DNA from: Minisyncoccota bacterium
GTDB taxonomy: Bacteria > Patescibacteriota > Minisyncoccia > Phycocordibacterales > UBA2100
Assembly (NCBI GenBank): GCA_022842645.1
Contig: JALHPE010000001.1
Location: forward strand, 71,711 to 135,710
Direction of reading: 5' to 3'
Length of the DNA: 64,000 nt
Every line of letters begins with the position of its first letter. Positions within the stretch are counted from its first letter, which is position 1. The position numbers and the translations under genes are program-made. A model generated the notes under the pieces. The model was not told where the DNA came from. It saw only the letters and a list, made by a program, of their open reading frames with translations, and made no database searches. Positions 1 to 64,000 of the stretch are shown piece by piece.

Positions 1-187
1 CAGAATCTTTACGCTCTCCCCCATTGTCGTCCACAACCGCATTCGTACCTATGACGCTTGGTGCAGGGGCGCTGTTTTCCACTGTAGGGGGTGTTGTGCT
101 AACCACTTCATCCGCGCCGTTTTGCCACCATACAAAACTACCCACAACAACAATGAGTATCGCGCCAATAACAGTAGAGACGTTCAT
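1..187 (-). CDS. Hypothetical membrane-anchored or secreted protein, N-terminal fragment (gene runs off the window start)
   Basis: ATG at 185-187 on the minus strand; translation MNVSTVIGAILIVVVGSFVWWQNGADEVVSTTPPTVENSAPAPS gives a hydrophobic N-terminal segment. Not in the ORF track because it is partial. Confidence 0.4.
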   Translation of the reverse strand, partial: MNVSTVIGAILIVVVGSFVWWQNGADEVVSTTPPTVENSAPAPSVIGTNAVVDDNGGERKDS

Positions 188-203
188 GAAAAACACTATA
201 GCA

Positions 204-779
204 CTACCGAAATACCCCACCAAGAGATGCGACAAGGAGAATGCCGAGGAAATTCATGCTGTATGAGATGGGAATGAACACTTTCAAATTCATGTGTGAA
301 AGCCCCATAAGAGCGAGACCGAGTTCATCCGGTAATGGTGACGCGATAATGAGCGCGCCAAAAAGTGGCAAAAGCCAATGTAAGAATGGGTGGCGAAAAA
401 ATGCCCGCAATTGCCGACGTTGTGACTCTTTGAGAAAAAGTGTCGTCCGATCTTTCACCGCCTCGCGCACAAAGAGAAAAAGAAATAGATCTCCTATGAC
501 CGCGCCCGCTGCTCCGACGGCGGCAATGACGAAAGGGTTAAACACTTGGGTAATTTCAAAGAAGACCACTGTTGCCGGAATGACTGACAAGAGGGATGTG
601 AAGAAGACCCCTGCGATAAAACTTGCAGGAAGTGCGCGCGCAAGCGAATCCCCCACCCACGCATTAATTGCTCCTGTTATTAAAAGCTCGTATGCAACAT
701 AGAGGGAAATAACAACCAAGAATGTTGCGCGGGCACGATGCAATCGTGCCCGATGTTCTTCTGCACGAGCGCGACTCAT
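204..779 (-). CDS. Polytopic integral membrane protein of unknown family
   Basis: Several hydrophobic helices. The ATG at 777-779 overlaps the uppP stop as ATGA, suggesting translational coupling. The track's longer GTG-initiated form is probably an over-extension. Confidence 0.5.
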   Translation of the reverse strand: MSRARAEEHRARLHRARATFLVVISLYVAYELLITGAINAWVGDSLARALPASFIAGVFFTSLLSVIPATVVFFEITQVFNPFVIAAVGAAGAVIGDLFLFLFVREAVKDRTTLFLKESQRRQLRAFFRHPFLHWLLPLFGALIIASPLPDELGLALMGLSHMNLKVFIPISYSMNFLGILLVASLGGVFR

Positions 780-1552
780 ATGAGAAAGAAGAATATAAAT
801 GCTGCAAGAACAATCCGATACCACCCAAACCACTCAAACGAATGAGTGCTCACAAAGTGAATCAGTGCACGAGCACTTACATACGCAGCACAGAACGCAG
901 CAACAAATCCAAGCATGAGCACGTGCCAGTCCCCAAACGCAAACGAAGAGCCTGTACGCAGAAGATCGTACCCCGTTGCCGCGAGCATCGTCGGAATTGC
1001 GAGTAAGAATGAAAACCGCGCAATCTCAACTCGCGGAAGTCCAAGCGCAAGTCCGCCAAGAATCGTTGCGCCGGCACGTGATACCCCCGGCACAACCGCG
1101 AGCGATTGTGCGCACCCTATAACCAACGCTTTTCTGAGCGACATATGCTCGGCACGTATGTCCTGCGTGGGTATAAACCCCCTCTTTCGCGCACGCTCGA
1201 AAAGAATAAATACCACACCACCAAGAAAGAGTGCCCACGCGATGATGGTCATACTCTCAAGAAAGACCTCTTTAATAACTGAATAGAGTGCAAAACCAAC
1301 GAGTGCCGCGGGGAGGAATGCAATCAGGACGCGAAGCACGAGGCCGTGATCAGAAATAAGTGTCTTTCTATAAAGAAAAAGCAGGCTTGCAATTGCTCCA
1401 AGCTGAATTGCGATAATAAAGCTGGTCAAAAAAGTGTCTGAAGGTATATCGAGGAGGTGCGCACCAATGACGAGGTGCGCAGTAGAAGAAACAGGAAGAA
1501 ATTCGGTAAATCCTTCAAGAAGACCGAGGATGATTGCGTGGAACGGACTCAC
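776..1552 (-). CDS. uppP: Undecaprenyl-diphosphatase (UppP/BacA)
   Basis: N-terminal motif HAIILGLLEGFTEFLPVSSTAHL matches the UppP signature. The likely start is GTG at 1550-1552, downstream of an AAAGGAGG Shine-Dalgarno. The track's TTG start at 1615 adds a non-conserved basic extension. Confidence 0.85.
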   Translation of the reverse strand: MSPFHAIILGLLEGFTEFLPVSSTAHLVIGAHLLDIPSDTFLTSFIIAIQLGAIASLLFLYRKTLISDHGLVLRVLIAFLPAALVGFALYSVIKEVFLESMTIIAWALFLGGVVFILFERARKRGFIPTQDIRAEHMSLRKALVIGCAQSLAVVPGVSRAGATILGGLALGLPRVEIARFSFLLAIPTMLAATGYDLLRTGSSFAFGDWHVLMLGFVAAFCAAYVSARALIHFVSTHSFEWFGWYRIVLAAFIFFFLI

Positions 1553-1646
1553 AGCGTGTATTGTACCTCCTTTCTGCAAATTTTTATGCTTTTTTCTTTT
1601 ATATATGGAGTGCAAATGTCTCCGAACCTGTTAGTATCAATATATT

Positions 1647-2360
1647 ATGAAAAGCGAGGGCTTTAAAAAAGTGAACTCAACGAGCGATATGCCCAGCTTG
1701 CCCTCTCTTTCAATCGAAGAAATGCTGGAGGTTTCTAAAATCGATCCTTTACTATTTGAAGAGATTTCAAAAAAGGCAGGGCACGAGAAGCCTGAGACGT
1801 TTCTGGAGGTGTTACGGAAAGCTCAAAAACATAAGGAAACCAGTCCGGGCAAGATCACATTTGATTCCTATAGCATAAAGAGATACGCAATGGAACCCGA
1901 TCCGGCCTTTGATCAATACTATATAGATCTTGAAATTCGTATAAACCGGTACATAAACACAGCGAAAGGAAGTACCCCGCGCACGTATGAAAAAATCATT
2001 GCACGCGTCCAAGATGCATATCGTCAACTTTACGACCGTGAAAAACACAAAATGATTTATGAACGAGTGAAGAAAGGAGTCGACTTGGTAACGGCGTATA
2101 ATGAAGTTGAGATGATTTTCAAAAAACGTTCTGAACAGAACATGACACAGTCGGATTTGCCATATGCCTTTCGCGAGGCAGAAAGCAAGGCGATGCTTGG
2201 TATATACGCAAAAGGTATTGGTGAGGTAGATATGGCAAGCGACATACTTGGACCATCATTGAAATTCGGTGAGTTGGGAATACAAAATAAAAGAGGGGGC
2301 CTTTCGGGTGGCAGAACGTATTGGCCTCGCGGAAAACCCGACACAAGCATTGATGAATAA
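1647..2360 (+). CDS. Hypothetical soluble protein
   Basis: 237-aa ORF with ATG start, no transmembrane segment and no recognisable motif. Confidence 0.45.
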   Translation: MKSEGFKKVNSTSDMPSLPSLSIEEMLEVSKIDPLLFEEISKKAGHEKPETFLEVLRKAQKHKETSPGKITFDSYSIKRYAMEPDPAFDQYYIDLEIRINRYINTAKGSTPRTYEKIIARVQDAYRQLYDREKHKMIYERVKKGVDLVTAYNEVEMIFKKRSEQNMTQSDLPYAFREAESKAMLGIYAKGIGEVDMASDILGPSLKFGELGIQNKRGGLSGGRTYWPRGKPDTSIDE

Positions 2361-2464
2361 ATATTTTTCTGTTGGACATTTCCCTGTTCGCGAGACATAA
2401 ACGCTTCACTGGAGCGTTCGTGTCTGTCTAAGAGCGAAACATGATTCGCGCACGAGGCTGGTAC

Positions 2465-2854
2465 CTACCAGAAACCGAAACCTTTGCCTGCAAGATATGC
2501 ACCCATCACAACTGCGAGCATACCGCCCGAGGTGTACCACGCTGGGGTATTGAACTGCTTTACAAGCTTTACCACCTTCGTATACGGCGCTGCGAGATAG
2601 AAAATTGCCTCAACAACAATCCACACGCCAATGAGCGTAATGACGCCACGCCAATCAGGTGTCCATACCCAGTGCGCAAGAACCAAGGAAAGTCCGGCAA
2701 ACAACTGACAGATCGCAACGATCATCAAAAGCCCCTTGTCTCCGAGCACATCCATGATGATGTGCATGTAAGACTTTTGACGCATCATAATGATGCCGCC
2801 TGCAATTAAAAAGTACAAACCGAATAATTGAGCTAAAAATATGGAGAGTTCCAT
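2465..2854 (-). CDS. Small integral membrane protein (4 predicted helices)
   Basis: 129-aa hydrophobic ORF with no recognisable motif. Confidence 0.45.
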   Translation of the reverse strand: MELSIFLAQLFGLYFLIAGGIIMMRQKSYMHIIMDVLGDKGLLMIVAICQLFAGLSLVLAHWVWTPDWRGVITLIGVWIVVEAIFYLAAPYTKVVKLVKQFNTPAWYTSGGMLAVVMGAYLAGKGFGFW

Positions 2855-3110
2855 GGCGCATTGGTGTTCCCTAAATAATAGTTTTATTGTAGCGCCTTTT
2901 TGAGAGGAGCAATCCCGAGAAATGCAACGACGGGGATAACTCCCACAGCAATCGCATCAATCGTACATCAATCAACTTTCGAGAGACATAGAAAGAAAAG
3001 CGAGAAGAGAATAAAAAGAGTACATAGACAACTACCCCATGTGTGCGAGAAAAACTCCGCGCAGAACGAGAAAGCTCAGCACCACTGCGACACTCTAAAG
3101 AATTCCCATA

Positions 3111-4178
3111 TCAACCAAATGTAAATGTAAATGCTTGTAAGCCTTTGCCGCGAACGCGTAGTTCAAGCGTATGCTCTTCCCCGCCCGGATTTCGTATGAG
3201 GTGGTAGAGATCCTCCTCTTGAATACGCACAACTCCCTCTTCGGAAACATCTGCGCCGCGGGCGGTGCGGAGCAGTACTCCATCCTGCCACACCTCAATT
3301 TCCACACCTTTCTGCGCACTTGCGACCATAAATACATCCTTCGCACGATAGCGGAAAATAATGCGCGCATCCTCGGACAGAGATTCCGCGTATTCGGGCT
3401 CTATATTCCATGTGCCCGTCAAATAGAGTGCATTTGCAACCGGCATCGTTGGCTCTTCAAATGATTGTGTTCCCGAGACCAGCCGTTTTGCTCCTGCCAA
3501 ACGCTCATTGCGCGCCGAGCCAAAATAGATCTCAGGACTTTGCGCGAAACGCTCTCCTTCAGGAATACCCTCTGCCGCAAGCGCTCCTGTTTCTGGCGCT
3601 CGCTCACCGAGTTTTTCAGCTCGCTCTCTAAGAGCGGCGCGAATCTTTTCTTCCGTCTCTTCGTACGCCCCTTCACCAATGTGATCATAAATAATATTCC
3701 CCTCGATATCGATGAGGTATTTGCGTGGCCAGTAGTTATTGCCGTAGGCACGCCAGGTTGCATAGTCGTTGTCCAAAACGACCGGAAACTCAATGTCGTA
3801 TTTTTTGAGGGCAGCGCGCACATTCTCGATATCTTTCTCAAACGCAAACTCGGGCGTGTGAATACCCACAATCTCGAGTCCTTCTCCTTGGTATTTTTCA
3901 TACCACGCATTGAGATATGGAAACGTGCGAATGCAATTGATGCAAGAATACGTCACGAAATCGACAAGGATAACCTTCTTCCCCACCAGCTCTCCAAGAG
4001 TAAAAGGTTCGGCATTAAGAAAGCCTGCAGGGCTCGCAATTTCTGCATACCGTTTTTCAGAGAATCCGAACGTTGGACGCGCAGTCTCGGGCATCTCCGG
4101 ATTCTGCAGAATGATGAACGCCGATGCGAGCACGCCCGTTGTTATGATGCCGCCTAAAAGCACGATCGGATTCTTCAT
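3111..4178 (-). CDS. Membrane-anchored TlpA/ResA-like thioredoxin-fold redoxin with a DipZ-type C-terminal domain
   Basis: N-terminal anchor, then CxxC motif (YSCINC) in a redoxin/AhpC-TSA-like fold, then a C-terminal beta-rich domain resembling the C-terminus of mycobacterial DipZ. The ATG at 4176-4178 overlaps the CcdA stop as ATGA. Confidence 0.75.
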   Translation of the reverse strand: MKNPIVLLGGIITTGVLASAFIILQNPEMPETARPTFGFSEKRYAEIASPAGFLNAEPFTLGELVGKKVILVDFVTYSCINCIRTFPYLNAWYEKYQGEGLEIVGIHTPEFAFEKDIENVRAALKKYDIEFPVVLDNDYATWRAYGNNYWPRKYLIDIEGNIIYDHIGEGAYEETEEKIRAALRERAEKLGERAPETGALAAEGIPEGERFAQSPEIYFGSARNERLAGAKRLVSGTQSFEEPTMPVANALYLTGTWNIEPEYAESLSEDARIIFRYRAKDVFMVASAQKGVEIEVWQDGVLLRTARGADVSEEGVVRIQEEDLYHLIRNPGGEEHTLELRVRGKGLQAFTFTFG

Positions 4179-4900
4179 AGCACGCGCTCGAGAATGCTTT
4201 GTTCAAACTTCACCACATCCACAAATCCGCTCTCGAGAAGCCACACTTCAAAGCGTTTTTCATACCCGCTCACAATAAGAAGCCCGAGCACAAGGAAAAG
4301 AATACCGATTGTGCGCTTGAACCATCCATGAGAATCAGCAACGCGCGTGAGACGATCTGCAAACCGCTGCCCTAAAAGTGCGATGAGGAGTAACACCAAT
4401 GAAAGACCCCCAGCATACGCAACAAGGTAGAGTGTGCCAAGCGCAAAACTTGCCGGAAGCACCGAGGCAAGGATTACGAAGTAGGTGGGTGAGCATGAAG
4501 AAAACACGGGGCCAAGCGCCGCGCCGATAAGTACATCACCCCAGAAACTTTTCTTTTGGTATCCAGAACCCACGAGTTTATTCGAATCGCGCGAGAGACG
4601 GTTTATTCCTGGAATACGCTCCCACAATCCTGGGAACATAAGGACGAGGCCAAAAAGAATGAGAATACCCCCTGAAAGCCCTGTCCAGAATGCTTGCGGC
4701 ACCATGATGAGCGCCGTTGAGAATTTGAGGAGAAAGGTGAAGAGAATGATTGAGAGTGCAAGCGACCCAACTACAATGTAGGGTGTTGCCCGACTCCTTC
4801 CCGTCGCCGAAGAGCCAAGAACAACGGGAAGAAGTGGGAGTATGCAGGGCGCCAAGACCGTGAGCACGCCCGCGAGGAACGAGACCGCAAGAAGCGTCAT
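4175..4900 (-). CDS. ccdA: Cytochrome c-type biogenesis and thiol-disulfide transfer membrane protein CcdA (DsbD transmembrane domain family)
   Basis: Conserved Cys in LAPCILPLLP and a second Cys in FSSCSPTY, with 6 predicted helices. ATG at 4898-4900. The track's longer form begins at GTG 4942. Confidence 0.8.
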   Translation of the reverse strand: MTLLAVSFLAGVLTVLAPCILPLLPVVLGSSATGRSRATPYIVVGSLALSIILFTFLLKFSTALIMVPQAFWTGLSGGILILFGLVLMFPGLWERIPGINRLSRDSNKLVGSGYQKKSFWGDVLIGAALGPVFSSCSPTYFVILASVLPASFALGTLYLVAYAGGLSLVLLLIALLGQRFADRLTRVADSHGWFKRTIGILFLVLGLLIVSGYEKRFEVWLLESGFVDVVKFEQSILERVL

Positions 4901-5020
4901 CCCGTTAGAAATAGGACGCGGGCAATTGAAAAATGATCGCACCCTAAGACACTATTGCGAGTAAATTCAACCAAAGGGCTAAGCATATATACGTCCGCGA
5001 TTTCTAACGGGATCATGTGG

Positions 5021-5602
5021 TTATTGTACCTTGCTTAAAAGATCAGAGAGCGCAAGGCCGCCGCTCCACTTAGTGATGAGATTTCCCGAGGCGTCAACCT
5101 GCACAAGCGTGTGCTGATACGTCACACCATATTTCTGCTTGAGCGCAGTTTCAGTGTCATAGTTCACATCAAGAATGGTGACACCTCTCGGAATCTTTGA
5201 CGCATTTGCCTTGATGTCACTGTCGAGCGCACGGCATGTCGGGCACCACGAGGCGCGGAAGAAAAGAATAACATCGCCTTCACTTGCCTTTGCAAGCTTC
5301 GACGCGGCGTATGATTCATACGAACCCTTTTCCATCGCACCCCCTCCATCGACTGGCGGATCCATCATCGCATCATCCTTCATCATCGCGTCTTTTTTCA
5401 TAGCCTCTTGCGTCATTGCATCTTTCTCCATTGCGCCCTCATCTTTCATCATTACCAGATCCTTCTGCATCATCTCGCCTTGTCCCACCTCTTCACCTAT
5501 CACTTCTTTCTGCATCGCATCTTCGTTACCCTGACCTGTAATCAAAACTCCGCCCACAATAAGCGTTAAAACCACAACCCCTCCAATAAGCCACTGCATC
5601 AT
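5021..5602 (-). CDS. Membrane-anchored thioredoxin-like protein with an N-terminal Met/Asp/Lys-rich repeat region
   Basis: N-terminal helix, then repeats of AM-KDAM and MMKDDAMM type, then a thioredoxin fold with WCPTC. ATG verified at 5600-5602. Confidence 0.75.
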   Translation of the reverse strand: MMQWLIGGVVVLTLIVGGVLITGQGNEDAMQKEVIGEEVGQGEMMQKDLVMMKDEGAMEKDAMTQEAMKKDAMMKDDAMMDPPVDGGGAMEKGSYESYAASKLAKASEGDVILFFRASWCPTCRALDSDIKANASKIPRGVTILDVNYDTETALKQKYGVTYQHTLVQVDASGNLITKWSGGLALSDLLSKVQ

Positions 5603-5689
5603 AAAAAATATAGTGATATATACTCGTAATGTATCTAGTGTACTGATGTGCGGGAGAATGTAAAGTAGGCTTTACATTTCTTCTGTGGA

Positions 5690-6049
5690 TTAACGATTCG
5701 TGTCTCCGTACACGCGCGCACCGAGCTTTGCGACCATCATGACAATGAGTGTGAGTGGGATCCAGGGATCAATTGTGTGCTGAAATCCCTGAACAAGAAG
5801 TGCAAGTGTGAGTATGGTAACGCCGGAGAGATATGCGGCACGCCCTGCGAATGCTCGGAGTTGTATTTCACGCTCATCACCTTCCCCCTCTCGCATAACG
5901 AAGGCAACCCACACGAGGAGCAAGGCGGCCGCTATGGTGAGCGACGCCACCTGCACCATGCTCGGCATCCAGTACATAAAAGGATCCACAAGCGTAAAAA
6001 GCACAATCGCAAGAAGCCCGAGGATGATGAACGAGAGTATGTTGGTCAT
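5690..6049 (-). CDS. Small membrane protein cotranscribed with an XRE regulator
   Basis: 119 aa with 3-4 predicted helices. The ATG at 6047-6049 overlaps the upstream HTH gene stop (ATGA). Confidence 0.55.
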   Translation of the reverse strand: MTNILSFIILGLLAIVLFTLVDPFMYWMPSMVQVASLTIAAALLLVWVAFVMREGEGDEREIQLRAFAGRAAYLSGVTILTLALLVQGFQHTIDPWIPLTLIVMMVAKLGARVYGDTNR

Positions 6050-6243
6050 AGTGAAAAAATGTCTTCGACTGGCACCTTAAAGATGCGCGCTATTTTTAAA
6101 GCAAGCAAGACCGAAGGTGTGTAATTCCCCTTCTCGATGGCGATAATCGTCTGGCGAGAGACACCCGCTTTCTCCGCAAGCTCCTCCTGTGTGAGAGCGC
6201 GATTGAGTCGCAATTTTTGGACAGTGTTTCTAATGATTTCCAT
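6046..6243 (-). CDS. XRE-family helix-turn-helix transcriptional regulator
   Basis: LTQEELAEKAGVSRQTIIAIEKGNYTPSVLLALKIARIF is a classic HTH_XRE. The start was moved to ATG 6241-6243 because the track begins at TTG. Confidence 0.75.
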   Translation of the reverse strand: MEIIRNTVQKLRLNRALTQEELAEKAGVSRQTIIAIEKGNYTPSVLLALKIARIFKVPVEDIFSL

Positions 6244-6275
6244 GTACCAAGAGACTACGCGTACAGCGCTGTATG

Positions 6276-7496
6276 TCAACCCTGCTTTACCTCCCCCAGA
6301 GACCGTAGCGCAACAACATACGCCGCATCACGAAGTGTAATGTTTTTCTCGATTGATTCGTTCCACACTTTTGCTGCAGCCATCTCCATTTTTTCTTTGA
6401 GTCGCGCCAGGACGTCGTCTTTTGCCCATCGCTCACCCGCACGGTTCTGTTCCCATTCGAAATATGAAACAGCAACACCACCTGCGTTTGCGAGAATGTC
6501 GGGGATGACAACAATGCCCCTTTCTTTGAGAACGTCATCGGCTTCGATTGTTGTGGGGCCATTGGCGAGTTCGAGAATAACTTTTGCCTGCACGTGCGAT
6601 GCATTTTCCTTCGTGATCGCGTTTTCGAGCGCGGCGGGAACAAGAATATCAACCGGAAGCGCGAGAATTTCCTCGTTTGAAATATCTGTGCCCGCACAGC
6701 CCAATAGCGTGCCTGTTCCTTTTTTATATGTTTCTGCCGCAGAAACATCAATGCCCTCTGGTGCATAGATACCGCCCTTCGAATCAGAAAGCGCAACAAT
6801 CTTGAATCCGCGACTTGCCGCATAATGCGCAAAATATAGACCGACATTTCCAAAACCCTGAATCGCTACTGTTCCTGTTTCTTTTCCCAGCTTCACAAGA
6901 ATCGCCTCGAGTGCATAGCCGCCGCCGTAGCCTGTCGCTTCTGTGCGTCCTTCGGAACCACCGTGTTCGACTGGCTTTCCTGTCACAACGGCAGGCGCGT
7001 CTTCGCCAACATGTTTTGAATATTCGTCCGCGATCCAGTGCATCATTTGTGCAGTGGAGCCGACATCGGGCGCCGGCACGTCTTTCTCGGGTCCGATCAC
7101 ATGTGCGAGCTCCCGTGCAAAGTTGCGCGTAAGGCGTTCGAGCTCCCCTCCAGAGAGTTCCTTCGGATCAACCTCAATGCCGCCTTTTCCCCCGCCAAAT
7201 GGCACGCCAATGACGGCATTCTTCATGGTCATCCAAAATGCGAGTGCTTTTGCTTCGTCGAGATCAACTTGTGGATGAAATCGTAAGCCCCCTTTGTAGG
7301 GACCGCGCATGTTGTTGTGCTGCACGCGGTAGCCGCGGAAGGTCTTTGTTTCGCCGCTATCCATGGTGACGGGCACGTTTACCTCAACAACGTTGTCAGG
7401 CTCTTTGAGGCGGTGGTGGAGATCCGGGTGAGTATCAGTAAGTTCGAGGGTCTTTTGAAGCTGGGACAATGCGCGTTGCCAGGGATTATTGGACAT
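6276..7496 (-). CDS. gdhA: NAD(P)-specific glutamate dehydrogenase
   Basis: KGGLRFHPQVDLDEAKALAFWMTMKNAVIGVPFGGGKGGI is the Glu/Leu/Phe/Val dehydrogenase signature. ATG verified at 7494-7496. Confidence 0.9.
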   Translation of the reverse strand: MSNNPWQRALSQLQKTLELTDTHPDLHHRLKEPDNVVEVNVPVTMDSGETKTFRGYRVQHNNMRGPYKGGLRFHPQVDLDEAKALAFWMTMKNAVIGVPFGGGKGGIEVDPKELSGGELERLTRNFARELAHVIGPEKDVPAPDVGSTAQMMHWIADEYSKHVGEDAPAVVTGKPVEHGGSEGRTEATGYGGGYALEAILVKLGKETGTVAIQGFGNVGLYFAHYAASRGFKIVALSDSKGGIYAPEGIDVSAAETYKKGTGTLLGCAGTDISNEEILALPVDILVPAALENAITKENASHVQAKVILELANGPTTIEADDVLKERGIVVIPDILANAGGVAVSYFEWEQNRAGERWAKDDVLARLKEKMEMAAAKVWNESIEKNITLRDAAYVVALRSLGEVKQG

Positions 7497-7505
7497 TCGA
7501 CCATT

Positions 7506-8678
7506 CTACTCCTCACGCGGAATTATGCGAAAGACACGGTCGTCGTTTCGAGCGGCGGAGCCGCGGCCGTCGCGGTTCGAGGTGGTGAAGTATATGAAGC
7601 CGTCTCGGCCTTCTGTTACTTCGCGGATGCGACCATATTCTCCATCAAAAAGTTTTTCTTGTCCGCGCACACTATCTGGATTACTCGGATCAAACTGCAC
7701 ACGCCACAATCCCTCTCCCCGCAATGCGCCGAAAAAAAGATTGTTTTTGAATTGCGGGAATACTTTCCCAGAATACACGAGTGCCGAAGCCGGTGCTTCT
7801 GCAGGAGTATAGAGTGCTATTGACGCGATGGTACCCTCGCGTGTTTTTTCGTGCGAAACCAAGGGCCAGCCGTAATTCCCTCCTTTCACAATGCGATTCA
7901 CTTCATCTCCGCCACCTGCCCCGTCGAATCCGGAGGGACCATGTTCAGTTGAATAAAGGTTCCCTTCTCCATCCCACGAAATACCTTGTGGATTACGATG
8001 GCCATAACTCCAGATTGGCGAACCGGAAAATGGATTATCGCTCGGAACAGAACCGTCGTCGTTTATGCGGAGAATCTTTCCGGCGAGCGAATCCATATCC
8101 TGCGCAAGATCGCGATCAATCGCGTCACCTGTTGTGATATAGAGCTTCCCATCAGGACCAAATGAAAGCTCGCACCCGGCGTGATACTGCGCAGCGGGAA
8201 TGTTGTCGATGATCGTCGTTATATTTTCCGCACTTTCGCCCGCGTCGGTAAAGCGCACAATTTTTACAAACATATCTCCCGAGCGTTCGTATGCATAGGA
8301 GGCATAGACAAATTTGTTCTGTGCGTAGTTCGGGTGGAGCGCGAGTGACATTAAACCCTCTTCCCCGCCAGTCGAGACTTCAGGAAAAATGTGGAGCGGC
8401 TTAGCCGCAATCCGCCAGCCGGCGGAGCCATTTTCAACCATGCGAATACGCCCCGGTCGTTCGCTCACAAGCATGCGCGAATCCGAGGTAAACACAATCC
8501 CCCACGGCACTTCAAGTCCGCCCACCACTTCTTCAACTGTGTATGCAACTTCACGTTCTCCCATTGGCTCTATCGTAGCAGTTTTGTTTTGATAGAAAGG
8601 TGGAAGTTTTAACCAGTACACACTCGCCGAGAAAAGAATCGCAGCGGCAAACATCAAAACGAGTAGTGCGCGAATCAT
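7506..8678 (-). CDS. PQQ-dependent soluble sugar (aldose/sorbosone) dehydrogenase with N-terminal anchor
   Basis: Beta-propeller GSDH-family motifs including GGNYGWP. ATG at 8676-8678 precedes a hydrophobic anchor MIRALLVLMFAAAILF. The track's 467-aa form starts upstream at an alternative codon. Confidence 0.8.
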   Translation of the reverse strand: MIRALLVLMFAAAILFSASVYWLKLPPFYQNKTATIEPMGEREVAYTVEEVVGGLEVPWGIVFTSDSRMLVSERPGRIRMVENGSAGWRIAAKPLHIFPEVSTGGEEGLMSLALHPNYAQNKFVYASYAYERSGDMFVKIVRFTDAGESAENITTIIDNIPAAQYHAGCELSFGPDGKLYITTGDAIDRDLAQDMDSLAGKILRINDDGSVPSDNPFSGSPIWSYGHRNPQGISWDGEGNLYSTEHGPSGFDGAGGGDEVNRIVKGGNYGWPLVSHEKTREGTIASIALYTPAEAPASALVYSGKVFPQFKNNLFFGALRGEGLWRVQFDPSNPDSVRGQEKLFDGEYGRIREVTEGRDGFIYFTTSNRDGRGSAARNDDRVFRIIPREE

Positions 8679-9199
8679 TGAAACGTTGCGGAAGCAACGA
8701 CCTGCGCAAAATGCGTACGAATTGGGTCTTCGGGTGAGAGATGAGTGACTGAGAACGCATATATCTTGTCGCCGCGCGCCTGTGCAATCGTAGTGCCGGG
8801 ATAGAGGCCGTCCCACGCGAACGCGAGTGCTGACTCTGTTCCCACGAGCACCTCGGCTGGCGTACCGCCAGAAAGGCGAAAATTCGAGAGCGGCGACGAA
8901 CGGATCCATTCTTCCGTCGTTTGGTTCTGAGGATTGGGAATGACCTCCACGGTAATTGAGGTTGGTCCCTCACCCGCCTCGGGGAGTGGTAAATCTTTTT
9001 TGTTGATTAACGTGATGGTGTGGGTGCCCGCTTCGTCTCGCTCGCTCAACTCGTAGCCATCGGGATAGGAAAAAGAAATGCCGTGCACGTCCGAAGAATA
9101 CGTGTTCCCCGTTTGCACCGGTGCCTCAGCCGAACCCCACAAAAACCACCAGAGACCGAGCGCAGCCGCGACTACAAGAATGACCGCGGAATACTTCAT
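8675..9199 (-). CDS. Hypothetical secreted or anchored protein
   Basis: ATG at 9197-9199, signal-anchor MKYSAVILVVAAALGLWWFLWG, and a 4-nt ATGA overlap with the downstream dehydrogenase gene. Confidence 0.55.
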   Translation of the reverse strand: MKYSAVILVVAAALGLWWFLWGSAEAPVQTGNTYSSDVHGISFSYPDGYELSERDEAGTHTITLINKKDLPLPEAGEGPTSITVEVIPNPQNQTTEEWIRSSPLSNFRLSGGTPAEVLVGTESALAFAWDGLYPGTTIAQARGDKIYAFSVTHLSPEDPIRTHFAQVVASATFQ

Positions 9200-9861
9200 A
9201 CACTTACTTGTTCCTCCGCACTCACCTCTGGACGCATCCTGCGATACACGATGAGAAGAATGATGACCGACGCAAGAAGAAGAAGTGTGGTGACCACTGG
9301 CCAAAGAAGGAGTGGTGTTGTGTACGCCTCAAGCGCAGATTTCCCGAAAAATTCTGATTTGATGGTTGGGAGCGCACCAAAACGACTTATCACCTGCCCA
9401 AGTAAGAATCCGTCCTCGCCTTCAAAGACCAGTACATACGCCCCCTGATTGTCTGGGCTTGAAACCTGAATACGATATGAACCTGTGGTTACGGTGTTCT
9501 CTAACACCGGCCCTGCAAGGTAACTGTCGCGTCCGGAGGTATCGAAAAAACGCTGCCACTCGATCATGCCGCCATCCACACGCGCAAATGATTCTCCAGG
9601 ATTTTTATCTGAGATCATTTCTGCAACAATATCGGTGGAAACGTCCTCTGTATCTGGTGCAAGTACGACCGCCTTCACAGTGTAGCCGTCGCTGGGCACA
9701 TTAAAGGTAAATACGTGCGGCGAACCCGTGAGTTCACCGTAATACGCGCGATATACCTGTGGGTTGGAAACGCGCGTCTCGGCATTTTCAACAATAATAA
9801 GTTCCTGAGCACTGAGCGAAAGTGGCAGGACGAGCAAAAGTGCAAGAAAAATATGCTTCAT
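9196..9861 (-). CDS. Hypothetical secreted protein with a C-terminal transmembrane anchor
   Basis: ATG at 9859-9861. Signal peptide MKHIFLALLLVLPLSLSAQ and a C-terminal hydrophobic helix followed by YRRMRPE. ATGA overlap with the next gene. Confidence 0.55.
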   Translation of the reverse strand: MKHIFLALLLVLPLSLSAQELIIVENAETRVSNPQVYRAYYGELTGSPHVFTFNVPSDGYTVKAVVLAPDTEDVSTDIVAEMISDKNPGESFARVDGGMIEWQRFFDTSGRDSYLAGPVLENTVTTGSYRIQVSSPDNQGAYVLVFEGEDGFLLGQVISRFGALPTIKSEFFGKSALEAYTTPLLLWPVVTTLLLLASVIILLIVYRRMRPEVSAEEQVSV

Positions 9862-9932
9862 AAGAGCATGATACCAAGCTTCCCACAGGAGGGCTAGCGT
9901 GCTACTCTCGGAGGAAGGAAACCAGCCATACA

Positions 9933-10883
9933 ATGGCTCAAAATATACTTATTACCGGCGTCGGCGGGTTTATTGGCTCCAATCTTGCACAGATGCTCCT
10001 CGATGAGGGGCACGAGGTTTTTGGTGTTGATAATTTTTCGACAGGTACAGAAGAAAATGTTGCACATCTCTCTGCTCACTCACGCTTTGCTTTTCATGAA
10101 ATAGACATTGCGAGCGTCGGATTTCGCGACATCTTTCAAGGGGTGCGCTTTGATGAGATCTATCATCTTGCGTGTCCTACCGGCGTCCCTAACCTCGTCA
10201 CTCTTGCCGAGGAAATGCTGCACGCCTGTTCATTTGGTACGTACAACGTACTCGACCGCGCTCGCAACGACGGCGCAAAGGTGCTCTTTACTTCAACCGC
10301 AGAAATGTATGGTCAGCCAGAAAAATTTCCTCAAGACGAAACCTACAATGGAAACGTTGACCCACTTGGGAAGCGTAGCCCCTACGAAGAAGGCAAACGA
10401 TTTTCAGAAAGTATTCTTGCGACCTACGTGCGCAAATATGGCCTTAATGCACGCGTGGTACGCGTGTTTAACACCTATGGTCCGGGAATGTCGCTAAACG
10501 ATGAGCGTGTCATTCCTCACTTTTTGAAATGCATTCTTGAGGGACGCCCTTTGCGCATCTACGGCGACGGATCACAAACGCGCTCGCACCTTTTTGTGAG
10601 TGATTTGTTAGCAGGGCTTCGTATTGCCATGGAGAAAGGTACACCGGGTGAGGCATACAACTGCGGCGGCGGGAATCCGATTCCTATTCGTGAGCTGGGA
10701 GAACTTTTGCTCGAGCTCTCAAGCCATCCGCATGGCATTGAACACCATGAACACTTCATCGAAGATCATCGCGGACGCCTTCCGGGTGTTGAAAAAATTG
10801 AGACGCTCGGATGGAAGCAAACCATTTCACTTGAAGAAGGATTGCAAAAAATGATCGCGCACTACCTCCCTGCCCGCACCTGA
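9933..10883 (+). CDS. NAD-dependent nucleotide-sugar epimerase/dehydratase (UDP-glucuronate decarboxylase / UXS-like)
   Basis: N-terminal Rossmann motif ILITGVGGFIGSNLAQML, the YxxxK catalytic region and overall SDR-extended layout. Confidence 0.8.
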   Translation: MAQNILITGVGGFIGSNLAQMLLDEGHEVFGVDNFSTGTEENVAHLSAHSRFAFHEIDIASVGFRDIFQGVRFDEIYHLACPTGVPNLVTLAEEMLHACSFGTYNVLDRARNDGAKVLFTSTAEMYGQPEKFPQDETYNGNVDPLGKRSPYEEGKRFSESILATYVRKYGLNARVVRVFNTYGPGMSLNDERVIPHFLKCILEGRPLRIYGDGSQTRSHLFVSDLLAGLRIAMEKGTPGEAYNCGGGNPIPIRELGELLLELSSHPHGIEHHEHFIEDHRGRLPGVEKIETLGWKQTISLEEGLQKMIAHYLPART

Positions 10884-10884
10884 T

Positions 10885-12537
10885 ATGGTCGGCATCTTCC
10901 AACTGCTCGGCGTAAGTTTTCTCTTCTGGACAGTCGTCGGATGCATACGATTTATATTTGAGCGTATTGAAGCACTTCGAAAACTTTCGGGTGAGGGTTC
11001 GACAGTTGCACTCCTTCTTGCCGCACTTTGCGGTGTCGGAGTTTCGCTCGGCATCTTCGTAGTCATCCTTTCGCTCTTCAATATTACCCGTGTTACTGAG
11101 CCCGGCGTGGGACTTGCGGTCTTTGTGCTCTGGGTTGGGTGCGCAGGGCTCGGCGCGTATGCAAGTGGACGCATTGATGCACGCCTCCCCAAAATCGCGG
11201 GCTTACTCTCAGGGCTCATAAGTTTTGTAGTTTTGGTACTCTCTCTTGGCAGAGCGCTTGGCGTCCCCGCGCTCGCAACCGATACACCACTTTCATTTGC
11301 AATCGGGCTTGGCTTATCACTCTGTATAGGGTTTTTTGCAGCAGTAATCGCTCGACACGTGAATGCGCGCGAAGAGAAACAACTCCTTGCACTGCGCGCA
11401 CATGTTGATGCAGCACGCATCACGAAAGACGAGATCGCAGTTCTTATTGCCGCACACAATGAAGAGGTGTCCATCTCCGCAACTATCGAATCACTCCTGC
11501 AATCCGTGCGTCCAGATCAGATCTACATCGGAAGCGATGGCTCGAAAGACAAAACGGTGGAGATCGCACGCTCATACGGCGTGCATGCGGATGACATCCA
11601 GCCCAATCGCGGGAAAGCGAGCGCACTCACGTATGTCATCGAAGAAAACGAACTTCTTACGAAGTACAAGGGAGTATTCCTCATTGACGCCGACATTAAG
11701 GTCGATCCTCTCTTTATTGAACGTGCTGCAAAACATTTTGATGACCCAGAAGTTGCGGCGGTCTCGGGTTATTTCGTCGCCATTTGGCCAGCGCACATCA
11801 TTCCTCGCTTGGAACTCCTCGTGACCGCCTATCGTGTGCGCCTCTGGAGAATACTCCAATTCTTTGTGCGCTACGGACAAACATGGAAATATCTCAATGT
11901 CTCCCCCATTATCCCTGGTGGCGGCTCAATCTATCGCACGAGTGTTTTAAAACATATTCAAATCAACACTCCGGGATTGGTGATTGAAGATTTCAACATG
12001 ACGTTCGAAGTGCGACATAAAAATCTCGGAAGAGTGTCATTCGAGCCGCGCGCCTATCTTTACGACCAAGAACCGTATTCTGTCAAAGATTTTGTTCACC
12101 AGATAAAAAGATGGTACCTGGGTTATTTTCAAACAATGCGTCGACACGGGTTCTGGTTTAGTTGGTTTTGTTTTTTCACCTACCTTTTCACGTTTGAGAT
12201 GCTTGTGAGCGCTATTGTGTTCCTCCTCACACCATTGATGGTACTTGAGCTTATTCTGAGCGGACGAGATTCTATCGTCGTTGATTTCGTGGTCTGGGGC
12301 TACCCCATCACACTCCTCACCATCGTGCTTGCAATATTTGTCGTTGATTACATCGTGACGATTGGCGTTGCGATTGTCGAAAAGAAACCACTCATGCTCG
12401 TGTATGGTGTCCTCTTTTACCCCTTAAGATTCATCGAATCCGCCGTGTTTCTCTGGATGCTCCCGCAGGCGTTTCGCGCAAAAAGCACCGGCAGTTGGGT
12501 CTCGCCAAAGCGTGTGATGTTTGAGGATAAAAAATGA
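10885..12537 (+). CDS. Polytopic family-2 glycosyltransferase (processive synthase-like, with N- and C-terminal transmembrane bundles)
   Basis: About 5 N-terminal helices, then a GT2 core (AVLIAAHNEE, GSDGSKD, DAD-like FLIDADI, QxxRW-like KRWYLGY), then C-terminal helices. Confidence 0.75.
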   Translation: MVGIFQLLGVSFLFWTVVGCIRFIFERIEALRKLSGEGSTVALLLAALCGVGVSLGIFVVILSLFNITRVTEPGVGLAVFVLWVGCAGLGAYASGRIDARLPKIAGLLSGLISFVVLVLSLGRALGVPALATDTPLSFAIGLGLSLCIGFFAAVIARHVNAREEKQLLALRAHVDAARITKDEIAVLIAAHNEEVSISATIESLLQSVRPDQIYIGSDGSKDKTVEIARSYGVHADDIQPNRGKASALTYVIEENELLTKYKGVFLIDADIKVDPLFIERAAKHFDDPEVAAVSGYFVAIWPAHIIPRLELLVTAYRVRLWRILQFFVRYGQTWKYLNVSPIIPGGGSIYRTSVLKHIQINTPGLVIEDFNMTFEVRHKNLGRVSFEPRAYLYDQEPYSVKDFVHQIKRWYLGYFQTMRRHGFWFSWFCFFTYLFTFEMLVSAIVFLLTPLMVLELILSGRDSIVVDFVVWGYPITLLTIVLAIFVVDYIVTIGVAIVEKKPLMLVYGVLFYPLRFIESAVFLWMLPQAFRAKSTGSWVSPKRVMFEDKK

Positions 12538-13443
12538 GTGGACATTTTAATTACAAAGCGTAAAGTTTCTTTGAAGAATATGGAAAATACCATCGATATA
12601 GATACGATCTACCCGAGAAACCTTCTTTATTGGGATCGCATGAGCTCGGCCGAAATTTCGGACTATCTTGTGCGCGTCCCTGCGGAGAAACGCCTCATCC
12701 TCATCGTCTGGGGTGTTATCGAGTCGCACGGACCCGCCTTGGGTCTTGGAAGCGACAGCATGCTCGCCGGGCTTGCTGCGGACGAAGCGGCGAGGCGCCT
12801 CTACGAAGAGAAAGGGCTTGAGCCAATCATTTTCGACGCGTGGAAAAATGTCGGGAGTCTCTCGGCAACGAGAAACTTTCCCGGCGCAATTGGATTCCAT
12901 TCCTCAGTACCTGTAATTCGAGAGATCTGGGAACAGACGCTTTCGCGCATGTTTAAGGAAGGGTTCTCAAAGTTCTTTTTGGTGAATGGCGACGGCGGCA
13001 ACTGGATGAATCACTGGTACGGCCTCAAGTGGGACTCTCCGGTGATTGATGCACTCTTGAAACAAGGCATGCAGCTTGAAGGTGGCAACTGGGATCAAGA
13101 AGGGGGTGCGCCGTACTTGCATGGCGGACACCACGAACACGCGCTCACAACGTGGGCGTGCTATCACGCTCCCGAGCACATCCGACTCTCGGCAATTCGC
13201 AATCGATTGCGAGCGCCAGATACGGAAATACTCAAGAAGATTGACGGGGCGAACTATGCCTACCTCGAAGATGTATCCCACCGCGAACACGACTGGAGCA
13301 CCTATCCCGATCAGGATCGCCTCCGCTCGGTGACCGAATTTTCGCTCGCTGAGTATCAGAAACTTCTTGATTCGGGCGACATTGGGAAAGACTTCGACGC
13401 AAAAATCGCGTGTCTCATGAAAAAAATCGAGGCGATGTTTTAA
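12538..13443 (+). CDS. Creatininase-family amidohydrolase-like protein
   Basis: VWGVIESHGPALGLGSD resembles the creatininase-family metal-binding motif GSxEQHGPHLPLxTD. The start is uncertain; an alternative Met lies at 12583. Confidence 0.55.
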   Translation: MDILITKRKVSLKNMENTIDIDTIYPRNLLYWDRMSSAEISDYLVRVPAEKRLILIVWGVIESHGPALGLGSDSMLAGLAADEAARRLYEEKGLEPIIFDAWKNVGSLSATRNFPGAIGFHSSVPVIREIWEQTLSRMFKEGFSKFFLVNGDGGNWMNHWYGLKWDSPVIDALLKQGMQLEGGNWDQEGGAPYLHGGHHEHALTTWACYHAPEHIRLSAIRNRLRAPDTEILKKIDGANYAYLEDVSHREHDWSTYPDQDRLRSVTEFSLAEYQKLLDSGDIGKDFDAKIACLMKKIEAMF

Positions 13444-13749
13444 GTACAAAACTGAACGAAGCCTTCTCAGGCTCCGTTTTTTATTGTTTCCTACTCTAGC
13501 CCAAGGAATGCACGCCTCGTAATGCGATCCTGTTCTCTAAGCCTCTTTTCCTTCGAGCGCTGCTTTGGGGTCCAGAGTCCGGCTAAAAGACCAAGAAAGA
13601 ACATGCTGATTGATTTCATTGACTTCCCTTTCTTCTAGAATGATTAGAACATAGTACTTGCTCCCGCACCGAGAAGCAAGGCTCATTTGCCTTGAGGGGC
13701 TGGTTGTGATTAAGTACCCTCCGGCTACAACAACAGAAAGAACTGAAAA

Positions 13750-14043
13750 ATGACACAGGCTGAATTTGTTGCAAACTACTGGCCATGGATCATCGGGACG
13801 CTTGGCGTCCTCAATCCCTGCTTCATGTTGCCCCAGCTCTACAAAATCTGGAGCAGCCGAAAAGCAGACGACGTGTCTCTAGCCATGCTTGGACTCCTCA
13901 TGTTGATTCAGTACGCGTTCTCATTGCACGGCTACTTCATCGGCGACAACCTGCTCCTCATGAGCAATCTCGCCGCTGGAACAGTGACCGTGATCACGGC
14001 GCTTTCTGTTTTGCATTTTGCTAAACGGACAGCAAGTACATGA
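13750..14043 (+). CDS. PQ-loop / SemiSWEET-like small transporter (3 transmembrane helices)
   Basis: 97 aa with three predicted helices and a PQ motif in helix 1 (FMLPQLYKIWSS). A terminator hairpin plus T-run lies immediately downstream. Confidence 0.6.
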   Translation: MTQAEFVANYWPWIIGTLGVLNPCFMLPQLYKIWSSRKADDVSLAMLGLLMLIQYAFSLHGYFIGDNLLLMSNLAAGTVTVITALSVLHFAKRTAST

Positions 14044-14048
14044 CCTTA

Positions 14049-14079
14049 CGGAGCCCCTCTCGGGCTCCGTTTGTTTTTT
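14049..14079 (+). terminator. Rho-independent terminator (8-bp GC stem cggagccc/gggctccg, loop ctctc, then TTTGTTTTTT)
   Basis: Read directly from the sequence, downstream of the SemiSWEET-like gene. Confidence 0.6.
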
Positions 14080-14153
14080 CCTGGGTGCATGATAGGTTGT
14101 TTGCAGTCCCCATAGGGGGCTTTTTTGTTGCAACAAAAAAGAAAGGACGTGTG

Positions 14154-14963
14154 ATGCAAAAACTACGCATCCTTGCAATTACTGGTCACGATGATGATCT
14201 CACTCTTCATTGCGGCGGGTTAATTATCGAGCTACTTGAGCGGGGCCACGAGATTACGCCGATCATCATGACACTCGGTCAACGTGGCCAGCGCTTTCCG
14301 CAGTTCGGAAATGGACTTGCATGGGAAGTACGAAAAGCAGAAACTCGCGCCGCGTACGCCACGATGGGCATGACGCCGAACTTCGTGCACACGAGGTATG
14401 AACAAGAATGTGACATCGACGCACGTAGCCGCGATGAGATGAAGCGACTCGTTGCAGATCTTGAACCGCACATGTTCCTCGCTCATTGGCCAGTCGACGT
14501 GAATCCAGATCATCGAGCAGGCGCAGTGCTTGCGATGGAACCTGCGTTCCAGCGCAATGTAAACACGGAGCTCATCTTCTTCAAGCCACACTCGGCTGGA
14601 CGGGAAACCGCGATGACGAGACCTCAGGTGACATGCTTCATCCCGACACACTATCTTCCACTACGAGAAGAGGTTATCGAGATAAAGCGCCGATCGGTTA
14701 TTCATCACGTGTCGCAAGACCCGGAGGCAATGCTGATTGGTCAGCAAAAAGTCCAAGAAGAAGACGCAGAAGAATTACGCGCACACTTTCCGAACTTCTT
14801 GCCGGGCGTTACGGAAGTCGAGGCGTACATTAGAGGAAATCGTGCCGGGGCACTGCTCCCAGAACTTGCCGATATTCTTTATCCGACGCCATATCTGTTA
14901 CCGAGAAGCGTTGTGCGACACGACCCCAAAGTCTATGGTGTCGATGCGCCTTCAACGCTGTGA
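14154..14963 (+). CDS. PIG-L/LmbE-family N-acetylglucosaminyl deacetylase
   Basis: ILAITGHDDDLTLHCGG corresponds to the PIG-L HPDDE zinc-binding motif region. ATG at 14154 is preferred over the track's upstream start. Confidence 0.7.
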   Translation: MQKLRILAITGHDDDLTLHCGGLIIELLERGHEITPIIMTLGQRGQRFPQFGNGLAWEVRKAETRAAYATMGMTPNFVHTRYEQECDIDARSRDEMKRLVADLEPHMFLAHWPVDVNPDHRAGAVLAMEPAFQRNVNTELIFFKPHSAGRETAMTRPQVTCFIPTHYLPLREEVIEIKRRSVIHHVSQDPEAMLIGQQKVQEEDAEELRAHFPNFLPGVTEVEAYIRGNRAGALLPELADILYPTPYLLPRSVVRHDPKVYGVDAPSTL

Positions 14964-15018
14964 CCGCACACAAGAATACGAGCGACGGGTTTCTTCGGAA
15001 ACCCGTCGCTTTCTTTTT

Positions 15019-16173
15019 CTACTCTCCGAGCACCTCGTAAATGCGCTCGTCTTCTCTGCCCTGGCGCCAGAACATGACACCCGCGACGCCAAATTCTTCG
15101 GCGAGAGAGAGGCGGGGCGTAAAGCTTTCTACGTTTTCAAACCAGACTTCCCGATTGACATCGTCTTTTCTATAGAAGAAATAGGGCGTTTGCGCCACTT
15201 CGTCAAAGAGCACATCGGCATCGTAGGTGTTCGCAATCTTTACAATATCCTCATACTCACGCCCTGTCGCCCGACCCCAACCATCACCTTCTTTGGGCCA
15301 ATCGTAGCCATAAAGCGGAATGCCCATAAAGATTTTTTGCATGTCGACGCCGAGAGAGCGAGCGTGCTCCAACACTTTGCGCACCCATGGGAGTGATGCA
15401 GGAGGCCCCGGCTCGCCGGTTTCCCAATGTTCGTCGTAGGTCATAAAGGAGAGAATATCGACATGCTTCTGGAGTGCTGGAATGTCTTGACCGCGTGTCT
15501 CTCCCCCTTCTGTTTGTGCATGGATAGCAACGGCAAGAAGCTTTCCTTCCGCACGAAGTGCTGTGCCTAATTCCTCGATGAAGAGTGTAAAGTCGTCCTT
15601 CTGGCGGTCGCGCAGAAATTCGTAGTCGATATTCACGCCGTCGAAATTTCCCTTTTCTATGAGCATGAGAATGTCGTTAATGTGTGCAGTACGACTCACC
15701 TCACTTTGGATGACGCGTTCCACAAGGTCAGGATCCCAATCATCATCTTCAGGAAGGTTCGCAATGAGTGCGAGCACTTTCACATCATTCTCATGTGCGA
15801 ACGTAATCAATGATGCATCTTCTTTTGCGTAATCATATTTCACGATGTTTCCTTGTGCATCGAGACGATACCAAAACACGGAAATGAAATCGAAAAGTTC
15901 GACGTGCTTTTTAAACATCGCAACCGCGCGCGGCTGATCCCAATACGGAATGGAGCCAAATATCTTTAATTCGGTAGCACGGATTACCTCATTCTTCGAG
16001 GACGGTTGAGCTATAATTGTACTCGCTGAAAGCTCAGGTGTAGACGTCGCTATGGTACGGCCTCCATGCGACGTGGGGGTTGGAGCCGGATCAGGGCGCA
16101 TGGCGAAAACAAACCATCCGGCATATATAAGCGCGATACCCGTTATCGCTAGGAGATAGTAGTCGCCACGCAT
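15019..16173 (-). CDS. GH18-family glycoside hydrolase (chitinase-like) with N-terminal membrane anchor
   Basis: The catalytic motif FDGVNIDYEF (DxxDxDxE) of family 18, plus an N-terminal hydrophobic helix. Confidence 0.7.
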   Translation of the reverse strand: MRGDYYLLAITGIALIYAGWFVFAMRPDPAPTPTSHGGRTIATSTPELSASTIIAQPSSKNEVIRATELKIFGSIPYWDQPRAVAMFKKHVELFDFISVFWYRLDAQGNIVKYDYAKEDASLITFAHENDVKVLALIANLPEDDDWDPDLVERVIQSEVSRTAHINDILMLIEKGNFDGVNIDYEFLRDRQKDDFTLFIEELGTALRAEGKLLAVAIHAQTEGGETRGQDIPALQKHVDILSFMTYDEHWETGEPGPPASLPWVRKVLEHARSLGVDMQKIFMGIPLYGYDWPKEGDGWGRATGREYEDIVKIANTYDADVLFDEVAQTPYFFYRKDDVNREVWFENVESFTPRLSLAEEFGVAGVMFWRQGREDERIYEVLGE

Positions 16174-16176
16174 ACT

Positions 16177-16989
16177 CTAATCGGTACTTGCGAGAATAGC
16201 ACGAGCCTCCGCCGGCGTAACGTTCATCAGAAGATCGATGATAGAAAGGTTACCGACAAATTCCCCCCCGAGTTGCGAATACGGGGAGAGCTTCCAGTTT
16301 TGCTCTTTGAGTGCAATGCCTGCCTGTTCAAACTTTGAGAAATCCATGTAGGCACCCGCTCCTGTGCCACCAAAATAGTATTCCTCCGCCTCGTACTTTT
16401 TACAGAGATCGACGAGCCAATCGTTTGCGTCGCGCCCAGATGCTTTGTCGGATGTTGTAACTCCGGATTCAGACGAGAGCACGATCTCACGGAGGCGAAA
16501 ATCTGCATGAGGCAGTGCGTCGTGTAGGTTTTTGAGATCAATGGTTGGAAGCTCGAAAAGCTGAGAGAGCGCCCACCCTATACTTGCGAGATCTATGTGT
16601 GCCACAGTCTCATACTCAGTTTCCCAAAAAGATTCAAGCGAAGGAAAAACGCGCGAAAACTGTGGCGCGTTCCGGTAGTGTTCGCGAATGATGCGTAGAT
16701 GCTTCGTGCGTTCTCTTTTATCAGCAAACCCGAGGTATGTTTCGTGTATAGCTTCATTTGCTTTGTGTTTTGTTGGAACATCGAGCATGAGAAGTCCTTT
16801 CACGCTTTTTATTGGCATGTGCGCCTGATATGAAGGGCCGATCGGATTCGAGCCGTCGGGCTTGTGGTAGGCGTGCTTGCGTACAAATTGCACATTGTCG
16901 GCAACGCTGAAGATGTCGGCATTCAAAATGCGCGCGAAATAATGGAGGCGCGGAAAATACTGCGGCTGGTATGAGACAAGGCGCTTCAT
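16177..16989 (-). CDS. WbqC-like family protein (polysaccharide biosynthesis associated)
   Basis: The N-terminal SYQPQYFPRLHYF resembles the WbqC-like signature. The start was moved to ATG 16987-16989. Confidence 0.6.
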   Translation of the reverse strand: MKRLVSYQPQYFPRLHYFARILNADIFSVADNVQFVRKHAYHKPDGSNPIGPSYQAHMPIKSVKGLLMLDVPTKHKANEAIHETYLGFADKRERTKHLRIIREHYRNAPQFSRVFPSLESFWETEYETVAHIDLASIGWALSQLFELPTIDLKNLHDALPHADFRLREIVLSSESGVTTSDKASGRDANDWLVDLCKKYEAEEYYFGGTGAGAYMDFSKFEQAGIALKEQNWKLSPYSQLGGEFVGNLSIIDLLMNVTPAEARAILASTD

Positions 16990-16990
16990 G

Positions 16991-17704
16991 CTAAATAAAC
17001 ATACGACGCAGGAGAAACGCTTCTGCCGCATCGCACCCCGCATGAATACCCCGCATGTGCGCAAGCGTGCGCGCTCCCTCAACAGAAATCGGACCGTTCT
17101 TCACTTTCATTTGGCTTTTGTAGATCGAAAGTGCTTTTAATTTAAGCGCGAGCGTTTTGTGATCCATGGATACAAAAATATTCGGCGTTGGCTTATCTGC
17201 CTCACTTGTCCATGTAAAATAAGGAAATTCATATTCCAAAACCGTCGGCACAAAATGTTTATAGTGCCCCGGCACCGGGCGCGTTGCAGTGATTGCTGCA
17301 CGATTTGCAGCACGGTGATCTTGGTTGTAATCGTGCGCAGAAGGAATTGCGAGGGTGGTCGGCTTTATCGCCTCAAGCGAAATGCCTTCACCTCGCTCAA
17401 TTTCATTAATGAGCACTTTTTGAGGCACAGCATCAAGTTGCAAGTGGTAATCATTTCCTGGAAACGCGACTTTGTAGCCATCGAAGCGCATAAGCTTTGC
17501 AACACGCGCTATTTCTTTCATCCGCTCCTCGATTGTGGATTGCCCTTTCTTTGAAAAGTCCTTAGTGGTGCCGACGGTAAGATAGAGCACAAACACCTTG
17601 CCGCCTGCTTCTTTAACACGACGAATAAGACCCCCACAGCCAAAAATTTCATCGTCGGGATGGGGTGCAACAACCAAGAGTGTACGATCTTTGGGGAACG
17701 ACAT
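16991..17704 (-). CDS. PIG-L/LmbE-family deacetylase
   Basis: LLVVAPHPDDEIFGCGG is the canonical PIG-L motif. Confidence 0.8.
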   Translation of the reverse strand: MSFPKDRTLLVVAPHPDDEIFGCGGLIRRVKEAGGKVFVLYLTVGTTKDFSKKGQSTIEERMKEIARVAKLMRFDGYKVAFPGNDYHLQLDAVPQKVLINEIERGEGISLEAIKPTTLAIPSAHDYNQDHRAANRAAITATRPVPGHYKHFVPTVLEYEFPYFTWTSEADKPTPNIFVSMDHKTLALKLKALSIYKSQMKVKNGPISVEGARTLAHMRGIHAGCDAAEAFLLRRMFI

Positions 17705-17846
17705 ACCGGAGGGCGCTCAAAGCGCGCCAGCCTGTGTTCCCCTCACAGTGGTGGCAGTATAGCCATCTATCCACAACTCGACAAGGATTGGAATATGTGG
17801 GAAATGGTGGTACTGTGCCCCTTAAGGGGAAACCGGCGAAATCGCC

Positions 17847-19178
17847 GTGGTGCAAATTCAGGAAAAAGACATTCAGACTGACGCCGTCGGACTTCCGGTT
17901 CCGACCGCTGTTTTTAATGTTGCAGTGATTGGCCTTGGTTACGTTGGACTTCCGCTTGCACTTCTTGCAAGCAGAAAGGGTCATCGGGTTATTGGCATTG
18001 ACATCAGCGAGCGAAAAATCGCGAGCATCAGGGGCGGTGTATCACCTTTTTACGACGAAAAAATACAAAAACACTTGGACGCAAAACCACTCGACGTGGA
18101 CACAAATTTTGCCCGCCTACGCGAGAGTGAGATTATCGTTGTCTGCGTGCCCACACCAGTACATGAAGATCATCTTCCCGACCTCACCCCTCTCTCGGGT
18201 GCGTGCGAATCAATTGCGCCACATTTAAAGAAGGGTTCGCTTGTCGTAATTGAATCAACGGTGAATCCGGGTGTATGCGATACGATCGTGATACCTGCGC
18301 TTGAAAAGCATTCGGGACTCAGGGCGGGCGTGGATTTCCTTGTCTCCCACTGCCCGGAGCGCGTGAACCCTGGAGACGAACGCTGGAGTGTCGAGAACAT
18401 CAATCGTGTGGTGGGGTCACTTACGCCCGAGGGATTAGAAAAAACACTTTTTTTCTACCGCTCTATCGTGCGCGGTGAGGTTCGCCCCATGGGATCCCTT
18501 AAAGAAGCCGAGGCGGTGAAGATTGTTGAGAACACGTTTCGTGACGTGAATATTGCATTCGTGAACGAACTCGCACTTTCGTTCGATAAGCTCGGGATTG
18601 ATGTCGTCAATGTTATTGAAGCAGCTTCCACAAAGCCATTCGCCTTTATGCCACACTTTCCCTCGTGTGGCGTCGGCGGTCACTGCATTCCGGTTGATCC
18701 GTACTACCTGATCGAAGAAGGGCGGCGCAATGGCTTCGAACACGAATTCCTTTCACTCGCGCGCTCAATCAACAATCGCATGCCAGTGCACACCGTAAAT
18801 CTCCTTGCGCGCACTCTTGAAGAGCACAACGAAGAACTTCGAGGCGCACGCATCGCGGTGCTTGGCCTTGCATATAAATCTGACATCGACGACACGCGCG
18901 AGAGCCCTGCGCGCATCATACTCAAAGAACTCACCGTGCGTGGCGCAGAACCTGTTCCCTACGACCCGTTCGTAAAAGGCGAGGGCGCTGCATCTCTCGA
19001 AGAAGCACTCAAAGGCGCACGCGGGGCGATTGTCGCTACATCACATCGCGCCTTCCGCTCACTTTCACCTGAAGATTTCCTAAAACACAACGTGCGCGTC
19101 GTGATTGATGGTAAAAACTGTCTCCCTAAGCAGGTCTTTCTCGACGCAGGTATCCACTATCGCGGGATTGGGCGCTAA
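17847..19178 (+). CDS. Nucleotide-sugar dehydrogenase (UDP-glucose / UDP-N-acetyl-mannosamine 6-dehydrogenase family)
   Basis: AVIGLGYVGLPLALLA N-terminal Rossmann fold and a central catalytic Cys region. The true start may be an internal GTG near 17925. Confidence 0.85.
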   Translation: MVQIQEKDIQTDAVGLPVPTAVFNVAVIGLGYVGLPLALLASRKGHRVIGIDISERKIASIRGGVSPFYDEKIQKHLDAKPLDVDTNFARLRESEIIVVCVPTPVHEDHLPDLTPLSGACESIAPHLKKGSLVVIESTVNPGVCDTIVIPALEKHSGLRAGVDFLVSHCPERVNPGDERWSVENINRVVGSLTPEGLEKTLFFYRSIVRGEVRPMGSLKEAEAVKIVENTFRDVNIAFVNELALSFDKLGIDVVNVIEAASTKPFAFMPHFPSCGVGGHCIPVDPYYLIEEGRRNGFEHEFLSLARSINNRMPVHTVNLLARTLEEHNEELRGARIAVLGLAYKSDIDDTRESPARIILKELTVRGAEPVPYDPFVKGEGAASLEEALKGARGAIVATSHRAFRSLSPEDFLKHNVRVVIDGKNCLPKQVFLDAGIHYRGIGR

Positions 19179-19182
19179 CCCA

Positions 19183-19211
19183 TATGTGGGACTTACGAAG
19201 TCCCACATATA
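19183..19211. repeat. REP-like palindrome, family A copy 1 (stem atatgtgggact/agtcccacatat, loop tacga)
   Basis: 12-bp perfect stem read from the sequence. The same core recurs inverted at 41801-41825. Confidence 0.7.
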
Positions 19212-19253
19212 GAAATCGTGCGGAAAACACGTTTTTAAGGTAGTCTTGCGAGA

Positions 19254-20399
19254 ATGTTTTCCTTCAAAATACTCAAACGCTCAAAAAAGAGCCGGGCGCG
19301 GCTTGGGGTGATTTCCACGCCGCACGGCGAAGTGGAGACTCCCTCGTTCATTCCTGTTGCAACGCGCGCCACCGTGCGCACACTTGATAGCGATGAAATC
19401 GCGGAAGTGGGTTCGCAGATGCTCATTGCAAACACGTATCACCTTATGGTGGCTCCGGGAGAAAAGACAGTCCAAAAAGGCGGCGGTGTTCACGGTTACA
19501 TGCACTGGAAAAAGCCGCTCATGACTGATTCGGGTGGTTTTCAAGTGTTTAGCTTAGGGTTCGGACGCGATCACGGTGTTGGAAAAATTCTGAAAGACGA
19601 GAAAGATCGTCATATTGAGGGTGGTGCCCAACCGGTTTCAGTGAAGATCACGGAAGAAGGTGCACACTTCCGCTCCCCCATCGACGGTAAAGAACATTTT
19701 CTTTCCCCCAAAGTATCTGTAGGTATTCAGGAAAAACTTGGTGCAGACATTATCTTCGCGTTCGACGAATGCCCTTCCCCACTAGCAAACGAGGAGTACA
19801 TGCGCCGCTCGCTGGAAAAGACGCATCGCTGGGCGCAGGAATCGCTTGACGCACGAAAGAACGCGAAAAAGCAGGCAATGTATGGCATTGCGCAAGGTGG
19901 TGCTTTTAGACATCTGCGCAAAGAAAGTGCGCGCGCAATCGGAAGCATGGAGGGATTTGAAGGATTTGGTTTTGGTGGTGAATTTGGTTACGACAAGAAA
20001 CAGCTTGGGCGAGGTATTGCTGAAGTGGTGGATGAACTGCCGGAAGGAAAGCCCCGCCACGTGCTCGGCATTGGTCACCCCGAAGATTTCCCTATCATCG
20101 CAAAAAGTGGCGGCGACACGTTCGACTGCATTGCGCCGACACACTATGCGCGTCGCGGTGTCATATTTACGTCGAAAGGCAGGATTGACTTGCGCAAGCC
20201 TCGTTTTCTCAAAGATTGGAAGCCCTTGGATAGCGCGTGTAAATGCATGATCTGCAAAAACTATTCGCGCTCGTACGTTTCGCATCTTCTGCGCGGCCAT
20301 GAGATCACCGGCCTCAAACTCGCCACCTATCACAACCTCTTTTTCTTTAATGCTCTTGCGGCAACAATGCGCAAACGTATAAAAAATGGTGATATTTGA
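19254..20399 (+). CDS. tgt: Queuine tRNA-ribosyltransferase
   Basis: Conserved Tgt N-terminal region and a C-terminal zinc site CxCxxC...H (CKCMICKNYSRSYVSHL). ATG verified. Confidence 0.9.
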   Translation: MFSFKILKRSKKSRARLGVISTPHGEVETPSFIPVATRATVRTLDSDEIAEVGSQMLIANTYHLMVAPGEKTVQKGGGVHGYMHWKKPLMTDSGGFQVFSLGFGRDHGVGKILKDEKDRHIEGGAQPVSVKITEEGAHFRSPIDGKEHFLSPKVSVGIQEKLGADIIFAFDECPSPLANEEYMRRSLEKTHRWAQESLDARKNAKKQAMYGIAQGGAFRHLRKESARAIGSMEGFEGFGFGGEFGYDKKQLGRGIAEVVDELPEGKPRHVLGIGHPEDFPIIAKSGGDTFDCIAPTHYARRGVIFTSKGRIDLRKPRFLKDWKPLDSACKCMICKNYSRSYVSHLLRGHEITGLKLATYHNLFFFNALAATMRKRIKNGDI

Positions 20400-20473
20400 T
20401 GTTGCGAATAACTTGCTTTTTGTTTTAATGGTTGTATAATAAATGCAGTCTCCACCAGCAGAAAGGATCGCCA

Positions 20474-20776
20474 ATGGCGAAACGAAGCAAGTCCAAAAAT
20501 CCAAAACCTTCCAAAGACCCCCGCATGGACAATGCGTACATGGCGTGGGTCGACGATGTGCGGCGAGCGGTAAAAACGCTCCTTGAAAAGAGCGGGAAAA
20601 CGCCACGCGAGGTCGCAACCGATGCGAAAGTATGCTTCACAACGTTGAAGAACTTCGTGAACGGTAAGACCATGGCACCGCGTGCGGATACCCTTTTCGG
20701 GCTCACGCATGCGCTCGGGATCCCGTTCGGGGTTCCAGAATCGTTTAAGAGAAGACACAAGATCGGAGGACGGTGA
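20474..20776 (+). CDS. Small basic protein with a possible XRE-like HTH
   Basis: ATG at 20474 preceded by GAAAGGA. Lys-rich N-terminus, then a helix-turn-helix-like segment. Confidence 0.4.
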   Translation: MAKRSKSKNPKPSKDPRMDNAYMAWVDDVRRAVKTLLEKSGKTPREVATDAKVCFTTLKNFVNGKTMAPRADTLFGLTHALGIPFGVPESFKRRHKIGGR

Positions 20777-20831
20777 GACAACAGCGACAGCTGTTTTACT
20801 TCGGCGCGAAGCGTAAGCTTCGCGCCGATCT

Positions 20832-22322
20832 TTATTCAGCTGATCCCATTTCAAATCCCACAATCACCTGCATACCGGGCTTCAAGCGGTCATCTGGCTT
20901 CGGAAAACTAATTGTTGCTTCGAAAACAACGATGCCATCCTCGTCTTTCTTCCCTACTGCGTCCATTTCCTTCACTACACCGGGAACTGAAATGTCGGTT
21001 CCTTCTACTGACACAAGCACGCGGGTACCCACATTCACGCGCGCAGCTTCCCCTTGCATGAGGGTGATGTGCACGTTCTCTTCGCTTGCAACAAGGAGCG
21101 CAACAGTCTCGCCGTCATCAACATACTGCGCCGCGCGTTTGTCGAGACGTGCAATCGTGCCCGCAAATGGTGCATGCAATTCATAGTATGCAAGACGCGC
21201 CTGTGCTTCTTCAAGAGCGAGTTCGGCGCGCTGTATTTCAAGCGCAGCGCTCTCGGGGGATGAGACTTCGATCGACGCTTCACCGCTCAAAACTGCACGC
21301 GCCGCCTCCACCAAAGAACGCGTACCGCCTACGATACTTTCTTGATCGCGCACCTGGGCACTATAATTTGCCAAAGACTCTTCGTAGATTTCAAACACTG
21401 ACGGGGCGGCATACCCGAACGACCCACGGTGTTTTTTTATAAATGAAAATAATTCTTCGGTCGCATCGAAAGCATTTCCCAGCGTTTGAAGCATCTCATG
21501 AGTCGTGATGATAAGACGTTCTCGCTCAGAATCGCTTGGATTTGGTTCTCTATGAAATAATGCGAATGCGGACTCGTACGCACGCTTTGCTTTAATATAT
21601 TCGTCTCCGGCACGCGCAATGAGGGGACTAATCGCTTCATTGTCAGCCTCAATAGTGCCCGCGTGTGCCATCAGATAATCACTTTCGTCTCCAAATCCTC
21701 CTCCGCCGTAGAGCATGCCCGAGAGTCCCGAAACCACGTCGGGAAGAAGAGGGAGTATGCCGGTAATTTCTTGGTGTCCTTCAATGAGCGCAATCCCAAG
21801 TTGCGCAGATGCCTCGTTGCGTGTCGCAGAATCAAGAGAAAGTGCAGAAACAGCGGCACTTGCATTCAAGCGCGCAGAAAGTCGCGCGGCTGCAAGAGAT
21901 ATCTCTGCAGAACGCACCAAACGACGCATATCGGTATCATCAAGACGCAGAATGACGCCATCCGCGTCGACAGAATCACCAACGCGCAGCGTTTCTTCTA
22001 TAACTCCGCCAGTATGCACTGAAAGCGCAAGCTCGCGCGCCGACACAACCTCCCCTTCCACAGAAATACCGGAAAGGACGATGGGGTTTTCTTGAATAAC
22101 TACCGACCCACTCACTGCCGCAAGGAGTGCCGAACGGAGCGCGCCAAGATTTTCAGCCCCGGCGAATGCATATACCGTCCCCACTCCAAAAACGCCAATC
22201 CCAAGAGCCACTGCCACACGAGCGGCGTAGGTGATATGCGCATAGCGATCTAAAAGGTTCTTTGCCCTGATACCGAATGCACGCCCTTGTTTCTGAAGCG
22301 CTTTAATGTGTGGGAGCCGCAT
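20832..22322 (-). CDS. HlyD-family membrane-fusion (periplasmic adaptor) protein, orphan
   Basis: N-terminal helix, a long coiled-coil, and a C-terminal beta-barrel-like region. No ABC or RND partner is adjacent. Confidence 0.6.
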   Translation of the reverse strand: MRLPHIKALQKQGRAFGIRAKNLLDRYAHITYAARVAVALGIGVFGVGTVYAFAGAENLGALRSALLAAVSGSVVIQENPIVLSGISVEGEVVSARELALSVHTGGVIEETLRVGDSVDADGVILRLDDTDMRRLVRSAEISLAAARLSARLNASAAVSALSLDSATRNEASAQLGIALIEGHQEITGILPLLPDVVSGLSGMLYGGGGFGDESDYLMAHAGTIEADNEAISPLIARAGDEYIKAKRAYESAFALFHREPNPSDSERERLIITTHEMLQTLGNAFDATEELFSFIKKHRGSFGYAAPSVFEIYEESLANYSAQVRDQESIVGGTRSLVEAARAVLSGEASIEVSSPESAALEIQRAELALEEAQARLAYYELHAPFAGTIARLDKRAAQYVDDGETVALLVASEENVHITLMQGEAARVNVGTRVLVSVEGTDISVPGVVKEMDAVGKKDEDGIVVFEATISFPKPDDRLKPGMQVIVGFEMGSAE

Positions 22323-22426
22323 AAAAGGGGCTCTGCGCTTTGGTTTCCTTCAGCCTATTCTCTCCTTTAATAGACTCGGGCGATATGCGAAACCTGTGGA
22401 TAGCGTGGGGATTATATTTATAAAGA

Positions 22427-22458
22427 AGTACCCGGACTACCTAGTCCGGGTACTTTTT
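22427..22458. terminator. Bidirectional intrinsic terminator (12-bp stem agtacccggact/agtccgggtact, loop acct, T-runs on both sides)
   Basis: Read from the sequence. It overlaps the stop codon of the 96-aa minus-strand gene. Confidence 0.65.
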
Positions 22459-22747
22459 AGACGCCACATTCGCCATTCCCCTCGCGTCCTATTCGGGAAA
22501 AAAGTTCGAGGAGCTCGAGTGTAGGCGAACGACCGCATTCCCTGTTCGGAAACACCCGGCTTCGGAACGGGAAATACTGCTCTATGTTTTTCAACGTAGA
22601 AACTATTTTGAGTACCTCCAACACAGACAGAATATCGTTCTCATCATCAACGGGCGTGTTTTCGATGAGCGTAATCCAACGCCCATGTATCTCTCGGCTG
22701 ATTGCCCATCTTCCGCCCACAATGGGTGGCAAGTATCTCTCGTCCAT
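22457..22747 (-). CDS. Hypothetical small protein (96 aa)
   Basis: ATG verified, with an AAAGGAG Shine-Dalgarno 7 nt upstream and a terminator immediately downstream. Confidence 0.5.
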   Translation of the reverse strand: MDERYLPPIVGGRWAISREIHGRWITLIENTPVDDENDILSVLEVLKIVSTLKNIEQYFPFRSRVFPNRECGRSPTLELLELFSRIGREGNGECGV

Positions 22748-22902
22748 TCTGTACTCCTTTCAAAGAACGAAAAGAGCCCGCTTGAAGGCGGGCTCTGGTC
22801 TGGATTTTTGTGTTAGTGTCCAAACCGCAACCCACCTTCCGGGGCTTCGACGAGGACGAGTACAGTTGCACATGTCATAGAATGTTTATATCACAAAACA
22901 GA

Positions 22903-23139
22903 TTATGCACCAGGGTGGTGCTGAGGACCCTCATGCTTCACTTCCACACGTGGCGCGAGTGGGACAATGAAAAGCGCGAGGATGTAGGCGATAACCCCAG
23001 GGAAAACGCCGGTGAAGATAACAATGAGAAGCCACGCGAGGCGAATTGCAGTTGCGTCCACGGAGAAATACTCAGCAATCCCGCCGCAGAGTCCCGCGAT
23101 CATCTTGTTAGTCTCTGAGCGATAGAGCTTTTTCTGCAT
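22903..23139 (-). CDS. PspC-domain membrane protein
   Basis: [25 protein letters not shown] is the PspC domain signature. A terminator hairpin lies downstream at about 22765-22790. Confidence 0.75.
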
Positions 23140-23143
23140 ATAC

Positions 23144-23578
23144 TTATTCTATGCCAAATACTATCTTTGTACACTCGGCCTGATCGTGCACAAGCGGCAT
23201 CGCTAATGACTCTTCAGGAGTGACCCACTGAAACGCCTGATGCTCAGTAGGGCTTAGTGCGATCGCAGGCTCTTCTGCGGCGGAAAGTGTGAACATGTGG
23301 TACTCAAAGTCCTTCCCTGCATGCCGCACAAAAATCGAATCACAAAGCGTAAGGTCGCGCTCATTCACCTCCAGACCTGTTTCCTCACGCAACTCGCGCA
23401 TCATTGCATGCACAATACTCTCCTGCGATTCTTTTTTTCCTGCAGGAAGTCCCCACAAGCCACCGTTTGGCTTGTGTTCATGGCGATGCAGAAGTAAGAA
23501 ACGACCGTCCCATACTACAAAACAACCAACAACATCAACTTCTTTATTGAAATCACTTGGAGGTGCCCGAAAAAGCAT
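23144..23578 (-). CDS. NUDIX hydrolase
   Basis: Nudix box [27 protein letters not shown]. Confidence 0.8.
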
Positions 23579-23580
23579 AT

Positions 23581-24633
23581 TTAGCCGAGCACTTGCGAGA
23601 GTGAGTGCGGGTGATTTTCTCGGAGAGATGTCGCTGAAATCCGAATGAACTCTGCGCGCTTCTGGAATTCCGTAACCGTTTTTGCACCGACGTACCCAAA
23701 TGAAACTTGGATGCCACCGACGAGCTGTTCGACCGCCGACGTAAGCGTACCCGTGTATGGCACGAGCCCAGCAACACCTTCGGGAATAATCTTCTTTGAT
23801 TTGCCGAGATAACGATCGTTGGAAACTCCTTTTTCAAGCACCGCACGCGAGCCCATCCCGCGGTATTCTTTAAATCGCCTCCCACCGTGCGTTACTAACT
23901 TCCCTGGCGCAGCATCGGTGCCCGCAAGGAGATTCCCAAGCATCACAGCAGAGGCACCTGCGGCAAGCGCTTTTGCAATATCACCCGATGTTCGGATGCC
24001 GCCATCAGCTATGACTGGAACGCCGTGCTTTTTTGCAACGCGCACGACATCCATGATGGCTGAAAGTTGCGGGACGCCGACGCCGGAGACAATTCGCGTC
24101 GTACAAATAGAGCCGGGGCCGATGCCCACTTTTATACCATCGGCAAACTTCACTAATTCACGCGCGGCCTCCGCGGTCGCAATATTCCCCACAAGGAGTG
24201 GCACATTCCCGATCGCGTTTTTAATCTTTTTTGACCCTTCGATCACATTTCTGTTGTGGCCATGTGCAGAGTCGACCGCGATAACATCCGCCCCCGCCGC
24301 AACGAGGAGCCTCGCGCGCTCGATATCAAATGGTGAACAGGCCGCGCCCACGCGGACACCTGCTTTCTTTGCCCTCTTCACCATACTCTCTTCTTCCGCG
24401 GCAGTATTTGAACGATGAAGAATGCAGAGCCCACCGAGTTTTCCGAGCGCAATTGCCATGCGCTCCCCACTCACCGTATCCATCGCGGCCGAGAGTATGG
24501 GAATATCAACAAAAAATCCGCATGCAATCGCGGTTTTCGTTTCTGCTTCGCGCGGCTCGATAGAACTCGCCGCGGGCTTAATGAGAACATCATCAAACGT
24601 TAATGCTTCACTATGAAAAATCCGTATACCCAT
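23581..24633 (-). CDS. IMP dehydrogenase / GMP reductase family protein lacking the CBS subdomain
   Basis: [12 protein letters not shown]-terminus and the catalytic loop [11 protein letters not shown] in a TIM barrel of about 350 aa. Start is ATG 24631-24633. Confidence 0.8.
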
Positions 24634-24662
24634 GTGCAAGTGTAGCATGGGCACATACATGG

Positions 24663-25460
24663 TCAACTCACGGTTTCGGCGCTGTAGCGAGCGAGGAGGC
24701 CGGTGCGCACCGCGCGGCGGTACGTGCGGTAAAGCACGAGGTACGCAAGTGTGCAGTAGAAAAACGCGAGCAATATTCCTGGGATGAAATATGAGAATGA
24801 GACACCTCCCCCAGCTAACACGGTACGGAGTCCTTCAAACACATACGTCGAAGGTAATGCTGTTGCAACTACTTGCATCCACTCGGGCAACACAGTGATT
24901 GGATAAAACACACCCGCAAACGGCGCAATAATCGCGGGAAGCGGCCAAATAAACCACTCTGCGGATGGGCCAAAACGTAACACAATGGCAACGCCGAGAA
25001 TGCCGAGTGCGATACCCAAGAGAAACAGAGTGATAAGAAATGGAAACGCTGCGGCACCGTAGGAAAGAATGGAGAAATCAAATACGACACTCGCAAACAA
25101 GATAACCGCAGCAAAACTGATCGTCGTCGTAGCAATCGATGATGTGATCATGCCGAGCACATATTCAAATAGTGAAAGTGGTGAGGCAAAAATATTCAAG
25201 AAATTACGCGACCATACATCTTCGAAAAACGTGATGGTGACACCGTACATCGCGCGCACCAAAAACTCCCAGAGAATAATGCCCCCGAGAAACGCCACCG
25301 CAAATTGCGCCTCCGCAACATCGGCAAGATAGACGCTGATGAATCCCCAGAGCGTAATTTCAAGGAGCGACCATACGAAAAGCTGCGACAGTCGTGTGGG
25401 ATTGTGTCGAATAAGGTAATACTGCCTGAGGAGGATTCCTGAGATACGGGAGAGAGGCAT
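24663..25460 (-). CDS. ABC-2 type transporter permease
   Basis: Six hydrophobic helices. ATG at 25458-25460 lies 1 nt after the ATPase stop. Confidence 0.7.
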   Translation of the reverse strand: MPLSRISGILLRQYYLIRHNPTRLSQLFVWSLLEITLWGFISVYLADVAEAQFAVAFLGGIILWEFLVRAMYGVTITFFEDVWSRNFLNIFASPLSLFEYVLGMITSSIATTTISFAAVILFASVVFDFSILSYGAAAFPFLITLFLLGIALGILGVAIVLRFGPSAEWFIWPLPAIIAPFAGVFYPITVLPEWMQVVATALPSTYVFEGLRTVLAGGGVSFSYFIPGILLAFFYCTLAYLVLYRTYRRAVRTGLLARYSAETVS

Positions 25461-25461
25461 A

Positions 25462-26196
25462 TTATTCAGAGAGCGAAAGTGGCTCGCGGGCGACGGTGAT
25501 AAAGAGTTCTTCAAGGTCTTTTTTAGCATACTCACCTGGAAGCGTACGCGGATCGCCCTCAAGGAGCACTGCGCCGTGAGAAACGAAGAGCACGCGGTGA
25601 CAAACCTCCGTCACCTCGTGCATATTGTGAGATGTCCATAACACAGCTCCCCCATTCTTTGCATACGTACGGATTTTTTCTCGCACAAGCTGCGCAGACG
25701 ACGGATCGAGTGACGCAGTGGGCTCGTCAAGAAGAAGAAGTTTTGGTTCATTGAGAAAAGCTTTTGCGAGTGCGACGCGCGTTTGTTCTCCGGAAGAGAG
25801 AACTCCCGCTTTTGTGTTTCGAAAACGCACAAGATCCATTTCTTTCAGCACGTGTTCGATACGATCTCTCAGATTGCGCACGGAGTAGATTCTTCCAAAC
25901 ACATTCATATTTTGCTCGACGGTGAGGTTCCCCGGAAGCTGCGCATAGACCGCCGCAAAGTTGGTAGCGTTTAGTGCCGCGGTGCGCTCAGTCTGAACAT
26001 TATGTCCATCAATGGTGATCGAACCTGCGCTCGGCTCGAGAATGCCGAGAATCATGCTGATCGTCGTTGTCTTTCCTGCACCATTTGGTCCCAGGAGACC
26101 AATGATTTCCCCTTTCGCAACGGTAAAAGATACCCCCCGAACCGCTTCGGTCTCGCCGTAACGTTTCTTGAGATCCGTAACTGCGAGAACAGACAT
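25462..26196 (-). CDS. ABC transporter ATP-binding protein
   Basis: Walker A GPNGAGKTT, signature LSSGEQ, Walker B LLLLDEP. Confidence 0.85.
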   Translation of the reverse strand: MSVLAVTDLKKRYGETEAVRGVSFTVAKGEIIGLLGPNGAGKTTTISMILGILEPSAGSITIDGHNVQTERTAALNATNFAAVYAQLPGNLTVEQNMNVFGRIYSVRNLRDRIEHVLKEMDLVRFRNTKAGVLSSGEQTRVALAKAFLNEPKLLLLDEPTASLDPSSAQLVREKIRTYAKNGGAVLWTSHNMHEVTEVCHRVLFVSHGAVLLEGDPRTLPGEYAKKDLEELFITVAREPLSLSE

Positions 26197-26205
26197 CGAT
26201 ACATT

Positions 26206-27195
26206 CTATCTCAAACGCTTCGTTCGAACGAGTTTCCAGTGTTCACCTGCACCAAAAAGAAGGAGGAGCACGACTGCCGCAAAGTGCGGCACATGCCCTG
26301 CAAGCTCAATTGGACCGAGCAAGAAGAGCGGTATGCTGAAGAACACCGCAACGACAAGTGCGTTTAAGCGGGTAACAATCCCGAGTATGAAGATGAGTCC
26401 GAAAAGCGCTTCAACGGAACCCGCAGAAAGTACGAAGAGGTAATCGCTATATCCAGTAAATCCGAGGTGCTGCATGAAATTCCAATCATATTGTTGAAGA
26501 AAATTGGCACCAAATTCAGGAGCGAGAATTTTTTCAGTAAATCCTAGAACGAGGAGTGTTGCGCCCGTGCCAAGCCGAAGAAGCGGAAGAGCATAGGAGT
26601 GATAGGGTTTTGCGAGATGTGCAAGAATACGTACTTTTACAATACTGAAATAGTCGTTCCCCATGATAAAAATGAATGCGGCACTTCCAAGTACCCAGAT
26701 GTCTTCGAGCATAGGCACGAGCCCAACCGCAAAAACACACAAGAGCCACAATCCCCCGAGAAGCAACGCACTCACGCGCGCGAAGATGCCGAGAAGAAAT
26801 GAGAGTCCGAGCACAAACTGAAAAATAATAAGAACTGGCGGGATGCCGTCTTGATGAGAGAGATTGGGCGAAAAAAGATAGTCGTGTGTCGCAGCGATCA
26901 TGAGGAATGAACCAACAACCATGGAGAAGGTTGAGGCCGCGCGCTCAAAAGCATGCGACGCCTTCGGTCGTAGGAAATTAAACTGAAATACCTGCTTGTG
27001 CTCGAGCCACACACCCACGGCGACAATGAATGCCGCTATAAGCGCCCACACGGTAAGATAGAGCGCGGTGGGTTCTGTTGTTGTAAGCGGCGCAAGCGAT
27101 CCGTGCGCAAACCAACGCGTGTGTGCGAACGCAAATCCTGGCAGTATAAGGACCGAGAGCGCGAACAAAAGACGCATGTGCCCATTCTCGCGCAT
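26206..27195 (-). CDS. Polytopic membrane protein of unknown function
   Basis: About 9 hydrophobic helices. ATG at 27193-27195, with an alternative at 27177. Confidence 0.5.
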   Translation of the reverse strand: MRENGHMRLLFALSVLILPGFAFAHTRWFAHGSLAPLTTTEPTALYLTVWALIAAFIVAVGVWLEHKQVFQFNFLRPKASHAFERAASTFSMVVGSFLMIAATHDYLFSPNLSHQDGIPPVLIIFQFVLGLSFLLGIFARVSALLLGGLWLLCVFAVGLVPMLEDIWVLGSAAFIFIMGNDYFSIVKVRILAHLAKPYHSYALPLLRLGTGATLLVLGFTEKILAPEFGANFLQQYDWNFMQHLGFTGYSDYLFVLSAGSVEALFGLIFILGIVTRLNALVVAVFFSIPLFLLGPIELAGHVPHFAAVVLLLLFGAGEHWKLVRTKRLR

Positions 27196-27228
27196 TTTAG
27201 GCTTTGGTGCTTGTGGTATGTGTGGAAA

Positions 27229-28626
27229 TCATTTCGTGAGCCCATACGCCCTGAGAGCGCGATCGCGCGCTTCGGCGTGAATGACGATGCGTTCCGGGTA
27301 TCCCGCAGGAAGTCCTTCCGGAGATTCCCAGGGTTCGTGGATGTATTTTGTAGGCACACTGTGGAGCTCCGGTATCCATTTTTTGACATATGCACCATCG
27401 GAGTCAAATTTCTTTCCTTGGAGTGTCGGGTTAAAGATGCGGAAATAAGGCGCCGCATCCGCGCCGCATCCCGCGACCCACTGCCAACTCGCGGAATTAT
27501 TGCCAATATCCGCGTCTACAAGTGCGTCCCAAAACCATTTCTCACCCTCAGTCCAGTTGATAAGAAGGTCTTTGATAAGAAATGAGGCGGTGATCATGCG
27601 CACGCGGTTGTGCATGTAGCCTGTCGCCCAAAGCTCGCGCATCCCAGCATCCACTATCGGATATCCGGTCATCCCCTTTTGCCAAGCACGAAGGTTTTTT
27701 GGATCATGCGCCCAGGTGAATTTTGTAAATTGCTTTTGGAGCGGCACACGCGGCATGTCGGGGTGTTCATTGAGAAGGTGATAGGAAAATTCGCGCCAGA
27801 GTATTTCTTTCAGGAACGTGGTGCCGCCCTCGTGCGCGCCCGCGGAGCGGGCGCGCGCTTCCCCCTCCTTCCACACCGTGCGCACACTCACTTCACCGCA
27901 ATGAAGATGCGGCGAGAGTCGGGAGGTTGCCCCCAGACTCGGCACGTCGCGTCCGGTTTTGTATTCATGCACACGCGTATCGAGAAAGTGGGCGAGTCGT
28001 TTATGTGCACCCACTTCGCCCGGCTCCCAGAGATCCCAAAATCCGACATCCCACTTCGGCTTCGTGGGAATCAACTGCCACTCGCTCAATGTTTCTGAAG
28101 ATGGAAATGAGTGGGGTGCAGGAATCCCTTGAGGTTTTGGAAGTGGCTCTTCAATATCCTTCGCCGCGTCAAAACATGCGCGCGAAAACGGCGTGTACAC
28201 ATGAAAGGTCTTCCCTGCCCCCGTGCGAATACGCTCGGGTTCAAAGAGAAGCTGCCCGGGATGCTCAATGAGCGCAACGTCGGGAAGCATTTCCCGAATA
28301 CGCTCACTCCTTGCGTGCGCCCACGGCGCATACTCCTTCTGCGCATGAATCTCGATCGCGCCCGTTTCGTCGGCAAGCGCGCGCAGCACCTCCTCCGCCT
28401 TCCCGCGCCGGAGAATAAGCTGCGAGCCGTTTGCCTTGAGCGCCGCATCGAGGGAAAGAAGCGAATGGTGGAGCCACGCACGTGAGGCGCTTCCCATTTT
28501 CCACTCCGCCGGCGTTTCGTCGTCCAGAATATAGAGCGGAATCACGGCGCCGCCTTTGCAGGCGGCGCGGAGTGCCTCGTTATCCGCGAGGCGGAGATTG
28601 TGTTCGAGCCAGAGAATTGAAGTCAT
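27229..28626 (-). CDS. phrB: Deoxyribodipyrimidine photolyase / cryptochrome-family protein
   Basis: N-terminal ILWLEHNLRLADNEALRAA and a C-terminal FAD-binding region (TGYPIVDAGMRELWATGYMHNRVRM). The start is an ATG at 28626 or 28659. Confidence 0.85.
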   Translation of the reverse strand: MTSILWLEHNLRLADNEALRAACKGGAVIPLYILDDETPAEWKMGSASRAWLHHSLLSLDAALKANGSQLILRRGKAEEVLRALADETGAIEIHAQKEYAPWAHARSERIREMLPDVALIEHPGQLLFEPERIRTGAGKTFHVYTPFSRACFDAAKDIEEPLPKPQGIPAPHSFPSSETLSEWQLIPTKPKWDVGFWDLWEPGEVGAHKRLAHFLDTRVHEYKTGRDVPSLGATSRLSPHLHCGEVSVRTVWKEGEARARSAGAHEGGTTFLKEILWREFSYHLLNEHPDMPRVPLQKQFTKFTWAHDPKNLRAWQKGMTGYPIVDAGMRELWATGYMHNRVRMITASFLIKDLLINWTEGEKWFWDALVDADIGNNSASWQWVAGCGADAAPYFRIFNPTLQGKKFDSDGAYVKKWIPELHSVPTKYIHEPWESPEGLPAGYPERIVIHAEARDRALRAYGLTK

Positions 28627-28685
28627 CCCGCACAGTGTACGTGCGATGAGCGTCTTCATGCAACTTTATATGCTACAGTGCCGCG

Positions 28686-29213
28686 ATGCTTGCGCGCTAC
28701 AAATTCTCTCTCCTCTACCTTCTCGCGGTATTGGTCGTGATGGTGGGCTTCAATAATTATCCCCTACTCATCCCGATACCATTTAGTGAGGAAACGTTCT
28801 CGTTCTGGGCAATTGTCGTTGGCGCGTGGTTTATCTTGCGCGATTTCGCACAGCGAGAGATCGGGCACAAAGTGCTTTTTCTCATGTCACTCGTCGTGCT
28901 TCTCGGTCTCTATTTCGCTTCGCCGGGATATGTTATCGCAAGCGTCGGAGCCATGTTTTTGAGCGAGATTCTCGACTATCTCATTTTTACACTCCAGCGC
29001 GGCTCGTTTGCGCAGAGGGTCATACGCAGTAGCGTCGCTGCATCGTTCGTTGATACCCTCGCGTTTTTTTACCTTGCCGACATCTTTTTGCCAGAGAAAG
29101 GTTTTTTACTCTTCACGCCAGCAACCATCATTGCGGAGACGATCGCGAAGATTACCGCTATTGCCATTTGGTACTACTGGCTCGGCGGTAAGGAGAGAGC
29201 CGGCGGGCGCTAA
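28686..29213 (+). CDS. YhhQ/VUT-family putative queuosine-precursor transporter
   Basis: The conserved motif SFVDTLAFFYLA matches the YhhQ SDTLAFF core. The N-terminal YK...NY...FSF pattern also resembles YhhQ. Confidence 0.55.
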   Translation: MLARYKFSLLYLLAVLVVMVGFNNYPLLIPIPFSEETFSFWAIVVGAWFILRDFAQREIGHKVLFLMSLVVLLGLYFASPGYVIASVGAMFLSEILDYLIFTLQRGSFAQRVIRSSVAASFVDTLAFFYLADIFLPEKGFLLFTPATIIAETIAKITAIAIWYYWLGGKERAGGR

Positions 29214-29223
29214 CGTGCGCTAC

Positions 29224-30552
29224 TTAAATCTTCCACTGCACGTGCACCTTCTTTGGCGGACGGCGGCGCTGGGCGTGAATCGGGCGCTTGCGGAAACCAG
29301 TGCGTGGGGAGCGAGAATCGCGGGAATCATGAGGGCGTGCGGTGTGCCCAAAGCTTCTGCCGCGACCATATGAAGGACGCGGAGCATCCGAGTGCATAGC
29401 GGCGCGTGGCCCCGGAAGGTCTTGTGGAAGTGGAGAAACGGGCACTGTTTTGCGGATCAGCTTCTCGATGTCGCGCACACCGCCGCGCTCTTGTGGCATG
29501 GCAAATGAAATTGCGTGGCCTTCGGCGCCTGCGCGTGCAGTGCGTCCGATGCGGTGCACATAGTCCGCACTGTCGCTCGGAAGATCGAAGTTCACGACAA
29601 GCTCGATACCTTTCACGTCAATGCCGCGTGAAGCGATGTCGGTTGCGACAAGTACGCGATACGTTCCCTTCTTAAAGCCTTCGAGTGCCGCTTTTCGCTG
29701 AGAGAGTGAGCGATCGCCGTGCAGTTCTGCCACCTGGTGGCCGATGTCTTTAAGGTGCTTCACAATCTTTGATGCACCGTGCTTGGTGCGCGCAAAAACG
29801 AGTGTGGAACCTTTGTACTTTTGGAGCGTTGCCTCAAGAAGTGGCATTTTTTGTTCGCGATGCACGATGAAGAATTCCTGAGAAACTTTTTCTGCTGTCG
29901 TTCCCTGCGGCGCAACTTCAATAGAAACCGGTGTCTTCATGTGCTTCGTCGCAATTTCTGCGATATCGCGCGAGAGTGTTGCAGAGAAGAGCATCGTCTG
30001 GCGCTCATGCGGCACGGTTTCAAGAATGCGCTTAATCTGCGGCTGGAAGCCCATGTCGAGCATGCGATCAGCTTCGTCGAGGACGAGGATCTGCACTTTG
30101 CCGAGGCGAAGTGTGTCTTGCTGGAGGTGATCGATCAGGCGGCCAGGAGTTGCGATCACGATGTCGGGATTGCGACGAACCGCAGCGACTTGCTGGCGCA
30201 TGTTGGCGCCGCCGATAAGCACGGCGGTGCGCATGCCGAGCGCAAAGCCCACTTTTGCAATCGTCTCATCTACTTGAAGTGCGAGCTCGCGCGTGGGAAC
30301 GAGGATGAGTCCTTTCCCCTCTCCGCGATGCAAACGCTCAAGCATCGGAATGCCGAAGGCGAGCGTCTTTCCTGTGCCTGTCTGCGCAATGCCGATCACG
30401 TCGTCGCCTTTTTGCGCGAGCGGAATCGCCTTGTGCTGAATAGGCGTTGGCTCGGTGATGCCGAGCTTTGCTAAAACTGCGAGAATCTCAGGCTTAACGC
30501 CGAGCGTCTCAAATGTCTGTTGTTCTGAATTCACAAATAATCTGCCCAGCAC
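29224..30552 (-). CDS. DEAD-box ATP-dependent RNA helicase
   Basis: Q-motif, AQTGTGKT, DEAD (VLDEADRMLDMGF), SAT and HRIGRTAR motifs, plus a basic C-terminal tail. The start is uncertain (GTG at 30552 or at 30534). Confidence 0.85.
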   Translation of the reverse strand: MLGRLFVNSEQQTFETLGVKPEILAVLAKLGITEPTPIQHKAIPLAQKGDDVIGIAQTGTGKTLAFGIPMLERLHRGEGKGLILVPTRELALQVDETIAKVGFALGMRTAVLIGGANMRQQVAAVRRNPDIVIATPGRLIDHLQQDTLRLGKVQILVLDEADRMLDMGFQPQIKRILETVPHERQTMLFSATLSRDIAEIATKHMKTPVSIEVAPQGTTAEKVSQEFFIVHREQKMPLLEATLQKYKGSTLVFARTKHGASKIVKHLKDIGHQVAELHGDRSLSQRKAALEGFKKGTYRVLVATDIASRGIDVKGIELVVNFDLPSDSADYVHRIGRTARAGAEGHAISFAMPQERGGVRDIEKLIRKTVPVSPLPQDLPGPRAAMHSDAPRPSYGRGRSFGHTARPHDSRDSRSPRTGFRKRPIHAQRRRPPKKVHVQWKI

Positions 30553-30760
30553 TTAGGTAGGTAATTCCGCGATCATGCACCAACAAAACTTCGGTGCATC
30601 TCTCGACGGGTATGAATGCGTGCTGGGAAGCCGCTTCTAGCAAATACGAGAGCGATTTGGTAGTTGCAGGCATCATACCTCATTTTGCTTTGACTTGCAA
30701 GGGTTTGTGGTTTAGAGTCCTGGTAGACAACTCTTTTCAACCGACATAGGAGAGAAAGCC

Positions 30761-31168
30761 GTGCGTCGATTTTTGTCGGACACTTTCGCGATGATCACCT
30801 TTTCGACAGTGGTCGGAATGGCGATAGAAATACTTATCTCGGGAATGACGTTTGGTCAATCAGTTCAGGCTCGCATCACTGCGATTCCTATAAATCTGTT
30901 TACAGCACGACCATACGGAATGTTTCGAGATTGGATGTTCCACAAAACAGGAGCTGAAACGGGATCGGCATTACAAAAAGGAATCGCCGACATTCTGACA
31001 TTTGTCCTTTTTCAGGTTCCAATATATGCCACGGTGCTGTGGTCAACTGGTGCAACTTTGCATCAAATCATGGTCTCATGTGGCACTGTTGCCGTCCTAT
31101 CAGCCTTCACGGGAAGGCCGTACGGACTCTTTCTAGAATTTTCTAGAGAGCTGTTCGATGCAAAGTAA
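30761..31168 (+). CDS. alaE: L-alanine exporter AlaE homolog
   Basis: Alignable by eye to E. coli AlaE (DTFAM...GM.F.QS...AIP.N...PYGM.RD...ADIL..V.FQ.P.Y...HQIM). GTG start with an AGGAGAG Shine-Dalgarno. Confidence 0.7.
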   Translation: MRRFLSDTFAMITFSTVVGMAIEILISGMTFGQSVQARITAIPINLFTARPYGMFRDWMFHKTGAETGSALQKGIADILTFVLFQVPIYATVLWSTGATLHQIMVSCGTVAVLSAFTGRPYGLFLEFSRELFDAK

Positions 31169-31208
31169 AAAGAGCCGCTTCCTTCGGGCAAGCGGCTCTT
31201 TCGTTTTC

Positions 31209-32999
31209 TTAATTCCCCTCCCTGCGTGCTTTTGCGGCGGCGCTTTCGGTGAGGTGAATCTTTCGGAGGCGGACGTTTTGTGGCGTCACTTCCAAATATT
31301 CATCCTTCTGCATGAGCTCGAGACCGCGTTCGATGGTGAGTTCGTAGGCTGGGACAAGATTAATCGCTTCGTCGGAAGACGATGCGCGGACGTTCGTGAG
31401 GTTCTTCCCCTTTGTCGGGTTCACATACATTTCTTCACCTTTTGAGGTGTCGCCGATTACCTGCCCCTCATACACTTCTGTTGCGGGCGTGATGTAGATA
31501 CGGCCACGATCCTGCAAGTTCCAGAGCGAGAAGCCGAGGGACTTTCCGGTTGCCATGGAAACCATCGAGCCTTGTGCGCGACGTTTGATCTCGCCTGCAA
31601 ATGGCTTGAAGCCAATGACGCGTGCCGCGATGATGCCTTCGCCTTTGGTGTCGATCACAAACTGGTTGCGGTAGCCGAGGAGTCCACGCGTCGGGCCTTC
31701 GAAAACAAGGCGTACTGTCGCTTCATGCACGAGCATGTTGGTCATCTGGAATCCGCGCGTACCAAGCTTTTCAATAACGGCACCTTGATACTCGCTCGGA
31801 ATATCGACGACGACTTCCTCAAACGGCTCTTTTTTCACACCATCTTCCTCGCGCACGATAACCTGCGGCTGGGAAACCTGCATTTCAAAACCTTCGCGAC
31901 GCATGTTTTCAAGAAGAATAGCAACGTGGAGCTCACCACGGCCGGAGACTTGGAAGTTGTCTGGTGATTGAAAATCAACTTTGAGGCCGACGTTGATCTC
32001 GAGCTCTTTCTCAAGGCGCTCACGAAGCTGGCGCGAGGTGACGTACTTCCCTTCGCGGCCGCCAAACGGTGAATTATTCACGAGGAAACTGAGTGTGATC
32101 GTTGGTTCATCGACGGCGATTGCAGGAAGTGCCTCCACATCAGCTGTGGTAGAAACTGTCTCGCCGATTTCGATATCAGGAATGCCGGCAATGATGCAGA
32201 TATCCCCTGGGCCGACTTCAGTTGCTTCGACGCGCTTCAGCCCCGAAAAGGTGAACATCTTGGTTATTTTTCCGCTCCGAGTTTCGCCTGTTGGCTTTTT
32301 TACAAAAACACTTGCGTTGGTCTTGAGCGTTCCTTCGTAGACACGGCACACTGCGAGGCGCCCCAAGAAGTTGTCGTACGCGAGGTTGAAGGGCTGTGCG
32401 CGAAGCGCGACTGAGGCATCGGCATTCGATGCAACAGGCACTTTCTCAAGAATCATGTCGAGAAGTGGAGTTAAATCTTTCCGCTCGTCGTCGAGCTTCT
32501 TCATCGCAACGCCCTCGCGGCCGATTGAATAGATGACGGGAAATTCTGCCTGTTCGTCGGAAGCACCAAGTTCCAAAAAGAGTTCCAAGACCTGATCTTC
32601 CGCACGCGCCGGATCCGCCGCCGGCTTATCTATCTTATTGATGACGACAATCGGCTTGAGGCCTAGCTCGAGCGATTTCTTAAGCACGAAACGCGTCTGC
32701 GGCATTGGGCCTTCTTGTGCGTCGACGACAAGAAGCACGCTATCAATAGAGCGAAGCACGCGCTCCACCTCCGAGCCGAAATCGGCGTGTCCTGGGGTGT
32801 CCACGATATTGATCTTCGTGCCCTTATATTCCACCGCCGCGTTCTTGGCATAGATAGTAATCCCGCGCTCCTGCTCAAGCTTGTTGGAATCCATCGAGAC
32901 CCCCTCCTCCGCAGCACCCGTCTGGCGCAGAAGTGCGTCAGTAAGCGTGGTTTTTCCATGATCCACGTGGGCTATGATTGCAATATTTCGTATTTCCAT
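31209..32999 (-). CDS. typA: Translational GTPase TypA/BipA
   Basis: [18 protein letters not shown]1 motif, the EF-G-like domain order, and a 596-aa length. Confidence 0.9.
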
Positions 33000-33064
33000 A
33001 AAATAAAGGCCTCGCGGCCTAAGTTGGACAATAGTAACCCAAATGCGTCAAAAATCAAACCTTG

Positions 33065-33697
33065 TTACTTCTTTCTCGCAATAAAATCAAAAATGTGCCA
33101 ATACTTCTCTCCCCCTCCTGCCAGACGATCTCGTCCCTTCACTTCATTAAAAATTATAATCTCGCATTCTTTCAGCAAATCCTGCGCGTGCTCCCGCGTA
33201 AGAAACGTCATAGTGCCTGAACCGTCATTCCATTCATCACTCATGCCGAAAAACTGACCTGTTATGATGCCGTCTTTCTTGAGAGAGCCTATGATTTTTG
33301 TGAATGTGGAGTCGAATGTTTCAGGTCGATTAAACGGAAGTGAGTACTGAGCATTCACGAGATCGTATGTATCTGGCTCAAAATCGAAATCTTCAAAATT
33401 ACTCACGCGATATGTAAATCTATCTTGCGGGAACGAAGTTGCCCGCTCGCGTACCACTGGATCGCTCTCCAAAGAATCTTTATTGACCGCAGTTACTGAG
33501 GCAAATCCCTGCTCGAGCAAGAACTTAGATTCGTTGAGTGCGCCAGGTCCGAGATCAAGAGCTGCACCTCTTTCTTCGACGTATTTCAACGCCTCAACCA
33601 AAAGTTCCCGTGGCGGTCGTTCTTTTGTCCGCTCGGAGTATCGTTTCCAAAGATTCTCCATCGCCCAAGCATACCCCTCACCCAGCACATAATCCAC
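33065..33697 (-). CDS. Class I SAM-dependent methyltransferase (TehB-like)
   Basis: Motif I-like ALDLGPGALNES. The start is GTG at 33697 or ATG at 33661. Confidence 0.55.
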   Translation of the reverse strand: MDYVLGEGYAWAMENLWKRYSERTKERPPRELLVEALKYVEERGAALDLGPGALNESKFLLEQGFASVTAVNKDSLESDPVVRERATSFPQDRFTYRVSNFEDFDFEPDTYDLVNAQYSLPFNRPETFDSTFTKIIGSLKKDGIITGQFFGMSDEWNDGSGTMTFLTREHAQDLLKECEIIIFNEVKGRDRLAGGGEKYWHIFDFIARKK

Positions 33698-33707
33698 CCC
33701 AAACCCC

Positions 33708-33739
33708 GAACGGCTAAAATAGCGCTATTTTAGCCGTTC
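33708..33739. promoter_or_regulatory. 32-nt perfect palindrome gaacggctaaaatagc|gctattttagccgttc, upstream of the methyltransferase gene
   Basis: Exact reverse-complement symmetry verified base by base. No flanking T-run, so it looks like an operator rather than a terminator. Confidence 0.5.
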
Positions 33740-33852
33740 TCCCAAGCCCCCCTCAGGTCAAACGGCGTTGTTTGACCCGACCCTTACCAAGAACCGATCT
33801 TGGGGAAATGGAAAAAGAATCGACCCCCGGCACATAACCGGAGGTCGAAGAT

Positions 33853-34047
33853 TTAAGGCTTGTCCCAGATATATGCGGCAATTCCCGATAGCACGGCAAC
33901 AACCGCAATGAGTCCGCCCACACCTTCAGCCACTGCCTCACCCGAGTAAATCAAGAGCATACTCAGGGGCAGAACAAGTGCGAGGGCCGCACATGCGAGC
34001 GCCCAAAGACCATATTTAAGTATTGGATCTTGTGTCTGGTTTTGCAT
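33853..34047 (-). CDS. Small membrane protein (2 transmembrane helices)
   Basis: 64-aa hydrophobic ORF. Confidence 0.3.
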   Translation of the reverse strand: MQNQTQDPILKYGLWALACAALALVLPLSMLLIYSGEAVAEGVGGLIAVVAVLSGIAAYIWDKP

Positions 34048-34104
34048 GTTGCACCTACCTTTCTTTGTGCAGGACTTTCTCGATGGTACACGAACACGAC
34101 TTCA

Positions 34105-34632
34105 TCACCAAGCACCAGCACCTCGGAGATACGAACCTGCAATAATTGACACAAGGAATATAAACCCCCAAATGCCAATCATGCAGGTGCTTAGCGTTTG
34201 TATACCCTGTCTGAAGCGTAAGCCACGTACAAGTGGTTCGGTACTTTGTTTTGCGAGGTAATTGTCATCCGCAAATACAAAGACACCGCTTTCAGTGCCA
34301 TACGCCCGCTCTATACTCTCGATGCGTTCAGTGAAGTAATCGATCCACTGATTCGCACGGGAGACAAGTCCCTTGAAAAGTAGATTGGCACCAAACATTA
34401 CAAGCGCAATGAAGGCGATTCCAAAAAGAGTGTTTGCTTTCCCATATTCAAACACCTGGAAGCACCACCCTCCAATCGCGCCGTTCAGAGCCATAAACAC
34501 AATCGCCTTCTGCCAACGCAGGTTTGCCGATTGTGCTCGTGTCGTGCAGAGTCCGATGTACATTGCTCCCGAAGGAACCGGACTACCCTTAGGCGAATCC
34601 GTCTTTTCTGGAACGTTACTTTCTTTAGTCAT
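34105..34632 (-). CDS. Hypothetical membrane protein
   Basis: 175 aa with 3-4 helices. Confidence 0.45.
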   Translation of the reverse strand: MTKESNVPEKTDSPKGSPVPSGAMYIGLCTTRAQSANLRWQKAIVFMALNGAIGGWCFQVFEYGKANTLFGIAFIALVMFGANLLFKGLVSRANQWIDYFTERIESIERAYGTESGVFVFADDNYLAKQSTEPLVRGLRFRQGIQTLSTCMIGIWGFIFLVSIIAGSYLRGAGAW

Positions 34633-34757
34633 CGCAGGAATTCCTTTCCCTTATTGAGACTAAGGCCACCCTATCACTTCGTGAACAGGAGAACAATTAC
34701 CAAAGATCGACCCCAGAAAAGCAAAACCCGGAGCACTTAGCCCCGGGTTTCATTGAT

Positions 34758-35312
34758 TTAAGACAGGTCTGGTACTCTGAATTCGTAAATCCAGTCGTGA
34801 GCCAGATAGTTAATGGCGCACCCCATGCGAGTGAGGTATTCATGCTCCGACGACGCGCCTGTCGATCGCTCCCAGCCCGGCAAAAACCACGCGCGAGCAA
34901 AGAGGCGCGACTCGAAGAGTGGTTGGTAGAATTCTGTGAGAATCGGGTGACAATAGCCGTTGCCGTTCACACCCTTCCACTCTGATTCCAAACGAGCTAG
35001 TTGAAACTCATACGGAATCTGATTGAACATCGGTCGCCCTTCTATGAGCAAGAGCTCGATTGCATGATTAAAGAGCAGCGTGTTGTAACCCGGGTGGCCG
35101 AATCCGCCGGTCGTGATGGGGCCGCACACGATTTCAGCCTTACCCTGCATGCCTCGAATTTGATCTTTCGCATGCAGAACTAAATCTTCGTACGTCATGT
35201 CTTTCCCGGCGAGGCCATGTTTCTCAGCCATCCGCCGCACGAAAATGGGTATTACTTTCGTATCCATGATGTTCTCCTTATCAACCACGGACAAGCATAC
35301 CCCTCCCCGCAC
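34758..35312 (-). CDS. Hypothetical protein
   Basis: 184-aa ORF. A Gly-rich CGPITTGGFG loop hints at a nucleotide-binding fold. Confidence 0.45.
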   Translation of the reverse strand: MRGGVCLSVVDKENIMDTKVIPIFVRRMAEKHGLAGKDMTYEDLVLHAKDQIRGMQGKAEIVCGPITTGGFGHPGYNTLLFNHAIELLLIEGRPMFNQIPYEFQLARLESEWKGVNGNGYCHPILTEFYQPLFESRLFARAWFLPGWERSTGASSEHEYLTRMGCAINYLAHDWIYEFRVPDLS

Positions 35313-35378
35313 ACATAATCCACTACGGCCTCTGCCATGTGAGCAAGGGTTCCCCTTACTGATTTCACCCAGCCGGCA

Positions 35379-36005
35379 CTACACAAGATAAATCGCAACT
35401 AAGGCGAGAGCCGCCATGCCGAAGTCCTCGATAAGCGTCACATAGGTGAGCGGAACTTTGAGGAATGTACCGAGGCACGCACACTGGAATTCTTCCCCTG
35501 TGGCGATTTTCAATGCGACGCCAACACCACTGAACGTCATGACAACAAACTCAGCCCAGAGAATCCCTACGCTATGGAATCCCGCAAGCATCACGAGCCC
35601 GAACGTAAGTTCAATAAAGGGATAGACGTACCCATACCCAAACCACCGCTGCGCCAGGAGATCGTACGTCGAGTATCCTTCTGCAAAACCCTTTAGATCC
35701 ATCAGCTTGAATCCGGCGAATATAAGAAAGAAGCCGGTCATGAAATAGAAGATGGTGTTCTCGATGAGAAACGTTCCGTGAGAAGCGTCGCGCCATGAGA
35801 GTGTCAGTGTGGCGATAAGAATAAGACCCACAACTACAATGAGCGGTGTGTAGTTGCGCCAGGTGATAGCACCAAGTCCGCGATCGGGCATGTGCGGTCG
35901 CGGCTTCGCCGCGACCGCCCCCTCCGCAACAAGCGCCATGCCGCACTTTGGACATCTCCCCAGCTCTTCTTGGCGTACTTCCGGATGCATCGGACACACG
36001 TACAT
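35379..36005 (-). CDS. Heavy-metal-binding domain (HMBD) fused to a MauE/DoxX-like membrane domain
   Basis: N-terminal YVCPMHPEV...GRCPKCGM, the metal-binding module found at CopA N-termini. It is followed by 4 helices and a CxC (FQCACLG). Confidence 0.65.
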   Translation of the reverse strand: MYVCPMHPEVRQEELGRCPKCGMALVAEGAVAAKPRPHMPDRGLGAITWRNYTPLIVVVGLILIATLTLSWRDASHGTFLIENTIFYFMTGFFLIFAGFKLMDLKGFAEGYSTYDLLAQRWFGYGYVYPFIELTFGLVMLAGFHSVGILWAEFVVMTFSGVGVALKIATGEEFQCACLGTFLKVPLTYVTLIEDFGMAALALVAIYLV

Positions 36006-36071
36006 GAAAAAAGTCTACCACGTACAAACGGCGGCTAGCGCCGCCGTTTGTCGCCCCTTTGTGCGCCCTCT

Positions 36072-36728
36072 CTAGTACCACGCTACGAGCCAGCTACGCA
36101 TCATCTCGATCTCGCGAGATTGCGAGGTAATGATGTTGTCGGCGAGCGTTTTCATCTCGTCGCGCTCCGTGGAAGCCGCGAGCATCGAGGCCATCATGAC
36201 CGCCATCTCGTGATGCGGAATCATTTGCTGGATGAAGACGCGATCGAATTCCGCGTCGGACGTCGCCTTGAGGTCGTCGAGGTCGCCTGTCATGCCGCCC
36301 ATATGCATCATGCCGCCTCCGCGACCACCCATCCCCATTCCCCCTTCGGGCGGCGCAGAACCGAACCACTCCTTATACCAGCTGGTCATGTCGTTGATCT
36401 CACGCGTCTGTGCTTCGATGATGTCGTTTGCAAGCGATAGCATCTCCGGACGCTTCGAACGCTCGAGTGCCATTTTCGCCATCTCGATTGCACCTTCATG
36501 ATGCGGAATCATCTGCACGATGAAATGCTGGTCAATGCTTTGACCCATCATGGTGCCGTCCGCCATCATGTGCCCGCGCTCTGCGCTACGCGGCTTCGAG
36601 CCATATGTGCTCTCTTCATTGGATTTGAGCGCATACCCGCCACCGAGACCAACGAGGAGCATAACGAGACCGACGATAAGTGTTTTCTGTTCCATAGTGA
36701 TGTACGTTACGTTGAATAAAAGAAACAT
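36072..36728 (-). CDS. Tandem DUF305-domain protein with a Gly/Met-rich linker
   Basis: Two copies of the IPHHEGAIEMA / IPHHEMAVMMA motif separated by GGMGMGGRGGGMMHMGGM. Confidence 0.75.
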   Translation of the reverse strand: MFLLFNVTYITMEQKTLIVGLVMLLVGLGGGYALKSNEESTYGSKPRSAERGHMMADGTMMGQSIDQHFIVQMIPHHEGAIEMAKMALERSKRPEMLSLANDIIEAQTREINDMTSWYKEWFGSAPPEGGMGMGGRGGGMMHMGGMTGDLDDLKATSDAEFDRVFIQQMIPHHEMAVMMASMLAASTERDEMKTLADNIITSQSREIEMMRSWLVAWY

Positions 36729-36734
36729 CAGTAC

Positions 36735-37115
36735 CTACGGATCTTTTCTATTATGAATACCGCGCGCGAATAACTCTTGAAAGAGCGTGGGGCGAAGTCG
36801 AAACACTGTATAGAGCCGGTACCGCACCTGCTCGTGCGCAAAAAGCGGAAGCGGTGCGCGAACAACAAAGAATACAAAACCAAGAAGGAGGATGACGCTG
36901 CTGAACGTCGACGCGAGCATCGTGTTCCAGAATGACGCATGTTCAACGACGGTGCTCGTGCACATCGTTTCGAAAACCATAAGGGGGCAGCCATGGTGAT
37001 GCGCAGGATGCAGCATGAGGAAATACAAACCGAGAAGGGCGACCATGAGAATCACAAACACCATCCCGAGCGCAACGATTCTTTGAGCCATAGAGCCAGC
37101 ATACTCCTCGCACAT
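36735..37115 (-). CDS. Small membrane protein with a His/Cys-rich segment (HPAHHHGCPLM)
   Basis: ORF with 2-3 helices. Its cluster context suggests metal binding. Confidence 0.4.
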   Translation of the reverse strand: MCEEYAGSMAQRIVALGMVFVILMVALLGLYFLMLHPAHHHGCPLMVFETMCTSTVVEHASFWNTMLASTFSSVILLLGFVFFVVRAPLPLFAHEQVRYRLYTVFRLRPTLFQELFARGIHNRKDP

Positions 37116-37172
37116 CCACGCGCAAGAAAAGCTCCACTGGCCACAATGGCGCCGATTTGGCCAGTCGGCTTT

Positions 37173-37574
37173 CTAGCGATAGCACGCAAGGAGCGAGGCA
37201 CCTTCGGTGAAGGTTGGTGTTGCGCCGCCTTGAATTTCTGCGAAACGGGCGGCGCCAAGTTTCTCTTGTGCACACGCGATCATAGCTGTAGTAATGGTTA
37301 TCGCATCTGCGTTAATCCCGAGCTTTGTGAGGAGTTCGCGCTGCCCTGCCGAGAGCTGTGTCGTAGGAACAGTGACTGGTTTTTCTTGTGCAGAAGCTGG
37401 TGTGTTAGTCATTTCTTCTTGACCAGCGTCACTGGCTTGCATCGGCACAAAGGATTCTTGAGCGGGAGTTGTCACGCGACTACCGAGCGCAAGATCGGCT
37501 AGAGGAAGGCGCCCCACATACACGCCAGCAGCGAAAGCGGCAAACATGAGAATAAGTATGAGAAATTTTTTCAC
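37173..37574 (-). CDS. Hypothetical secreted protein
   Basis: Signal peptide MKKFLILILMFAAFAAGVYVG. Confidence 0.45.
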   Translation of the reverse strand: MKKFLILILMFAAFAAGVYVGRLPLADLALGSRVTTPAQESFVPMQASDAGQEEMTNTPASAQEKPVTVPTTQLSAGQRELLTKLGINADAITITTAMIACAQEKLGAARFAEIQGGATPTFTEGASLLACYR

Positions 37575-37602
37575 AGTGTGTGCTTATTGAATAACGGCAC
37601 TC

Positions 37603-38346
37603 TTAGCGGAGCGAGAAGTCGGCACGCACCGTCACCATCACATCTTTCATGCGGCTTTGTGTGTCGTAGGAGCCGTAATCAGAGACATCAATACCACCTT
37701 GGGAGAGTACTTGTACGACTCCCGATGATGCGACACGCAATTCTCCCACCGATCGCCCACTCTCTTTTGCAATCGCTTCAGCGCGTTCGCGCGCGTCCTT
37801 GATAGCACCCGCGAGGAGCTTCACGCGGAGCTCAGGAAGTTTTTGATACGTAAGTTCAAGAGGACCAGATGAGAGTGTGTATCCCGTCCCCGTAAGCGAA
37901 CCCATGTCGTTCGCAAGCGCAGTGAGTTTTTCAATGTCGGCACTATGAATCATTATGGCGCGTGATGCGGAAACACCTGTCTGCACCGGCTCGCCTCCCT
38001 GCGGATAGTAATACGTAGCATTGACTGATGCGATTGGTGTTTCGATCTCGGTAAAGCCCTTGCCTCCGAGCGTGTCGCGGATGGTGGAAACCGCTTTCTC
38101 AAGACGATCGATGGCAATCTGTTCCTCTCCAATACCCGCCCTCGTATCGAGATTCAGACTCCAACGCCCAAAATCTGCTGTAACTGTTTCTTTTGCTGAA
38201 CCAGTCACGGTGATGGTGTCGTCGGCAACTTTAATTCCATATGCGACATATCCGGCAAGCAGCGCGCAGATAATGAATGCGCCGCCAAGGATGGTTGATC
38301 CTGCAACAAGTGGTTCTGTGTAATTGATGAGTCCCCGCATGTTCAT
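37603..38346 (-). CDS. SIMPL-domain (DUF541) periplasmic protein
   Basis: N-terminal anchor and SIMPL-family length and pattern (about 240 aa). Confidence 0.7.
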   Translation of the reverse strand: MNMRGLINYTEPLVAGSTILGGAFIICALLAGYVAYGIKVADDTITVTGSAKETVTADFGRWSLNLDTRAGIGEEQIAIDRLEKAVSTIRDTLGGKGFTEIETPIASVNATYYYPQGGEPVQTGVSASRAIMIHSADIEKLTALANDMGSLTGTGYTLSSGPLELTYQKLPELRVKLLAGAIKDARERAEAIAKESGRSVGELRVASSGVVQVLSQGGIDVSDYGSYDTQSRMKDVMVTVRADFSLR

Positions 38347-38473
38347 ACAACTAGTCTACTACCACATGAAAATGTCGCAAACCACCACACTTTGTGAAGA
38401 ACGTTCAACGTCCCTCGCTCCCTATAAAAGACCGCCTGGCATTTAACCGGCGGTCTTTGTCATTTCCACTACC

Positions 38474-38719
38474 TCAAACGTGCGCGCCTGCACGTGCAAT
38501 CCGCGCACGCGCACACGAAACCCAGAACTGCCGCTTATCGGGCGGACGTTCACTCCACAAACGAGGCGGTCTTTTTTCCCATCGCGCGACGACAGCTTCG
38601 CGAGCCTCGTACAGCCGCATCGCGAACACTTCAATACGTTTATTTTTGGGGACAGGAACTCGTGCGAGTGCCAACTGAATCTCGCATATTGCTTTTGGAT
38701 TGTGTAAGCACTTTATCAT
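38474..38719 (-). CDS. Hypothetical small Arg-rich protein (81 aa)
   Basis: ATG with an AAAGGG Shine-Dalgarno, and a hairpin (aagaccgcc/ggcggtctt) plus T-run immediately downstream. Confidence 0.35.
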   Translation of the reverse strand: MIKCLHNPKAICEIQLALARVPVPKNKRIEVFAMRLYEAREAVVARWEKRPPRLWSERPPDKRQFWVSCARARIARAGAHV

Positions 38720-38805
38720 CGTACACCCTTTCTGTTATGCCTACCGACAGCATACGACAACGACACCTGTTTCCAAAGTGAGACACTCGAGCATGTGTTC
38801 ACGAC

Positions 38806-39174
38806 TTAGAACCACGCCTCTAACCACCCACGCATAATCTCCACCTCGCCTGTCTGTGCAGAGATAATATTTTCTCCTAGCATCTTAAGTTCCGGACGCT
38901 GTGTGTTTGCAAGAAGTATCTCTGCCATCTCAATCGCACCTTCGTGATGCACAATCATGTCTTCAAGAAATACTTTATCGAGAGCATCGCCCGTCTTCCC
39001 TTGCATATTTGCTGTCATGCCCTGCATTGCGCCGTGCATAGTTGCATTTTGCATCACCGTGCCATCTGGCATCGTATGTATGCCCGTTTCGGGTGCAGGT
39101 GACGGGACAAAAGATGCGCCGAAGAAGCCAAGTGCGACCGAGACGAGTGCGATTCCAATCATTTTTATATCCAT
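38806..39174 (-). CDS. DUF305-domain secreted protein
   Basis: Signal peptide plus the MIVHHEGAIEMAEIL motif. Confidence 0.7.
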   Translation of the reverse strand: MDIKMIGIALVSVALGFFGASFVPSPAPETGIHTMPDGTVMQNATMHGAMQGMTANMQGKTGDALDKVFLEDMIVHHEGAIEMAEILLANTQRPELKMLGENIISAQTGEVEIMRGWLEAWF

Positions 39175-39177
39175 AAA

Positions 39178-39630
39178 TTAGTTAGTCCCAGCAGGAAGTG
39201 ATTCACACACGCGACCGTCTTTATCGCCGTCGAGCCGGAAGACGTCCATGTTTTTGCCAAGCTCGGAGCAGCGGCTGTAAACACTCATTGCTTCTGCTTG
39301 TGTTTTAAAATCAGAACAGTTGTAATCAATTTCTGCGGAATTACAGAATGAATCAACGTTAATAAGGTTTCCCCCTGCATCGCGCTGAATCTTGGCCGCG
39401 CTCATCGAGCCAGTCTCCCAGGCCTTTCCAAGATCGTAATCAGTATTCGCTACTTCCATGCCGAACGCGCCAAGAAGAAGCGCCATAGCAACGCCAAGCG
39501 CTGCTTTTGCCCAAGTTCCTTTGACGAAGAAGAAAAGAATGGCGACAAGTACGATAAGCCCACCAATAATCCACAGGCGCACCTTCTTGGATTCACGCCA
39601 CGAAGGTTGCTTTATAGAGTCGTTTTCCAT
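39178..39630 (-). CDS. Excalibur calcium-binding domain membrane-anchored protein
   Basis: The C-terminal DGDKDGRVCESLP matches the Excalibur DxDxDGxxCE motif. N-terminal helix. Confidence 0.7.
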   Translation of the reverse strand: MENDSIKQPSWRESKKVRLWIIGGLIVLVAILFFFVKGTWAKAALGVAMALLLGAFGMEVANTDYDLGKAWETGSMSAAKIQRDAGGNLINVDSFCNSAEIDYNCSDFKTQAEAMSVYSRCSELGKNMDVFRLDGDKDGRVCESLPAGTN

Positions 39631-39694
39631 ACCAGGATTTTAGCATGGGGCTGGAGGGGCGCTAGCGCCCCTCCAGCCTCCCTGTATACTTATT

Positions 39695-40171
39695 ATGTAC
39701 ATTATTAATACTATCAATAACGCATACATCTACATGAATATGCTGAATTGCAATTGTGGAAGCGGCTGGAGCGAATACGCACACCTCTTTCTCCGCGTCG
39801 TTTTGGGTCTCGTCTTCTTTATGCACGGCTGGCAGAAAGTGTTTGAAACCGGCATTCCTGGAGTCACTGGCTTTCTTGGAAGCCTGGGCTTCCCTGCACC
39901 AACCTTATTCGCCTACATCCTCGCCTACGGCGAACTCGTCTTTGGCGCGATGATGATCATCGGCCTTCTCACGCACTGGGCAGCGAAGTACCACATCATC
40001 GTTGCACTCGTGGCACTCTTAGCAGTACATGCAGGAAATGGCTTCTTCGTCTCAACCGGCGGTTATGAGTTCATTCTGCTCATCCTCGCGGTTTCCATCG
40101 CAATCTTCGCTATGGGTCCTGGCAAGTATTCAGTGGACGCAAAGTGGGGCAAGGGTCAAGGCGCAATGTAG
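39695..40171 (+). CDS. DoxX-family membrane protein
   Basis: LFLRVVLGLVFFMHGWQK resembles the DoxX signature, with 4 helices. The start may be an internal Met at about 39734. Confidence 0.7.
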   Translation: MYIINTINNAYIYMNMLNCNCGSGWSEYAHLFLRVVLGLVFFMHGWQKVFETGIPGVTGFLGSLGFPAPTLFAYILAYGELVFGAMMIIGLLTHWAAKYHIIVALVALLAVHAGNGFFVSTGGYEFILLILAVSIAIFAMGPGKYSVDAKWGKGQGAM

Positions 40172-40174
40172 TCT

Positions 40175-40723
40175 ATGCAGAATTTCCTCGTTGCGCTCGT
40201 TCTTGTACTTCTCGCTGGTGGTGGGTATTACTTATATACGGCACCGGAACCAACGCCGTCCAACACTGAGAGGGATCGTTCCTCAAATAGCATGCCAACA
40301 GGCATGATGGAGGACGGTACAGAACCCGTAGCACCGACCAATCCTTCGCCGACACCACGTGGTGTTGTTGAAATCGAAACGGATGCGAGCGCTTCTGCAG
40401 GAACGGGCGTTCCGAGCACAGGCGCAAGTGCAACAGCAGAAGCGACACTCAAAGAGATTACCGTCACATCTACTGGTATGGCGTTTAATCAGAAAACACT
40501 CGCCGTAAAGAAGGGCGACCGTGTGCGCATTACCTACACCAACGGTGGTGGCACACACGACCTCCGCATCGAAGGCTACAATGTTGGCACGAAGGTCATG
40601 CAAGGTGGCGTTTCGGAAACATTCGAATTCGTCGCGGACAAAGCGGGTACCTTTGAGTACTACTGCTCAGTAGGAAGTCATCGCCAGGCTGGCATGAAAG
40701 GGACCTTAACGGTCACAGAGTAA
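40175..40723 (+). CDS. Cupredoxin (plastocyanin/amicyanin-like blue copper protein), membrane anchored
   Basis: Type-1 copper ligands: His in GGTHD, then Cys, His and Met in YYCSVGSHRQAGMKG. Located 3 nt after the DoxX gene. Confidence 0.75.
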   Translation: MQNFLVALVLVLLAGGGYYLYTAPEPTPSNTERDRSSNSMPTGMMEDGTEPVAPTNPSPTPRGVVEIETDASASAGTGVPSTGASATAEATLKEITVTSTGMAFNQKTLAVKKGDRVRITYTNGGGTHDLRIEGYNVGTKVMQGGVSETFEFVADKAGTFEYYCSVGSHRQAGMKGTLTVTE

Positions 40724-40775
40724 AATAACTCACGCATAAAGATTGAAGCACCGAGTGATCGGTGCTTCTTTCTTT

Positions 40776-41096
40776 TTAGTGGAGCGGGACTATCTCCAAC
40801 TCCCCATCCATAGCGTGGCTAAGAACTGCTTTCCGCGTGTCAGTGACTGCAATGAGCGTACCATCCGCAGCATGAAGTGAGAAAAGATTCCCTGTCTTAG
40901 GAAGACCCTCCACCATGGGAAACATAGTTTGCGCCTGCTTCGGGGTAAGCACTTTGACGTAACCCACTTCCCCCCTACCCAAGCGCGATAGTTCCAATTC
41001 ACTTATACCAGGACTACTCATGTTCGCCTCCTTGGCTCGAGCTAATCCTTGTATCAGACTAGCAACCCCCATAAAACGCGCAAGCATGTTGTGCAA
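40776..41096 (-). CDS. Hypothetical small protein
   Basis: ORF only. The start may be the internal Met MSSPGISELE. Confidence 0.35.
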   Translation of the reverse strand: MHNMLARFMGVASLIQGLARAKEANMSSPGISELELSRLGRGEVGYVKVLTPKQAQTMFPMVEGLPKTGNLFSLHAADGTLIAVTDTRKAVLSHAMDGELEIVPLH

Positions 41097-41134
41097 GATG
41101 TGCCTCCCCTCCCCGTCTGTCTATACTAATAAGT

Positions 41135-41797
41135 ATGCACCCCCTCATTCTGATCCTCACACTCATTCTACTTGCCACACCATTCGTATTTCCCCAGACA
41201 CCACTTGAGCCAAGTACGTCAGTGCAAGAGATTGCCGTGGTACAGGAAGAAAAACCCGCCGAACTACCGCAAGGAGCGATTGCTGACGAACCAAAACCGA
41301 TTGCAAAAACAGCACGTCCTTTGCCTCCCCCACCGCCGAAGAAAGAGTCGGTGCAAACCAAACCCACATTCCCTCCAGGTGACTCGCTCTCATTCCTACT
41401 TGAAGAAAAGATTCTTGTTTTCACAAACACCGAACGCTCACGCCGCAATCTCCAAACACTCGAACCAAATACCGTTCTTGCCAGTACCGCGCGAATGCAT
41501 AGCGCGGACATGCTCGCACGCGATTATTTTGAGCATGAAAACCCTGATGGCTGCTCATCTTCTTGTCGCGCAACAAACGCAGGATATGCATGGCGCATGA
41601 TTGGAGAAAATCTCTATATGCTCGAAGGCTTTGATTTCTCCACAGACGAAACCGCAGCGATGATAGTTTCCGGCTGGATGGAATCTCCCGGGCATCGCGC
41701 AAATATTTTAAAAGAAGGCTACACGGAAACCGGCGTTGGGGTGATTGTGAAAGGAAGTGCAATCTACGCCACCGTCCTCTACGCCACCCCACGCTAA
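41135..41797 (+). CDS. CAP/SCP/PR1-like domain secreted protein
   Basis: Signal peptide, a Pro-rich linker, and a CAP domain (TNTERS...HSADML..DYFEH...GEN...GHRANIL). Confidence 0.75.
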   Translation: MHPLILILTLILLATPFVFPQTPLEPSTSVQEIAVVQEEKPAELPQGAIADEPKPIAKTARPLPPPPPKKESVQTKPTFPPGDSLSFLLEEKILVFTNTERSRRNLQTLEPNTVLASTARMHSADMLARDYFEHENPDGCSSSCRATNAGYAWRMIGENLYMLEGFDFSTDETAAMIVSGWMESPGHRANILKEGYTETGVGVIVKGSAIYATVLYATPR

Positions 41798-41800
41798 CCC

Positions 41801-41825
41801 ATGTGGGACTTCGTAAGTCCCACAT
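41801..41825. repeat. REP-like palindrome, family A copy 2 (atgtgggact tcgta agtcccacat), inverted relative to copy 1
   Basis: Read from the sequence. It sits between two convergent genes. Confidence 0.7.
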
Positions 41826-42736
41826 CAAGAACCACGGAGTATAGTGTCGCTGATGGTGCCTACTTTTTTGCGGAGGAAGTCTGTCGCGGCCTCGAAGGTG
41901 ACGGTTGCAAGATCATCGTTCGGATCTGCTGCCTTGTAGGCTGTTTGGATCGCTTCATCAATTTCCTCTGCAAGGTTTGCGCGGGAGAAAAACGTACGAA
42001 GGAACCAGCGATACCACGGAAGCTTCACCGAGACACGCTCTTCGAGAGTTGGCGCGGCGGGAATGATGGAGACGCGCACTGGGAACGACCACGGGAGAAA
42101 GCCCAGTAGATAACCACGCGAACGATACACAATATCGACGCGCGTTGCGGAAAGTGTTGCTTCTTCAAAGTTGGAATCGCGCACAGCTGTTGAAGCGGCG
42201 ATGAGTCCGCGCTCGCGCGCCGAGGCGCCATTTCCTCTCTTCCAAAACGTCAGAAACTCTGAGAATGTGCTATTTTCCCTGAAGATATCGCGCACACGAG
42301 ACGCAACAATGCGCACGAATCCTCCCTCGAAATCAATACCGCCGGAACCGAGGACACCTCCCTCTCCAAACGAACCAAAGAGCGCGCCGCCAGTCAGAAG
42401 CGCGTTCCACACCGTCTCTTCGCTGGCAGCACCTGAGCCTGAATTAGAACCTGCGCCTGAACCGCTTCCGGTTCCCTGCGAGCTACCTGGATTCGTACCC
42501 GGCGTAGTCGTTGGCGTTGATGTGGGTGTCGAAGCGCCACTACCTACACCCGTGCCAGAACCTCCAGAAGAACCTGAGCCACCTCCGCCAGTATTCACTC
42601 CCCCCACCCATCCCGGTGGTTCCGGCGGCTCGCCATCTCCCACTTCAATCGTTTCGGTGTTGTTATAAAAAATCGCATGCGCGGAGAGTGGCAGGATGCA
42701 CAGTACAAAAAGAAACGCGAATATCCCCTTTCGCAT
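41825..42736 (-). CDS. Secreted protein with a Gly/Ser/Thr-rich low-complexity region
   Basis: Signal peptide MRKGIFAFLFVLCILPLSAHA, about 100 aa of G/S/T/P repeats, and a C-terminal globular part. Confidence 0.5.
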   Translation of the reverse strand: MRKGIFAFLFVLCILPLSAHAIFYNNTETIEVGDGEPPEPPGWVGGVNTGGGGSGSSGGSGTGVGSGASTPTSTPTTTPGTNPGSSQGTGSGSGAGSNSGSGAASEETVWNALLTGGALFGSFGEGGVLGSGGIDFEGGFVRIVASRVRDIFRENSTFSEFLTFWKRGNGASARERGLIAASTAVRDSNFEEATLSATRVDIVYRSRGYLLGFLPWSFPVRVSIIPAAPTLEERVSVKLPWYRWFLRTFFSRANLAEEIDEAIQTAYKAADPNDDLATVTFEAATDFLRKKVGTISDTILRGS

Positions 42737-42777
42737 GTAATAACTGTAGCATGCGGGCGGCGCCGGACGCGCCGCGC

Positions 42778-43407
42778 CTACAGAGCGTGATATAAAAGCA
42801 GTGCAAGAAGTGAATAGGTGGCTATGTTCACCGGATTAGAGCGCGCAAACATCTTAAGGGAACCGCCGAGGACATCGCTGCGCACAAACGGGAGGCCCTC
42901 AAGCGTAACGCCGTCGTACACTTCGTCGAGCATAAGATGTGTGAGGTAGCCAAGCGCCATCGCACCACCAAAAAGAAATGCGTGCGTCTCAGAAAGGCCA
43001 TACTCGCGCGCCAGCACGAACGCTCCTAATCCCGCTATCGCGAGCGCAGGAAGCGAGTGGAACATGCCGCGGTGGTGCGTGAGCCTCTTTATGATAGCGC
43101 CCACTACGAACCACGTGAACGCAACTGCTCCCACAGGCACACCCACAAGAAAACGCCAATCGGTTGTAAGCGGAAGCGCGTAGAGAAGTGCAACTCCTCC
43201 CACACTTACCGTCATCGCCCCAAACACAAGATAAAAAGGCATGCTCGAATCGCTATCAACGTCTGGCAAAAATGACCCGATCACTGCCGTAAGAAACAAG
43301 AGTCCGAGAAGTGCCACATCTGTCGCAAATGCATAGACATACACAACCACGACAAAAAGTACCGCGGTCACGGCCCCCCAGCCGATATGCTCGCGGAACA
43401 TCGCCAT
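42778..43407 (-). CDS. YdjM-family membrane-bound metal-dependent hydrolase
   Basis: Polytopic with conserved His residues (HHRGMFHSLP, THLMLDE). Confidence 0.55.
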   Translation of the reverse strand: MAMFREHIGWGAVTAVLFVVVVYVYAFATDVALLGLLFLTAVIGSFLPDVDSDSSMPFYLVFGAMTVSVGGVALLYALPLTTDWRFLVGVPVGAVAFTWFVVGAIIKRLTHHRGMFHSLPALAIAGLGAFVLAREYGLSETHAFLFGGAMALGYLTHLMLDEVYDGVTLEGLPFVRSDVLGGSLKMFARSNPVNIATYSLLALLLYHAL

Positions 43408-43408
43408 G

Positions 43409-44551
43409 CTACACCTCGCGGAAAGTAGTGATTGTCATCGTCTGATTATGCAAAAGACATTGACGCTCACCTTCAGGGCCTGGGCAGAGCTCTCCGTAAG
43501 AATAGAAACCTGCAACATACGCTTGTGCACCGAGAGTGGTACGCACAGCATTCACCTCTTCTGGGATACGTTCACCAAACACGAGTTTGCGCCCGACACA
43601 ACTCACGAGAATCGCAAGCTCGGGGGTAGCGAGACCCATCTGTCGCATACTTAACGACGCTGCAGTGGAAGCGCCGGCAATAAGTTTATCAAGTGTTGCT
43701 TTCATAAATTCAACTTCGGTTCCCTCGGGCATGTCCCCCGCAAATGTCATACTCTGATCCGCTTCATTGACGCCTAGAATCGTACGAACGAAATCCGCTT
43801 GCGATGCAGTGTGGAGCTTGAGTGGAAATAAAAGTGCCGAACTCGGAAGTCCAGAAACTTTTTCGCCCAAATATTCTTTGTAGATTGCGAGCGCTGGTTT
43901 TCCATCCATCTCATAGAGTACGTTCCCTTTTGATTTAGTGATGGTGTGCTTCCCGCCACCACCCTCCCACCCTCCCATTGAGCCATATCCAACCTTCAAA
44001 GAATCACCATAAAATCCAAGAAGTACGACCTTGCGCGCTTCACCTGGACTGTCCCGTCCCACTGCAGTTTCTTTAAAGTCTGTACCGTCACCCACGAGCC
44101 CACCCGTCACAGTAACGGAAACAGGTAGGTTGTCGTTAATCCCCTTTACTAAAAGTGAACCGTTCACGTTGAGGCCATCAGAAAAGACCATCGCGTGCAC
44201 CAAGCCCTCCACAGGAAGAAACTCCGCGAGTCGCTTACCCACACCCAAACTTTCTTCTACTGTAGGAATGGTTGTTTCGGTAAAACGCACGAGTGATTTT
44301 TCAAAATGCACCGCCGTAAGCGCAATAGAACCTTCGCGCACTTCGGTTCCCAGAATTTCTCCCGCCGTGGAACACATGACGATATAGGCACCCGGATAAA
44401 AATTGCGGATCTGTTGGTACACGGTACCCTGCGTAACTAGTGCACGAGCACCAAAGACAAACACCACTTGCGGCGCGCCGCCGCTAGGAACGTGCGTTGT
44501 CGTCTCCCACCCCTTTTCACTTGTCCAAAGTTTTTGTTCTACGTGGATCAT
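43409..44551 (-). CDS. FIST-domain (FIST N + FIST C) sensory protein
   Basis: Two-lobed layout and a C-terminal GFYSYGEL motif typical of FIST_C. Confidence 0.65.
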   Translation of the reverse strand: MIHVEQKLWTSEKGWETTTHVPSGGAPQVVFVFGARALVTQGTVYQQIRNFYPGAYIVMCSTAGEILGTEVREGSIALTAVHFEKSLVRFTETTIPTVEESLGVGKRLAEFLPVEGLVHAMVFSDGLNVNGSLLVKGINDNLPVSVTVTGGLVGDGTDFKETAVGRDSPGEARKVVLLGFYGDSLKVGYGSMGGWEGGGGKHTITKSKGNVLYEMDGKPALAIYKEYLGEKVSGLPSSALLFPLKLHTASQADFVRTILGVNEADQSMTFAGDMPEGTEVEFMKATLDKLIAGASTAASLSMRQMGLATPELAILVSCVGRKLVFGERIPEEVNAVRTTLGAQAYVAGFYSYGELCPGPEGERQCLLHNQTMTITTFREV

Positions 44552-44784
44552 TCGCTAAGTATACCTCTCTTTGGAGGGCGTTTCTCGTCTTCTTTCTTCC
44601 CCCACTGCACAAGTGCGTTTTTAGGGGATTTGTGTCCCACATACCCACCCCCGCGCTGTTTATAGAGAAGCACCGCATGCTGCATCGCGCGTGCGGAAAA
44701 CTTCCCCATTTTTTGCACCGCCTCTTTTTTGCAGAGCTCCCAGAGTGATGGATCAGTGCGTGTTGGTCGTGAATTTTTGACCAT
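44548..44784 (-). CDS. Small basic hypothetical protein (78 aa)
   Basis: ATG verified. A 4-nt overlap with the FIST gene suggests cotranscription. Confidence 0.45.
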   Translation of the reverse strand: MVKNSRPTRTDPSLWELCKKEAVQKMGKFSARAMQHAVLLYKQRGGGYVGHKSPKNALVQWGKKEDEKRPPKRGILSE

Positions 44785-44798
44785 AGTGCAAGTGTATA

Positions 44799-45524
44799 TT
44801 ATCGGCGCACATCAATCCGCATAAAATCGTGTGGTAGCGACGCTTCAAATACTAAAGGCTCACCAAAAAGAGAAAGCTCGATACGAAGCGCGTGGAGCGC
44901 GAGGCGAGTAAACTCCAGAAGCGCGGGTTTCCCCTCACCATAGAGATTATCGGCGATAATCGGATGCCCGATTGAGGAAAGATGTACGCGAATCTGGTGT
45001 GTGCGTCCAGTTTGCGGCTTAACCTCAATAAGAGAAACGGGCTCTCCTCCTTCTGCCGACAGATGTCGCAGAGGCCGCCACGCAGTAATCGCCGCACGCG
45101 GATGTTCTTTTGTGCATGGTTTTGCGAACCAGCGCTTGGGCGCCTCGCTCGTACGTGCGATTTCTGCCACAATCTCCCCCTCGTTCTCCATGTGCCCGTG
45201 TACGTATGCGAGATAGGTTTTCTTCACCCGCCGCGCCCTAAATTCTTCTTTAAGTGCCACAAATGTTTCCTCGTCCTTCGCCACTAAAACCACGCCACTC
45301 GTCTGCTTATCCAAACGATGTACTACACCATTCAAGGGAACCTCCTCTCCCTGCGGCGAAACCCACGCACCGCCAACGCCGCGCAGTTCAGGGTACCGCT
45401 CCCCCACCCACTCAGAAAGCGAGGTCTCTTCATTTCTTCCATCGCGGTGCGTAATAAGCCCCGCAGGCTTTGCGATGGCGAGGAGGTTTGGCGTTTCAGC
45501 GATAATCGCTACGAGATTTTGCAT
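44799..45524 (-). CDS. RluA-family pseudouridine synthase
   Basis: Catalytic HRLDKQTSGVVL motif and C-terminal QIRVHL. ATG at 45522-45524. Confidence 0.8.
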   Translation of the reverse strand: MQNLVAIIAETPNLLAIAKPAGLITHRDGRNEETSLSEWVGERYPELRGVGGAWVSPQGEEVPLNGVVHRLDKQTSGVVLVAKDEETFVALKEEFRARRVKKTYLAYVHGHMENEGEIVAEIARTSEAPKRWFAKPCTKEHPRAAITAWRPLRHLSAEGGEPVSLIEVKPQTGRTHQIRVHLSSIGHPIIADNLYGEGKPALLEFTRLALHALRIELSLFGEPLVFEASLPHDFMRIDVRR

Positions 45525-45534
45525 GTGTATGCTC

Positions 45535-46272
45535 TCAGGGCTGTGCGTGTGTTCGGCGAGACCGCGCGTGAGATGCTTGCGTCGTATCAACTATCTTTCC
45601 ATCATCGATACGCACAATACGCTCGGCAAGTGCACCATATTCATCCTCGTGAGTGACCATAATGATCGTTTGACCATCTGCATGGAGCTCTTGAAAGATA
45701 TCGAGCACTGACGCGGATGATTCTCTGTCAAGATTTGCCGTGGGTTCATCAGCAAAAAGAATACTCGGCGTGTGTGCAACTGCGCGCGCAATAGCCACAC
45801 GCTGCTGCTCACCACCAGAGAGTTTCGAAGGAAGACTCCCGAGACGCTTCTCAAGCCCAACCTTTATAAGCGCGTCTGCAGCACGGGTCTCTGCACTTGC
45901 ACGATCGAGACCTTGCATGAGAAGCGGCACGGCAACATTCTCAATAGCATTGAGCTCTGGAAGCAACGCATATTCCTGAAACACATAGCCGAACGTACGG
46001 AGTCGAAAACGCACCTTTTCACTCTCATTCATGGAGAGTGCATCGACTCCATCTATGAAAATTGACCCGGATGTTGGCACATCGAGCAGGCTCATATGAT
46101 ACATGAGTGTCGATTTGCCTGCGCCAGAGCGTCCCATAATTGCAATAAACTCCCCTGTCTTTACCGTGAGATCGATACCTTTCAAGACAGGGGTGATGAG
46201 TTCCCCAGTGACAAACGTTTTGGTAAGTGCTCGTACTTCAATCATATCAATTCCGTCCCAAGATCGAATCAA
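45535..46272 (-). CDS. ABC transporter ATP-binding protein (MacB/LolD-like)
   Basis: Walker A GRSGAGKST, LSGGEQQR, and Walker B ILFADEPT. Confidence 0.85.
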   Translation of the reverse strand: MIRSWDGIDMIEVRALTKTFVTGELITPVLKGIDLTVKTGEFIAIMGRSGAGKSTLMYHMSLLDVPTSGSIFIDGVDALSMNESEKVRFRLRTFGYVFQEYALLPELNAIENVAVPLLMQGLDRASAETRAADALIKVGLEKRLGSLPSKLSGGEQQRVAIARAVAHTPSILFADEPTANLDRESSASVLDIFQELHADGQTIIMVTHEDEYGALAERIVRIDDGKIVDTTQASHARSRRTHAQP

Positions 46273-47491
46273 GAGTGTTTTTACGAATGATCATCCACGC
46301 TGGAATATACCCCGCGATTACGGTTGCGCACACAAGAAGACCCATGCGAAATACTGTCGCATCGAGTGGCGCTACGAGAATACCGTCACTAAAGGGAAAA
46401 TTGATCGGGTTTGCCGCAAAAAAGGGTACGAGGAGCGCATACACAACGGCGATACCAATCGCTGAGCCAATGACAGCGTAAAAAATAGATTGAAACACAT
46501 ACGACCACTCAATGGCGCGGCCATTAATCCCTATGCCCTTCAAGATACCAATATATTTACGACGCGTGAAAGCGTTAATAAAGATGACGATAAAGACAGT
46601 GATTGAAGCCACAACAAGACCAATCGAGCTAAATGCCGCACCGAGCATGCTAAACGTTTTGATCATGTCTTTAAGGAATTTTGGTTGTGCATCCTCAAAG
46701 GTTTGCACCTTCGCGTACCCACCCACCCCCTGACGCACCAGAGCATCACGCACCACGCCAGGATCAACGCCATCACGCACCTTAATAGCAATTTCATCTA
46801 CATTACCGTCACTGCGGCCGATGAGTCCGCGGAGCTGCGCATCAACCATAAACGCCGAAAGAGATATTTCATCCACTTTCGCAAATAGAATGCCTTTCAC
46901 GGTTACTTCTCGCATAACATCACCTACACGAAGACGAATCTTTGTGCCTACTCCCACATTCTCCAATGTTGAAAATGCAGGGGTCTCAATGGGAAGATAT
47001 TGTTTGAGCAGATAGTGACCAAGTACCACCTGATCAAAATCGCCCGGTTCAAGAAACGAGCCCTCGATAATACCGTCAGCAAGCCCTGTTACCTCATGCT
47101 CGAAGCGAGGGTCAATACCTACAACCTGGCCCCCCGCAGTATTGGGTTTGTCGGTCTCTCGACGCGTCTTGTAATTCGCCTCAAGAACGCCGCTCTCACG
47201 GTAGCGAGGCGTAAATGCATCTATCTGCGGAATAGTGGAAACAATTGTGATGATATTTTGACTATTCTCTATGTAATCTTTATCGGGTAGTGCAGAAATA
47301 ATGACATCGCTGGTGTAGCGAGCACGCGTTGCATCCACTGCCCCCTGAATCAATCCAACCAAAATACCCGATACGACTACGAGGTTTAAAAATGTGAGTA
47401 CCATCACAAATACGATGAGGCCGGTGGTCCACAAACTCGCACGCCGTATCTGGCGAAGTGCAAGATAGAAACCAACACGCGCGTTGATCAT
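46247..47491 (-). CDS. ABC transporter permease (FtsX/MacB-type) with a large periplasmic loop
   Basis: N-terminal helix, a periplasmic domain of about 220 aa, and 3 C-terminal helices. Confidence 0.8.
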   Translation of the reverse strand: MINARVGFYLALRQIRRASLWTTGLIVFVMVLTFLNLVVVSGILVGLIQGAVDATRARYTSDVIISALPDKDYIENSQNIITIVSTIPQIDAFTPRYRESGVLEANYKTRRETDKPNTAGGQVVGIDPRFEHEVTGLADGIIEGSFLEPGDFDQVVLGHYLLKQYLPIETPAFSTLENVGVGTKIRLRVGDVMREVTVKGILFAKVDEISLSAFMVDAQLRGLIGRSDGNVDEIAIKVRDGVDPGVVRDALVRQGVGGYAKVQTFEDAQPKFLKDMIKTFSMLGAAFSSIGLVVASITVFIVIFINAFTRRKYIGILKGIGINGRAIEWSYVFQSIFYAVIGSAIGIAVVYALLVPFFAANPINFPFSDGILVAPLDATVFRMGLLVCATVIAGYIPAWMIIRKNTLDSILGRN

Positions 47492-47492
47492 G

Positions 47493-49046
47493 TTAGTCCG
47501 AAATAGGGAGCACCTCCCCCACTTGAAGACCTGACAGTATCTCGATGGTGCCCATTGAAGAAATCATACCTGTTGTGACCGGGCGTTCAGTACGCACACC
47601 ATCCTTTGCGACAATCACAAATGAGACACCATCACGCACGCGCACTAATCCCTGAGGAATACTGATAACGCTATCGCGACGATCGGTTGTCATCACAACA
47701 TTTGCGGTCATGCCAGATCGAATGCGCTCATCAGCTGCATCGAACGCGATAAGAATACGATATGTTGACACACCATCTCTCACCGTCTCTGCAGGATCAA
47801 TAGCCGCTACGCGCGCAGGAAACGAAATACTCGGCCCATAGGCATCAAGAGTGACACGCACAGGATCCCCTACGGAAATAAGAGCGATGTTGATTTCTGG
47901 AATATAGCTCTCAACTTCAAAACCTCCACTACCTATCATAGAAACGGCTGTTTCACTCCCAGTAAGAATTGCCCCAATTTTTGCATCAATTGCGGTAATA
48001 GTGCCATCAAAAGGAGCTCGTATTTCTGTCTTCTCAATGAGTGCTGCCGCCGCCGCGACATCTGCTTCCGCGGCGCGCACTTGCGCACGCTGTGCTGCAA
48101 TGCTCGTCGCGGTGGTACCAGCTTGTTTGAGTACAAGATTCTTCTGCGCACTGATGAGCCCTGTTTCTGCGTTGCGATACGCGGTCTCAGCGGATGTTAA
48201 GTCAGCAATGGTATTTTGCACATTATTTCGTCCTGTAGCGACATCAGATGCGTATCCAAGTATCGTTGCGGTGGGATATGCAACGGTCGGCACTGCACGA
48301 CTGAGCGCGGTCGCAGCAATGGAAAGAAGATTCGCAAGCTCTGAAAGATTTGTTCGAGCGACTACAAGTCCTTCGAGAAGAGCATCGGGTGATGACGCGC
48401 CGGAAAGCGGCTTCCACAGAGCAAAACGTTCCTGAATTGCTACGCGCGCATCAGTAAAATCCGCAAGAAAATCGCTATTGTCAATTGATACAATTATCTC
48501 GGGAAATGCGCTCCGTGGATTGACCACAAACTGATCAATGCGATTGAAAAGCGCATCCTGTGCAACCACATAACTTTCTTGCACGGCCTCAAAGAGTGAC
48601 TGACGCGCTTGCGCGAGTACGGATTTTTTTTGTGCAACATCAGCTTCAGCAATGGCGATCTCTTCTGGTCGTACCCCCTGCTCTAGCTCAGCGAGTTGCG
48701 CCCGCTCGGATGCGAGTATTGCTTCTTTTTGTAAACGCGAGGCACGAAGCTCGCTCTGTTCCAACCGCACGAGAATATCGCCAGCATTCACACGATCCCC
48801 AACGTTTACCGCCACGCTCGCAACTCTCCCTCCCTGTGAAAAACCCAAATCAACAGACTGTGTAGACTCTACTTTTCCAGACGCAGACACTTCTTGGACA
48901 AATTCACCAGAGGTTACTACTACCACCTCCATCTCTTCTCGAGGTGAGAGATACCAATATCCAACCGCAACGGAACATACAATTGCGAGCACCCCATACG
49001 CGAGGAACGTACGCGATGCAAACGAGAACATACCATTCATCGTCAT
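47493..49046 (-). CDS. HlyD-family periplasmic adaptor (membrane fusion protein) of the ABC exporter
   Basis: N-terminal anchor, a biotinyl/lipoyl-like hairpin, a long coiled-coil, and a beta-barrel C-terminus. ATG at 49044-49046. Confidence 0.75.
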   Translation of the reverse strand: MTMNGMFSFASRTFLAYGVLAIVCSVAVGYWYLSPREEMEVVVVTSGEFVQEVSASGKVESTQSVDLGFSQGGRVASVAVNVGDRVNAGDILVRLEQSELRASRLQKEAILASERAQLAELEQGVRPEEIAIAEADVAQKKSVLAQARQSLFEAVQESYVVAQDALFNRIDQFVVNPRSAFPEIIVSIDNSDFLADFTDARVAIQERFALWKPLSGASSPDALLEGLVVARTNLSELANLLSIAATALSRAVPTVAYPTATILGYASDVATGRNNVQNTIADLTSAETAYRNAETGLISAQKNLVLKQAGTTATSIAAQRAQVRAAEADVAAAAALIEKTEIRAPFDGTITAIDAKIGAILTGSETAVSMIGSGGFEVESYIPEINIALISVGDPVRVTLDAYGPSISFPARVAAIDPAETVRDGVSTYRILIAFDAADERIRSGMTANVVMTTDRRDSVISIPQGLVRVRDGVSFVIVAKDGVRTERPVTTGMISSMGTIEILSGLQVGEVLPISD

Positions 49047-49093
49047 GAGTGTAGCATGCGCTACGCATCGCACTGCGGCACACTACGTATATA

Positions 49094-50920
49094 TCACTCA
49101 ACAGTCACCGACTTTGCTAAGTTGCGTGGGCGATCAGGGTTCAATCCTTTCTGAATCGCAACATAATATGCAAAAAGTTGGAGCGGGATGAGGTTTAAAA
49201 TCGGCTGGAGCATCTCAAGTGTTTTCGGCACATAAACTACATCGTCAGCCAGCTTTGCAATACTCTTGTCACCCTCGGTTGCAAGTGCAATCACCAGACC
49301 TTTACGCGCCTTCAGCTCATGCACGTTGGACACATTTTTTTCATACACACTGTCGCGCGGAGTGAGTGCAAAAGTCGGGAATTCTTGATCTATCATCGCA
49401 ATCGGTCCATGCTTCATCTCCCCCGCCCCATAGCCTTCGGCGTGAACATACGAAACTTCCTTAAGCTTCAAGGCTCCCTCAAGCGCAACAGGATAGTTGT
49501 ATTTCCGCCCAATGAAGAGAAAGTCGCGCATGTGCGCATATTTCTTCGCGAGCTTCGCCATTTCTTTTTCTTTTTTGAGCACTGTTTCAAGCTTCTTTGG
49601 AAGTGCAGCGAGTTCGCGTGCAATCTCCGCACCCTTTTTCGGCGAGAGCTTGCGTGCACGACCAAAGAAGAGTGTGAAGAGCGCAAGTGTCGTAAGCTGC
49701 GAGACAAGTGCCTTGGTCGAAGCAACACCCACTTCTGGTCCCGCATGATTGTAGACTCCCGCATCAGTCTCGCGCGCAATTGTAGAGCCAACGGTGTTTA
49801 CGATGCCGAGCGTAAGCGCACCCTTTCGCTTCCCCTCACGGACTGCCTCTAATGTATCTATGGTCTCCCCTGACTGTGAGACGGCAATGAGTGCCGTGCG
49901 CTGGTTTAAAACCGGCGAGCGATAGCGAAATTCGGACGCGAGCTCCACTTCCACAGGAATCCCCGCGAATTCTTCGAGCATGTATTCGCCAATCAAGCCC
50001 GCGTAATATGCCGTGCCGCACCCGACGATAATAATGCGTTCAATGTGCGAGAGCTTTTTGGCGACCGATTCAAGCCCACCAAGCTTTGCCATGCCTTTCT
50101 TCTGGATAAGACGTCCACGCAGGGTATTTGAAACCACATCGGGCGCTTCCATGATTTCTTTCAACATGAAATGCTCGTAGCCGCCCTTCTGTGCCTCTTC
50201 CGCGCCCCAACTCAGTTCTTCGGGATTGCGGCGCACGCGCTTCTGCGAGAGTTTGTAGACTGCGTGCGATGTTGGCGTGAGAACCGCCACCTCGCCATCA
50301 TTCAAAAACAGTACTTTCTTCGTGTGCTTCAAAATTGGCGAAGCATCCGATGCGATGAAATGCTCGCCATTCCCCACGCCAAGCACGATGGGAGAACCCA
50401 TCCGCGCAGCAATAAGTTTCTCCGGTTCTTTTGCGTATTGAATGGCTAGGCCGTACGTGCCGCGCACTTCGCCGAGTGCCTTAAACACTGCTTTTTCAAA
50501 ATTCTTCTCACTCCTCAAGTATTCTTCAATAAGATGTGCCAAAACTTCTGTGTCTGATTCAGAAAAAAATGTGTGCCCTTTCTTGGTAAGTCTTTCTTTT
50601 AGTTCACGAAAGTTCTCAACAATACCGTTGTGTACAAGCCAAATATCCTCCTTTCCGCCATGGTGCGGATGTGCGTTTTTCTCCGTTGGCGCACCGTGTG
50701 TTGCCCAGCGCAAATGTGAGATGCCGCTTTTGCCGGTGAAGCTTTTGGGCACTTTCCCACGAAGCGCACCCACTGCCCCGGGTGTCTTCACCACTCCACT
50801 CTCCGGCGTGTAAATACCAGCGGAATCATAGCCACGATATTCGAGAGACGAGAGCCCCTCAAGTAACACCTCCACGGCGTCTTTGTTTTTCGAACCAGTG
50901 TACGCAAAAATGCCACACAT
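49094..50920 (-). CDS. glmS: Glutamine--fructose-6-phosphate aminotransferase
   Basis: MCGIFAY N-terminal nucleophile, two SIS domains, and 608 aa. ATG at 50918-50920. Confidence 0.9.
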   Translation of the reverse strand: MCGIFAYTGSKNKDAVEVLLEGLSSLEYRGYDSAGIYTPESGVVKTPGAVGALRGKVPKSFTGKSGISHLRWATHGAPTEKNAHPHHGGKEDIWLVHNGIVENFRELKERLTKKGHTFFSESDTEVLAHLIEEYLRSEKNFEKAVFKALGEVRGTYGLAIQYAKEPEKLIAARMGSPIVLGVGNGEHFIASDASPILKHTKKVLFLNDGEVAVLTPTSHAVYKLSQKRVRRNPEELSWGAEEAQKGGYEHFMLKEIMEAPDVVSNTLRGRLIQKKGMAKLGGLESVAKKLSHIERIIIVGCGTAYYAGLIGEYMLEEFAGIPVEVELASEFRYRSPVLNQRTALIAVSQSGETIDTLEAVREGKRKGALTLGIVNTVGSTIARETDAGVYNHAGPEVGVASTKALVSQLTTLALFTLFFGRARKLSPKKGAEIARELAALPKKLETVLKKEKEMAKLAKKYAHMRDFLFIGRKYNYPVALEGALKLKEVSYVHAEGYGAGEMKHGPIAMIDQEFPTFALTPRDSVYEKNVSNVHELKARKGLVIALATEGDKSIAKLADDVVYVPKTLEMLQPILNLIPLQLFAYYVAIQKGLNPDRPRNLAKSVTVE

Positions 50921-50946
50921 AGCGCGGAAACTATAGCACAACTATG

Positions 50947-50975
50947 AAATTCTCAAGGTTCGACCTTGAGAATTT
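50947..50975. repeat. Palindromic element family B copy 1 (aattctcaagg ttcga ccttgagaatt)
   Basis: 11-13 bp perfect stem, read from the sequence. It lies between the S41 peptidase stop and the glmS start. Confidence 0.7.
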
Positions 50976-50985
50976 TGGACTGTGG

Positions 50986-52305
50986 TTATGCCTCGAGCAA
51001 CTTGATTACAGCATCCTCAAAATCACGTATATGGAAACGCTCTCGCACCTGCTCTTTCCAATTAGATGCACCAAGGTCAACATCAGGAACGACACCAAAC
51101 CCCTCGATAGCTTCGCCATCATCGCGCACCATCAAGGAATGCACGAGAAGCACTGAGTATTTCTCAGTCTCGTCAAACTGCGTCTTCAAAGGAAAAGTGT
51201 TTTCAACCGTGCCCCAGCCCTTGGTAGTCTTCCCTACAACAACGCCGAGGTTGAAACGCTTAAACATGGAAGTTGTTAGTTCCGCCGTCGAGCGGGTCTC
51301 GCCATCAACGAGAATTGCTACATCCTTCAGCTCTGCAAGACCTGGTATACGCCCTATTTGCGGCGTGCGCTCAATCTGTGCATCGCCTTGATGGAACAAG
51401 TCATACGCATACTGATTGGGTCCCACAAAAAGTGCGAGCATATATTTTGCAAAATCTAATGTGCCGCCCATATTACCCCGCATATCAATGATCAAGCTGT
51501 CGAGAGCAGGATTCTCCCCTGTCGATGTAAGTGCAGTAATAAATTCTTGGAATGTTGCGGGAGTTACCTGAGCCAAATCGACGTACAAAATGTGCCCCGC
51601 TATCGTGCGCGAGACAAGTGAAGGTTCTATTTTTGCCTCGTCGTAGACCGCCTTTGATGCCTCTTCTGAGAGCACATCCTTCGCGCGCTCCACTTCCGCA
51701 AGTTGTATCGCGGCTTCGGGCGTCGCCTCCGCTTCAAGTTCGGTTTTCTTCTCTACATATGCTGTCGCGACATCATCGGTACTCGCGCCGTCAGGAAGAC
51801 CAAGGCTCTCATAGAGATTTGTATCGCGGTCGACATTGTTTACCACATCTCTAAACGCGATCTCCTGCTTTTCAGAGAGAAGTCCGCTGCGCCCTTGTGG
51901 CGCAAGGTTCACGAGCGCAACAAGGGATGTATCGTGTGCAAGCGCTTTCCGCTTGTCCTCGAGAATAGCGTCAAATTCTTTTGCGAGCACGCGCGCAAGC
52001 TCGGTGCGCGTTAGTTCAAAGGCATCTACCGGTACATCTCCTTTAGCCTTTTGTAGCGAAAGACGAAAGAGCTCAACAAGCTCGTTTTCAGGAAGCTTCT
52101 TCCAGTACTCTTCTGAAATGACGTCGAACACTTCCATCGTGAAGCGAACGAACACGCTTTCAGCTTCCTCGGGGGTTTTGTATGTTTCAGTCGGTATAAC
52201 AACCTCAGCATTCAGTGTTGTGTGTTCATACCACTGATACCCACCACCCAGAAGAACAAGCAAGACGATCAGAGATGCGGGAAATACAAAACGAGAACGT
52301 GACAT
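50986..52305 (-). CDS. S41-family peptidase (C-terminal processing protease-like)
   Basis: IIDMRGNMGG and ILVDGETRSTAE motifs typical of S41 tail-specific proteases. N-terminal anchor. Confidence 0.7.
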   Translation of the reverse strand: MSRSRFVFPASLIVLLVLLGGGYQWYEHTTLNAEVVIPTETYKTPEEAESVFVRFTMEVFDVISEEYWKKLPENELVELFRLSLQKAKGDVPVDAFELTRTELARVLAKEFDAILEDKRKALAHDTSLVALVNLAPQGRSGLLSEKQEIAFRDVVNNVDRDTNLYESLGLPDGASTDDVATAYVEKKTELEAEATPEAAIQLAEVERAKDVLSEEASKAVYDEAKIEPSLVSRTIAGHILYVDLAQVTPATFQEFITALTSTGENPALDSLIIDMRGNMGGTLDFAKYMLALFVGPNQYAYDLFHQGDAQIERTPQIGRIPGLAELKDVAILVDGETRSTAELTTSMFKRFNLGVVVGKTTKGWGTVENTFPLKTQFDETEKYSVLLVHSLMVRDDGEAIEGFGVVPDVDLGASNWKEQVRERFHIRDFEDAVIKLLEA

Positions 52306-52370
52306 TGTAATAGGATATCACGACACATCTGGTGCTCTATATTGATTTTGAGGGGGTTTATGTATCAGGC

Positions 52371-52397
52371 AATTCTCAAGGTTCGACCTTGAGAATT
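52371..52397. repeat. Palindromic element family B copy 2 (identical 27-nt core)
   Basis: Identical sequence to copy 1, located between the phosphatase gene stop and the S41 peptidase start. Confidence 0.7.
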
Positions 52398-52407
52398 TAA
52401 AACATGA

Positions 52408-52956
52408 TTATTCGACCACATACACCCAGCCCGGTTGCCACGACTTCGTCTTACGCCAATCTTCGGCAAGCGCCTCTTTCCAAGTCTTGCCCTTAAGAAT
52501 CACATCAAGCGAAAGCTGAGGTGCCTTATGCCCGACAATAGCTATATGCTTCCCGTCATAGTTCTGTTTGAGAAATGCGATGAAGTCGGCAATACGCGTT
52601 TTCACATCTTCATAGCTCTCCCCGTTCGGGAATGGCTTTTCAATGCACTCGTCTTCTTGCATTGGCTCAACGATATCTGAAGAGGCACCATTCAGATCTC
52701 CATAATTACATTCGCGAAGTCGCGCATCCGGGATGATTTCGTAGAGTCCGTCCCACGCAAGTTTTGCCGGATCGTGAGCGCGCTTGAGGTCGGAGCAAAA
52801 GACGACATCGAACCTCATATCCTTTGTTTGCTCTTTCAATGCGACTGACTGTTGGTGGCCGAGCTCTGACAGTTCAACATCTTTCCACCCGGAAGAAATA
52901 TGCTGTTCGTTGTCGGTGGTAGTGCCGTGAACGAAGTAAGTAATTTGTATTGACAT
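52408..52956 (-). CDS. Histidine phosphatase superfamily protein (phosphoglycerate-mutase-like branch)
   Basis: YFVHGTTTDNE corresponds to the RHG catalytic-His motif region, with a downstream LGHQQ motif. Confidence 0.6.
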   Translation of the reverse strand: MSIQITYFVHGTTTDNEQHISSGWKDVELSELGHQQSVALKEQTKDMRFDVVFCSDLKRAHDPAKLAWDGLYEIIPDARLRECNYGDLNGASSDIVEPMQEDECIEKPFPNGESYEDVKTRIADFIAFLKQNYDGKHIAIVGHKAPQLSLDVILKGKTWKEALAEDWRKTKSWQPGWVYVVE

Positions 52957-53071
52957 ATTGATATTTTAACAGAAAAGACCGCTCTCAGCAGGTATGCAAT
53001 TACGGAATAGATATTCTTTCCAGTATCTAACCCCTTTGGTTCTTTCGATACTTAACTACGCTGTTGCCAGA

Positions 53072-53181
53072 CTTGGATTCGCTCCCCGAATATTTCTTGC
53101 GCCGCGGCGCAAGAAATTTCTAGAGCCGCGGCTCGCGGTCTCGCCTTCTAGCGAGACATCGCTCCGCCGTTCGAATCCAAG
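53072..53181. other. Cloverleaf-like composite palindrome: outer 10-bp inverted repeat (cttggattcg/cgaatccaag) enclosing three internal hairpins
   Basis: Palindromes at 53092-53117 (26 nt perfect), 53123-53134 (gagccgcggctc) and 53138-53157 (gtctcg...cgagac), followed by more hairpins to about 53300. Confidence 0.5.
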
Positions 53182-53696
53182 CCGGAGTGTGCGCAGGCAC
53201 ACTCCTTCCGGCAATAAAATTGCTACGCTATTTTATTGGCTTGGCGGGACTATCTACGAACTGTTAGTTGGGAAGAAATGTTCCCGTATCCCAGTGTTTC
53301 CCTCCAGCAAATGCAGCAATTACTGGCGCTGGCTCACTAGAACAGTATCCGTATATCCGTATCAGACCCGTAATGTACCAAGTATAACAGTTACGTACTG
53401 GTGCATATAGACTCGCCATTCCAGATTCTCAAAATGGGTGGTGGGTGTTTTCTTTTTGACCTTTCAGTTCGGCGGGCGGTCACCCTATCCAAGTTGGAGC
53501 ATTTCGGGGCAAAACCCTTACCAGGTGCGCTGTCGTACCATTGTCCTCATTTGTCGTTGATGGTAGTTGAGGACATATCCAAAACCATTGTCCTGTTTGC
53601 TATGCGTATAACCGTATATGCCAAGTTATGGATAAACATAGAAAATGGGTGTACTCTCGTTTTACCTCACCCGAAGTTGGGTAAAAACCACCCACT

Positions 53697-53903
53697 CTAT
53701 AGGGTGTCTTTTTTAGCTCCCTTTTCCTCTTTGGCACGAGCATCGTATTCATCAGCCCATTCTTTCTTGATTGGTCGGTAAATCACATTGAAAAGATTGA
53801 GCAGATTGATTGCCTCCTCGGTAGCCTTCTCATCAGAAATGTCCTCACTAAATTGTTTGCGCCAGATGGTCTTGAAATCTGAAAGCGCCTTTTTGGATAG
53901 CAT
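53697..53903 (-). CDS. Small hypothetical protein downstream of rloC
   Basis: 68-aa charged ORF, 4 nt from the rloC stop, followed by a bidirectional hairpin plus T-run at about 53688-53714. Confidence 0.35.
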   Translation of the reverse strand: MLSKKALSDFKTIWRKQFSEDISDEKATEEAINLLNLFNVIYRPIKKEWADEYDARAKEEKGAKKDTL

Positions 53904-53907
53904 TGTG

Positions 53908-56358
53908 TTATTTCTTTGCTTTCTCCAGCTTTAACTTCCCACATTGGCACTCTATGGACTCTTTGCTTCTGTGATACTCAACAAATTGGTGGCAGTCTTT
54001 GCACCATAATTCGTTCTCCAATTTGAACCATTCTTCTGCCGCTCGCTTTATTTCCGCTGGAGCAATTGAGGTGCCGCTGTTAGTTCTTGCGTGGGATACA
54101 AAGTTACGCATAATCGGCTCATACTTTTTTGCTTCTTGAATCTGTTGAACAGCTGCGTGTCCTTTTGCTTTATCGTTGAGTCGTGCGTACAGCGCATCAA
54201 AAAGCTCCTCCATCGAAGGCGGGTCATTCTTTGTGTAACGATAACGAACTGCCGCCCAAAGCCCCTCGCAGAGTTCGTTTAGAGTGCTCTCTACATAACG
54301 CCCCAGTTTCCACCCTGCATCCTCAATCCTAGTAGAGTCTTTCAGACACTCTTCAATCTCTTCTTGAGTGGTAGCAGCGACATCAATCACAGCGCCTGTC
54401 TCATAGCCCCAGCTTTTAATTTTCTTAGGTATCCACTTCGGGAATCGGCGAACAATTTTCTGGAACCAATAATAATCGTGTGTGAAAAGTATTATCTGAT
54501 AATCGCTAAACTCCTGCTCAATCAAATCGAGCAGAGTGTCTCGCTTGTCTATATCGAGACTGTTCATTATGTCGTCAAGAACTATGAACTTGCAGCTATC
54601 GTTGAACTGTTTGATGCAGGTGAAGTAAACCGCCAAGCCCAGGCTGTTGAGTAGTGATTCACTCAAGACCTTGTACGCAGGTTTAACTGTTACATCGTAG
54701 TAATGCAGCTGTATTTCTGCGGAACGCCCAGCTGCTCGTCCTTTCTCTTCGTTGAGAACAATCTCAATGTTCTTAATGTCTTTATCATTTCTCAAAATGG
54801 AAAAGTATTTGCCAATCCTTTCTGAAATTTCATTGAAGCGCGACTTTATATTTTCTTGAATGAGAGTGATGAGCTTGTTGCTTACCGCAGCAAAAGCAGT
54901 GATTTCTTTTTCCGTGAATTGAGATTCAGCTTCCGTATCCCGTATTTCAATTAGCTTCACCCTAATTTGGGTAAGTTTTTCTATATCCTCTGCCAACTTC
55001 AAGTCCCTCTCTGAAGGCTGAATCTTCGTCTTTTCGGAAGTGATGGTTTTTAGAACTTCTTTCTGTTCCGCTTCTACCTGTTCGATGAGTTCCTTTGTGA
55101 GAGCAATTTCGGTTGTAGCACCAAGTGGCTTAGCAAGCCAGCCGCTTTCAAGTCCAGAGAGAATTTCCTTGTAGGCTTTGGTCTTTTCGTAAGTGAGAGC
55201 AGGTATTATTTTTTGCACATCGTCATACTTTGATAGCAACCTCTCTATGGTGCCCGCTTCCTGTCTCACAACTGATTTCAAAGTGTTAATTACTTTCTCT
55301 ATGGCTTCTTTGTCCTCCTTAACTTTCGTGAGTAAGTTCAATTCGTCTTGAATATGCTTGACCAGCTCATCTCTTTCCCAAGATGTGCCGCAAACGGGAC
55401 AGGTAGTGCTGGTTTCCGTCTGTTTATTCAAAACCTCTAGCGCTTGGTCATACAGACCAATGACATCAATCTGTTCTATTCGTTTTAGCTCTTTGTTGAA
55501 GTCGTCTAATTGCTTCTTTGCGTCAACGAGCGAACCAAGCAGCGTATTGCTTACAGTAAATAATCCGATACTGGTTTCAGCTTGAGTAAGCTTGTCTATG
55601 GTGATGCCCACAGATGATGTGGCACGCAATTTTGCGAACTCTGGAATGTAGGCGAGAAGACCCTCGATACTTTTCTGTTCAGCAATCTTGTGAGCGGTCA
55701 GTACGCCGTTACAGATACGTAGGATTTCTATGTCGGATGTATCTTGGCTACCCGTAAGCTTGAATAGATGCTGTTCAAGCGCCTTTACAGTGGCAGCAAG
55801 CTCATCCTTCTTTCGCTTTAACTCTGGGAGAATTTTAAGGGCAAGTTTTTCCTGGAACGACAGCTCACTTTCAAAACCCATCCAGTTTGCAAGTCGTTGG
55901 TATTTTTTCAGTCCCGTCTGATTGTAAACAAAGTCTATTACCTCCAAGTAACGAAGGTATGGCTTAATTACGAATGCTTTGTAAACATTCTCAAAGTCAT
56001 CATCAGAAGACAGAGATGGCTGCGTAATCTTTTTGTGATTGTAGGTTTTGCGCAGCGTATCAAGTTTCTTTTCAGAATCGTCGAACTGCAACTCAACAAA
56101 ACTTTCGTCTTTGTCTGGGTCAACTGCCAAGTGTGGGTACGCTTTTTCTTCAGCATCCTCTCTTGTGAGCCATTCAACTTTGTTATCTTCAGACAAGAAC
56201 CATTCGACACCATCAACAAAAGAAGTTTTGCCAGAACTATTTAACCCATAGAGAACGAGTGAGCGCGGTTTTTTATCATCCTTTGCTGTAAGGAGTAAGT
56301 CCTGTGGCTTGAGAATGCCCCTGAAACCGCTAAGCGTTATTTTTCTTACTTTCAGCAT
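53908..56358 (-). CDS. rloC: RloC-like anticodon nuclease: Rad50/SbcC-like ABC ATPase with a coiled-coil zinc hook and a C-terminal PrrC-like tRNase domain
   Basis: Walker A GLNSSGKTS, a long coiled-coil with CPVC at its centre, Walker B FIVLDD, and H-loop LFTHD. The C-terminal roughly 200 aa carry KLGRYVESTLNEL and NFVSHARTNSG, matching the PrrC/RloC nuclease motifs. It sits next to the restriction-modification genes. Confidence 0.7.
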   Translation of the reverse strand: MLKVRKITLSGFRGILKPQDLLLTAKDDKKPRSLVLYGLNSSGKTSFVDGVEWFLSEDNKVEWLTREDAEEKAYPHLAVDPDKDESFVELQFDDSEKKLDTLRKTYNHKKITQPSLSSDDDFENVYKAFVIKPYLRYLEVIDFVYNQTGLKKYQRLANWMGFESELSFQEKLALKILPELKRKKDELAATVKALEQHLFKLTGSQDTSDIEILRICNGVLTAHKIAEQKSIEGLLAYIPEFAKLRATSSVGITIDKLTQAETSIGLFTVSNTLLGSLVDAKKQLDDFNKELKRIEQIDVIGLYDQALEVLNKQTETSTTCPVCGTSWERDELVKHIQDELNLLTKVKEDKEAIEKVINTLKSVVRQEAGTIERLLSKYDDVQKIIPALTYEKTKAYKEILSGLESGWLAKPLGATTEIALTKELIEQVEAEQKEVLKTITSEKTKIQPSERDLKLAEDIEKLTQIRVKLIEIRDTEAESQFTEKEITAFAAVSNKLITLIQENIKSRFNEISERIGKYFSILRNDKDIKNIEIVLNEEKGRAAGRSAEIQLHYYDVTVKPAYKVLSESLLNSLGLAVYFTCIKQFNDSCKFIVLDDIMNSLDIDKRDTLLDLIEQEFSDYQIILFTHDYYWFQKIVRRFPKWIPKKIKSWGYETGAVIDVAATTQEEIEECLKDSTRIEDAGWKLGRYVESTLNELCEGLWAAVRYRYTKNDPPSMEELFDALYARLNDKAKGHAAVQQIQEAKKYEPIMRNFVSHARTNSGTSIAPAEIKRAAEEWFKLENELWCKDCHQFVEYHRSKESIECQCGKLKLEKAKK

Positions 56359-56512
56359 ATCGTTTTTTTATGAGATTCAGTATCTTACCAGCGGTGTCTT
56401 TGCCATCTTCATTTGTCGCATTGGAATCAGACAACAACTGAATGAACGCTGCATCCAGTTCTTTGTCTTTCTTCATTTCCTCAAGATGAGTTTTTATGAT
56501 GTCGCTGCTCAT
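56330..56512 (-). CDS. Small hypothetical ORF between hsdMS and rloC
   Basis: 60-aa ORF from ATG 56512 that overlaps the rloC start by 29 nt. Coding status is uncertain. Confidence 0.25.
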   Translation of the reverse strand: MSSDIIKTHLEEMKKDKELDAAFIQLLSDSNATNEDGKDTAGKILNLIKKRYAESKKNNA

Positions 56513-56516
56513 ATAT

Positions 56517-59015
56517 TTATTCGCCCCAAACCTCGGCGATTTTGGATTTAATCTTTTCCTCAAACAACGCCACAATTGCTTTCGTAGCTTCAATTTGTTG
56601 CTGCTCTTCTTTGAGCTTCGCTATTACCTCGCGCTGGACTTCCAACGACGGTAACGGGATTTTGAAGCCCTTTACCTGGTCAGTGGTGAGATTCTTGAAC
56701 ACTGCGCCGATTGATAGCGAGTGGTTGACTACTTTCTGGTAGAACAGCACATAGTAGAAAAACTCTGGCAATATATCTTTTGAAAGTTCTCTGAACCCAA
56801 CCCAACCGTCGTGAATACACGCATCAACTTTTAGTATTGATGGTAAGCCAGGATTGCCGCTCACTGCCATTACCACTTCTCCTTTCTTCATTGGTCTACT
56901 CAACTTTGCGCCCTCTTCGGTGAGAAAATCTGTCTCTGGCATAACATACATTCCGTCTCTGGTTACATCGGAAATCATTAGGCGGGGAACTTTACCGCCA
57001 TAGTAACGAGAGTCTCCCTGGGGTCGTGGCGAACTACCGCGAACCAATTTACAGATACTATCTACATCAACGGTTTTCCAGCTCGCGTCAATCTTTATGA
57101 GGGGTTTGTAGTTGGTAACAATTTGCTTTGCACCATCAATAACTTTCTGATAATTACCCAGCTCTGTAACAAATTGCTCTTGTATCTCCAGGGGCGGGAG
57201 AGGAATGGAGAAAGAATAGAAACCATCAACTTTCAAATGCTTAACATTCGCTCCATTAGAAAAATTAACAATATAGTCTCGGTATTTCTTAGACCTTAAG
57301 AGATAGTAAAGGTAGGTCGTATTCAAACGGGAATCCTTTAAGACAATTCTTCCGAGGTCGGCGGAATGTGCTGCGCGTATGGATTCAGTAATAATTTTAG
57401 GTGCACCAATAATTTCCGAAGTTGGTGTTAGGTCAGTGAGAGCTATCAGAACATCTCCCGTCTTAACAAGAAATTTCTCTTTAACACCGCCAGTAAAATA
57501 CTTGAATCCGTGGTCAAATAAATCGCCATTTCTCTTAATAGATTTTAAGTTATAGAGAGGAACTCCCGCCTCTGTTTCGCTTATTTCTTTACTGGAGTAT
57601 GAAATACCGCGCTGAACCTCACATAACTCACCCAGCTTTACAACATCCCATCGTTGATTGCTTTGCAACGCGGCAACTTTATAGCTTTCTCCAGAGAGAT
57701 TGTAGTCTCCACTTGCTTCAATCTTCGACTTGGGCACTGCCCAGGCAAACAAGCTACCTTTCTTAACGAGAGAGTTTTTAGTACCTGCTTTAACGGCGGC
57801 GCGTTGTTCGTGCAAAACTTCTACGGCGTGAGGAAGGTCGTTTCTATCTACTGGTCTTCGCTGTGCTCCAAGTTCAAACCCATCATTGAGGACTTTCACA
57901 AATAATATTTCCTTTGATTGTTTTGCAATCTGATTATCAAAAAAGAGAATACTGGTTTTTACACCAGAGTAAGGACTAAAGACTCCAGCGGGTAAAGAAA
58001 CAACTGCATAAAGTCCGTCTTCAACAAGAATTTTACGAAGTTGTTTGTAGGCGTTTGATGCGGTGAAAATAATTCCCTCGGGCACGATGATACCCGCACG
58101 CCCCTTGTTGTTAAGATGCTCGGTAATGTAATCAACGAAAAGAACCTCGGAGCGGTTAGCATCTACTGTAAAACGCTTGTGTGGACGGATACCGCCCTTC
58201 GGGGTCATAAAAGGCGGATTCGCCATCATTACATCAAAGCGCTCATCCCATTTCTCTTCGCTCGTCAGGGTGTCATATTCGTGGATGTTTGGGCTTGGAA
58301 AGCCGTGCAGATACATATTCACCAGGGAGAGCTTCACCATATCTGGAGAAATGTCGTACCCCGAAAGGTTGCCCATTAAGCGCTTCTTTTCGTCGGGAGT
58401 TAGCGGCTTATTCTTGTTCGATTTGAGAATGTGTTTATAGGCTGAAATAAGAAAGCCTGCTGTGCCACACGCGGGGTCGAGTATCGTTTCGTCTTTCTTT
58501 GGGTCAACAACCTCAACAATAAAATCAATGATGTGTCGGGGTGTTCTAAATTGTCCCGCATCACCTTGAGAGCCGAGCACAGAAAGCAGATACTCAAACG
58601 CATCACCAAGATTCTCGCTATGGTCGTATGCAAAACTGTTTATCTCTTTCAAAAAGAGATTGAGTGTTTCGGGGTCGCGGTATGGCAAAAAAGCATCTTT
58701 GAAAATGTCGCGGAAGAGTTGCGGAAGATGCGGATTCTTCGACATCTTTGCAATGGCTTCAACATAGAGATTTAGACGCTCCTGTCCACCAAGCTTTGCA
58801 TCCATCATCTTGCCCCACGCATACTTTTCAAAACCATTCGTGAAAAACTGCGCCTTACCCTTTGGCAAAGAAGCCGCCTGCTTATCCATATCGTCCATAA
58901 ACTTGTAGATAAGAGCGGTGGTAATTTGCTCTACCTGCGCTTTTGGGTCAGGAACTTTACCAACCAAAATGTCCCGCGCCGAGTCAATCTTCTTTTTTAT
59001 TTCGGGGGTAAGCAT
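56517..59015 (-). CDS. hsdMS: Type I restriction-modification fused methyltransferase-specificity subunit (HsdM N-terminal and N6-adenine methylase domains plus two HsdS target-recognition domains)
   Basis: HsdM_N region, motif I DPACGTAGFL, and motif IV NPPF in the first roughly 430 aa. These are followed by two target-recognition repeats with the conserved PLPPLEIQ / PLPSLEVQ motifs. Confidence 0.85.
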   Translation of the reverse strand: MLTPEIKKKIDSARDILVGKVPDPKAQVEQITTALIYKFMDDMDKQAASLPKGKAQFFTNGFEKYAWGKMMDAKLGGQERLNLYVEAIAKMSKNPHLPQLFRDIFKDAFLPYRDPETLNLFLKEINSFAYDHSENLGDAFEYLLSVLGSQGDAGQFRTPRHIIDFIVEVVDPKKDETILDPACGTAGFLISAYKHILKSNKNKPLTPDEKKRLMGNLSGYDISPDMVKLSLVNMYLHGFPSPNIHEYDTLTSEEKWDERFDVMMANPPFMTPKGGIRPHKRFTVDANRSEVLFVDYITEHLNNKGRAGIIVPEGIIFTASNAYKQLRKILVEDGLYAVVSLPAGVFSPYSGVKTSILFFDNQIAKQSKEILFVKVLNDGFELGAQRRPVDRNDLPHAVEVLHEQRAAVKAGTKNSLVKKGSLFAWAVPKSKIEASGDYNLSGESYKVAALQSNQRWDVVKLGELCEVQRGISYSSKEISETEAGVPLYNLKSIKRNGDLFDHGFKYFTGGVKEKFLVKTGDVLIALTDLTPTSEIIGAPKIITESIRAAHSADLGRIVLKDSRLNTTYLYYLLRSKKYRDYIVNFSNGANVKHLKVDGFYSFSIPLPPLEIQEQFVTELGNYQKVIDGAKQIVTNYKPLIKIDASWKTVDVDSICKLVRGSSPRPQGDSRYYGGKVPRLMISDVTRDGMYVMPETDFLTEEGAKLSRPMKKGEVVMAVSGNPGLPSILKVDACIHDGWVGFRELSKDILPEFFYYVLFYQKVVNHSLSIGAVFKNLTTDQVKGFKIPLPSLEVQREVIAKLKEEQQQIEATKAIVALFEEKIKSKIAEVWGE

Positions 59016-59018
59016 AGA

Positions 59019-61535
59019 TTACATATAGGCGTTAAGAGACACATAGTCCTTCACATATTCAGGCACTTTCTCGACCCATCCGTTCACTGCTTCCAAGTCA
59101 GCCATATTGAGCTTTGGATTTGTTGCGAGACGGGTATATTCACCCTTTTCGATGATGTCTCGAATCTCGTTGTCGGTAATGTATGCCTTGAGGTAGTTCT
59201 TGATTGGCATTGCATACTGGCTTTCTGGCTTGTTGATGGCGACAAACTTTTCAAACTCGTCCTCAAGAAGTTCGTCTTTTGATTTGAAATTGGTTATGCC
59301 GCCGAAAGCTTTTTCAACAAACTCACGTAAGCTGATACGACGGTCAGCTTTTACAGACCTGCGCAATTTATCAAGACTGAAGAACTCATCTGGCTTGTCA
59401 AAAATCTCGTCCTTCACATAGTCTTCAATGGTTGCCAAATCACCCTCGGCATATTTCTGCTTGATGAATGGATTTTCTGTAATGGTCGTCTCAAACTTCT
59501 CAAAAAGCTTGCGGTCAATTTTCATACCCTCAACACCAACAGCTTTTTCTGAAAAGGTTTTGAGTGGGTCTGGCTGGGTAATTACGATTTCATCAATGTT
59601 GATACCGCCTCCATCCTCTCCGCCACCCGTGCCAGTTTTAGGCGGTAAGTGCAGAACCTCGTCGTAGTCATACTTTTCCTCGAAGTATTCGCAGTTAGCG
59701 AAGAAATCGAAGAGCTTGAATTTATCCTTTGGGATTCTAGCTTCTTGAACTTCACCTGCATCTTTTTCTTTATGCGCAAAAGTGAACTTGCGTGTGCCGC
59801 GCCCCTTTATCTGGATGAAGTCAGTTGGTGAGAAAATTGGACGCATCAAACACACATTGAGTATGTCTTCGCAGTCGTAACCAGTAGTCATCATCCCTAC
59901 CGTTACGCATACGCGAGTTTTGCTTGAGCGGTATCCCTCCAAGAACTTGGTGTGCCCGTTTAGATTGTTGTTTGCAAAATTTACAGTAAAGCTCTGTGCG
60001 TCAGGAATGTTTGAGCTAACCTGTACTGCAAAATCTGAATTGTATTTGCCTGGGTAGAGTTGGTCAGCAAACTGGTTGAGAATCTGCGTAACTTTTGAGG
60101 CGTGCTTCTGGCTCACGCAGAAAATTAAGCTCTTCCCAATTTCTCCAGTGATAGGGTCTTTAACGGCATTCTCAATAAATGTCTTGCAGAAAATCTGGTT
60201 GGTCTTATCGGAAAAGAACTTCCTCTCAAAGTCAGTGTGAAAGAATGACTGCTCTTCTTCTTTGCCGTTCTCATCCTCAATCATCATCGCGTAACCCTTC
60301 TCTGAAAGAAGCTCCGTAGTAATTTCAGTCCGAGCATCGGCAACGACTGGGTTCACTAAGTACCCATCTTTTACGCCATCAAGCAAGGTGTAGCGGAAGG
60401 TAGGCTCGCCAGTCTCACAGCCGAATGTTTTGTATGTGTCAAAAAGCTGGCGGCGTTCCCACGCACGAGGGTCTTTTGAGTTCAACTTTTCTGGGTCAAT
60501 GCCTTTGAGATAATTTCTCGGTGTTGCAGTGAGTCCAAGTTTGTAGCTCACGAAGTATTCAAAGACCGCTCGGCTGTTTCCACCGATTGAGCGGTGGGCT
60601 TCGTCAGAAATAATCAGGTCAAAGTCAGTTGGAGAAAAGAGCTTCTGATACTTGTTATTGAATGAGAGGCTTTGCACTGTTGAAACAACAATTTCTGCCT
60701 TGCGCCAATCATCCTTATTTTCCTTGTAGATGACTGTCGTGTAGTCCTTCGAGAGCCACTTCTTAAAGTTCTTATTCGCCTGGTCTTCAAGCTCCAAACG
60801 GTCAACAAGAAACAGCACACGCTTTGCGTTGCCTGTTTTCAGGAAAAGCTTGATAACTGCTGCGGATACGAGCGTCTTACCTGTGCCCGTAGCCATCTCA
60901 AACAGATAACGGTCATTGCCCTTACCTCCAGAGTCTTGCAGTGCTTTTATCGCTCGGAGCTGATACGGACGAAGGAATTTCAATGCCTCGGTATCAATAA
61001 GACCCTGGCGTTCTTTCTCATCAGCCCAGCGTGGGTCGCTGCGATAATCAGACTTTTGCGTAAGAACGATGTAGTCCTCATCAACCTGCTCATCCGCCAA
61101 TCGCTTTGGGTTAGGCTTGAATGCCTCAAAGTGCTGAAGAGAGGTCGGTGTAGGAAATTGGATAATGACAGTCGGATTGCCACGCTCTAAATCCCAGAAG
61201 TAGTGTAAGTTGCCGTTTGAGAGGATAATGAAGCGCACATTGAGCGATTGGGCGTACTTACGTGCCTGCTCTTTGCCATCGAGGGGGTCTTTGTCTTCTG
61301 ACTTGGCTTCGAGCACGACATACGGAAATCCCTTTTCATCGAGAAGAAGAAAATCTATGTAGCCGTTCTTTGTTTTTTCAAAGTCACTACCGAGCGCATC
61401 AACTTCTTTTTGGGTGAGTTTCGCATTCGTCTCAAGTGTGATGTTGGCTTTACCGTTGGCGTCATCAAAAAAGCGCCAGCCTGATTTCTGGAGTAAGTCG
61501 TTTATCTTTATTCGTGCCTTAGCTTCTTTTTGCAT
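59019..61535 (-). CDS. hsdR: Type I restriction enzyme R subunit (compact, 838 aa)
   Basis: N-terminal PD-(D/E)xK nuclease (DFLLLDE...LEAK), SF2 helicase motifs (GTGKT, DEAH in LIISDEAHRS), and a C-terminal helical domain. Confidence 0.85.
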   Translation of the reverse strand: MQKEAKARIKINDLLQKSGWRFFDDANGKANITLETNAKLTQKEVDALGSDFEKTKNGYIDFLLLDEKGFPYVVLEAKSEDKDPLDGKEQARKYAQSLNVRFIILSNGNLHYFWDLERGNPTVIIQFPTPTSLQHFEAFKPNPKRLADEQVDEDYIVLTQKSDYRSDPRWADEKERQGLIDTEALKFLRPYQLRAIKALQDSGGKGNDRYLFEMATGTGKTLVSAAVIKLFLKTGNAKRVLFLVDRLELEDQANKNFKKWLSKDYTTVIYKENKDDWRKAEIVVSTVQSLSFNNKYQKLFSPTDFDLIISDEAHRSIGGNSRAVFEYFVSYKLGLTATPRNYLKGIDPEKLNSKDPRAWERRQLFDTYKTFGCETGEPTFRYTLLDGVKDGYLVNPVVADARTEITTELLSEKGYAMMIEDENGKEEEQSFFHTDFERKFFSDKTNQIFCKTFIENAVKDPITGEIGKSLIFCVSQKHASKVTQILNQFADQLYPGKYNSDFAVQVSSNIPDAQSFTVNFANNNLNGHTKFLEGYRSSKTRVCVTVGMMTTGYDCEDILNVCLMRPIFSPTDFIQIKGRGTRKFTFAHKEKDAGEVQEARIPKDKFKLFDFFANCEYFEEKYDYDEVLHLPPKTGTGGGEDGGGINIDEIVITQPDPLKTFSEKAVGVEGMKIDRKLFEKFETTITENPFIKQKYAEGDLATIEDYVKDEIFDKPDEFFSLDKLRRSVKADRRISLREFVEKAFGGITNFKSKDELLEDEFEKFVAINKPESQYAMPIKNYLKAYITDNEIRDIIEKGEYTRLATNPKLNMADLEAVNGWVEKVPEYVKDYVSLNAYM

Positions 61536-61566
61536 AGTACATTTTCATATTCATTGGGAGTTGGAC

Positions 61567-61758
61567 TTATCCCTTCTTTTTCTTACCCATCTTGAAACTA
61601 CTCTCAATAAAATTATCGAGGTCTTCCTGTCGGAATCTCCAATAACCTATTTTAGCGGCTTTAATACGCCCGTCGTGAAGGTAGCGAAACAGTGTACGCT
61701 CGCCTACATCCAGGTATTTCGCTGCCTGCTTCAAAGTTAAAAACTTCTCTTTCTGCAT
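61567..61758 (-). CDS. Excisionase / AlpA-type helix-turn-helix DNA-binding protein
   Basis: 63 aa, with LTLKQAAKYLDVGERTLFRYLHDGRIKAAKIGYWRF typical of the excisionase (MerR-like) family. Confidence 0.65.
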   Translation of the reverse strand: MQKEKFLTLKQAAKYLDVGERTLFRYLHDGRIKAAKIGYWRFRQEDLDNFIESSFKMGKKKKG

Positions 61759-61838
61759 AATGTCTAATTTCTAAACTTCTACTCCCACAGTTTATCTCTT
61801 TTATTCGTATCTGGCAAGATTTGGCAACTTCTGCTAAA

Positions 61839-62531
61839 ATGAATTTTATGAGTATGGATATGAAAATGACACTCGAAGAGAAAGATTCCTTATTTGCTCG
61901 CATTATCAGCGAGCATCTTGCGACACAAAAAACTTCTCCAGTATATGTGCCCACGTCACACGTCGAGGCGAAGGGTTTTGATACATCTGATACCAACAAT
62001 GCACTTTGGAGACTCAAAGATAATGGTGCGATAAAGAAATACAGGCGATGCTGGGGCTTTTTTGAAGTTCAAAATGGCAAGAAGAAGTTTGTGATAACAA
62101 GTGCCAACGAGCAACAAACAGATGAGGACGCAGAGGTGTTTGAAGTTGAGGTTGTTCTAGGACGACTTGCACAGATGACTAAAAATAGAGGCGGGGTCTC
62201 AAAGACAAACGATGCGGTTGTTCTTCACCTCAACAAAAATGGTGATTTATTCAAAGAACCAAGAGAAAAGTTTTGTTATGAAATGATGGGTGCAAAAGTC
62301 CCTCTCAAGATTTTGAGATACTTTATTGATAATCCGAATACTGAATACGAGCAGTCCACAGAAGACATAGCATCAAGCATTGGAATGAAAGCTGAACAAC
62401 TCCGAAAAGACATTGGTGAAATGCGAAGAACTATCAAGAATAGGCTTAAGTTGCCACTAGAATTATTTGAAGGACGGCAAGGTAGTGGCTATCGGCTCAA
62501 TCCAAAGGTAGAAATCATACAAGAGAACTAG
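61839..62531 (+). CDS. Hypothetical protein of the island
   Basis: ATG at 61839; the track begins at TTG 61821. No motif recognised. Confidence 0.45.
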   Translation: MNFMSMDMKMTLEEKDSLFARIISEHLATQKTSPVYVPTSHVEAKGFDTSDTNNALWRLKDNGAIKKYRRCWGFFEVQNGKKKFVITSANEQQTDEDAEVFEVEVVLGRLAQMTKNRGGVSKTNDAVVLHLNKNGDLFKEPREKFCYEMMGAKVPLKILRYFIDNPNTEYEQSTEDIASSIGMKAEQLRKDIGEMRRTIKNRLKLPLELFEGRQGSGYRLNPKVEIIQEN

Positions 62532-62660
62532 ATACCTACAGCTACCCTGTAGGTACTGTCCATAACTTGAAGAGCGGCTGTGTAAACAGGCGCTTTTTCC
62601 GTTTCAAAAAGTATCTACCGATTATGTTCAGAGACGGCAGCACATTGCTAATTTTAAGCA

Positions 62661-62906
62661 ATGGAAGATGCAGAGAAAATCGGAGTAAGTGATTTGGGCT
62701 TGGCGTCCCTTTTGGCGACGCTTCAATTTCAGATGGTCGGTCTGGAGCGTGTGAACGAAAAACGCATCAACTTTCTGTTCACGCAAGTGGAGGGCATTGA
62801 GAAAGTAATCAATGATTATTGGGCTGGCGCTGAAATTTCAGTCCCAGTTCAGAGTCTCTTCTTTAACCAGAAGACACTCAAGAATCGTTTGTATGCCTTC
62901 AAATAA
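62661..62906 (+). CDS. Hypothetical small protein
   Basis: 81-aa ORF with ATG start. Confidence 0.4.
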   Translation: MEDAEKIGVSDLGLASLLATLQFQMVGLERVNEKRINFLFTQVEGIEKVINDYWAGAEISVPVQSLFFNQKTLKNRLYAFK

Positions 62907-63062
62907 ATGAAACTTACCGATGAACAACTGCAAGCACTGCGAGCACCATTCGAGGAAGCTGGTGCATTTGTTGATTGTTCAGAAGAGGAGATAAAGAGTT
63001 TGCTGGAAGCGATTGCAGAGATTTACGTGACTCTCGCAAAAGAAAACCTACTCACAAAGTAA
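62907..63062 (+). CDS. Hypothetical small acidic protein (51 aa)
   Basis: ATG 62907 immediately after the previous stop. Translation MKLTDEQLQALRAPFEEAGAFVDCSEEEIKSLLEAIAEIYVTLAKENLLTK. Below the ORF-track cutoff. Confidence 0.3.
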   Translation: MKLTDEQLQALRAPFEEAGAFVDCSEEEIKSLLEAIAEIYVTLAKENLLTK

Positions 63063-63067
63063 TAACT

Positions 63068-64000
63068 ATGCAAAATGAAAATCAAAACTTAATAGACGCG
63101 CTTCGATACTGCCAGTTGGGATTCTCGGTGATACCAGTGAACTTTCAGAGCAAGGTGCCCCTTGTGAACTGGCGGGAATACCAAAGCAAGCGTGCTTCAA
63201 GTGAACAGATTGAATACTGGTTTAAGAATCCAGAGGTCAATGTGGGCATTGTTACAGGCGTCATCTCTGGAATTGTAATTGTAGATATTGATACTAAAGA
63301 GAAAATCGGCAGACCATTACCTCCAACCGCAACAACTCGCACGGGTGGTGGTGGCTCACATTTTGTATATAGACATCCTGGGATTCCAGTAAAGACTGTT
63401 GCTGGACTACTCCCTGGGGTTGATATAAGAGGTGACGGAGGATATGCGGTGTTTCCACCATCAACGCACCAAAACGGTAACAAGTACGAATGGATAATAC
63501 CGCCAGAGGACGGAATTACTGAACTGCCAGAATGGGTACTTGAGGAACTGTCCAAAAAGCCACCTCAAAACACAGGAAAGATACCCGAAGGCGCAAGAAA
63601 CTCTGCTGCAACACAGGTTGCTGGCAGGTTGCTTAGCGGTGCCCTCACAGAAGAACTCTCGGCGCTTGCTTGGGAAACTATGAAGCAGTGGAATGAGGAG
63701 AAGTGTGAGCCACGCCTGCCAGACAAAGAACTACGCGCAACCTTTGAGAGCATCTTTAGGCGTGAATCAACTAAGCGAGCGACAGAAAAATCTCACTACG
63801 AGTTGCAGACCATCACGCTATCGGAATTGGCTGCAATGGAGTTTTCAGCTCCAAGATGGCTGGTAGATAAACTCATACCACACGAGTCTGTGACTATCAT
63901 TTCTGGAGCACCCGCATCGTACAAGACGTTCATTACGCTCGATATTGCACTCAAGGTGTCTCGTGGGGAAAAATTGTTCGGCGAGTTTGAAACGAGCAAA
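63068..64000 (+). CDS. Bifunctional DNA primase-polymerase (Prim-Pol) N-terminal domain fused to a P4/RepA-like AAA ATPase, 5' partial (runs off the window)
   Basis: My own translation from ATG 63068: SVIPVNFQSKVPLVNWREYQ, then IVDIDTKE, then GVDIRGDGGYAVFPPSTH, then NKYEWI. This is the Prim-Pol signature. It is followed by VTIISGAPASYKTFITLDIA, a Walker-A-like AAA_25 motif. Absent from the ORF track because it has no stop in the window. Confidence 0.75.
   Translation, partial: MQNENQNLIDALRYCQLGFSVIPVNFQSKVPLVNWREYQSKRASSEQIEYWFKNPEVNVGIVTGVISGIVIVDIDTKEKIGRPLPPTATTRTGGGGSHFVYRHPGIPVKTVAGLLPGVDIRGDGGYAVFPPSTHQNGNKYEWIIPPEDGITELPEWVLEELSKKPPQNTGKIPEGARNSAATQVAGRLLSGALTEELSALAWETMKQWNEEKCEPRLPDKELRATFESIFRRESTKRATEKSHYELQTITLSELAAMEFSAPRWLVDKLIPHESVTIISGAPASYKTFITLDIALKVSRGEKLFGEFETSK

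Follow-up and report, generated by a model that had tools for sequence, protein, structure and literature searches.

Several described systems are comparable to the glycan locus analysed here. NodC-type GT2 enzymes have the same motifs as its synthase, including QxxRW, yet their products are short cytoplasmic oligomers; NodB and eukaryotic PIG-L remove an N-acetyl group, and the known polymer deacetylases PgaB and IcaB are extracytoplasmic CE4 enzymes. The structure of the pzX polymer, said to have been described by Li et al. in 2016, reportedly contains alpha linkages. The enzymes of the UDP-XylNAc pathway of B. cereus are UGlcNAcDH and UXNAcS, with the products that their names state (PMC5078965), and the Sinorhizobium APS cluster uxs1-uxe-apsS-apsE-apsH combines a UXS-type enzyme with glycan machinery to give a pentose-containing exopolysaccharide (PMC12560781). 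The nine-gene locus described here is part of a 64,000-nt stretch of DNA (the window) from an ultra-small bacterium of the CPR/Patescibacteria. Its most likely product is a surface polymer of amino sugars, made and exported with the help of a hyaluronan-synthase-like membrane enzyme.

The open reading frames lie where the first-pass annotation had placed them (Table 1), and its count of eight sugar or glycan families among nine genes is borne out, since all eight assignments exceed the Pfam gathering cut-offs; the ninth gene encodes a small SemiSWEET-like membrane protein. The stop of the SDR gene and the start of the GT2 gene are 1 nt apart. On the minus strand, PIG-L no. 2 is the first gene of a PIG-L-WbqC-GH18 operon, with a promoter-like site on its 5' side (17784-17756, minus strand), the WbqC start abutting its stop and a gap of 4 nt between WbqC and GH18.

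Table 1. Genes and terminator of the glycan locus, in window positions.
Feature	Position	Strand	Details
UXS-type extended SDR, putative UDP-uronic-acid decarboxylase	9933-10883	+	316 aa; Pfam Epimerase 182.6 bits
Putative processive GT2 synthase, membrane-integrated	10885-12537	+	550 aa; Glyco_trans_2_3 56.9 bits, Glycos_transf_2 54.7 bits
Divergent creatininase-family metal amidohydrolase, accessory	12580-13443	+	287 aa; Pfam Creatininase 56.2 bits
Three-helix PQ-loop/SemiSWEET-like membrane protein, accessory	13750-14043	+	97 aa; below-cut-off matches
PIG-L/LmbE deacetylase no. 1, accessory paralogue	14040-14963	+	Pfam PIG-L 55.1 bits
Bidirectional terminator hairpin between convergent operons	14980-15011	.	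13-14 bp stem, 8 G-C pairs, T-runs on both strands
GH18 hydrolase	15019-16173	-	384 aa; Pfam GH18 110 bits
WbqC-family protein, cytoplasmic	16177-16989	-	270 aa; Pfam WbqC 138.2 bits
PIG-L/LmbE deacetylase no. 2, core gene	16991-17704	-	237 aa; Pfam PIG-L 69.6 bits
Nucleotide-sugar 6-dehydrogenase, UDP-N-acetylhexosamine clade	17850-19178	+	442 aa; three Pfam domains 144, 100, 70 bits

The cluster is real and conserved, and its grouping is not due to chance, because the same genes co-occur in distant genomes. Six of them (dehydrogenase, decarboxylase-type SDR, GT2, GH18, WbqC and PIG-L) form a tightly linked core whose linkage spans CPR, Gammaproteobacteria and Actinobacteria. Partners were counted within a radius of 10 kb at 80 loci of GTDB species genomes encoding a relative of the GT2: an SDR was found at 73, WbqC and PIG-L at 45 each, the dehydrogenase at 40 and GH18 at 29, with all five together at 12 of the 80. 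The full gene set is kept in Paceibacteria whose GT2s share just 44-47% identity. Rhizobial relatives have the dehydrogenase, SDR and GT2 only, with a DUF3131 protein replacing GH18, so the products probably differ within the family.

The polytopic GT2 had been likened in topology to cellulose, chitin and hyaluronan synthases, and motifs, transmembrane helices and fold all agree with this. Its catalytic residues (D218, D268-x-D270, E368-D369 and Q406-x-x-R409-W410) are each invariant or at least 90% kept among 40 homologues, and five N-terminal and two to three C-terminal transmembrane helices are predicted, seven to eight in total. In a Foldseek search with the AlphaFold2 model (pLDDT 88.7), the top matches were the Chlorella-virus and Xenopus hyaluronan synthases, BcsA and Chs1, with a TM-score of about 0.5 to the HAS/BcsA-like channel architecture. 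By this resemblance the predicted structure would place the enzyme in the processive synthase type of the cellulose/chitin/hyaluronan class. Both the GT2 and the GH18 assignments pass HMM scoring, and the GT2 sides with the processive synthases and not with non-processive polyprenol-phosphate transferases, a grouping by which an identity as Dol-P/Und-P transferase was ruled out. Among curated families PgaC/IcaA comes nearest, with 71 bits where the cut-off is 422, and identity to E. coli PgaC is 25%.

The donor sugars probably derive from UDP-GlcNAc and not, as had been assumed, from UDP-glucose. The enzyme annotated as UGDH belongs instead to the UDP-HexNAc dehydrogenase clade: it reaches 390.9 bits with TIGR03026 (cut-off 189.8), UDP-ManNAc and UDP-GlcNAc dehydrogenase models score above UDP-glucose dehydrogenase models, PDB scores are 279 for 4r16, 238 for Cap5O and at most 129 for UGDHs, and identities are 34% to B. 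cereus UGlcNAcDH, 31% to WecC and 22% to E. coli Ugd. A Ugd-type UDP-glucose dehydrogenase label was rejected on this last identity and on the higher rank of the HexNAc models. In the tree, all cluster dehydrogenases fall on the side of the experimentally characterised B. cereus UDP-GlcNAc 6-dehydrogenase, far from Ugd; within the sampled set, those from outside Paceibacteria are closest to it (35-43% identity), and the Paceibacteria clade of the window branches outside these and inside WecC. UDP-GlcA and UDP-Xyl, the products first proposed for this pair of enzymes, are thus not the favoured output; they are a possible one, because the clade also includes the glucose users CalS8 and AglM and the dehydrogenase reaches no cut-off among the curated equivalog models.

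The UXS-like label of the second enzyme is well founded. Its best solved relative is human UXS1 (229 bits, 41% identity), whose catalytic Thr, Glu, Tyr, Lys and Arg it keeps, with the motifs STAEMYG (Thr/Glu), YEEGK and SQTR, and judged by sequence it appears to be a genuine UXS-type decarboxylase. In actinobacterial clusters the SDR slot is held by relatives of B. cereus UXNAcS (197-251 bits, 36-42% identity), and in the other clusters by a UXS sister clade; all cluster SDRs keep the (S/T)xE, YxxxK, Q(T/R)R signature. The window SDR is nearer to the canonical UDP-GlcA decarboxylase than to B. cereus UXNAcS (119 bits, only 32% identity), which counts against a model with UDP-GlcNAc-derived donors. 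With GlmS encoded in the window, the cell has the means to produce GlcN-6-P, the first precursor committed to UDP-GlcNAc.

PIG-L no. 2 has the motifs HPDDE and HDYNQDH, and among solved structures it is nearest to TT1542 and diacetylchitobiose deacetylase. PIG-L no. 1, with GHDDD and NPDH, is nearest to diacetylchitobiose deacetylase (38.7 bits), scores far under the cut-offs of the BshB models and has orthologues in the clusters L088 (227 bits) and L089 (181 bits); translation may begin only at Met39 (14154), and terminator-like hairpins (14048-14121) fall inside its long open reading frame. Topology prediction found neither signal peptides nor transmembrane segments in the two PIG-L proteins, so they should have no access to an exported polymer. 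For WbqC, homologues set the true start at ATG 16989, not TTG 17082, and no solved relative was found by sequence, profile or Foldseek (best E-value 0.09; AlphaFold2 model with pLDDT 92.7). Of the 45 loci containing both PIG-L and WbqC, 40 have them side by side in the same orientation, and in the window PIG-L no. 2 and WbqC are translationally coupled. In plasmid clusters of B. mycoides and M. branderi that have no GT2, the same two genes accompany aminotransferases, an SDR and a dehydrogenase, and they occur also in a pseudaminic-acid cluster; GNAT-WbqC fusions exist, and elsewhere GNAT or FemAB acyltransferases are fused to WbqC or precede it. The presence of the pair in nucleotide-sugar pathways that lack GT2 argues for precursor remodelling by PIG-L no. 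2 and WbqC and not for chitosan-style deacetylation of a finished polymer. Of the GlcNAc-containing, chitosan-like product suggested at first, a GlcNAc-type polymer is plausible, whereas its chitosan-style deacetylation does not fit a cytoplasmic pair.

The GH18 family assignment holds, but a classical chitinase it is not: the enzyme resembles YdhD, YaaH and SleL and is anchored in the membrane outside the cell. A single predicted transmembrane helix (residues 7-25) forms the N-terminal anchor, followed by a Pro/Thr/Ser linker and an extracytoplasmic catalytic domain, for which 4wiw and 5jh8 are, with the three proteins just named, the best solved relatives. The catalytic motif is DGVNIDYE, and in a set of 32 GH18s linked to such clusters DG(I/V)(N/D)IDYE predominates. 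In chitinases the Asp of the MxYD motif contacts O6 of the -1 subsite sugar; this residue varies among cluster GH18s, by which a substrate without C6 is neither supported nor excluded.

The creatininase-like, SemiSWEET-like and additional PIG-L genes (no. 1) are accessories that recur in other Paceibacteria. The creatininase-family amidohydrolase, previously given an unclear role, was rightly placed in its family and is a recurrent accessory, not a stray gene. Its reading frame opens at GTG 12538, with gene calls and homologues beginning at ATG 12580; the ESHG and GSD metal-site motifs are present, with NGDGGN instead of NGHGGN, and the search gave only 31 homologues, for three of which a place in a GT2 cluster of another CPR genome was seen by direct reading (L088, L089, L090). 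The 97-aa protein bears the LPQLYKIWSSRKADDVSL motif and matches SemiSWEET_2 (30.6 bits, cut-off 80) and PQ-loop (18.8 bits, cut-off 22) below their cut-offs; a homologue (121 bits) stands in the equivalent position in L088, and comparison with PgaD gave no similarity.

We take the locus, with middling confidence, for a self-contained surface-glycan system of the synthase-dependent kind; its predicted product is a beta-linked polymer from UDP-GlcNAc-derived donors (GlcNAcA/XylNAc). The dehydrogenase, from its family, would oxidise C6 of a UDP-hexose, most likely UDP-GlcNAc to UDP-GlcNAcA, and the SDR, from its decarboxylase signature, would give a UDP-pentose, most likely UDP-XylNAc. In the cytoplasm, PIG-L no. 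2 might de-N-acetylate an activated amino sugar, followed by some WbqC step on the N-acyl group; the conserved linkage, the other clusters and the GNAT-WbqC fusions suggest such N-acyl remodelling. The GT2, of inverting QxxRW type, would polymerise the donor(s), possibly with housekeeping UDP-GlcNAc, into a beta-linked chain, which its fold and motifs suggest is threaded processively through its own membrane channel. The membrane-tethered GH18 would cut or trim 2-acetamido-sugar linkages of the exported polymer, a role that may be likened to that of BcsZ, PgaB and PslG in other synthase systems. The SemiSWEET-like protein, PIG-L no. 1 and the creatininase-like amidohydrolase might form an optional module, for which uptake of released sugars and their de-acylation is one plausible, if speculative, role.

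Worked out further, the reading of the first-pass annotation would have the GT2 produce a GlcNAc polymer, either chitin-like or a chito-oligosaccharide, which the PIG-Ls would deacetylate to a chitosan-like one; UDP-GlcA and UDP-Xyl from a classical UGDH/UXS pair would then serve as co-monomers in a copolymer like hyaluronan or for side decoration. This agrees with the relation of the SDR to human UXS1 and its complete catalytic residues, with the hyaluronan synthases that lead the structural matches, with a nearest curated GT2 family that polymerises GlcNAc, with the action of the GH18 and PIG-L families on GlcNAc, and with the glucose-specific CalS8 and AglM in the dehydrogenase clade. We think it rather unlikely, however, given that HexNAc models always outrank UDP-glucose ones for a dehydrogenase so distant from Ugd, that actinobacterial clusters fill the SDR slot with UXNAcS-like enzymes, and that PIG-Ls lacking export signals or membrane segments would leave an exported polymer out of reach.

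The cytoplasmic location and strict pairing of PIG-L and WbqC would also suit a Nod-factor-like or GPI-like pathway, in which a short HexNAc oligosaccharide or a glycolipid, formed by the GT2 at the cytoplasmic side of the membrane, is de-N-acetylated by PIG-L no. 2, WbqC adds or helps to add an acyl group as NodA does, and export is followed by GH18 cleavage. The acyltransferases associated with WbqC elsewhere, the QxxRW motif set common to NodC and an ABC-2 transporter 5 kb off (24663-26196) fit as well, but the number of GT2 helices and its channel architecture do not; moreover, the GT2-less pathways point to UDP- or CMP-sugars, not GT2 products, as substrates of the pair, and the cluster has no acyl carrier or acyl-activating gene, which leaves this pathway clearly improbable. 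Peptidoglycan turnover by GH18, perhaps with the PIG-Ls, in the style of YdhD or SleL and beside an unrelated glycan synthase through shared ancestry only, seems highly implausible to us. Its best solved relatives do include the spore-cortex lytic YaaH and SleL, and YdhD; however, the gene is co-operonic with WbqC and lies beside GT2 in three phyla in differing gene orders, which vertical inheritance alone is not expected to explain.

A synthase-dependent polymer of UDP-GlcNAc-derived donors, the reading that we prefer, has partial parallels in known systems. As in HasA/HasB, PgaABCD/IcaADBC and BcsA/BcsZ, the synthase consists of one polytopic GT2, which bears D, DxD, ED and QxxRW and whose fold matches HAS, BcsA and Chs; a dedicated UDP-sugar dehydrogenase is encoded alongside the synthase, like hyaluronan hasB, and a cognate glycoside hydrolase in the locus, like BcsZ and the C-terminal domain of PgaB. 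The GT2 is nevertheless, by its scores, not a member of PgaC/IcaA, and the locus is without PgaD/IcaD, CE4 deacetylase, BcsB and PilZ. Compared with the hyaluronan, PNAG and cellulose systems, the GT2 bears five additional helices as an N-terminal membrane domain, the hydrolase belongs to GH18, and nothing there corresponds to the cytoplasmic PIG-L/WbqC pair or to the UXS-type decarboxylase. The series of a GT2 with QxxRW, a de-N-acetylase and a unique-fold enzyme tied to N-acylation recalls NodC-NodB-NodA, although the deacetylase is PIG-L and not CE4, the GT2 membrane domain is much larger and WbqC is, so far as the comparison reached, unrelated to NodA.

With the Arn (L-Ara4N) system the locus shares a dehydrogenase, a UXS-like decarboxylase, a GT2, amidohydrolase(s) and a small membrane protein, but it has no aminotransferase, formyltransferase or GT-C, its GT2 is HAS-like and not ArnC/DPMS-like, and its SDR is 26% identical to the C-terminal domain of ArnA. 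Sinorhizobium APS likewise has a UXS-type enzyme beside cluster-encoded glycan machinery, although without dehydrogenase, GH18, PIG-L and WbqC, whereas the window has no second, epimerase SDR; no Sinorhizobium plasmids, hence no ApsS, were among the tblastn matches listed for the plasmid collection. The alpha linkages of pzX imply retaining transferases, whereas beta linkages are expected from the inverting synthase of the window. Although the window SDR is a UXS sister and not a close relative of UXNAcS, the locus resembles the B. cereus UDP-XylNAc pathway in its pairing, among glycan genes, of a decarboxylase-type SDR with a dehydrogenase from the clade of UGlcNAcDH, and the actinobacterial versions of the cluster carry UXNAcS-like SDRs.

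The positions of the nine open reading frames of the glycan locus were confirmed, and eight of the nine exceed the Pfam gathering cut-offs: an extended SDR, the GT2 synthase, a creatininase-family protein, two PIG-L proteins, a GH18 protein, a WbqC protein and a three-domain nucleotide-sugar dehydrogenase. The SDR, GT2 and creatininase-like genes form one plus-strand unit, separated by 1 nt and 42 nt, and the SemiSWEET-like gene, which encodes a 97-aa protein, forms a second plus-strand unit with PIG-L no. 1. PIG-L no. 2, WbqC and GH18 make up a minus-strand unit with abutting stops and starts, from which the dehydrogenase gene diverges. PIG-L no. 1 may alternatively start at Met39, because terminator-like hairpins are found at its 5' side. 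The base composition of the locus is uniform with its flanks. Immediately upstream of the SDR gene lie two genes for hypothetical proteins. L007 keeps both at this place and L005 has one of the two; these are loci of two other Paceibacteria. The HlyD-like protein past the dehydrogenase likewise adjoins the cluster in L005 (17948-19402) and L007 (18639-20171); no counterpart of it was seen in the clusters of other phyla.

Features of the glycan locus and of its surroundings in the window
Feature	Position	Strand	Remarks
BacA/UppP	776-1615	minus	undecaprenyl phosphate recycling encoded
Hypothetical membrane/secreted protein	8675-9304	minus	no Pfam match
Hypothetical membrane/secreted protein	9196-9861	minus	no Pfam match
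GT2 tail motif	12490-12515	plus	residues 536-543
Creatininase-like start	12580	plus	ATG, adjusted
97-aa membrane protein	13750-14043	plus	PQ motif; SemiSWEET and PQ-loop matches sub-threshold
Terminator-like hairpins	14048-14121		
Met39 of PIG-L no. 1	14154	plus	possible alternative start
Strong bidirectional terminator	14980-15011		
WbqC start	16989	minus	ATG, 270 aa, as in all homologues
HlyD-like membrane-fusion protein	20832-22322	minus	just past dehydrogenase
Efflux set	45535-49073	minus	second HlyD-family protein, MacB-type permease (FtsX plus MacB_PCD), ABC ATPase
GlmS	49094-50941	minus	glutamine-fructose-6-phosphate aminotransferase
Low-GC island	53908-61535	minus	GC 0.42-0.45 vs about 0.51 elsewhere
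SMC_N/AAA_21 ATPase	53908-56358		816 aa
N6_Mtase + two Methylase_S	56517-59015		fused in one polypeptide
HsdR-like protein	59019-61535		

The named relatives of GT2 belong to Candidatus Parcubacteria, Paceibacterota or other CPR groups, which places the window in a CPR genome, most likely one of Paceibacteria. In a Paceibacterota genome with a GT2 only 44% identical the SDR, GT2, GH18, two WbqC genes, PIG-L and dehydrogenase are found together. Conservation was studied with one genome per GTDB species, by searching the ORFs of 80 loci encoding a GT2 relative with the window proteins. In these loci, which are the best tblastn matches and a non-random sample, the gene found most often within 10 kb of GT2 was the SDR (73 of 80), followed by WbqC and PIG-L (45 each), the dehydrogenase (40) and GH18 (29), and all five partners were present in 12. 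The complete six-gene core, GT2 with these five partners, occurs in CPR (Paceibacteria, Curtissbacteria and Levybacteria), Gammaproteobacteria MAGs and Actinobacteria; its gene order varies. Rhizobia carry a reduced version with the dehydrogenase, SDR and GT2 only. Homologues of the creatininase-like gene number 31; three were read directly inside such clusters, in the CPR genomes L088, L089 and L090, where a PIG-L no. 1 orthologue stands beside them, with a SemiSWEET-like gene additionally in L088. The closest sampled genome, L007 (GT2 77% identical), has no accessory set. Since the accessory genes recur in three other genomes, an insertion peculiar to this genome can be ruled out for the trio, and the nine genes are one recurrent system, with six core genes and three accessory ones. 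On a Mesorhizobium sp. AR02 plasmid (L087, 1-4106), a DUF3131 protein of 943 aa stands in place of GH18 after a GT2 relative with 44% identity, which suggests that the cognate hydrolase, and with it the polymer, differs in the rhizobial branch.

The cellulose/chitin/hyaluronan-synthase-like character proposed for GT2 in the first-pass annotation is upheld by motifs, helices and fold. Residues D218, D268-A-D270, E368-D369 and Q406-I-K-R409-W410 are invariant or at least 90% conserved in 40 homologues and align with the PgaC motifs, and seven hydrophobic segments are predicted around the catalytic domain, five on its N-terminal side and two or more on its C-terminal side. Sequence search of the PDB gave no matches for GT2. 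For its AlphaFold2 model (pLDDT 88.7) the best Foldseek matches in the PDB were the Chlorella virus synthase CvHAS (E 2e-12, TM-score about 0.5), the Xenopus synthase XlHAS1, BcsA and yeast Chs1; the DPMS-like mannosyltransferase PcManGT ranked well below them, so that a kinship with the non-processive polyprenol-type transferases, which the first-pass annotation had named as a refuting outcome, is not what the fold indicates. The motifs and the flanking transmembrane helices thus place GT2, as modelled, in the processive-type membrane-integrated synthase class of BcsA, HAS, Chs, NodC and PgaC, with a putative channel. It would work like a HAS/PgaC-type synthase, yet it falls outside every named synthase family. 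The closest curated family by sequence is PgaC/IcaA (TIGR03937), at 71.1 bits against a cut-off of 422.3, and E. coli PgaC is 25% identical. A poly-beta-1,6-GlcNAc synthase of PgaC/IcaA type was rejected, given this score, the lack of any CE4 deacetylase gene in the locus by Pfam scan, and a 97-aa protein that is unrelated to PgaD and was therefore also discarded as a PgaD/IcaD analogue. Two other candidates were set aside: S. meliloti ApsS as a homologue, with no Sinorhizobium plasmid among the tblastn matches listed in the plasmid collection, and an Arn-like pathway, for which the partner enzymes are absent and GT2 is of the wrong type. The cytoplasmic C-terminal tail of GT2 carries a G-x-W-x-x-P-x-R motif, invariant in 40 of 40 homologues and located in a low-confidence part of the model, which may serve in regulation or gating.

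Both PIG-L proteins pass the Pfam cut-off of 28.2 bits, with 69.6 (no. 2) and 55.1 (no. 1), and have recognizable zinc-site motifs, HPDDE with HxxxxDH in no. 2 and GHDDD with NPDH in no. 1. Their scores with the BshB1 (50.9 and 38.2 against 182.5) and BshB2 models (37.4 and 29.3 against 195.25) settle the choice between LmbE and BshB types left by the first-pass annotation: by sequence they class as generic LmbE-like proteins, neither BshB nor MshB. WbqC scores 138.2 with PF08889 (cut-off 21.3), a family with no known activity (PMC5532660). Its AlphaFold2 model is confident (pLDDT 92.7), and no solved relative was found by PDB sequence search or by Foldseek, nor anything credible by profile. 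Of the 45 loci with both WbqC and PIG-L, 40 have the two genes side by side on the same strand, and in the window WbqC and PIG-L no. 2 are translationally coupled and predicted to be cytoplasmic. The pair was also found in three further contexts, all without a GT2 synthase: a pseudaminic-acid cluster, B. mycoides KBAB4 plasmid pBWB401 (L091, 312921-323666), in which the dehydrogenase scores 354 bits with B. cereus UGlcNAcDH, and M. branderi plasmid pJCM12687 (L097). The two plasmid operons are near-identical, with a dehydrogenase, a DegT aminotransferase, an SDR, an aminotransferase, a FemAB-family (B. mycoides) or GNAT (M. branderi) protein, WbqC, PIG-L and an MFS transporter, the last directly after PIG-L in M. 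branderi and two genes further on in B. mycoides; they resemble a pathway, so far uncharacterised, to an amino-pentose or amino-uronate, whose product may be a small molecule. About 11,000 WbqC relatives were found among 1.84 billion representative proteins searched. They include proteins of 385-395 aa with an N-terminal GNAT acetyltransferase fused to the WbqC domain (P0361, P0410 and probably P0357), and tandem double WbqC proteins (P0274, P0297) that match the paired WbqC genes of L005, L088 and L089. We infer that PIG-L no. 2 and WbqC remodel the N-acyl group of an activated amino sugar ahead of polymerisation.

The UXS-like call for the SDR was correct, as it is an extended SDR with 41% identity to human UXS1 (229 bits), whose STSEVYG, YDEGK and SQTR align with STAEMYG, YEEGK and SQTR in our protein, with the decarboxylase-defining Thr, Glu, Tyr, Lys and Arg all kept. 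The Ugd-type UDP-glucose 6-dehydrogenase, on the other hand, did not hold: the protein meets the subfamily model TIGR03026 (390.9 against 189.8), but it is only 22% identical to E. coli Ugd, as compared to 31% for WecC and 34% for B. cereus UGlcNAcDH (phmmer 233 bits), and Ugd-type models stay below their cut-offs (PRK15057 58/757, TuaD 139.5/700, AglM 201/670). Its PDB scores are 279 for 4r16 and 238 for Cap5O. In these comparisons the dehydrogenase groups with the UDP-HexNAc dehydrogenase clade (WecC, Cap5O, TviB, UGlcNAcDH), and HexNAc-dehydrogenase models outscore UDP-glucose-dehydrogenase models for the window protein and for the cluster dehydrogenases of four other lineages. As no substrate-specific NCBIfam cut-off is reached by it, or by the cluster dehydrogenases and SDRs of other phyla, its substrate is a matter of inference. 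In neighbour-joining trees, which carry no support values, the GT2-linked SDRs fall into two groups. Those of CPR, Gammaproteobacteria and Alphaproteobacteria form a clade sister to UXS, and those of Actinobacteria group with UXNAcS, scoring 197-251 bits (36-42% identity) with the B. cereus enzyme; both B. cereus references were rebuilt from the supplement of PMC5078965, with a few frameshifts patched by frame. The link to a HexNAc-clade dehydrogenase and the replacement by UXNAcS-like enzymes in Actinobacteria argue for UDP-GlcNAcA rather than UDP-GlcA as the likelier SDR substrate, and together the enzymes favour a putative donor route UDP-GlcNAc -> UDP-GlcNAcA -> UDP-XylNAc. UDP-ManNAcA was not retained as the favoured dehydrogenase product, as no 2-epimerase occurs among the Pfam-scanned window ORFs of at least 300 aa, which is weak evidence because 64 kb are only part of the genome. 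The GlcNAc polymer supplied with UDP-GlcA and UDP-Xyl that the first-pass annotation proposed can appeal to the resemblance of the SDR to UXS1 and to the glucose-specific CalS8 and AglM, which are included in the dehydrogenase clade, and has the HexNAc-type scores against it; we consider it rather unlikely. The window also encodes GlmS and therefore the first committed step towards UDP-GlcNAc (GlcN-6-P synthesis).

The assignment of the hydrolase to GH18 stood (110 bits in Pfam, cut-off 29.6), with a motif DGVNIDYE that keeps the D-x-E pair of DxxDxDxE and has Asn for the second Asp, a position that is Asn or Asp in most cluster-linked GH18s, among which the D-x-E pair is conserved. The classical chitinase type (ChiA/ChiB/ChiD) did not, as the similarity to characterised chitinases is too low: ChiD_Serratia gives 33.5 bits against a cut-off of 750, and ChiB about 35 bits versus 96-125 for the best solved relatives, YdhD, YaaH, SleL and the uncharacterised 4wiw and 5jh8. 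A peptidoglycan role unrelated to the polymer could be sought among such relatives; with GH18 recurring beside the synthase, we find it highly improbable. With a single transmembrane helix at its N-terminus and a Pro/Thr/Ser linker, the protein should have its catalytic domain on the outside. In GH18 enzymes the 2-acetamido group of the substrate takes part in catalysis, and therefore a beta-linked 2-acetamido sugar is expected in the substrate. We read GH18 as the putative cognate hydrolase for the polymer, in analogy to BcsZ, PgaB and PslG. An oligosaccharide or glycolipid made in the cytoplasm, as in Nod-factor synthesis, would suit a NodC-class enzyme and cytoplasmic N-remodelling, and less so the HAS-like fold of GT2 and the occurrence of the PIG-L/WbqC pair in pathways without a GT2; it seems to us clearly doubtful.

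In the best-supported model, the synthase would assemble UDP-GlcNAc-derived donors into a beta-linked polymer, which GH18 would trim outside the cell. A more specific version is put forward tentatively, as possible rather than probable: a new biopolymer of beta-linked XylNAc and/or GlcNAcA, chitin-like with C6 absent or oxidised, whose N-acyl groups are rewritten before polymerisation by PIG-L and WbqC, WbqC being a new fold for amino-sugar N-remodelling, encoded by a module spread by horizontal transfer among CPR, Actinobacteria and Proteobacteria, and serving as an envelope or attachment glycan in genome-reduced episymbionts. The accessory genes may be an optional module for uptake and de-acylation of released sugars. 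The creatininase-like protein passes PF02633 (56.2 against 31.3), has one metal-ligand His replaced by Asp, and stays below the creatininase (27.2/235) and MftE (27/172) equivalogs. The PQ motif and length of the 97-aa protein fit SemiSWEET; it scores 30.6 in NCBIfam (cut-off 80) and 18.8 in Pfam (cut-off 22), and only two segments passed the hydrophobicity threshold versus three helices in SemiSWEET.

Elsewhere in the window, the low-GC island, with its type I restriction-modification genes and large ATPase, is probably an acquired defence island, and the set with the second HlyD-family protein is a tripartite-style efflux system in a presumed single-membrane CPR cell.

CPR cell surfaces are almost unknown. 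As these organisms have tiny genomes and depend on host contact, and yet keep a cluster of about 9 kb in many lineages, we think that its product is likely an important envelope or attachment component. The presence of the module in culturable Actinobacteria, and of the reduced version in rhizobia, offers an experimental route to the polymer. The rare UDP-GlcNAcA/UDP-XylNAc branch would here be linked to a hyaluronan-synthase-like enzyme, and the large uncharacterised WbqC family gains a testable context, always with a PIG-L deacetylase and sometimes fused to GNAT. Literature searches on WbqC, XylNAc/pzX, CPR glycan clusters and PIG-L with WbqC gave no description of the cluster. Compared to known systems, the architecture of the synthase is familiar. 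Its partners are less so: a decarboxylase of UXS type and a dehydrogenase of HexNAc type, an anchored GH18, and the combination of PIG-L and WbqC.

Follow-up and report, generated by a model that had tools for sequence, protein, structure and literature searches.

The window analysed here is a 64-kb stretch of a contig of approximately 408 kb, and the chromosome is that of an ultra-small bacterium of the CPR (Patescibacteria), of a Paceibacteria/Kaiserbacteria-like type. Nine ORFs (g1 to g9) lie between positions 35379 and 40723; the nine-gene content first described for this locus is real, and every ORF was confirmed at the coordinates originally predicted. Transcription is predicted to proceed in three units separated by terminators, and the genes are tightly packed, with intergenic gaps of 3-66 nt inside the units.

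The first unit is on the reverse strand and is predicted to run from g5 to g1. Its first gene, g5 (37603-38346), encodes a SIMPL/DUF541 protein with an N-terminal anchor (78 bits), and is followed by g4 (37173-37574), encoding an anchored or secreted protein of 133 aa with an N-terminal anchor, and by g3 (36735-37091, in an ORF extending to 37115), encoding a His/Cys-rich protein of 118 aa with two TM helices. A membrane-anchored CopM homologue with a full-length DUF305 match, an NCBIfam CopM match and two repeats is encoded by g2 (36072-36728), and an HMBD-MauE fusion of 208 aa by g1 (35379-36005). A GC-rich hairpin with 12-bp arms and a 4-nt loop is present on the reverse strand between g2 and g1 (36024-36051), and might serve as an internal attenuator or in RNA stability. 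Downstream of g1, a 184-aa gene on the same strand (34758-35312), which has a weak DUF4406 match and no copper link, precedes a terminator at 34722-34752 and is probably co-transcribed with the g1 unit.

The second unit, also on the reverse strand, consists of g7 (39178-39630), encoding a membrane-anchored protein with a four-Cys C-terminal domain, and g6 (38806-39174), encoding a membrane-anchored, single-repeat CopM-like protein that matches half a DUF305 (Pfam and NCBIfam). Its predicted terminator is a hairpin with 10-bp arms and a 12-nt loop followed by TTTTAT, located in the 460-bp gap between g6 and g5 (38427-38458, reverse strand). On the forward strand are g8 (39695-40171, alternative start 39734), encoding a DoxX-family membrane protein (Pfam, 71.8 bits), and g9 (40175-40723), encoding a membrane-anchored type-1 (blue) cupredoxin identified by Pfam and by its type-1 ligands. 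A strong bidirectional terminator hairpin (40738-40775) is common to g9 and a convergent DUF1150 gene. The 64-bp divergent intergenic region between g7 and g8 contains a perfect 30-bp palindrome with the arms GGCTGGAGGGGCGCT and AGCGCCCCTCCAGCC (39649-39678), which is a candidate operator. It was considered as a CsoR box and rejected, and no CsoR box was found anywhere in the 64-kb window.

Each of the nine products carries either an N-terminal anchor or multiple TM helices. Five of the genes (g1, g2, g3, g6 and g9) are copper-linked and sit within about 10 of the approximately 69 ORFs; this clustering is non-random (hypergeometric P ~2e-5, a rough figure as the ORF number is from a greedy count). 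The view that the cluster is copper-related and wholly located in the envelope was borne out, by these anchors and helices, by the CopM match of g2 and by the presence of the g1 and g3 families in CsoR/CopA operons of relatives. Pfam scans of the larger ORFs in the window detected no P-type ATPase, multicopper oxidase, NirK or CsoR, tblastn with Patescibacterial queries gave no match to CopA or CsoR (best E = 0.34), and CopZ is likewise absent from the 64 kb, so that the reported lack of a P-type ATPase and a multicopper oxidase within the cluster holds for the whole window. From the copper links, the envelope location of all nine products, the tight packing and the lack of CopA, multicopper oxidase and CsoR, it can be proposed that the nine genes are a self-contained, CopA-independent envelope module for Cu(I) handling or electron transfer, as in the original prediction.

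The g2 product scores 111 bits against the NCBIfam CopM model (cutoff 90), matches the CopM structures PDB 5ffa/5fej with E = 6e-42, and can be aligned over its whole length, Gly/Met linker included, with the CopM protein of Synechocystis sp. PCC 6803. The tandem DUF305 protein with this linker is thus present as predicted, although it is not unusual, as Synechocystis CopM has the same linker. Both proteins are exported or anchored and share the two repeats and M-x-P-H-H motifs, which in g2 are M-I-P-H-H; Met makes up 12% of g2. In contrast to Synechocystis CopM, the N-terminal anchor of g2 looks uncleaved, and there is no adjoining CopRS two-component system or RND pump; the host organism is probably single-membraned. 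The g6 product, which corresponds to half a CopM, scores 68 bits against the same model, below the cutoff of 90, aligns with either CopM repeat and has a Met-rich N-terminal segment; judged on its sequence it is a single CopM repeat. Synechocystis CopM binds Cu(I) with a KD of ~3e-16 and confers resistance (PMC4335983). By analogy with it, the tethered g2 protein and g6, for which homology is established, would capture Cu(I) on Met/His sites.

The g3 product has no matching Pfam or NCBIfam model and belongs to an unannotated family of membrane proteins of ~120 aa with an invariant Cys/Cys/His loop, for which an exhaustive HMMER search recovered relatives in 186 representative clusters. An AF2 model of g3 was made. 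The extracytoplasmic loop reads H-H-H-G-C-P-L-M-x6-C-x6-H, with C35, C44 and H51 invariant in the alignment, and conservation extends to the C-terminal tail RPTLFQELFARGIHNRKDP. In related loci (L numbers), g3-like genes immediately follow CopA, immediately precede CopM-like genes or stand behind CsoR operators. The order in L023 is HMBD-CopA, a 72-aa ORF, g3-like and DUF305; in L134 CsoR is followed further along by HMBD-CopA and then by a g3-like gene overlapping the end of CopA; in L135/L136 CsoR is divergent from a g3-like gene followed by DUF305, and an ATPase is in the CsoR operon. A g3-like gene also adjoins DUF305 in L132, L133, L137, L087 and L008. Because the cysteines are invariant together with the histidine, and because of the CopA/CopM operon context, a metal site is favoured over a structural disulfide. 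The invariant residues and the fixed place after CopA or before CopM-like genes suggest a place for g3 between CopA and CopM, where it would bind or relay Cu at the surface of the membrane.

The g1 product consists of an N-terminal Cys/His metal-binding ribbon, a disordered linker, an extra TM helix and a four-helix MauE core, and both domains exceed their Pfam cutoffs (HMBD PF19335, 47.9 bits against 23.6; MauE PF07291, 45.7 bits against 27). In the public annotation the start of this gene is placed 22 codons too far downstream, so that the HMBD is lost. The architecture is shared by more than 1,800 homologues, and the family, which is abundant in Patescibacteria, is 60-75% identical. The motif C175-A-C177-L-G in the core is invariant, as are E132 and E193-D194 in the helices, and the alignment shows C175 and C177 to be invariant across the family. 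The AF2 model (pLDDT 84) has five helices, so that the HMBD and the CXC loop share one membrane face.

MauE is known to replace DsbB, with CXC as its active site (bioRxiv 10.64898/2026.03.05.709764). The likeness of g1 to it covers the four-helix core, the position of the CXC in the loop that joins helices 3 and 4, the small residue at X, the Gly at +2, the Lys on core helix 1 and the Glu on core helix 2. It differs in its extra N-terminal helix and HMBD metal-binding domain, in having Leu after the CXC where MauE typically has Phe, and in loop charges that argue for the opposite orientation. The main text of the same preprint does not mention copper or Patescibacteria, and its fusion analysis has two groups only, thioredoxin-type or other. 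The g1 protein would be a MauE-type thiol oxidoreductase with its CXC loop and HMBD ribbon on the same face. During copper stress it might maintain the correct oxidation of exported Cys-containing proteins, or it might sense or handle copper there. A link between copper stress and thiol-disulfide systems of the envelope is known from Scs (PMC10907172, PMC8900818). The shared concept with Scs of Salmonella, Proteus and Caulobacter is copper tolerance via envelope thiol-disulfide oxidoreductases, some of them Cu(I)-binding, and in L010 and L004 a g1 homologue is a few genes from CcdA/DsbD-like and TlpA-like genes. Unlike Scs, however, the cluster has no ScsA/B/C/D homologues, the CcdA/TlpA pair of the window is 30 kb away, and MauE acts on the oxidant side but ScsB on the reductant side.

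Around 17 g1 homologues, among 108 neighbour families and 88 neighbours, DUF305 (4) and CsoR (3) were the most frequent, followed by DsbA-type genes (2). CopA was within 7 kb in four of the 17 loci, and L010 has the order CsoR-CopA-HMBD/MauE-DUF305x2. Only DUF305, CsoR, CopA and DsbA-type genes were recurrent. Most g1 homologues lie in unrelated contexts; the gene may have a housekeeping role, and its occurrence in the cluster may be in part a coincidence. In a rival reading, this locus would serve primarily oxidative protein folding, with g1 as the Patescibacteria DsbB-equivalent, exported Cys proteins as its clients and the copper proteins incidental. The retained CXC, Lys and Glu residues are consistent with this, as are DsbA-like genes near g1 homologues in 4/17 loci, CcdA/TlpA pairs in 2/17, an abundance and identity such as a housekeeping gene would have, and candidate clients with even numbers of Cys (two each in g3 and g4, four in g7). 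It is nevertheless unlikely, as it leaves unexplained both the fusion of the core to a Cu-type domain (HMBD or HMA) in two phyla and the position of DUF305 and CsoR as commonest neighbours, the window has no DsbA-like gene, and the g3 cysteines point to metal.

The HMA fusion is from a Bacteroidota relative, in which a g1-type MauE core is joined to HMA (GMTCSNC) in place of HMBD, and the gene adjoins an RND/OEP efflux system and a 6xHMBD protein. In another reading, g1 and the HMA-fused proteins would transport or relay soft metals instead of acting as oxidoreductases, and the cytoplasmic domain would pass Cu(I) to the membrane CXC by analogy with MerP/MerT or the CPC of CopA. By a positive-inside census, both the N-terminal domain and the CXC loop of g1 fall in the cytoplasm (9.5 vs 0.4 K+R), CopA of L023 and L134 has the same HMBD sequence as its cytoplasmic N-terminus, the Bacteroidota HMA domain has no signal peptide, and the invariant acidic residues in the helices would also fit. 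Homology to MauE, in contrast, puts the CXC outside, where characterised MauE proteins act on DsbA (bioRxiv 10.64898/2026.03.05.709764), and HMBD repeats can be periplasmic too, as the 6xHMBD protein carries a signal peptide. We would give a metal relay very little chance of being correct.

The four type-1 ligands of g9 (H128, C164, H169 and M174) are invariant in its family, and its nearest structures, 2dv6 (E = 2e-15) and 6tfd, are tethered donor cupredoxin domains of three-domain NirK. It was compared with these N-terminal domains and with plastocyanin and pseudoazurin-type carriers; it shares H...C-x4-H-x4-M and YYCS-x3-HRQAGM-x-G with 2dv6, but is free-standing, with an N-terminal helix anchor, a long Pro/Thr/Ser linker and a short Met-rich patch. 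Four relatives have g9 in synteny without DoxX, with BipA there 85-92% identical, and g9 is a lineage-conserved backbone gene. A role as a resistance protein was rejected given this synteny and the closeness to NirK electron-donor domains, and CopI was ruled out by a score of 42 bits where the cutoff is 280. The 3-nt spacing of the DoxX-cupredoxin pair is as predicted, but the pairing is not conserved, with a cupredoxin neighbour at 0/45 loci of g8 homologues and a DoxX neighbour at 0/4 loci of g9 homologues. We regard g9 as a separate item, a putative blue-copper electron carrier with DoxX directly upstream only in this population.

Single-domain Patescibacterial cupredoxins ('pcy') have been proposed as donors to NirK, with the quinol:pcy link missing (PMC12931201). 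A chain in which DoxX interacts with quinol and passes electrons to the blue-copper protein, with or without g1, could fill this gap in NirK-bearing Patescibacteria; the donor-like g9, the suggestion of co-translation in the g8-g9 spacing and a weak match of g8 to DoxD of thiosulfate:quinone oxidoreductase agree with it. With the pairing unconserved and no NirK in the window it is highly improbable, and BufD, the DoxX of the bufferin system, is dispensable for copper protection (PMC11626156). Similarly to g8, BufD/HvfX of bufferin clusters and gig operons are DoxX-family proteins in copper-linked clusters, whereas g8 has no MNIO, DUF2063 or precursor-peptide genes nearby and its HvfX match is sub-threshold (58 bits against 80). 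The N-terminal C-N-C motif of g8 is limited in the alignment to g8 and its closest relatives.

The region would be a slot flanked by a conserved BipA gene on one side and a conserved cupredoxin-CAP-YdjM backbone on the other. This BipA-cupredoxin slot holds 3, 11 or 13 genes, with CopM in two of three genomes. The nine-gene arrangement is in one population only, its order being absent around 17 g1, 4 g9 and 45 g8 homologues (0/66 loci). Families g1, g2/g6 and g3 are inside or directly beside CsoR-CopA (copZA-type) operons in L010, L023, L134 and L135, and canonical CsoR boxes (ATACCCC-N3-5-GGGGTAT) are upstream of the operons in L010, L134 and L135/L136; this type of copper tolerance is commonly carried by Patescibacteria. 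We therefore consider it probable (roughly 0.6) that this is a variable slot with envelope genes, in which g1, g2, g3 and g6 are the extracytoplasmic accessory half of CsoR/CopA-type tolerance. The lack of CsoR, CopA, CopZ and a CsoR box in the 64 kb differs from those operons, and that of CsoR, CopA and the box was counted against this explanation. Cu(I) would reach the outward side of the membrane from outside or through export by a CopA encoded elsewhere. The two uncharacterised components of the set, g1 and g3, are those worth testing.

A coherent, conserved module is not supported by the three terminator-separated units or the 0/66 loci, and the lack of CopA does not stand as a feature of the system, as relatives' copies of the same families directly adjoin CsoR and CopA, and the search here covered 64 kb of the ~408-kb contig. 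With g9 a backbone gene as well, the self-contained module is a reading already weakened and decidedly improbable. Four accessory genes, one electron carrier and four genes without a demonstrated copper link do not make a new self-contained copper machine.

No copper link was detected for SIMPL (g5), g4 or g7, which had been included as parts of the copper module. The g4 product has two Cys, no detectable relatives and no family match (Pfam, NCBIfam). The ORF of the predicted Excalibur Ca-binding protein, g7, is present, but its family label is weak because the score (18.8 bits) is below the Pfam cutoff of 22. Together with the 184-aa gene, these would be co-located envelope proteins without a demonstrated copper-handling role. 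SIMPL, g4 and g7 never recur with copper genes, with one possible exception, a weak Excalibur-like gene ~2 kb from the g3-DUF305 pair in L132.

The nine open reading frames on which the original prediction was based are present at 35379-40723, with g1-g7 on the minus strand and g8 and g9 on the plus strand, and all nine products have either an N-terminal anchor or several TM helices. Most of the labels were upheld by Pfam and NCBIfam (HMBD-MauE for g1, DUF305 for g2 and g6, SIMPL for g5, DoxX for g8 and cupredoxin for g9), the exception being Excalibur for g7, which was rejected as a firm label because PF05901 scores 18.8 bits against a gathering score of 22. The five copper-linked genes all lie among ~10 of the ~69 ORFs (rough hypergeometric P 2e-5). 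The cluster had been put forward as an uncharacterised envelope module for Cu(I) handling or electron transfer, and as a conserved module it was not borne out: the nine genes are adjacent in none of the independent genomes examined, and sub-pairs alone recur in the neighbourhoods of homologues (g3 with DUF305, g1 with DUF305, and g1 with CsoR/CopA). Most of the components belong to families already described, and there is no conservation of the cluster as a whole.

The best-supported reading is that g1, g2, g3 and g6 supply the extracytoplasmic accessories of the CsoR/CopA copper-tolerance system common in Patescibacteria, collected here in a variable chromosomal slot; that g9 is a separate conserved blue-copper electron carrier; and that g4, g5, g7 and a 184-aa gene downstream of g1 (34758-35312, minus strand) are bystanders. 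A vague "copper island" is narrowed to two concrete items, the g3 family and the HMBD-MauE (or HMA-MauE) fusion. Patescibacteria, with their minimal genomes, account for much of bacterial diversity, and we know of no experimental study of their copper homeostasis or disulfide-bond formation; if this ordinary reading holds, the practical gain is better annotation of thousands of metagenomic genes.

The claimed lack of CopA and of a multicopper oxidase is true of the 64-kb window. Pfam scans of its larger ORFs detected no P-type ATPase, multicopper oxidase, NirK or CsoR, tblastn of the window with Patescibacterial CopA and CsoR found no gene, and the CsoR operator TACCC-N1-9-GGGTA has no match in the 64 kb. 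A CsoR regulon was recognised by a CsoR gene and/or an upstream operator ATACCCC-N3-5-GGGGTAT, and within the window the cluster has neither; the absence of CopA, CsoR and a CsoR box applies to these 64 kb of a 408,474-bp contig.

The g2 product contains a complete DUF305 domain (Pfam, 1-151/151) and scores 111.1 bits, in two stretches, against the NCBIfam model NF049983, "CopM family metallochaperone" (cutoff 90). It matches the crystal sequence of Synechocystis CopM (5ffa) with E = 5.9e-42, query 43-218 against chain 31-202, in an end-to-end alignment that takes in both M-x-P-H-H repeats and the Gly/Met linker, with MIPHH kept in both repeats. The tandem DUF305 with a Gly/Met linker is therefore the standard CopM architecture, and by score and full-length similarity g2 can be assigned to the CopM family of metallochaperones. 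The smaller g6 product, half a DUF305 domain, has one repeat, which can be matched to either repeat of CopM, and scores 68.1 bits against the same family, below the cutoff of 90. In Synechocystis, CopM is periplasmic and extracellular, binds Cu(I) with a KD of ~3e-16 and alone confers copper resistance (PMC4335983).

No Pfam or NCBIfam model was found for the family of g3, a two-TM protein. A word-indexed homologue search gave only two relatives, and an exhaustive HMMER search was required to recover 186 representative clusters, nearly all of 115-130 aa. The family signature consists of TM1, H-x-G-C-P-[LF]-x7-8-C-x4-5-L-E-H-x3-W-Q, TM2 and a tail RPTLxQELFSxGILNRKxP, and C35, C44, H51 and G111 are invariant in the family alignment. 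The AF2 model (pLDDT 76) is a two-helix hairpin, and the positive charges at both termini put the Cys/Cys/His loop on the outer side.

All readable neighbourhoods of the g3 family are linked to copper genes. In L023, an HMBD-CopA gene is followed by a 72-aa ORF, the g3-like gene and a half-DUF305, and in L134 the order is CsoR, DUF302, SHOCT, HMBD-CopA and then the g3-like gene with a 4-nt overlap. The L135/L136 locus has an operon of CsoR, DUF2933, further genes and lastly a P-type ATPase, divergent from a g3-like gene that is followed by a tandem DUF305. A g3-like gene precedes DUF305 in L132, L133 and L137, and also in L008, where the pair adjoins a g1 homologue; in L087 it precedes a half-DUF305, convergent with a DoxX gene whose product shares 67% identity with g8. 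The operons in L010, L134 and L135/L136 are preceded by canonical CsoR operators (ATACCCC-N3-5-GGGGTAT). The g3 family and its constant association with CopA and CopM are new here, and the invariant Cys/Cys/His loop, together with the fixed place beside CopA/CopM, marks it as a candidate for a new part of the copper export or sequestration machinery.

The gene for g1 (35379-36005, minus strand) reaches an ATG at 36005. The public gene call (P0001, 186 aa, NCBI and Logan) begins at Met23 and lacks the HMBD, so that the public annotation misses the metal-binding domain; an exact look-up of full-length g1 found nothing because of the 22 codons missing from this call. More than 100 homologues keep the complete HMBD. 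In g1 it scores 47.9 bits against Pfam PF19335 (cutoff 23.6), and its motif, C-P-M-H-P...C-P-x-C-G-M, is also the N-terminus of CopA in L023 and L134. The MauE part scores 45.7 bits against PF07291 (cutoff 27) over model positions 7-127 of 128. An AF2 model (pLDDT 84) has the HMBD ribbon, a disordered linker, an extra helix at 49-75 and a four-helix core (81-102, 122-140, 146-169 and 187-207). To our knowledge, no MauE or DoxX structure has been solved, and Foldseek found nothing in the PDB that resembles the g1 model at E < 1.

A 2026 preprint (bioRxiv 10.64898/2026.03.05.709764) reports that MauE proteins replace DsbB in E. coli, that their active-site CXC lies in the periplasmic loop joining helices 3 and 4, and that a Lys, a Glu and the consensus C-[GA]-C-F-G are conserved. 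The g1 motif C175-A-C177 falls in the loop that joins core helices 3 and 4, and it is invariant in sets of 22 and of 46 sequences. It departs from the MauE Phe-Gly after the CXC, reading C-A-C-L-G, with L178 and G179 invariant and a Phe at +4 (F181). K100 in core helix 1 and E132 in core helix 2 are also invariant, and may be the counterparts of the conserved Lys and Glu of the reference proteins H1XRV2 and B8FLW7. Its Pfam score, modelled four-helix core and the place of the CXC suggest that g1 belongs to the MauE disulfide-forming family. Since g1 has five helices in the model, the HMBD and the CXC loop have to be on one membrane face. Homology with characterised MauE puts this face outside, whereas a census of K+R residues (9.5 vs 0.4) puts it inside, which is also favoured by the fact that the same HMBD serves as the cytoplasmic N-terminus of CopA.

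The two-domain architecture of g1 is shared by more than 1,800 homologues at 60-75% identity. The nine-gene cluster was reproduced around none of 17 full-length g1 homologues in reference genomes. Within 7 kb of these 17, DUF305 occurs in three loci (and in the window), a CPH-motif P1B ATPase in four, CsoR in three, a DsbA-like gene in four and a CcdA plus TlpA-like pair in two; L010 has the gene order CsoR, CopA, HMBD/MauE, DUF305x2. Among three genes on each side of g1 homologues (88 proteins, 108 families), DUF305 (4) and CsoR (3) were the most frequent. By this census g1 is mostly a stand-alone gene, recurrently linked only with genes for copper and for thiol-disulfide chemistry. For a coupling of copper stress to thiol-disulfide enzymes of the envelope there is a precedent, the Scs system (PMC10907172, PMC8900818).

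A Bacteroidota locus (L021) has the same core (38% identity, "KCACLG") joined via an equivalent extra helix to an HMA domain (GMTCSNC); the fusion gene is flanked on one side by an AraC regulator and on the other by a 6xHMBD secreted protein with an RND/OEP efflux system. The presence of two unrelated Cu-type metal-binding domains on one core is independent evidence that the function of the core involves a soft metal. What is new here is that these HMBD-MauE and HMA-MauE fusions, the former very abundant, tie a newly characterised, DsbB-like disulfide-forming enzyme family to soft-metal binding.

Several further genes were observed in these loci and in the window. Between the HMA-MauE and 6xHMBD genes of L021 (10852-11250) is a 132-aa Cys/His-rich protein ("HMHYCMGE...CGKCGM...CCSHE") with no Pfam match. 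An unannotated family of His-rich secreted proteins of 147-182 aa ("...HFHPQLEIY...HNPIHTHED...") adjoins CsoR, g1 or DUF305 in three Patescibacterial loci (L010 5317-5760, L005 9003-9539 and L011 9451-9999), and is absent from the window. The window also encodes a TlpA-like redoxin with Thioredoxin_10 (3111-4178, minus strand), a CcdA/DsbD-type protein (4187-4900, minus strand) and an XRE-type HTH protein (6049-6240, minus strand), which are 47-61% identical to a trio in L010; the trio is a few genes from the g1 homologue in L010 and 30 kb from g1 in the window.

Most Patescibacteria are thought to lack a respiratory quinone pool. A more ambitious reading, which we consider improbable, is that HMBD-MauE is a general Patescibacterial disulfide-forming enzyme wired to copper and not to quinone, and that g3 is a universal partner of CopA and CopM. 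The electrons would be accepted by the metal ribbon on the CXC face or by a membrane-anchored blue-copper protein encoded nearby, and the Cys-Cys-His protein g3 would be the partner of CopA and CopM, previously unrecognised. If true, this would be a copper-dependent oxidative-folding pathway and would explain the co-localisation of copper and thiol-disulfide genes in these genomes.

As for the blue-copper protein itself, g9 scores 37 bits against Pfam Copper-bind (cutoff 21.2), and its type-1 ligands H128, C164, H169 and M174 are kept without exception across 32 family members. Among solved structures, its best matches are cupredoxin domains that serve as tethered electron donors in three-domain NirK, 2dv6 (E = 2e-15) and 6tfd. 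An identification as CopI was rejected, with 42.2 bits against the NCBIfam NF051440 cutoff of 280. Single-domain cupredoxins of Patescibacteriota have been proposed as NirK donors in a 2025 survey, in which the quinol:cupredoxin link was left unidentified (PMC12931201).

The 3-nt gap between g8 and g9 was confirmed as originally described. When co-occurrence of DoxX and cupredoxin was examined, no cupredoxin was present in the 45 loci of g8 homologues and no DoxX in four g9 neighbourhoods, so the pairing is specific to this population. The window's own genes are carried by the 408,474-bp NCBI contig and by Logan contigs of one sample series, and the source samples are the SRR28154519-31 series; the nine contigs with an identical g9 all come from one sample series and all have the same arrangement. 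An assignment of g8 to HvfX/BufD was rejected on score (57.9 bits against the NCBIfam NF050144 cutoff of 80) and on setting, as no MNIO, DUF2063 or precursor genes occur in the cluster; in the bufferin system DoxX is dispensable for copper protection (PMC11626156). The g8 protein (39695-40171, plus strand) has a C-x-C motif just before its first helix, which is kept only in its closest DoxX relatives (L086-L088, 67-75% identity) and is not found in more distant ones; the relatives with the motif include one beside g3-like and DUF305 genes. A second DoxX-domain protein (26206-27195, minus strand, 329 aa, DoxX at 205-288) adjoins an ABC-2 transporter pair.

Source-named homologues of g1 and g9 are from Patescibacteria (Minisyncoccota, Andersenbacteria, Kaiserbacteria and Paceibacterota). 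The BipA of the window shares 85% identity with its counterpart in a Paceibacterota MAG (L085) and, over a partial match, 92% with that of L082. In four such relatives the backbone runs (BipA ...) DUF1150, cupredoxin, CAP, ..., YdjM, with no DoxX beside the cupredoxin. Between BipA and the cupredoxin there are three genes in L085, 13 in the window and 11 in L082, one of these 11 being a tandem DUF305 with 64% identity to g2. This difference in gene number, with the synteny of the cupredoxin kept, indicates that g1-g8 occupy a variable slot and that g9 is a backbone gene. A mobile genomic island, as another account of the slot, was rejected: the window has no tRNA, Pfam scans detected no recombinase or integrase, and the GC content of 0.50-0.54 is like that of the flanks. 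The DUF1150 gene (40776-41096, minus strand) is downstream of and convergent with the cupredoxin gene here, and upstream and divergent in the four relatives (L082-L085); this change of position and orientation suggests a local rearrangement that accompanied insertion of DoxX.

A hairpin with a T-run lies at 38427-38458 in the 460-bp g6/g5 gap, a strong bidirectional terminator at 40738-40775 after g9, and a terminator at 34722-34752 after the 184-aa gene. From the terminators and intergenic distances, three units are predicted: g7-g6; g5-g4-g3-g2-g1, with the 184-aa gene; and g8-g9. A sigma-70 promoter scan gave fewer sites than shuffled sequences and is uninformative for this organism, and an Rfam scan of 33-42 kb gave nothing above noise. 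No convincing gene was recognised in the 460-bp stretch between g6 and g5 (38347-38805); an 81-aa ORF called there by one pipeline (38474-38719, minus strand) has no family match in the precomputed Pfam annotation.

For the anchored or secreted 133-aa protein g4 and the SIMPL protein g5, PDB sequence searches returned no relatives of solved structure, and g4 matches no Pfam or NCBIfam family. Nothing relevant was found in the literature on a link between SIMPL/DUF541 and copper. Neither g4, g5 nor g7 recurs with copper genes in any examined locus, with one possible exception, a weak Excalibur-like gene ~2 kb from the g3-DUF305 pair in L132. As g4 has two Cys and g7 four, both could be clients of a disulfide-forming system.

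Elsewhere in the window, 53908-61535 encodes a type I restriction-modification system (fused M/S of 832 aa, R of 838 aa) and an SMC/AAA_21 ATPase of 816 aa; its GC content of 0.42-0.46, against ~0.51, suggests that it was probably acquired horizontally. A fluoride riboswitch match at 41796-41869 (plus strand) scores 17 bits against a gathering score of 34 (E = 0.57) and is probably due to chance.

Perfect palindromes occur in and near the cluster. One of 30 bp (39649-39678) lies inside the 64-bp divergent g7/g8 intergenic region, and a GC-rich hairpin in the g2-g1 intergenic region (36024-36051) has the core GCGCTAGC in common with it. A third perfect GC-rich palindrome or hairpin is at 35894-35918. 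Independent Logan assemblies of the same population break exactly at palindromes (L142/L143 start at ~39646-39665, L139/L141 at ~35905-35914), and these breaks probably reflect an artefact of assembly at palindromic k-mers. A perfect 32-bp palindrome, GAACGGCTAAAATAGC|GCTATTTTAGCCGTTC, is located at 33708-33739, just upstream of the start of a methyltransferase gene (33065-33697, minus strand).

Follow-up and report, generated by a model that had tools for sequence, protein, structure and literature searches.

Staphylococcal cassette chromosome (SCC) elements are driven by a large serine recombinase (LSR) and sit in Firmicutes at the 3' end of rlmH, a conserved housekeeping gene; they have their own primase/polymerase and helicase replication module and often carry type I restriction-modification (R-M) genes as cargo. 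Phage serine integrases such as phiC31, Bxb1 and phiRv1 have the same LSR domain architecture as the recombinase described below and presumably the same mechanism, with short att sites, a 2-bp stagger and an accessory directionality factor. phiRv1 uses an Xis-type helix-turn-helix (HTH) factor. Tycheposons are tRNA-adjacent islands of marine cyanobacteria in which nutrient cargo is combined with a site-specific recombinase, a primase/helicase for replication and a gene of the excisionase type (Hackl et al.; bioRxiv 10.1101/2020.12.28.424599). In most of them the recombinase is of the tyrosine type and partial tRNA copies of ~40 nt flank the island; a large serine recombinase is present in 27 of 937 (bioRxiv 10.1101/2020.12.28.424599). 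Integration at the 3' ends of tRNA genes is overwhelmingly the work of tyrosine integrases (PMC10484663).

The locus studied here lies at the right end of a 64,000-nucleotide stretch of DNA (the window). With a probability of about 80%, we read it as a 13.9-kb integrative genomic island, from window position 53242 to extended position 67149, that was inserted by an LSR at the 3' end of a tRNA-Gln gene in a Patescibacteria chromosome (Paceibacteria-type). It shares with SCC the LSR and the insertion at the 3' end of a conserved gene, but its target is a tRNA, and Ccr models score its LSR at 51-79 bits against cut-offs of 700-900. As in tycheposons, the recombinase gene lies beside a tRNA at the integration site, where tRNA-Gln overlaps the LSR stop codon. 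Unlike them, the island has a Patescibacteria host, defence cargo, a proposed crossover at the CCA end, 5-7 nt in common between its ends rather than a ~40-nt flanking tRNA copy, and a serine recombinase where most tycheposons have a tyrosine one. Its LSR differs from the phage serine integrases in its tRNA 3'-end target and in a predicted attP inside the recombinase ORF. A defence island with an integrase past the window end is ordinary for bacteria in general.

Composition and gene content of the island

GC content is 43.9% within the island and 51.1% outside it. In 1-kb windows it is 0.437 +/- 0.015 in the island (n = 13) versus 0.511 +/- 0.024 in the host (n = 55; Mann-Whitney p = 4.6e-8), and the tetranucleotide correlation to the host average is 0.46-0.56 in the island and 0.86-0.94 elsewhere. 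Both measures confirm a composition shift near 53 kb, which an earlier note on this DNA had proposed to check by GC skew and k-mer profile. Its reading of the region as a horizontally acquired integrative island, with genes for defence, for a Prim-Pol replication protein and for an HTH protein of the excisionase type, is likewise supported, and the ATPase, R-M genes, HTH_17 gene, three small ORFs and Prim-Pol gene were all found where it had placed them. Coordinates above 64000 are taken from L001 (extended coordinate = L001 position + 53189), a public contig that matches window 53190-64000 at 100% identity and reaches 6.5 kb past the window end, through the LSR gene and tRNA-Gln into host pyrG and ftsX. 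The features of the locus are as follows.

52408-52956, minus: host histidine phosphatase (His_Phos_1, Pfam E=1e-30), the last host gene on the left, outside the island
53065-53213: palindromic hairpin-dense block on the host side, from repeats and fold z-scores
53065-53081, minus: tRNA-Gln fragment 1
53169-53181 and 53206-53213, plus: tRNA-Gln fragment 2, split by a 25-nt hairpin
53235-53241: proposed attL core ATTGGCT, with the same 7-mer at attR (extended 67143-67149)
53242-53339, plus: predicted P' arm of the attachment site, starting TGGCGGGACTATCTACGAACTGTTAG, from its match to L100 and L104
53697-53903, minus: 68-aa ORF, last gene of the cargo operon, called in L001; no family match
53908-56358, minus: Rad50/SMC-like ABC ATPase of 816 aa, earlier labelled 'rloC' (SMC_N/AAA_21)
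56517-59015, minus: fused HsdM-HsdS, an 832-aa ORF with two target-recognition domains (N6_Mtase E=3e-54, two Methylase_S matches)
59019-61535, minus: HsdR, type I R-M restriction subunit (ResIII, HSDR_N, Helicase_C; PADLOC REase_I)
61567-61758, minus: HTH_17/excisionase-domain protein of 63 aa, first gene of the cargo operon (HTH_17 E=1.9e-14)
61860-62531, plus: conserved protein of 223 aa, no Pfam family, with homologues in L089, L092 and L096
62661-62906, plus: DUF5659 protein of 81 aa (Pfam E=2.8e-5)
62907-63062, plus: 51-aa ORF, 61-75% identical in L089, L092 and L096
63068-64000, ending at extended 64771, plus: Prim-Pol/PriCT_1/AAA_25 protein of 567 aa (L001 9879-11582)
extended 65585-67195: large serine recombinase of 536 aa (Resolvase, Recombinase, Zn_ribbon_recom)
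extended 67145-67218, minus: intact tRNA-Gln(CUG) (ARAGORN; Rfam 57.5 bits)

An integrase had been expected just past the window, and a recombinase gene does lie 1.6 kb beyond its end, although it is of the serine type and not a tyrosine integrase. LSRs, of ~450-700 aa, are marked by an N-terminal resolvase catalytic domain ahead of a recombinase domain, a zinc ribbon and a coiled coil. At 536 aa the island protein falls within this size range, and it has Pfam matches to PF00239 (E=2.8e-22), PF07508 (E=5.1e-15) and, weakly, PF13408 (E=4.6e-4; 20.9 bits, under the 25.3 cut-off). It contains the catalytic-serine motif YCRVSSKEQ and matches a PHROG integrase family (E=2.5e-77). Its relatives among phages and plasmids are distant; phage LSRs in the collection are at most 29% identical to it, and none of its relatives were found in IMG/VR. 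In the protein database 1,285 LSR homologues reach E<=1e-30. Ahead of the LSR gene lie a small ORF and a conserved promoter with a structured leader, and promoter and leader are kept across the sister elements. No backbone ORF is disrupted, and the catalytic motif of the LSR and the Prim-Pol and AAA_25 domains are preserved. The replication protein matches the Prim-Pol, PriCT_1 and AAA_25 families of Pfam (E=2.7e-31, 2.4e-9 and 1.1e-30) and PHROG primase/polymerase families, and the island can probably replicate itself as an episome. Among the small proteins, the 223-aa one matches the CooA DNA-binding domain weakly (E=0.044) and possibly has a C-terminal winged helix, and the 81-aa one is 72-74% identical in L089, L092 and L096, with a DUF5659 gene at the same place in L100, L104 and L106.

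The layout of an integrase, an excisionase-type HTH gene and a primase-helicase also resembles that of phage satellites, but we think it very unlikely that the island is a P4-like or PICI-like satellite or a prophage remnant. P4-like satellites carry a tyrosine integrase. The sole recombinase of the island is of the serine type and, as noted above, remote from those of phages, and searches of Pfam and PHROG matched no capsid, terminase, packaging, redirecting or helper-exploiting gene in any island ORF. Conjugation genes were likewise not found in the island; no island ORF has a relaxase, coupling-protein or T4SS domain in Pfam, and it is therefore not ICE-like. The island is thus neither P4-like nor an ICE, the two kinds of element to which the earlier note had likened it.

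Junctions with the host chromosome

On the right, the last 51 nt of the LSR gene overlap tRNA-Gln(CUG) in antisense. Scans for tRNAs and Rfam families in the window alone gave no matches, because the tRNA sits past the window end. The right junction, TTGGCTG, is invariant in five elements, and L001 passes attR without a branch. The closest species, L005, keeps the small ORF p58 and pyrG (pyrG identity 82%), and tRNA-Gln downstream of pyrG is kept in many relatives.

On the left, comparison with the sister elements L100 and L104 places the end of the island at 53235-53241, about 280 nt to the right of the boundary at 52957 proposed earlier. Window 53237-53339, comprising the core and the P' arm, aligns to L100 948-1050 with 80.6% identity (E=5e-21), and the P' arm motif recurs at L104 position 624. 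In all three elements the P' arm starts directly after TGGCT (53237-53241), the minimal core common to the sister elements. The suggested attL/attR check for a direct repeat of the left end revealed no long repeat; attL and attR have only 7 nt in common (ATTGGCT; 5-7 nt when the minimal core is included), which span the A72-G73-CCA end of the tRNA. A crossover at the extreme 3' end of the tRNA would explain why so little is common to the two sites and why the whole tRNA is host-derived, and short att sites with a tiny common core are typical of LSRs.

Neither attB nor circular attP forms were seen; the histidine phosphatase neighbourhood is missing from L005 as well as from the other 79 pyrG loci, and L005 carries different genes beyond its tRNA-Gln, so that the junctions are placed through comparison with sister elements only. 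Remnants of attL within 10 kb upstream were found in none of L089, L092, L095 and L096, and L007 showed no evident one either. The three hosts do not have the same host-side half of attB, an unusual situation for LSR sites. Dyad-symmetry scoring of the reconstructed att sites gave no useful signal, and a 4-nt GGCT deletion in attL, considered at one stage, became unneeded after the three junctions were re-aligned. The reconstructed attP would read CAACCAAATTGGCTTGGCGGGACTATC and attB GCTATTTTATTGGCTGCCGGACTTGG, and an empty tRNA-Gln site would continue downstream as window ...GCTATTTTAT. Under crossover within TGGCT, the attP junction is predicted as ...AAATTGGCT joined to TGGCGGGACT, and excision should yield the k-mers CAACCAAATTGGCTTGGCGGGACTATCTACG (attP) and CTACGCTATTTTATTGGCTGCCGGACTTGGATTCG (attB).

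The host flank beside the left junction is structured, as the earlier note had recognized in describing a hairpin-dense non-coding region next to the histidine phosphatase. Positions 53060-53245 have a fold z-score of -7.2 as DNA and -8.6 as minus-strand RNA, and 0 of 200 shuffles fold as well. Most of the block (53066-53238) is on the host side of the junction. Within it are two pieces of the 3' half of tRNA-Gln in inverted orientation, which would not be expected from an LSR crossover at the CCA end. The first of them bears on a different crossover, in the T-loop and in the manner of tyrosine integrases, by which the island (then 53082-67165) would have brought a new tRNA 3' half and displaced the old one to 53065-53081. 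The 17-nt sequence at 53065-53081 (TGCCAGACTTGGATTCG) indeed repeats at extended 67149-67165 with one mismatch, and the displaced copy has discriminator A, as in L005. However, a T-arm remnant is missing from the left ends of L100 and L104, and their homology to the island begins at 53237, 155 nt further right; the second inverted fragment beside the first is not foreseen by such a crossover, and host-side contigs extend through 53082-53212. We find this reading, which would predict an attP of ...GGACTTGGATTCG joined to CTCCCCGAATATT and the marker ...GGATTCGCTCCCCGAA, very improbable, and dropped the 17-nt repeat as attL since L100 and L104 set the junction at 53237-53241.

The same flank coincides with a break in the assemblies. 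Every short-read contig of the source samples is interrupted at 53190-53212, which lies 23-45 nt from the proposed attL on its host side: in several samples the Logan contigs all end at 53212 or start at 53190, with an overlap of only 23 nt. These breaks could mean that host flank and island were joined by assembly across a short repeat, making the histidine phosphatase a false neighbour, a chimera that we rate as highly improbable. The 23-mer at the break (TGCGCAGGCACACTCCTTCCGGC) has no further copy in the 70.5 kb or in IMG/VR, and host-side contigs L085-L088 carry the histidine phosphatase with Peptidase_S41, glmS-like and other host genes. Against a chimera, the hairpin to the right of the break abuts TGGCT, in the same layout as the host arms of L100 and L104, and the recombinase is listed in the protein database as lying on an NCBI contig of 408 kb, which, if it is the source of the window, spans the join in an independent assembly. 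A chimera would in any case leave the identity of the island and its right end unaffected.

Defence cargo and the Rad50-like ATPase

The cargo operon encodes HsdR, HsdM and HsdS with two target-recognition domains together, HsdM and HsdS being fused, and thus has the composition of a type I R-M system. In PADLOC the fused protein matches MTase_I (E=6.6e-100) and Specificity_I; HsdR scores 230 bits against the EcoAI-family model, under its cut-off of 550. The genes suggest a defence activity of the cargo. The HTH_17 protein scores 44 bits against TIGR01764, over the 28.8 cut-off, and also matches PHROG excisionase families. A homologue lies at the same position in L089, L092, L096 and L100, where L107 and L108 also have a called HTH_17 gene; L104 is without it. 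Because the gene heads the defence operon in each of the five sister and related elements that carry it, its product may be a regulator of the operon or the element rather than, or besides, an excisionase, and is a candidate regulator and/or recombination directionality factor.

The earlier name 'rloC' for the ATPase is tentative: the architecture, an ABC ATPase with a coiled coil and a CxxC zinc hook, resembles that of the RloC anticodon nucleases, but neither AAA_13, which we take to be the PrrC/RloC family of Pfam, nor an RloC model matches it, and the RloC triad spacing is fitted only in part. The CPxC hook (C320-P-x-C323) is invariant across 40 homologues. The AlphaFold model (pLDDT 84.7) has long antiparallel helices, and its best fold matches in the PDB are Rad50. 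PADLOC matches the ATPase to LmuB (E=8.5e-25), but an LmuA-type gene, as expected of Lamassu, was not found next to it, where the sole neighbour is the 68-aa ORF. The C-terminus forms a four-helix domain with a conserved R-N-x-x-x-H motif, followed by a Cys-rich ribbon. R751-N-x-x-x-H756 looks like a HEPN motif, and the domain is possibly HEPN-type; Foldseek against the PDB gave no significant match, the best hint being the HEPN toxin HepT (E=2.1). RloC likewise has an ABC ATPase split by a coiled coil with an invariant CxxC and a conserved Ser-His in a C-terminal helical domain, and the protein of Geobacillus kaustophilus, at 804 aa, is about the same size (PMC2610378). Both are linked to type I R-M loci. 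The catalytic triad of RloC is Arg-X3-Glu-X36-52-His (PMC2610378); in the island ATPase E718-x37-S755-H756 fits the triad spacing without an Arg at -4, so that Arg-X3-Glu is absent at the expected spacing, and the Cys-rich ribbon is extra.

Related islands and a proposed mechanism

Three complete or near-complete sister elements were found in other Patescibacteria. They keep the backbone of HTH_17 gene, three small ORFs, Prim-Pol gene, promoter with leader, and LSR gene, and the cargo slot behind the HTH_17 gene varies, holding type I R-M, SF1-helicase, Mrr/DpnI-like, OLD-like or PHP-SMC cargo. Together with this island, elements at tRNA-Gln occupy four different neighbourhoods: histidine phosphatase, island, tRNA-Gln and pyrG at our locus; pyrG, island, tRNA-Gln(TTG) and PfkB in L100; PemK, island, tRNA-Gln and pyrG in L104; and island, tRNA-Gln and DnaX in L103. 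In 13 of 17 related loci the stop codon of the LSR gene is overlapped by a tRNA, be it for Gln, Ser, Asn, Glu or Thr or one with an intron. The sister LSRs are 72-82% identical and lie in different genomic contexts, which points to recent mobility of the family. This, the intact backbone ORFs and a composition still far from that of the host make it unlikely that the island is a decayed, immobile and fixed defence island with relic recombinase and replication genes, as the unseen attB and attP forms, the unbranched passage of L001 through attR and the absent transfer genes might suggest.

For an LSR-inserted island we propose the following mechanism. The LSR would insert the island by swapping strands inside the TGGCT core, which corresponds to A72-G73-C74-C75-A76 of tRNA-Gln(CUG). 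The attachment site of the element would lie within the 3' end of the LSR ORF, so that the integrated ORF of 536 aa ends in 15 codons antisense to the tRNA; after excision into a circle, read-through into the P' arm is computed to reach a stop at 53410 and give a form of 577 aa. The gene order from the left comprises a minus-strand cargo operon led by the HTH_17 gene, divergent genes for the three small proteins and the Prim-Pol/helicase, then promoter, leader and small ORF, and finally the LSR gene. More speculatively, and with a distinctly low likelihood, Patescibacteria may hold a large undescribed family of LSR islands that dock at the CCA ends of tRNAs (Gln, Ser, Asn, Glu, Thr and group I intron-bearing). 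With attP in the 3' coding end of the LSR gene, integration would swap the C-terminal tail for a tRNA-antisense peptide, and excision would restore the P'-encoded tail. If the tail swap, or transcription antisense into the tRNA, let the LSR sense whether it is integrated or free, this would be a new form of directionality control.

With a serine-recombinase clade that inserts at the 3' terminus of tRNAs but does not alter them, the known range of targets of serine integrases becomes wider, and compact integrases, probably independent of host factors, become available for conserved sites in uncultivated bacteria. Patescibacteria have tiny genomes in which few mobile elements have been described, and for these bacteria the island family shows how defence systems are gained and exchanged.

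An AT-rich island with a serine recombinase beyond the window end

Near 53 kb, GC drops from ~0.51 to ~0.44 and remains low as far as the window end (1-kb windows: mean 0.437 in the island, n=13, versus 0.511 in the flanks, n=55; Mann-Whitney p=4.6e-8). Correlation of tetranucleotide profiles with the host average gives r=0.46-0.56 for the island and 0.86-0.94 for the DNA outside it, so that the composition shift reported in the earlier note is confirmed both by GC and by the k-mer comparison of 53-64 kb with the rest that it proposed. Gene calls and domain matches agree with its gene positions, the type I restriction-modification (R-M) genes and the Prim-Pol/PriCT_1/AAA_25 protein with its defence cargo and replication module, and the non-coding DNA beside the histidine phosphatase gene is indeed hairpin-dense (folding against shuffles, z=-7.2 as DNA and -8.6 as RNA). 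GC is also a little lower at window 1-5000 (0.45-0.48), where the gene content is ordinary housekeeping (BacA, VTT-domain, thioredoxin-like) and nothing points to a second island.

The DUF5659 protein, looked up by exact match, led to Logan contigs of runs SRR28154519-31. Window 53190-64000 is matched at 100% identity by the public contig L001 (17,278 nt), which runs on for a further 6.5 kb; all positions above 64000 are drawn from it, as L001 position + 53189.

Genes of the island and its right flank
53908-56358, minus: SMC_N/AAA_21 protein, 816 aa
56517-59015, minus: fused HsdM-HsdS, 832 aa
59019-61535, minus: HsdR
61567-61758, minus: HTH_17 protein, 63 aa
61860-62531, plus: small ORF (223-aa protein)
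62661-62906, plus: small ORF, DUF5659
62907-63062, plus: small ORF, 51 aa
63068-64771, plus: Prim-Pol/PriCT_1/AAA_25 protein, running past the window end (gene end from L001)
Between the Prim-Pol and recombinase genes: two small ORFs (L001)
65585-67195, plus: large serine recombinase (LSR), 536 aa, with Resolvase, Recombinase and Zn_ribbon_recom domains and the motif YCRVSSKEQ
67145-67218, minus: tRNA-Gln(CUG) (ARAGORN; Rfam 57.5 bits)
Beyond tRNA-Gln: two small membrane-protein ORFs, then pyrG and ftsX (L001)

The integrase expected just beyond the window is therefore present in L001, as a serine and not a tyrosine recombinase, and the last 51 nt of its gene are overlapped by the minus-strand tRNA-Gln(CUG). 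A strongly conserved promoter (TTGACC, ~17 nt, TGnTATACT) lies upstream of a small ORF and the recombinase gene at 65132-65305 (L001 11943-12116); after it come a structured leader (~150 nt) and a hairpin that resembles a terminator and has a T-run. Promoter and leader recur in related elements (from L089 8835, L090 786, L100 9304 and L103 1339), and one leader helix still pairs via GC-to-UA swaps between two sequence groups. No Rfam family matches the L001 leader at gathering score; it may be an attenuator or small RNA governing recombinase expression.

Compared with its counterpart in a Candidatus Paceibacterota genome, the pyrG product shows 82% identity, and Patescibacteria-type genomes account for nearly all of the 80 pyrG loci kept. 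A small ORF beside pyrG, p58, is conserved in the closest genome, and in many relatives a same-strand tRNA-Gln lies downstream of pyrG, indicating that the right flank is host DNA. On the left, the flanking genes are histidine phosphatase, Peptidase_S41 and glmS-like, and they adjoin pyrG in no relative examined; hence the comparison with related genomes lacking the insertion, which the earlier note had suggested, recovered no empty site among the pyrG loci. In the closest species (L005 13208-19210), other genes follow the tRNA-Gln downstream of pyrG, including a 597-aa ORF with a weak match to the HsdM region of the island (24% identity), and no serine recombinase is present there. The tRNA-Gln flank thus seems to be a variable region in that species too.

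Island ends and docking at tRNA 3' ends

A 17-nt repeat (53065-53081 versus 67149-67165, one mismatch) was at first read as a displaced tRNA 3' half marking the left junction, attL; sister elements overturned this reading. Genomic-context look-ups among 1,285 recombinase homologues (E<=1e-30) yielded three close sisters.

Sister elements
L100: 74% LSR identity; complete element, between pyrG and tRNA-Gln(UUG)
L104: 72% LSR identity; complete element, between a PemK gene and tRNA-Gln(CUG)-pyrG-ftsX
L103: 82% LSR identity; right end only, at tRNA-Gln(CUG)

The left ends of L100 and L104 contain no T-arm remnant, and homology with our sequence does not set in before 53237 (80.6% over 103 nt, E=5e-21). 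In L100, L104 and our island, the left junction reads host-TGGCT-TGG[A/C]GGGACTAT[C/G]TACGAAC, while the right junctions of five elements show an invariant TTGGCTG followed by a host-specific acceptor stem. AGCCA, the complement of the TGGCT core, consists of A72, G73 and the CCA end of the tRNA. From this junction comparison, the island spans 53242-67149 (13,908 bp including one core copy), and we infer that crossover would occur inside TGGCT. The left boundary proposed earlier, 52957, was off by about 280 nt, and the direct repeat sought at attL and the right junction, attR, on the extended contig amounts to just ATTGGCT (53235-53241 and 67143-67149). The tRNA is wholly host-encoded, as expected if the recombinase requires only dinucleotide identity.

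The chromosomal recombinase ORF ends ...NWL-PDLDSNQDTLLQRE, its last 15 codons being antisense to the tRNA. When the ends are joined computationally as in an excised circle, the ORF extends to 577 aa with a stop at window 53410; the corresponding tail in L100, translated by hand from its left end, has 18 codons. Because these tails are unequal in length and their substitutions are mostly non-synonymous, the sequence just inside the left end (the P' arm) is more likely conserved as DNA, as a putative binding site, than as protein.

All public short-read contigs from the source samples break host-ward of attL: every host-side contig ends at 53212 and every island-side contig starts at 53190, an overlap of 23 nt lying 23-45 nt from the junction. 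With a k=31 graph, such a break implies several contexts for the 23-mer; no further copy was found within 70.5 kb (window plus extension) or in IMG/VR. Coexisting empty-site and excised forms (attB and attP side by side) would not give a break at 53190-53212. The host flank also holds two inverted tRNA-Gln 3'-half fragments; they base-pair to one another, enclosing three further hairpins.

tRNA-Gln fragments in the host flank
53065-53081, minus: tRNA-Gln 3' fragment
53169-53181 and 53206-53213, plus: tRNA-Gln 3' fragment, in two pieces with a 25-nt hairpin between them

Strand exchange at the CCA end cannot give rise to these inverted fragments. Older tyrosine-type islands may have left them as scars, or they may be a palindromic element of tRNA origin.

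We compared the 3' ends of 17 related recombinase genes, 12 at 35-100% identity (ours included), three at 49-56% and two, chance finds in pyrG loci, at ~25-29%. Of the 17, 13 have an entire tRNA overlapping the stop codon: Gln(CUG) in four, Gln(UUG) in one, Ser(UGA) and Asn(GUU) in two each, Glu(UUC) and Thr(CGU) in one each, and an intron-bearing tRNA in two. Three loci show only an antisense tRNA 3' end, the contig stopping or the tRNA being unclear, and one has nothing tRNA-like at the 3' end. In the intron-bearing targets, which ARAGORN missed because of the introns, a group I intron (RF00028, 89.9 and 67.6 bits) comes after the 3' exon.

Intron-bearing target tRNAs
L096 11612-11910, minus: RF00028
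L108 11625-11943, minus: RF00028

Integrases that target tRNA genes are overwhelmingly of the tyrosine type (PMC10484663); for serine recombinases at islands linked to tRNAs there is only a passing mention, of 27/937 elements in Prochlorococcus (bioRxiv 10.1101/2020.12.28.424599).

Backbone, exchangeable cargo and the 816-aa ATPase

The backbone runs from the HTH_17 gene (minus) through plus-strand genes for the 223-aa protein, DUF5659, the 51-aa ORF, the replication protein, a small ORF and the recombinase. It is also found in L089, L092, L096 and L100, and L106-L108 have a reduced version. Our island, L092 and L096 have Prim-Pol/AAA_25 as the replication gene; in L104 a Toprim primase takes its place.

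Cargo in the slot behind HTH_17
This island, L089, L100: type I R-M
L092, L096: ~1,550-aa SF1 helicase
L107: Mrr_cat, DpnI-like and DUF5677 genes
L108: OLD-like ATPase-nuclease
L104 (same slot, without HTH_17): PHP-SMC and DUF2726

A constant backbone with a changing slot is characteristic of a mobile platform whose putative defence cargo can be exchanged. The HTH_17 protein passes the excisionase-domain model (44 bits, cut-off 28.8); its gene is always first in the cargo operon, separated from the replication module by a short divergent region. In phiRv1, an Xis-type factor works together with a serine integrase, and the HTH_17 protein is a candidate regulator or directionality factor, both roles being plausible. 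The HsdM-HsdS fusion (56517-59015) recurs in L100 (805 aa, N6_Mtase + Methylase_S) and probably in L089 (61% identity over residues 1-646). LOOT RNA (RF03000) matches lie in or beside a related element at L095 6890-7007 (minus, 74.4 bits) and 4418-4515 (minus, 42.9 bits, just under the gathering score of 46.4). A few kb from another related island (L108 17915-19339), a reverse transcriptase gene (RVT_1) stands beside a bAvd gene, a pairing that is the signature of a diversity-generating retroelement.

The 816-aa ATPase (53908-56358, minus) had been labelled rloC. Its best PADLOC match is LmuB (E=8.5e-25), with no adjoining LmuA effector gene according to PADLOC, and Pfam, PADLOC and further profile searches gave no match to an RloC model or to AAA_13, the Pfam family of PrrC/RloC. 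None of its 114 homologues (E<=1e-10, mostly ~810-830 aa) is named. Aligning 40 of these showed conserved Walker motifs, an invariant C320-P-x-C323 mid coiled coil, invariant C786, C789 and C804, and a nearly invariant R751-N-x-x-x-H756, with Ser just before the His in our protein. The AlphaFold model (pLDDT 84.7) best matches Rad50 (7zr1, E=7.5e-11). Its C-terminal 172 residues are modelled as a four-helix bundle plus zinc ribbon (pLDDT 81.8) and have no significant neighbour among PDB folds, the top geometric hint being the HEPN toxin HepT at a non-significant E=2.1. The defining features of RloC are ABC motifs, a zinc hook and a triad, Arg-X3-Glu-X36-52-His (PMC2610378); of the triad, the Glu-X37-Ser-His spacing agrees in this protein but the Arg does not. 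The protein is thus like RloC in architecture and type I R-M linkage; that it belongs to the RloC family or acts as an RNase is unproven.

Relation to known mobile elements

The integrative island with defence cargo, replication module and a recombinase beyond the window holds, whereas the P4-like or ICE-like assignment does not: unlike P4-like satellites, the island has neither tyrosine integrase nor helper-exploiting genes, and unlike ICEs or IMEs it has no transfer genes. SCC elements likewise unite R-M cargo and a replication module with a serine recombinase, at a housekeeping gene's 3' end, and the island resembles them in these features; it differs in its LSR, which is far under the cut-offs of the Ccr models, and in its target. 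It works in the same manner as tycheposon-like (tRNA-associated replicative) islands. IMG/VR contains no relatives of the island; its LSR is at most 29% identical to phage integrases and its Prim-Pol at most 30% identical to plasmid Prim-Pol proteins. In a literature search of incomplete coverage, which is not proof of novelty, we found no description of serine-recombinase islands at tRNAs in Patescibacteria. The island is a variation on an already known element type, and is of interest mainly because serine recombinases dock at tRNA 3' ends throughout the family, in a host phylum with few described mobile elements.
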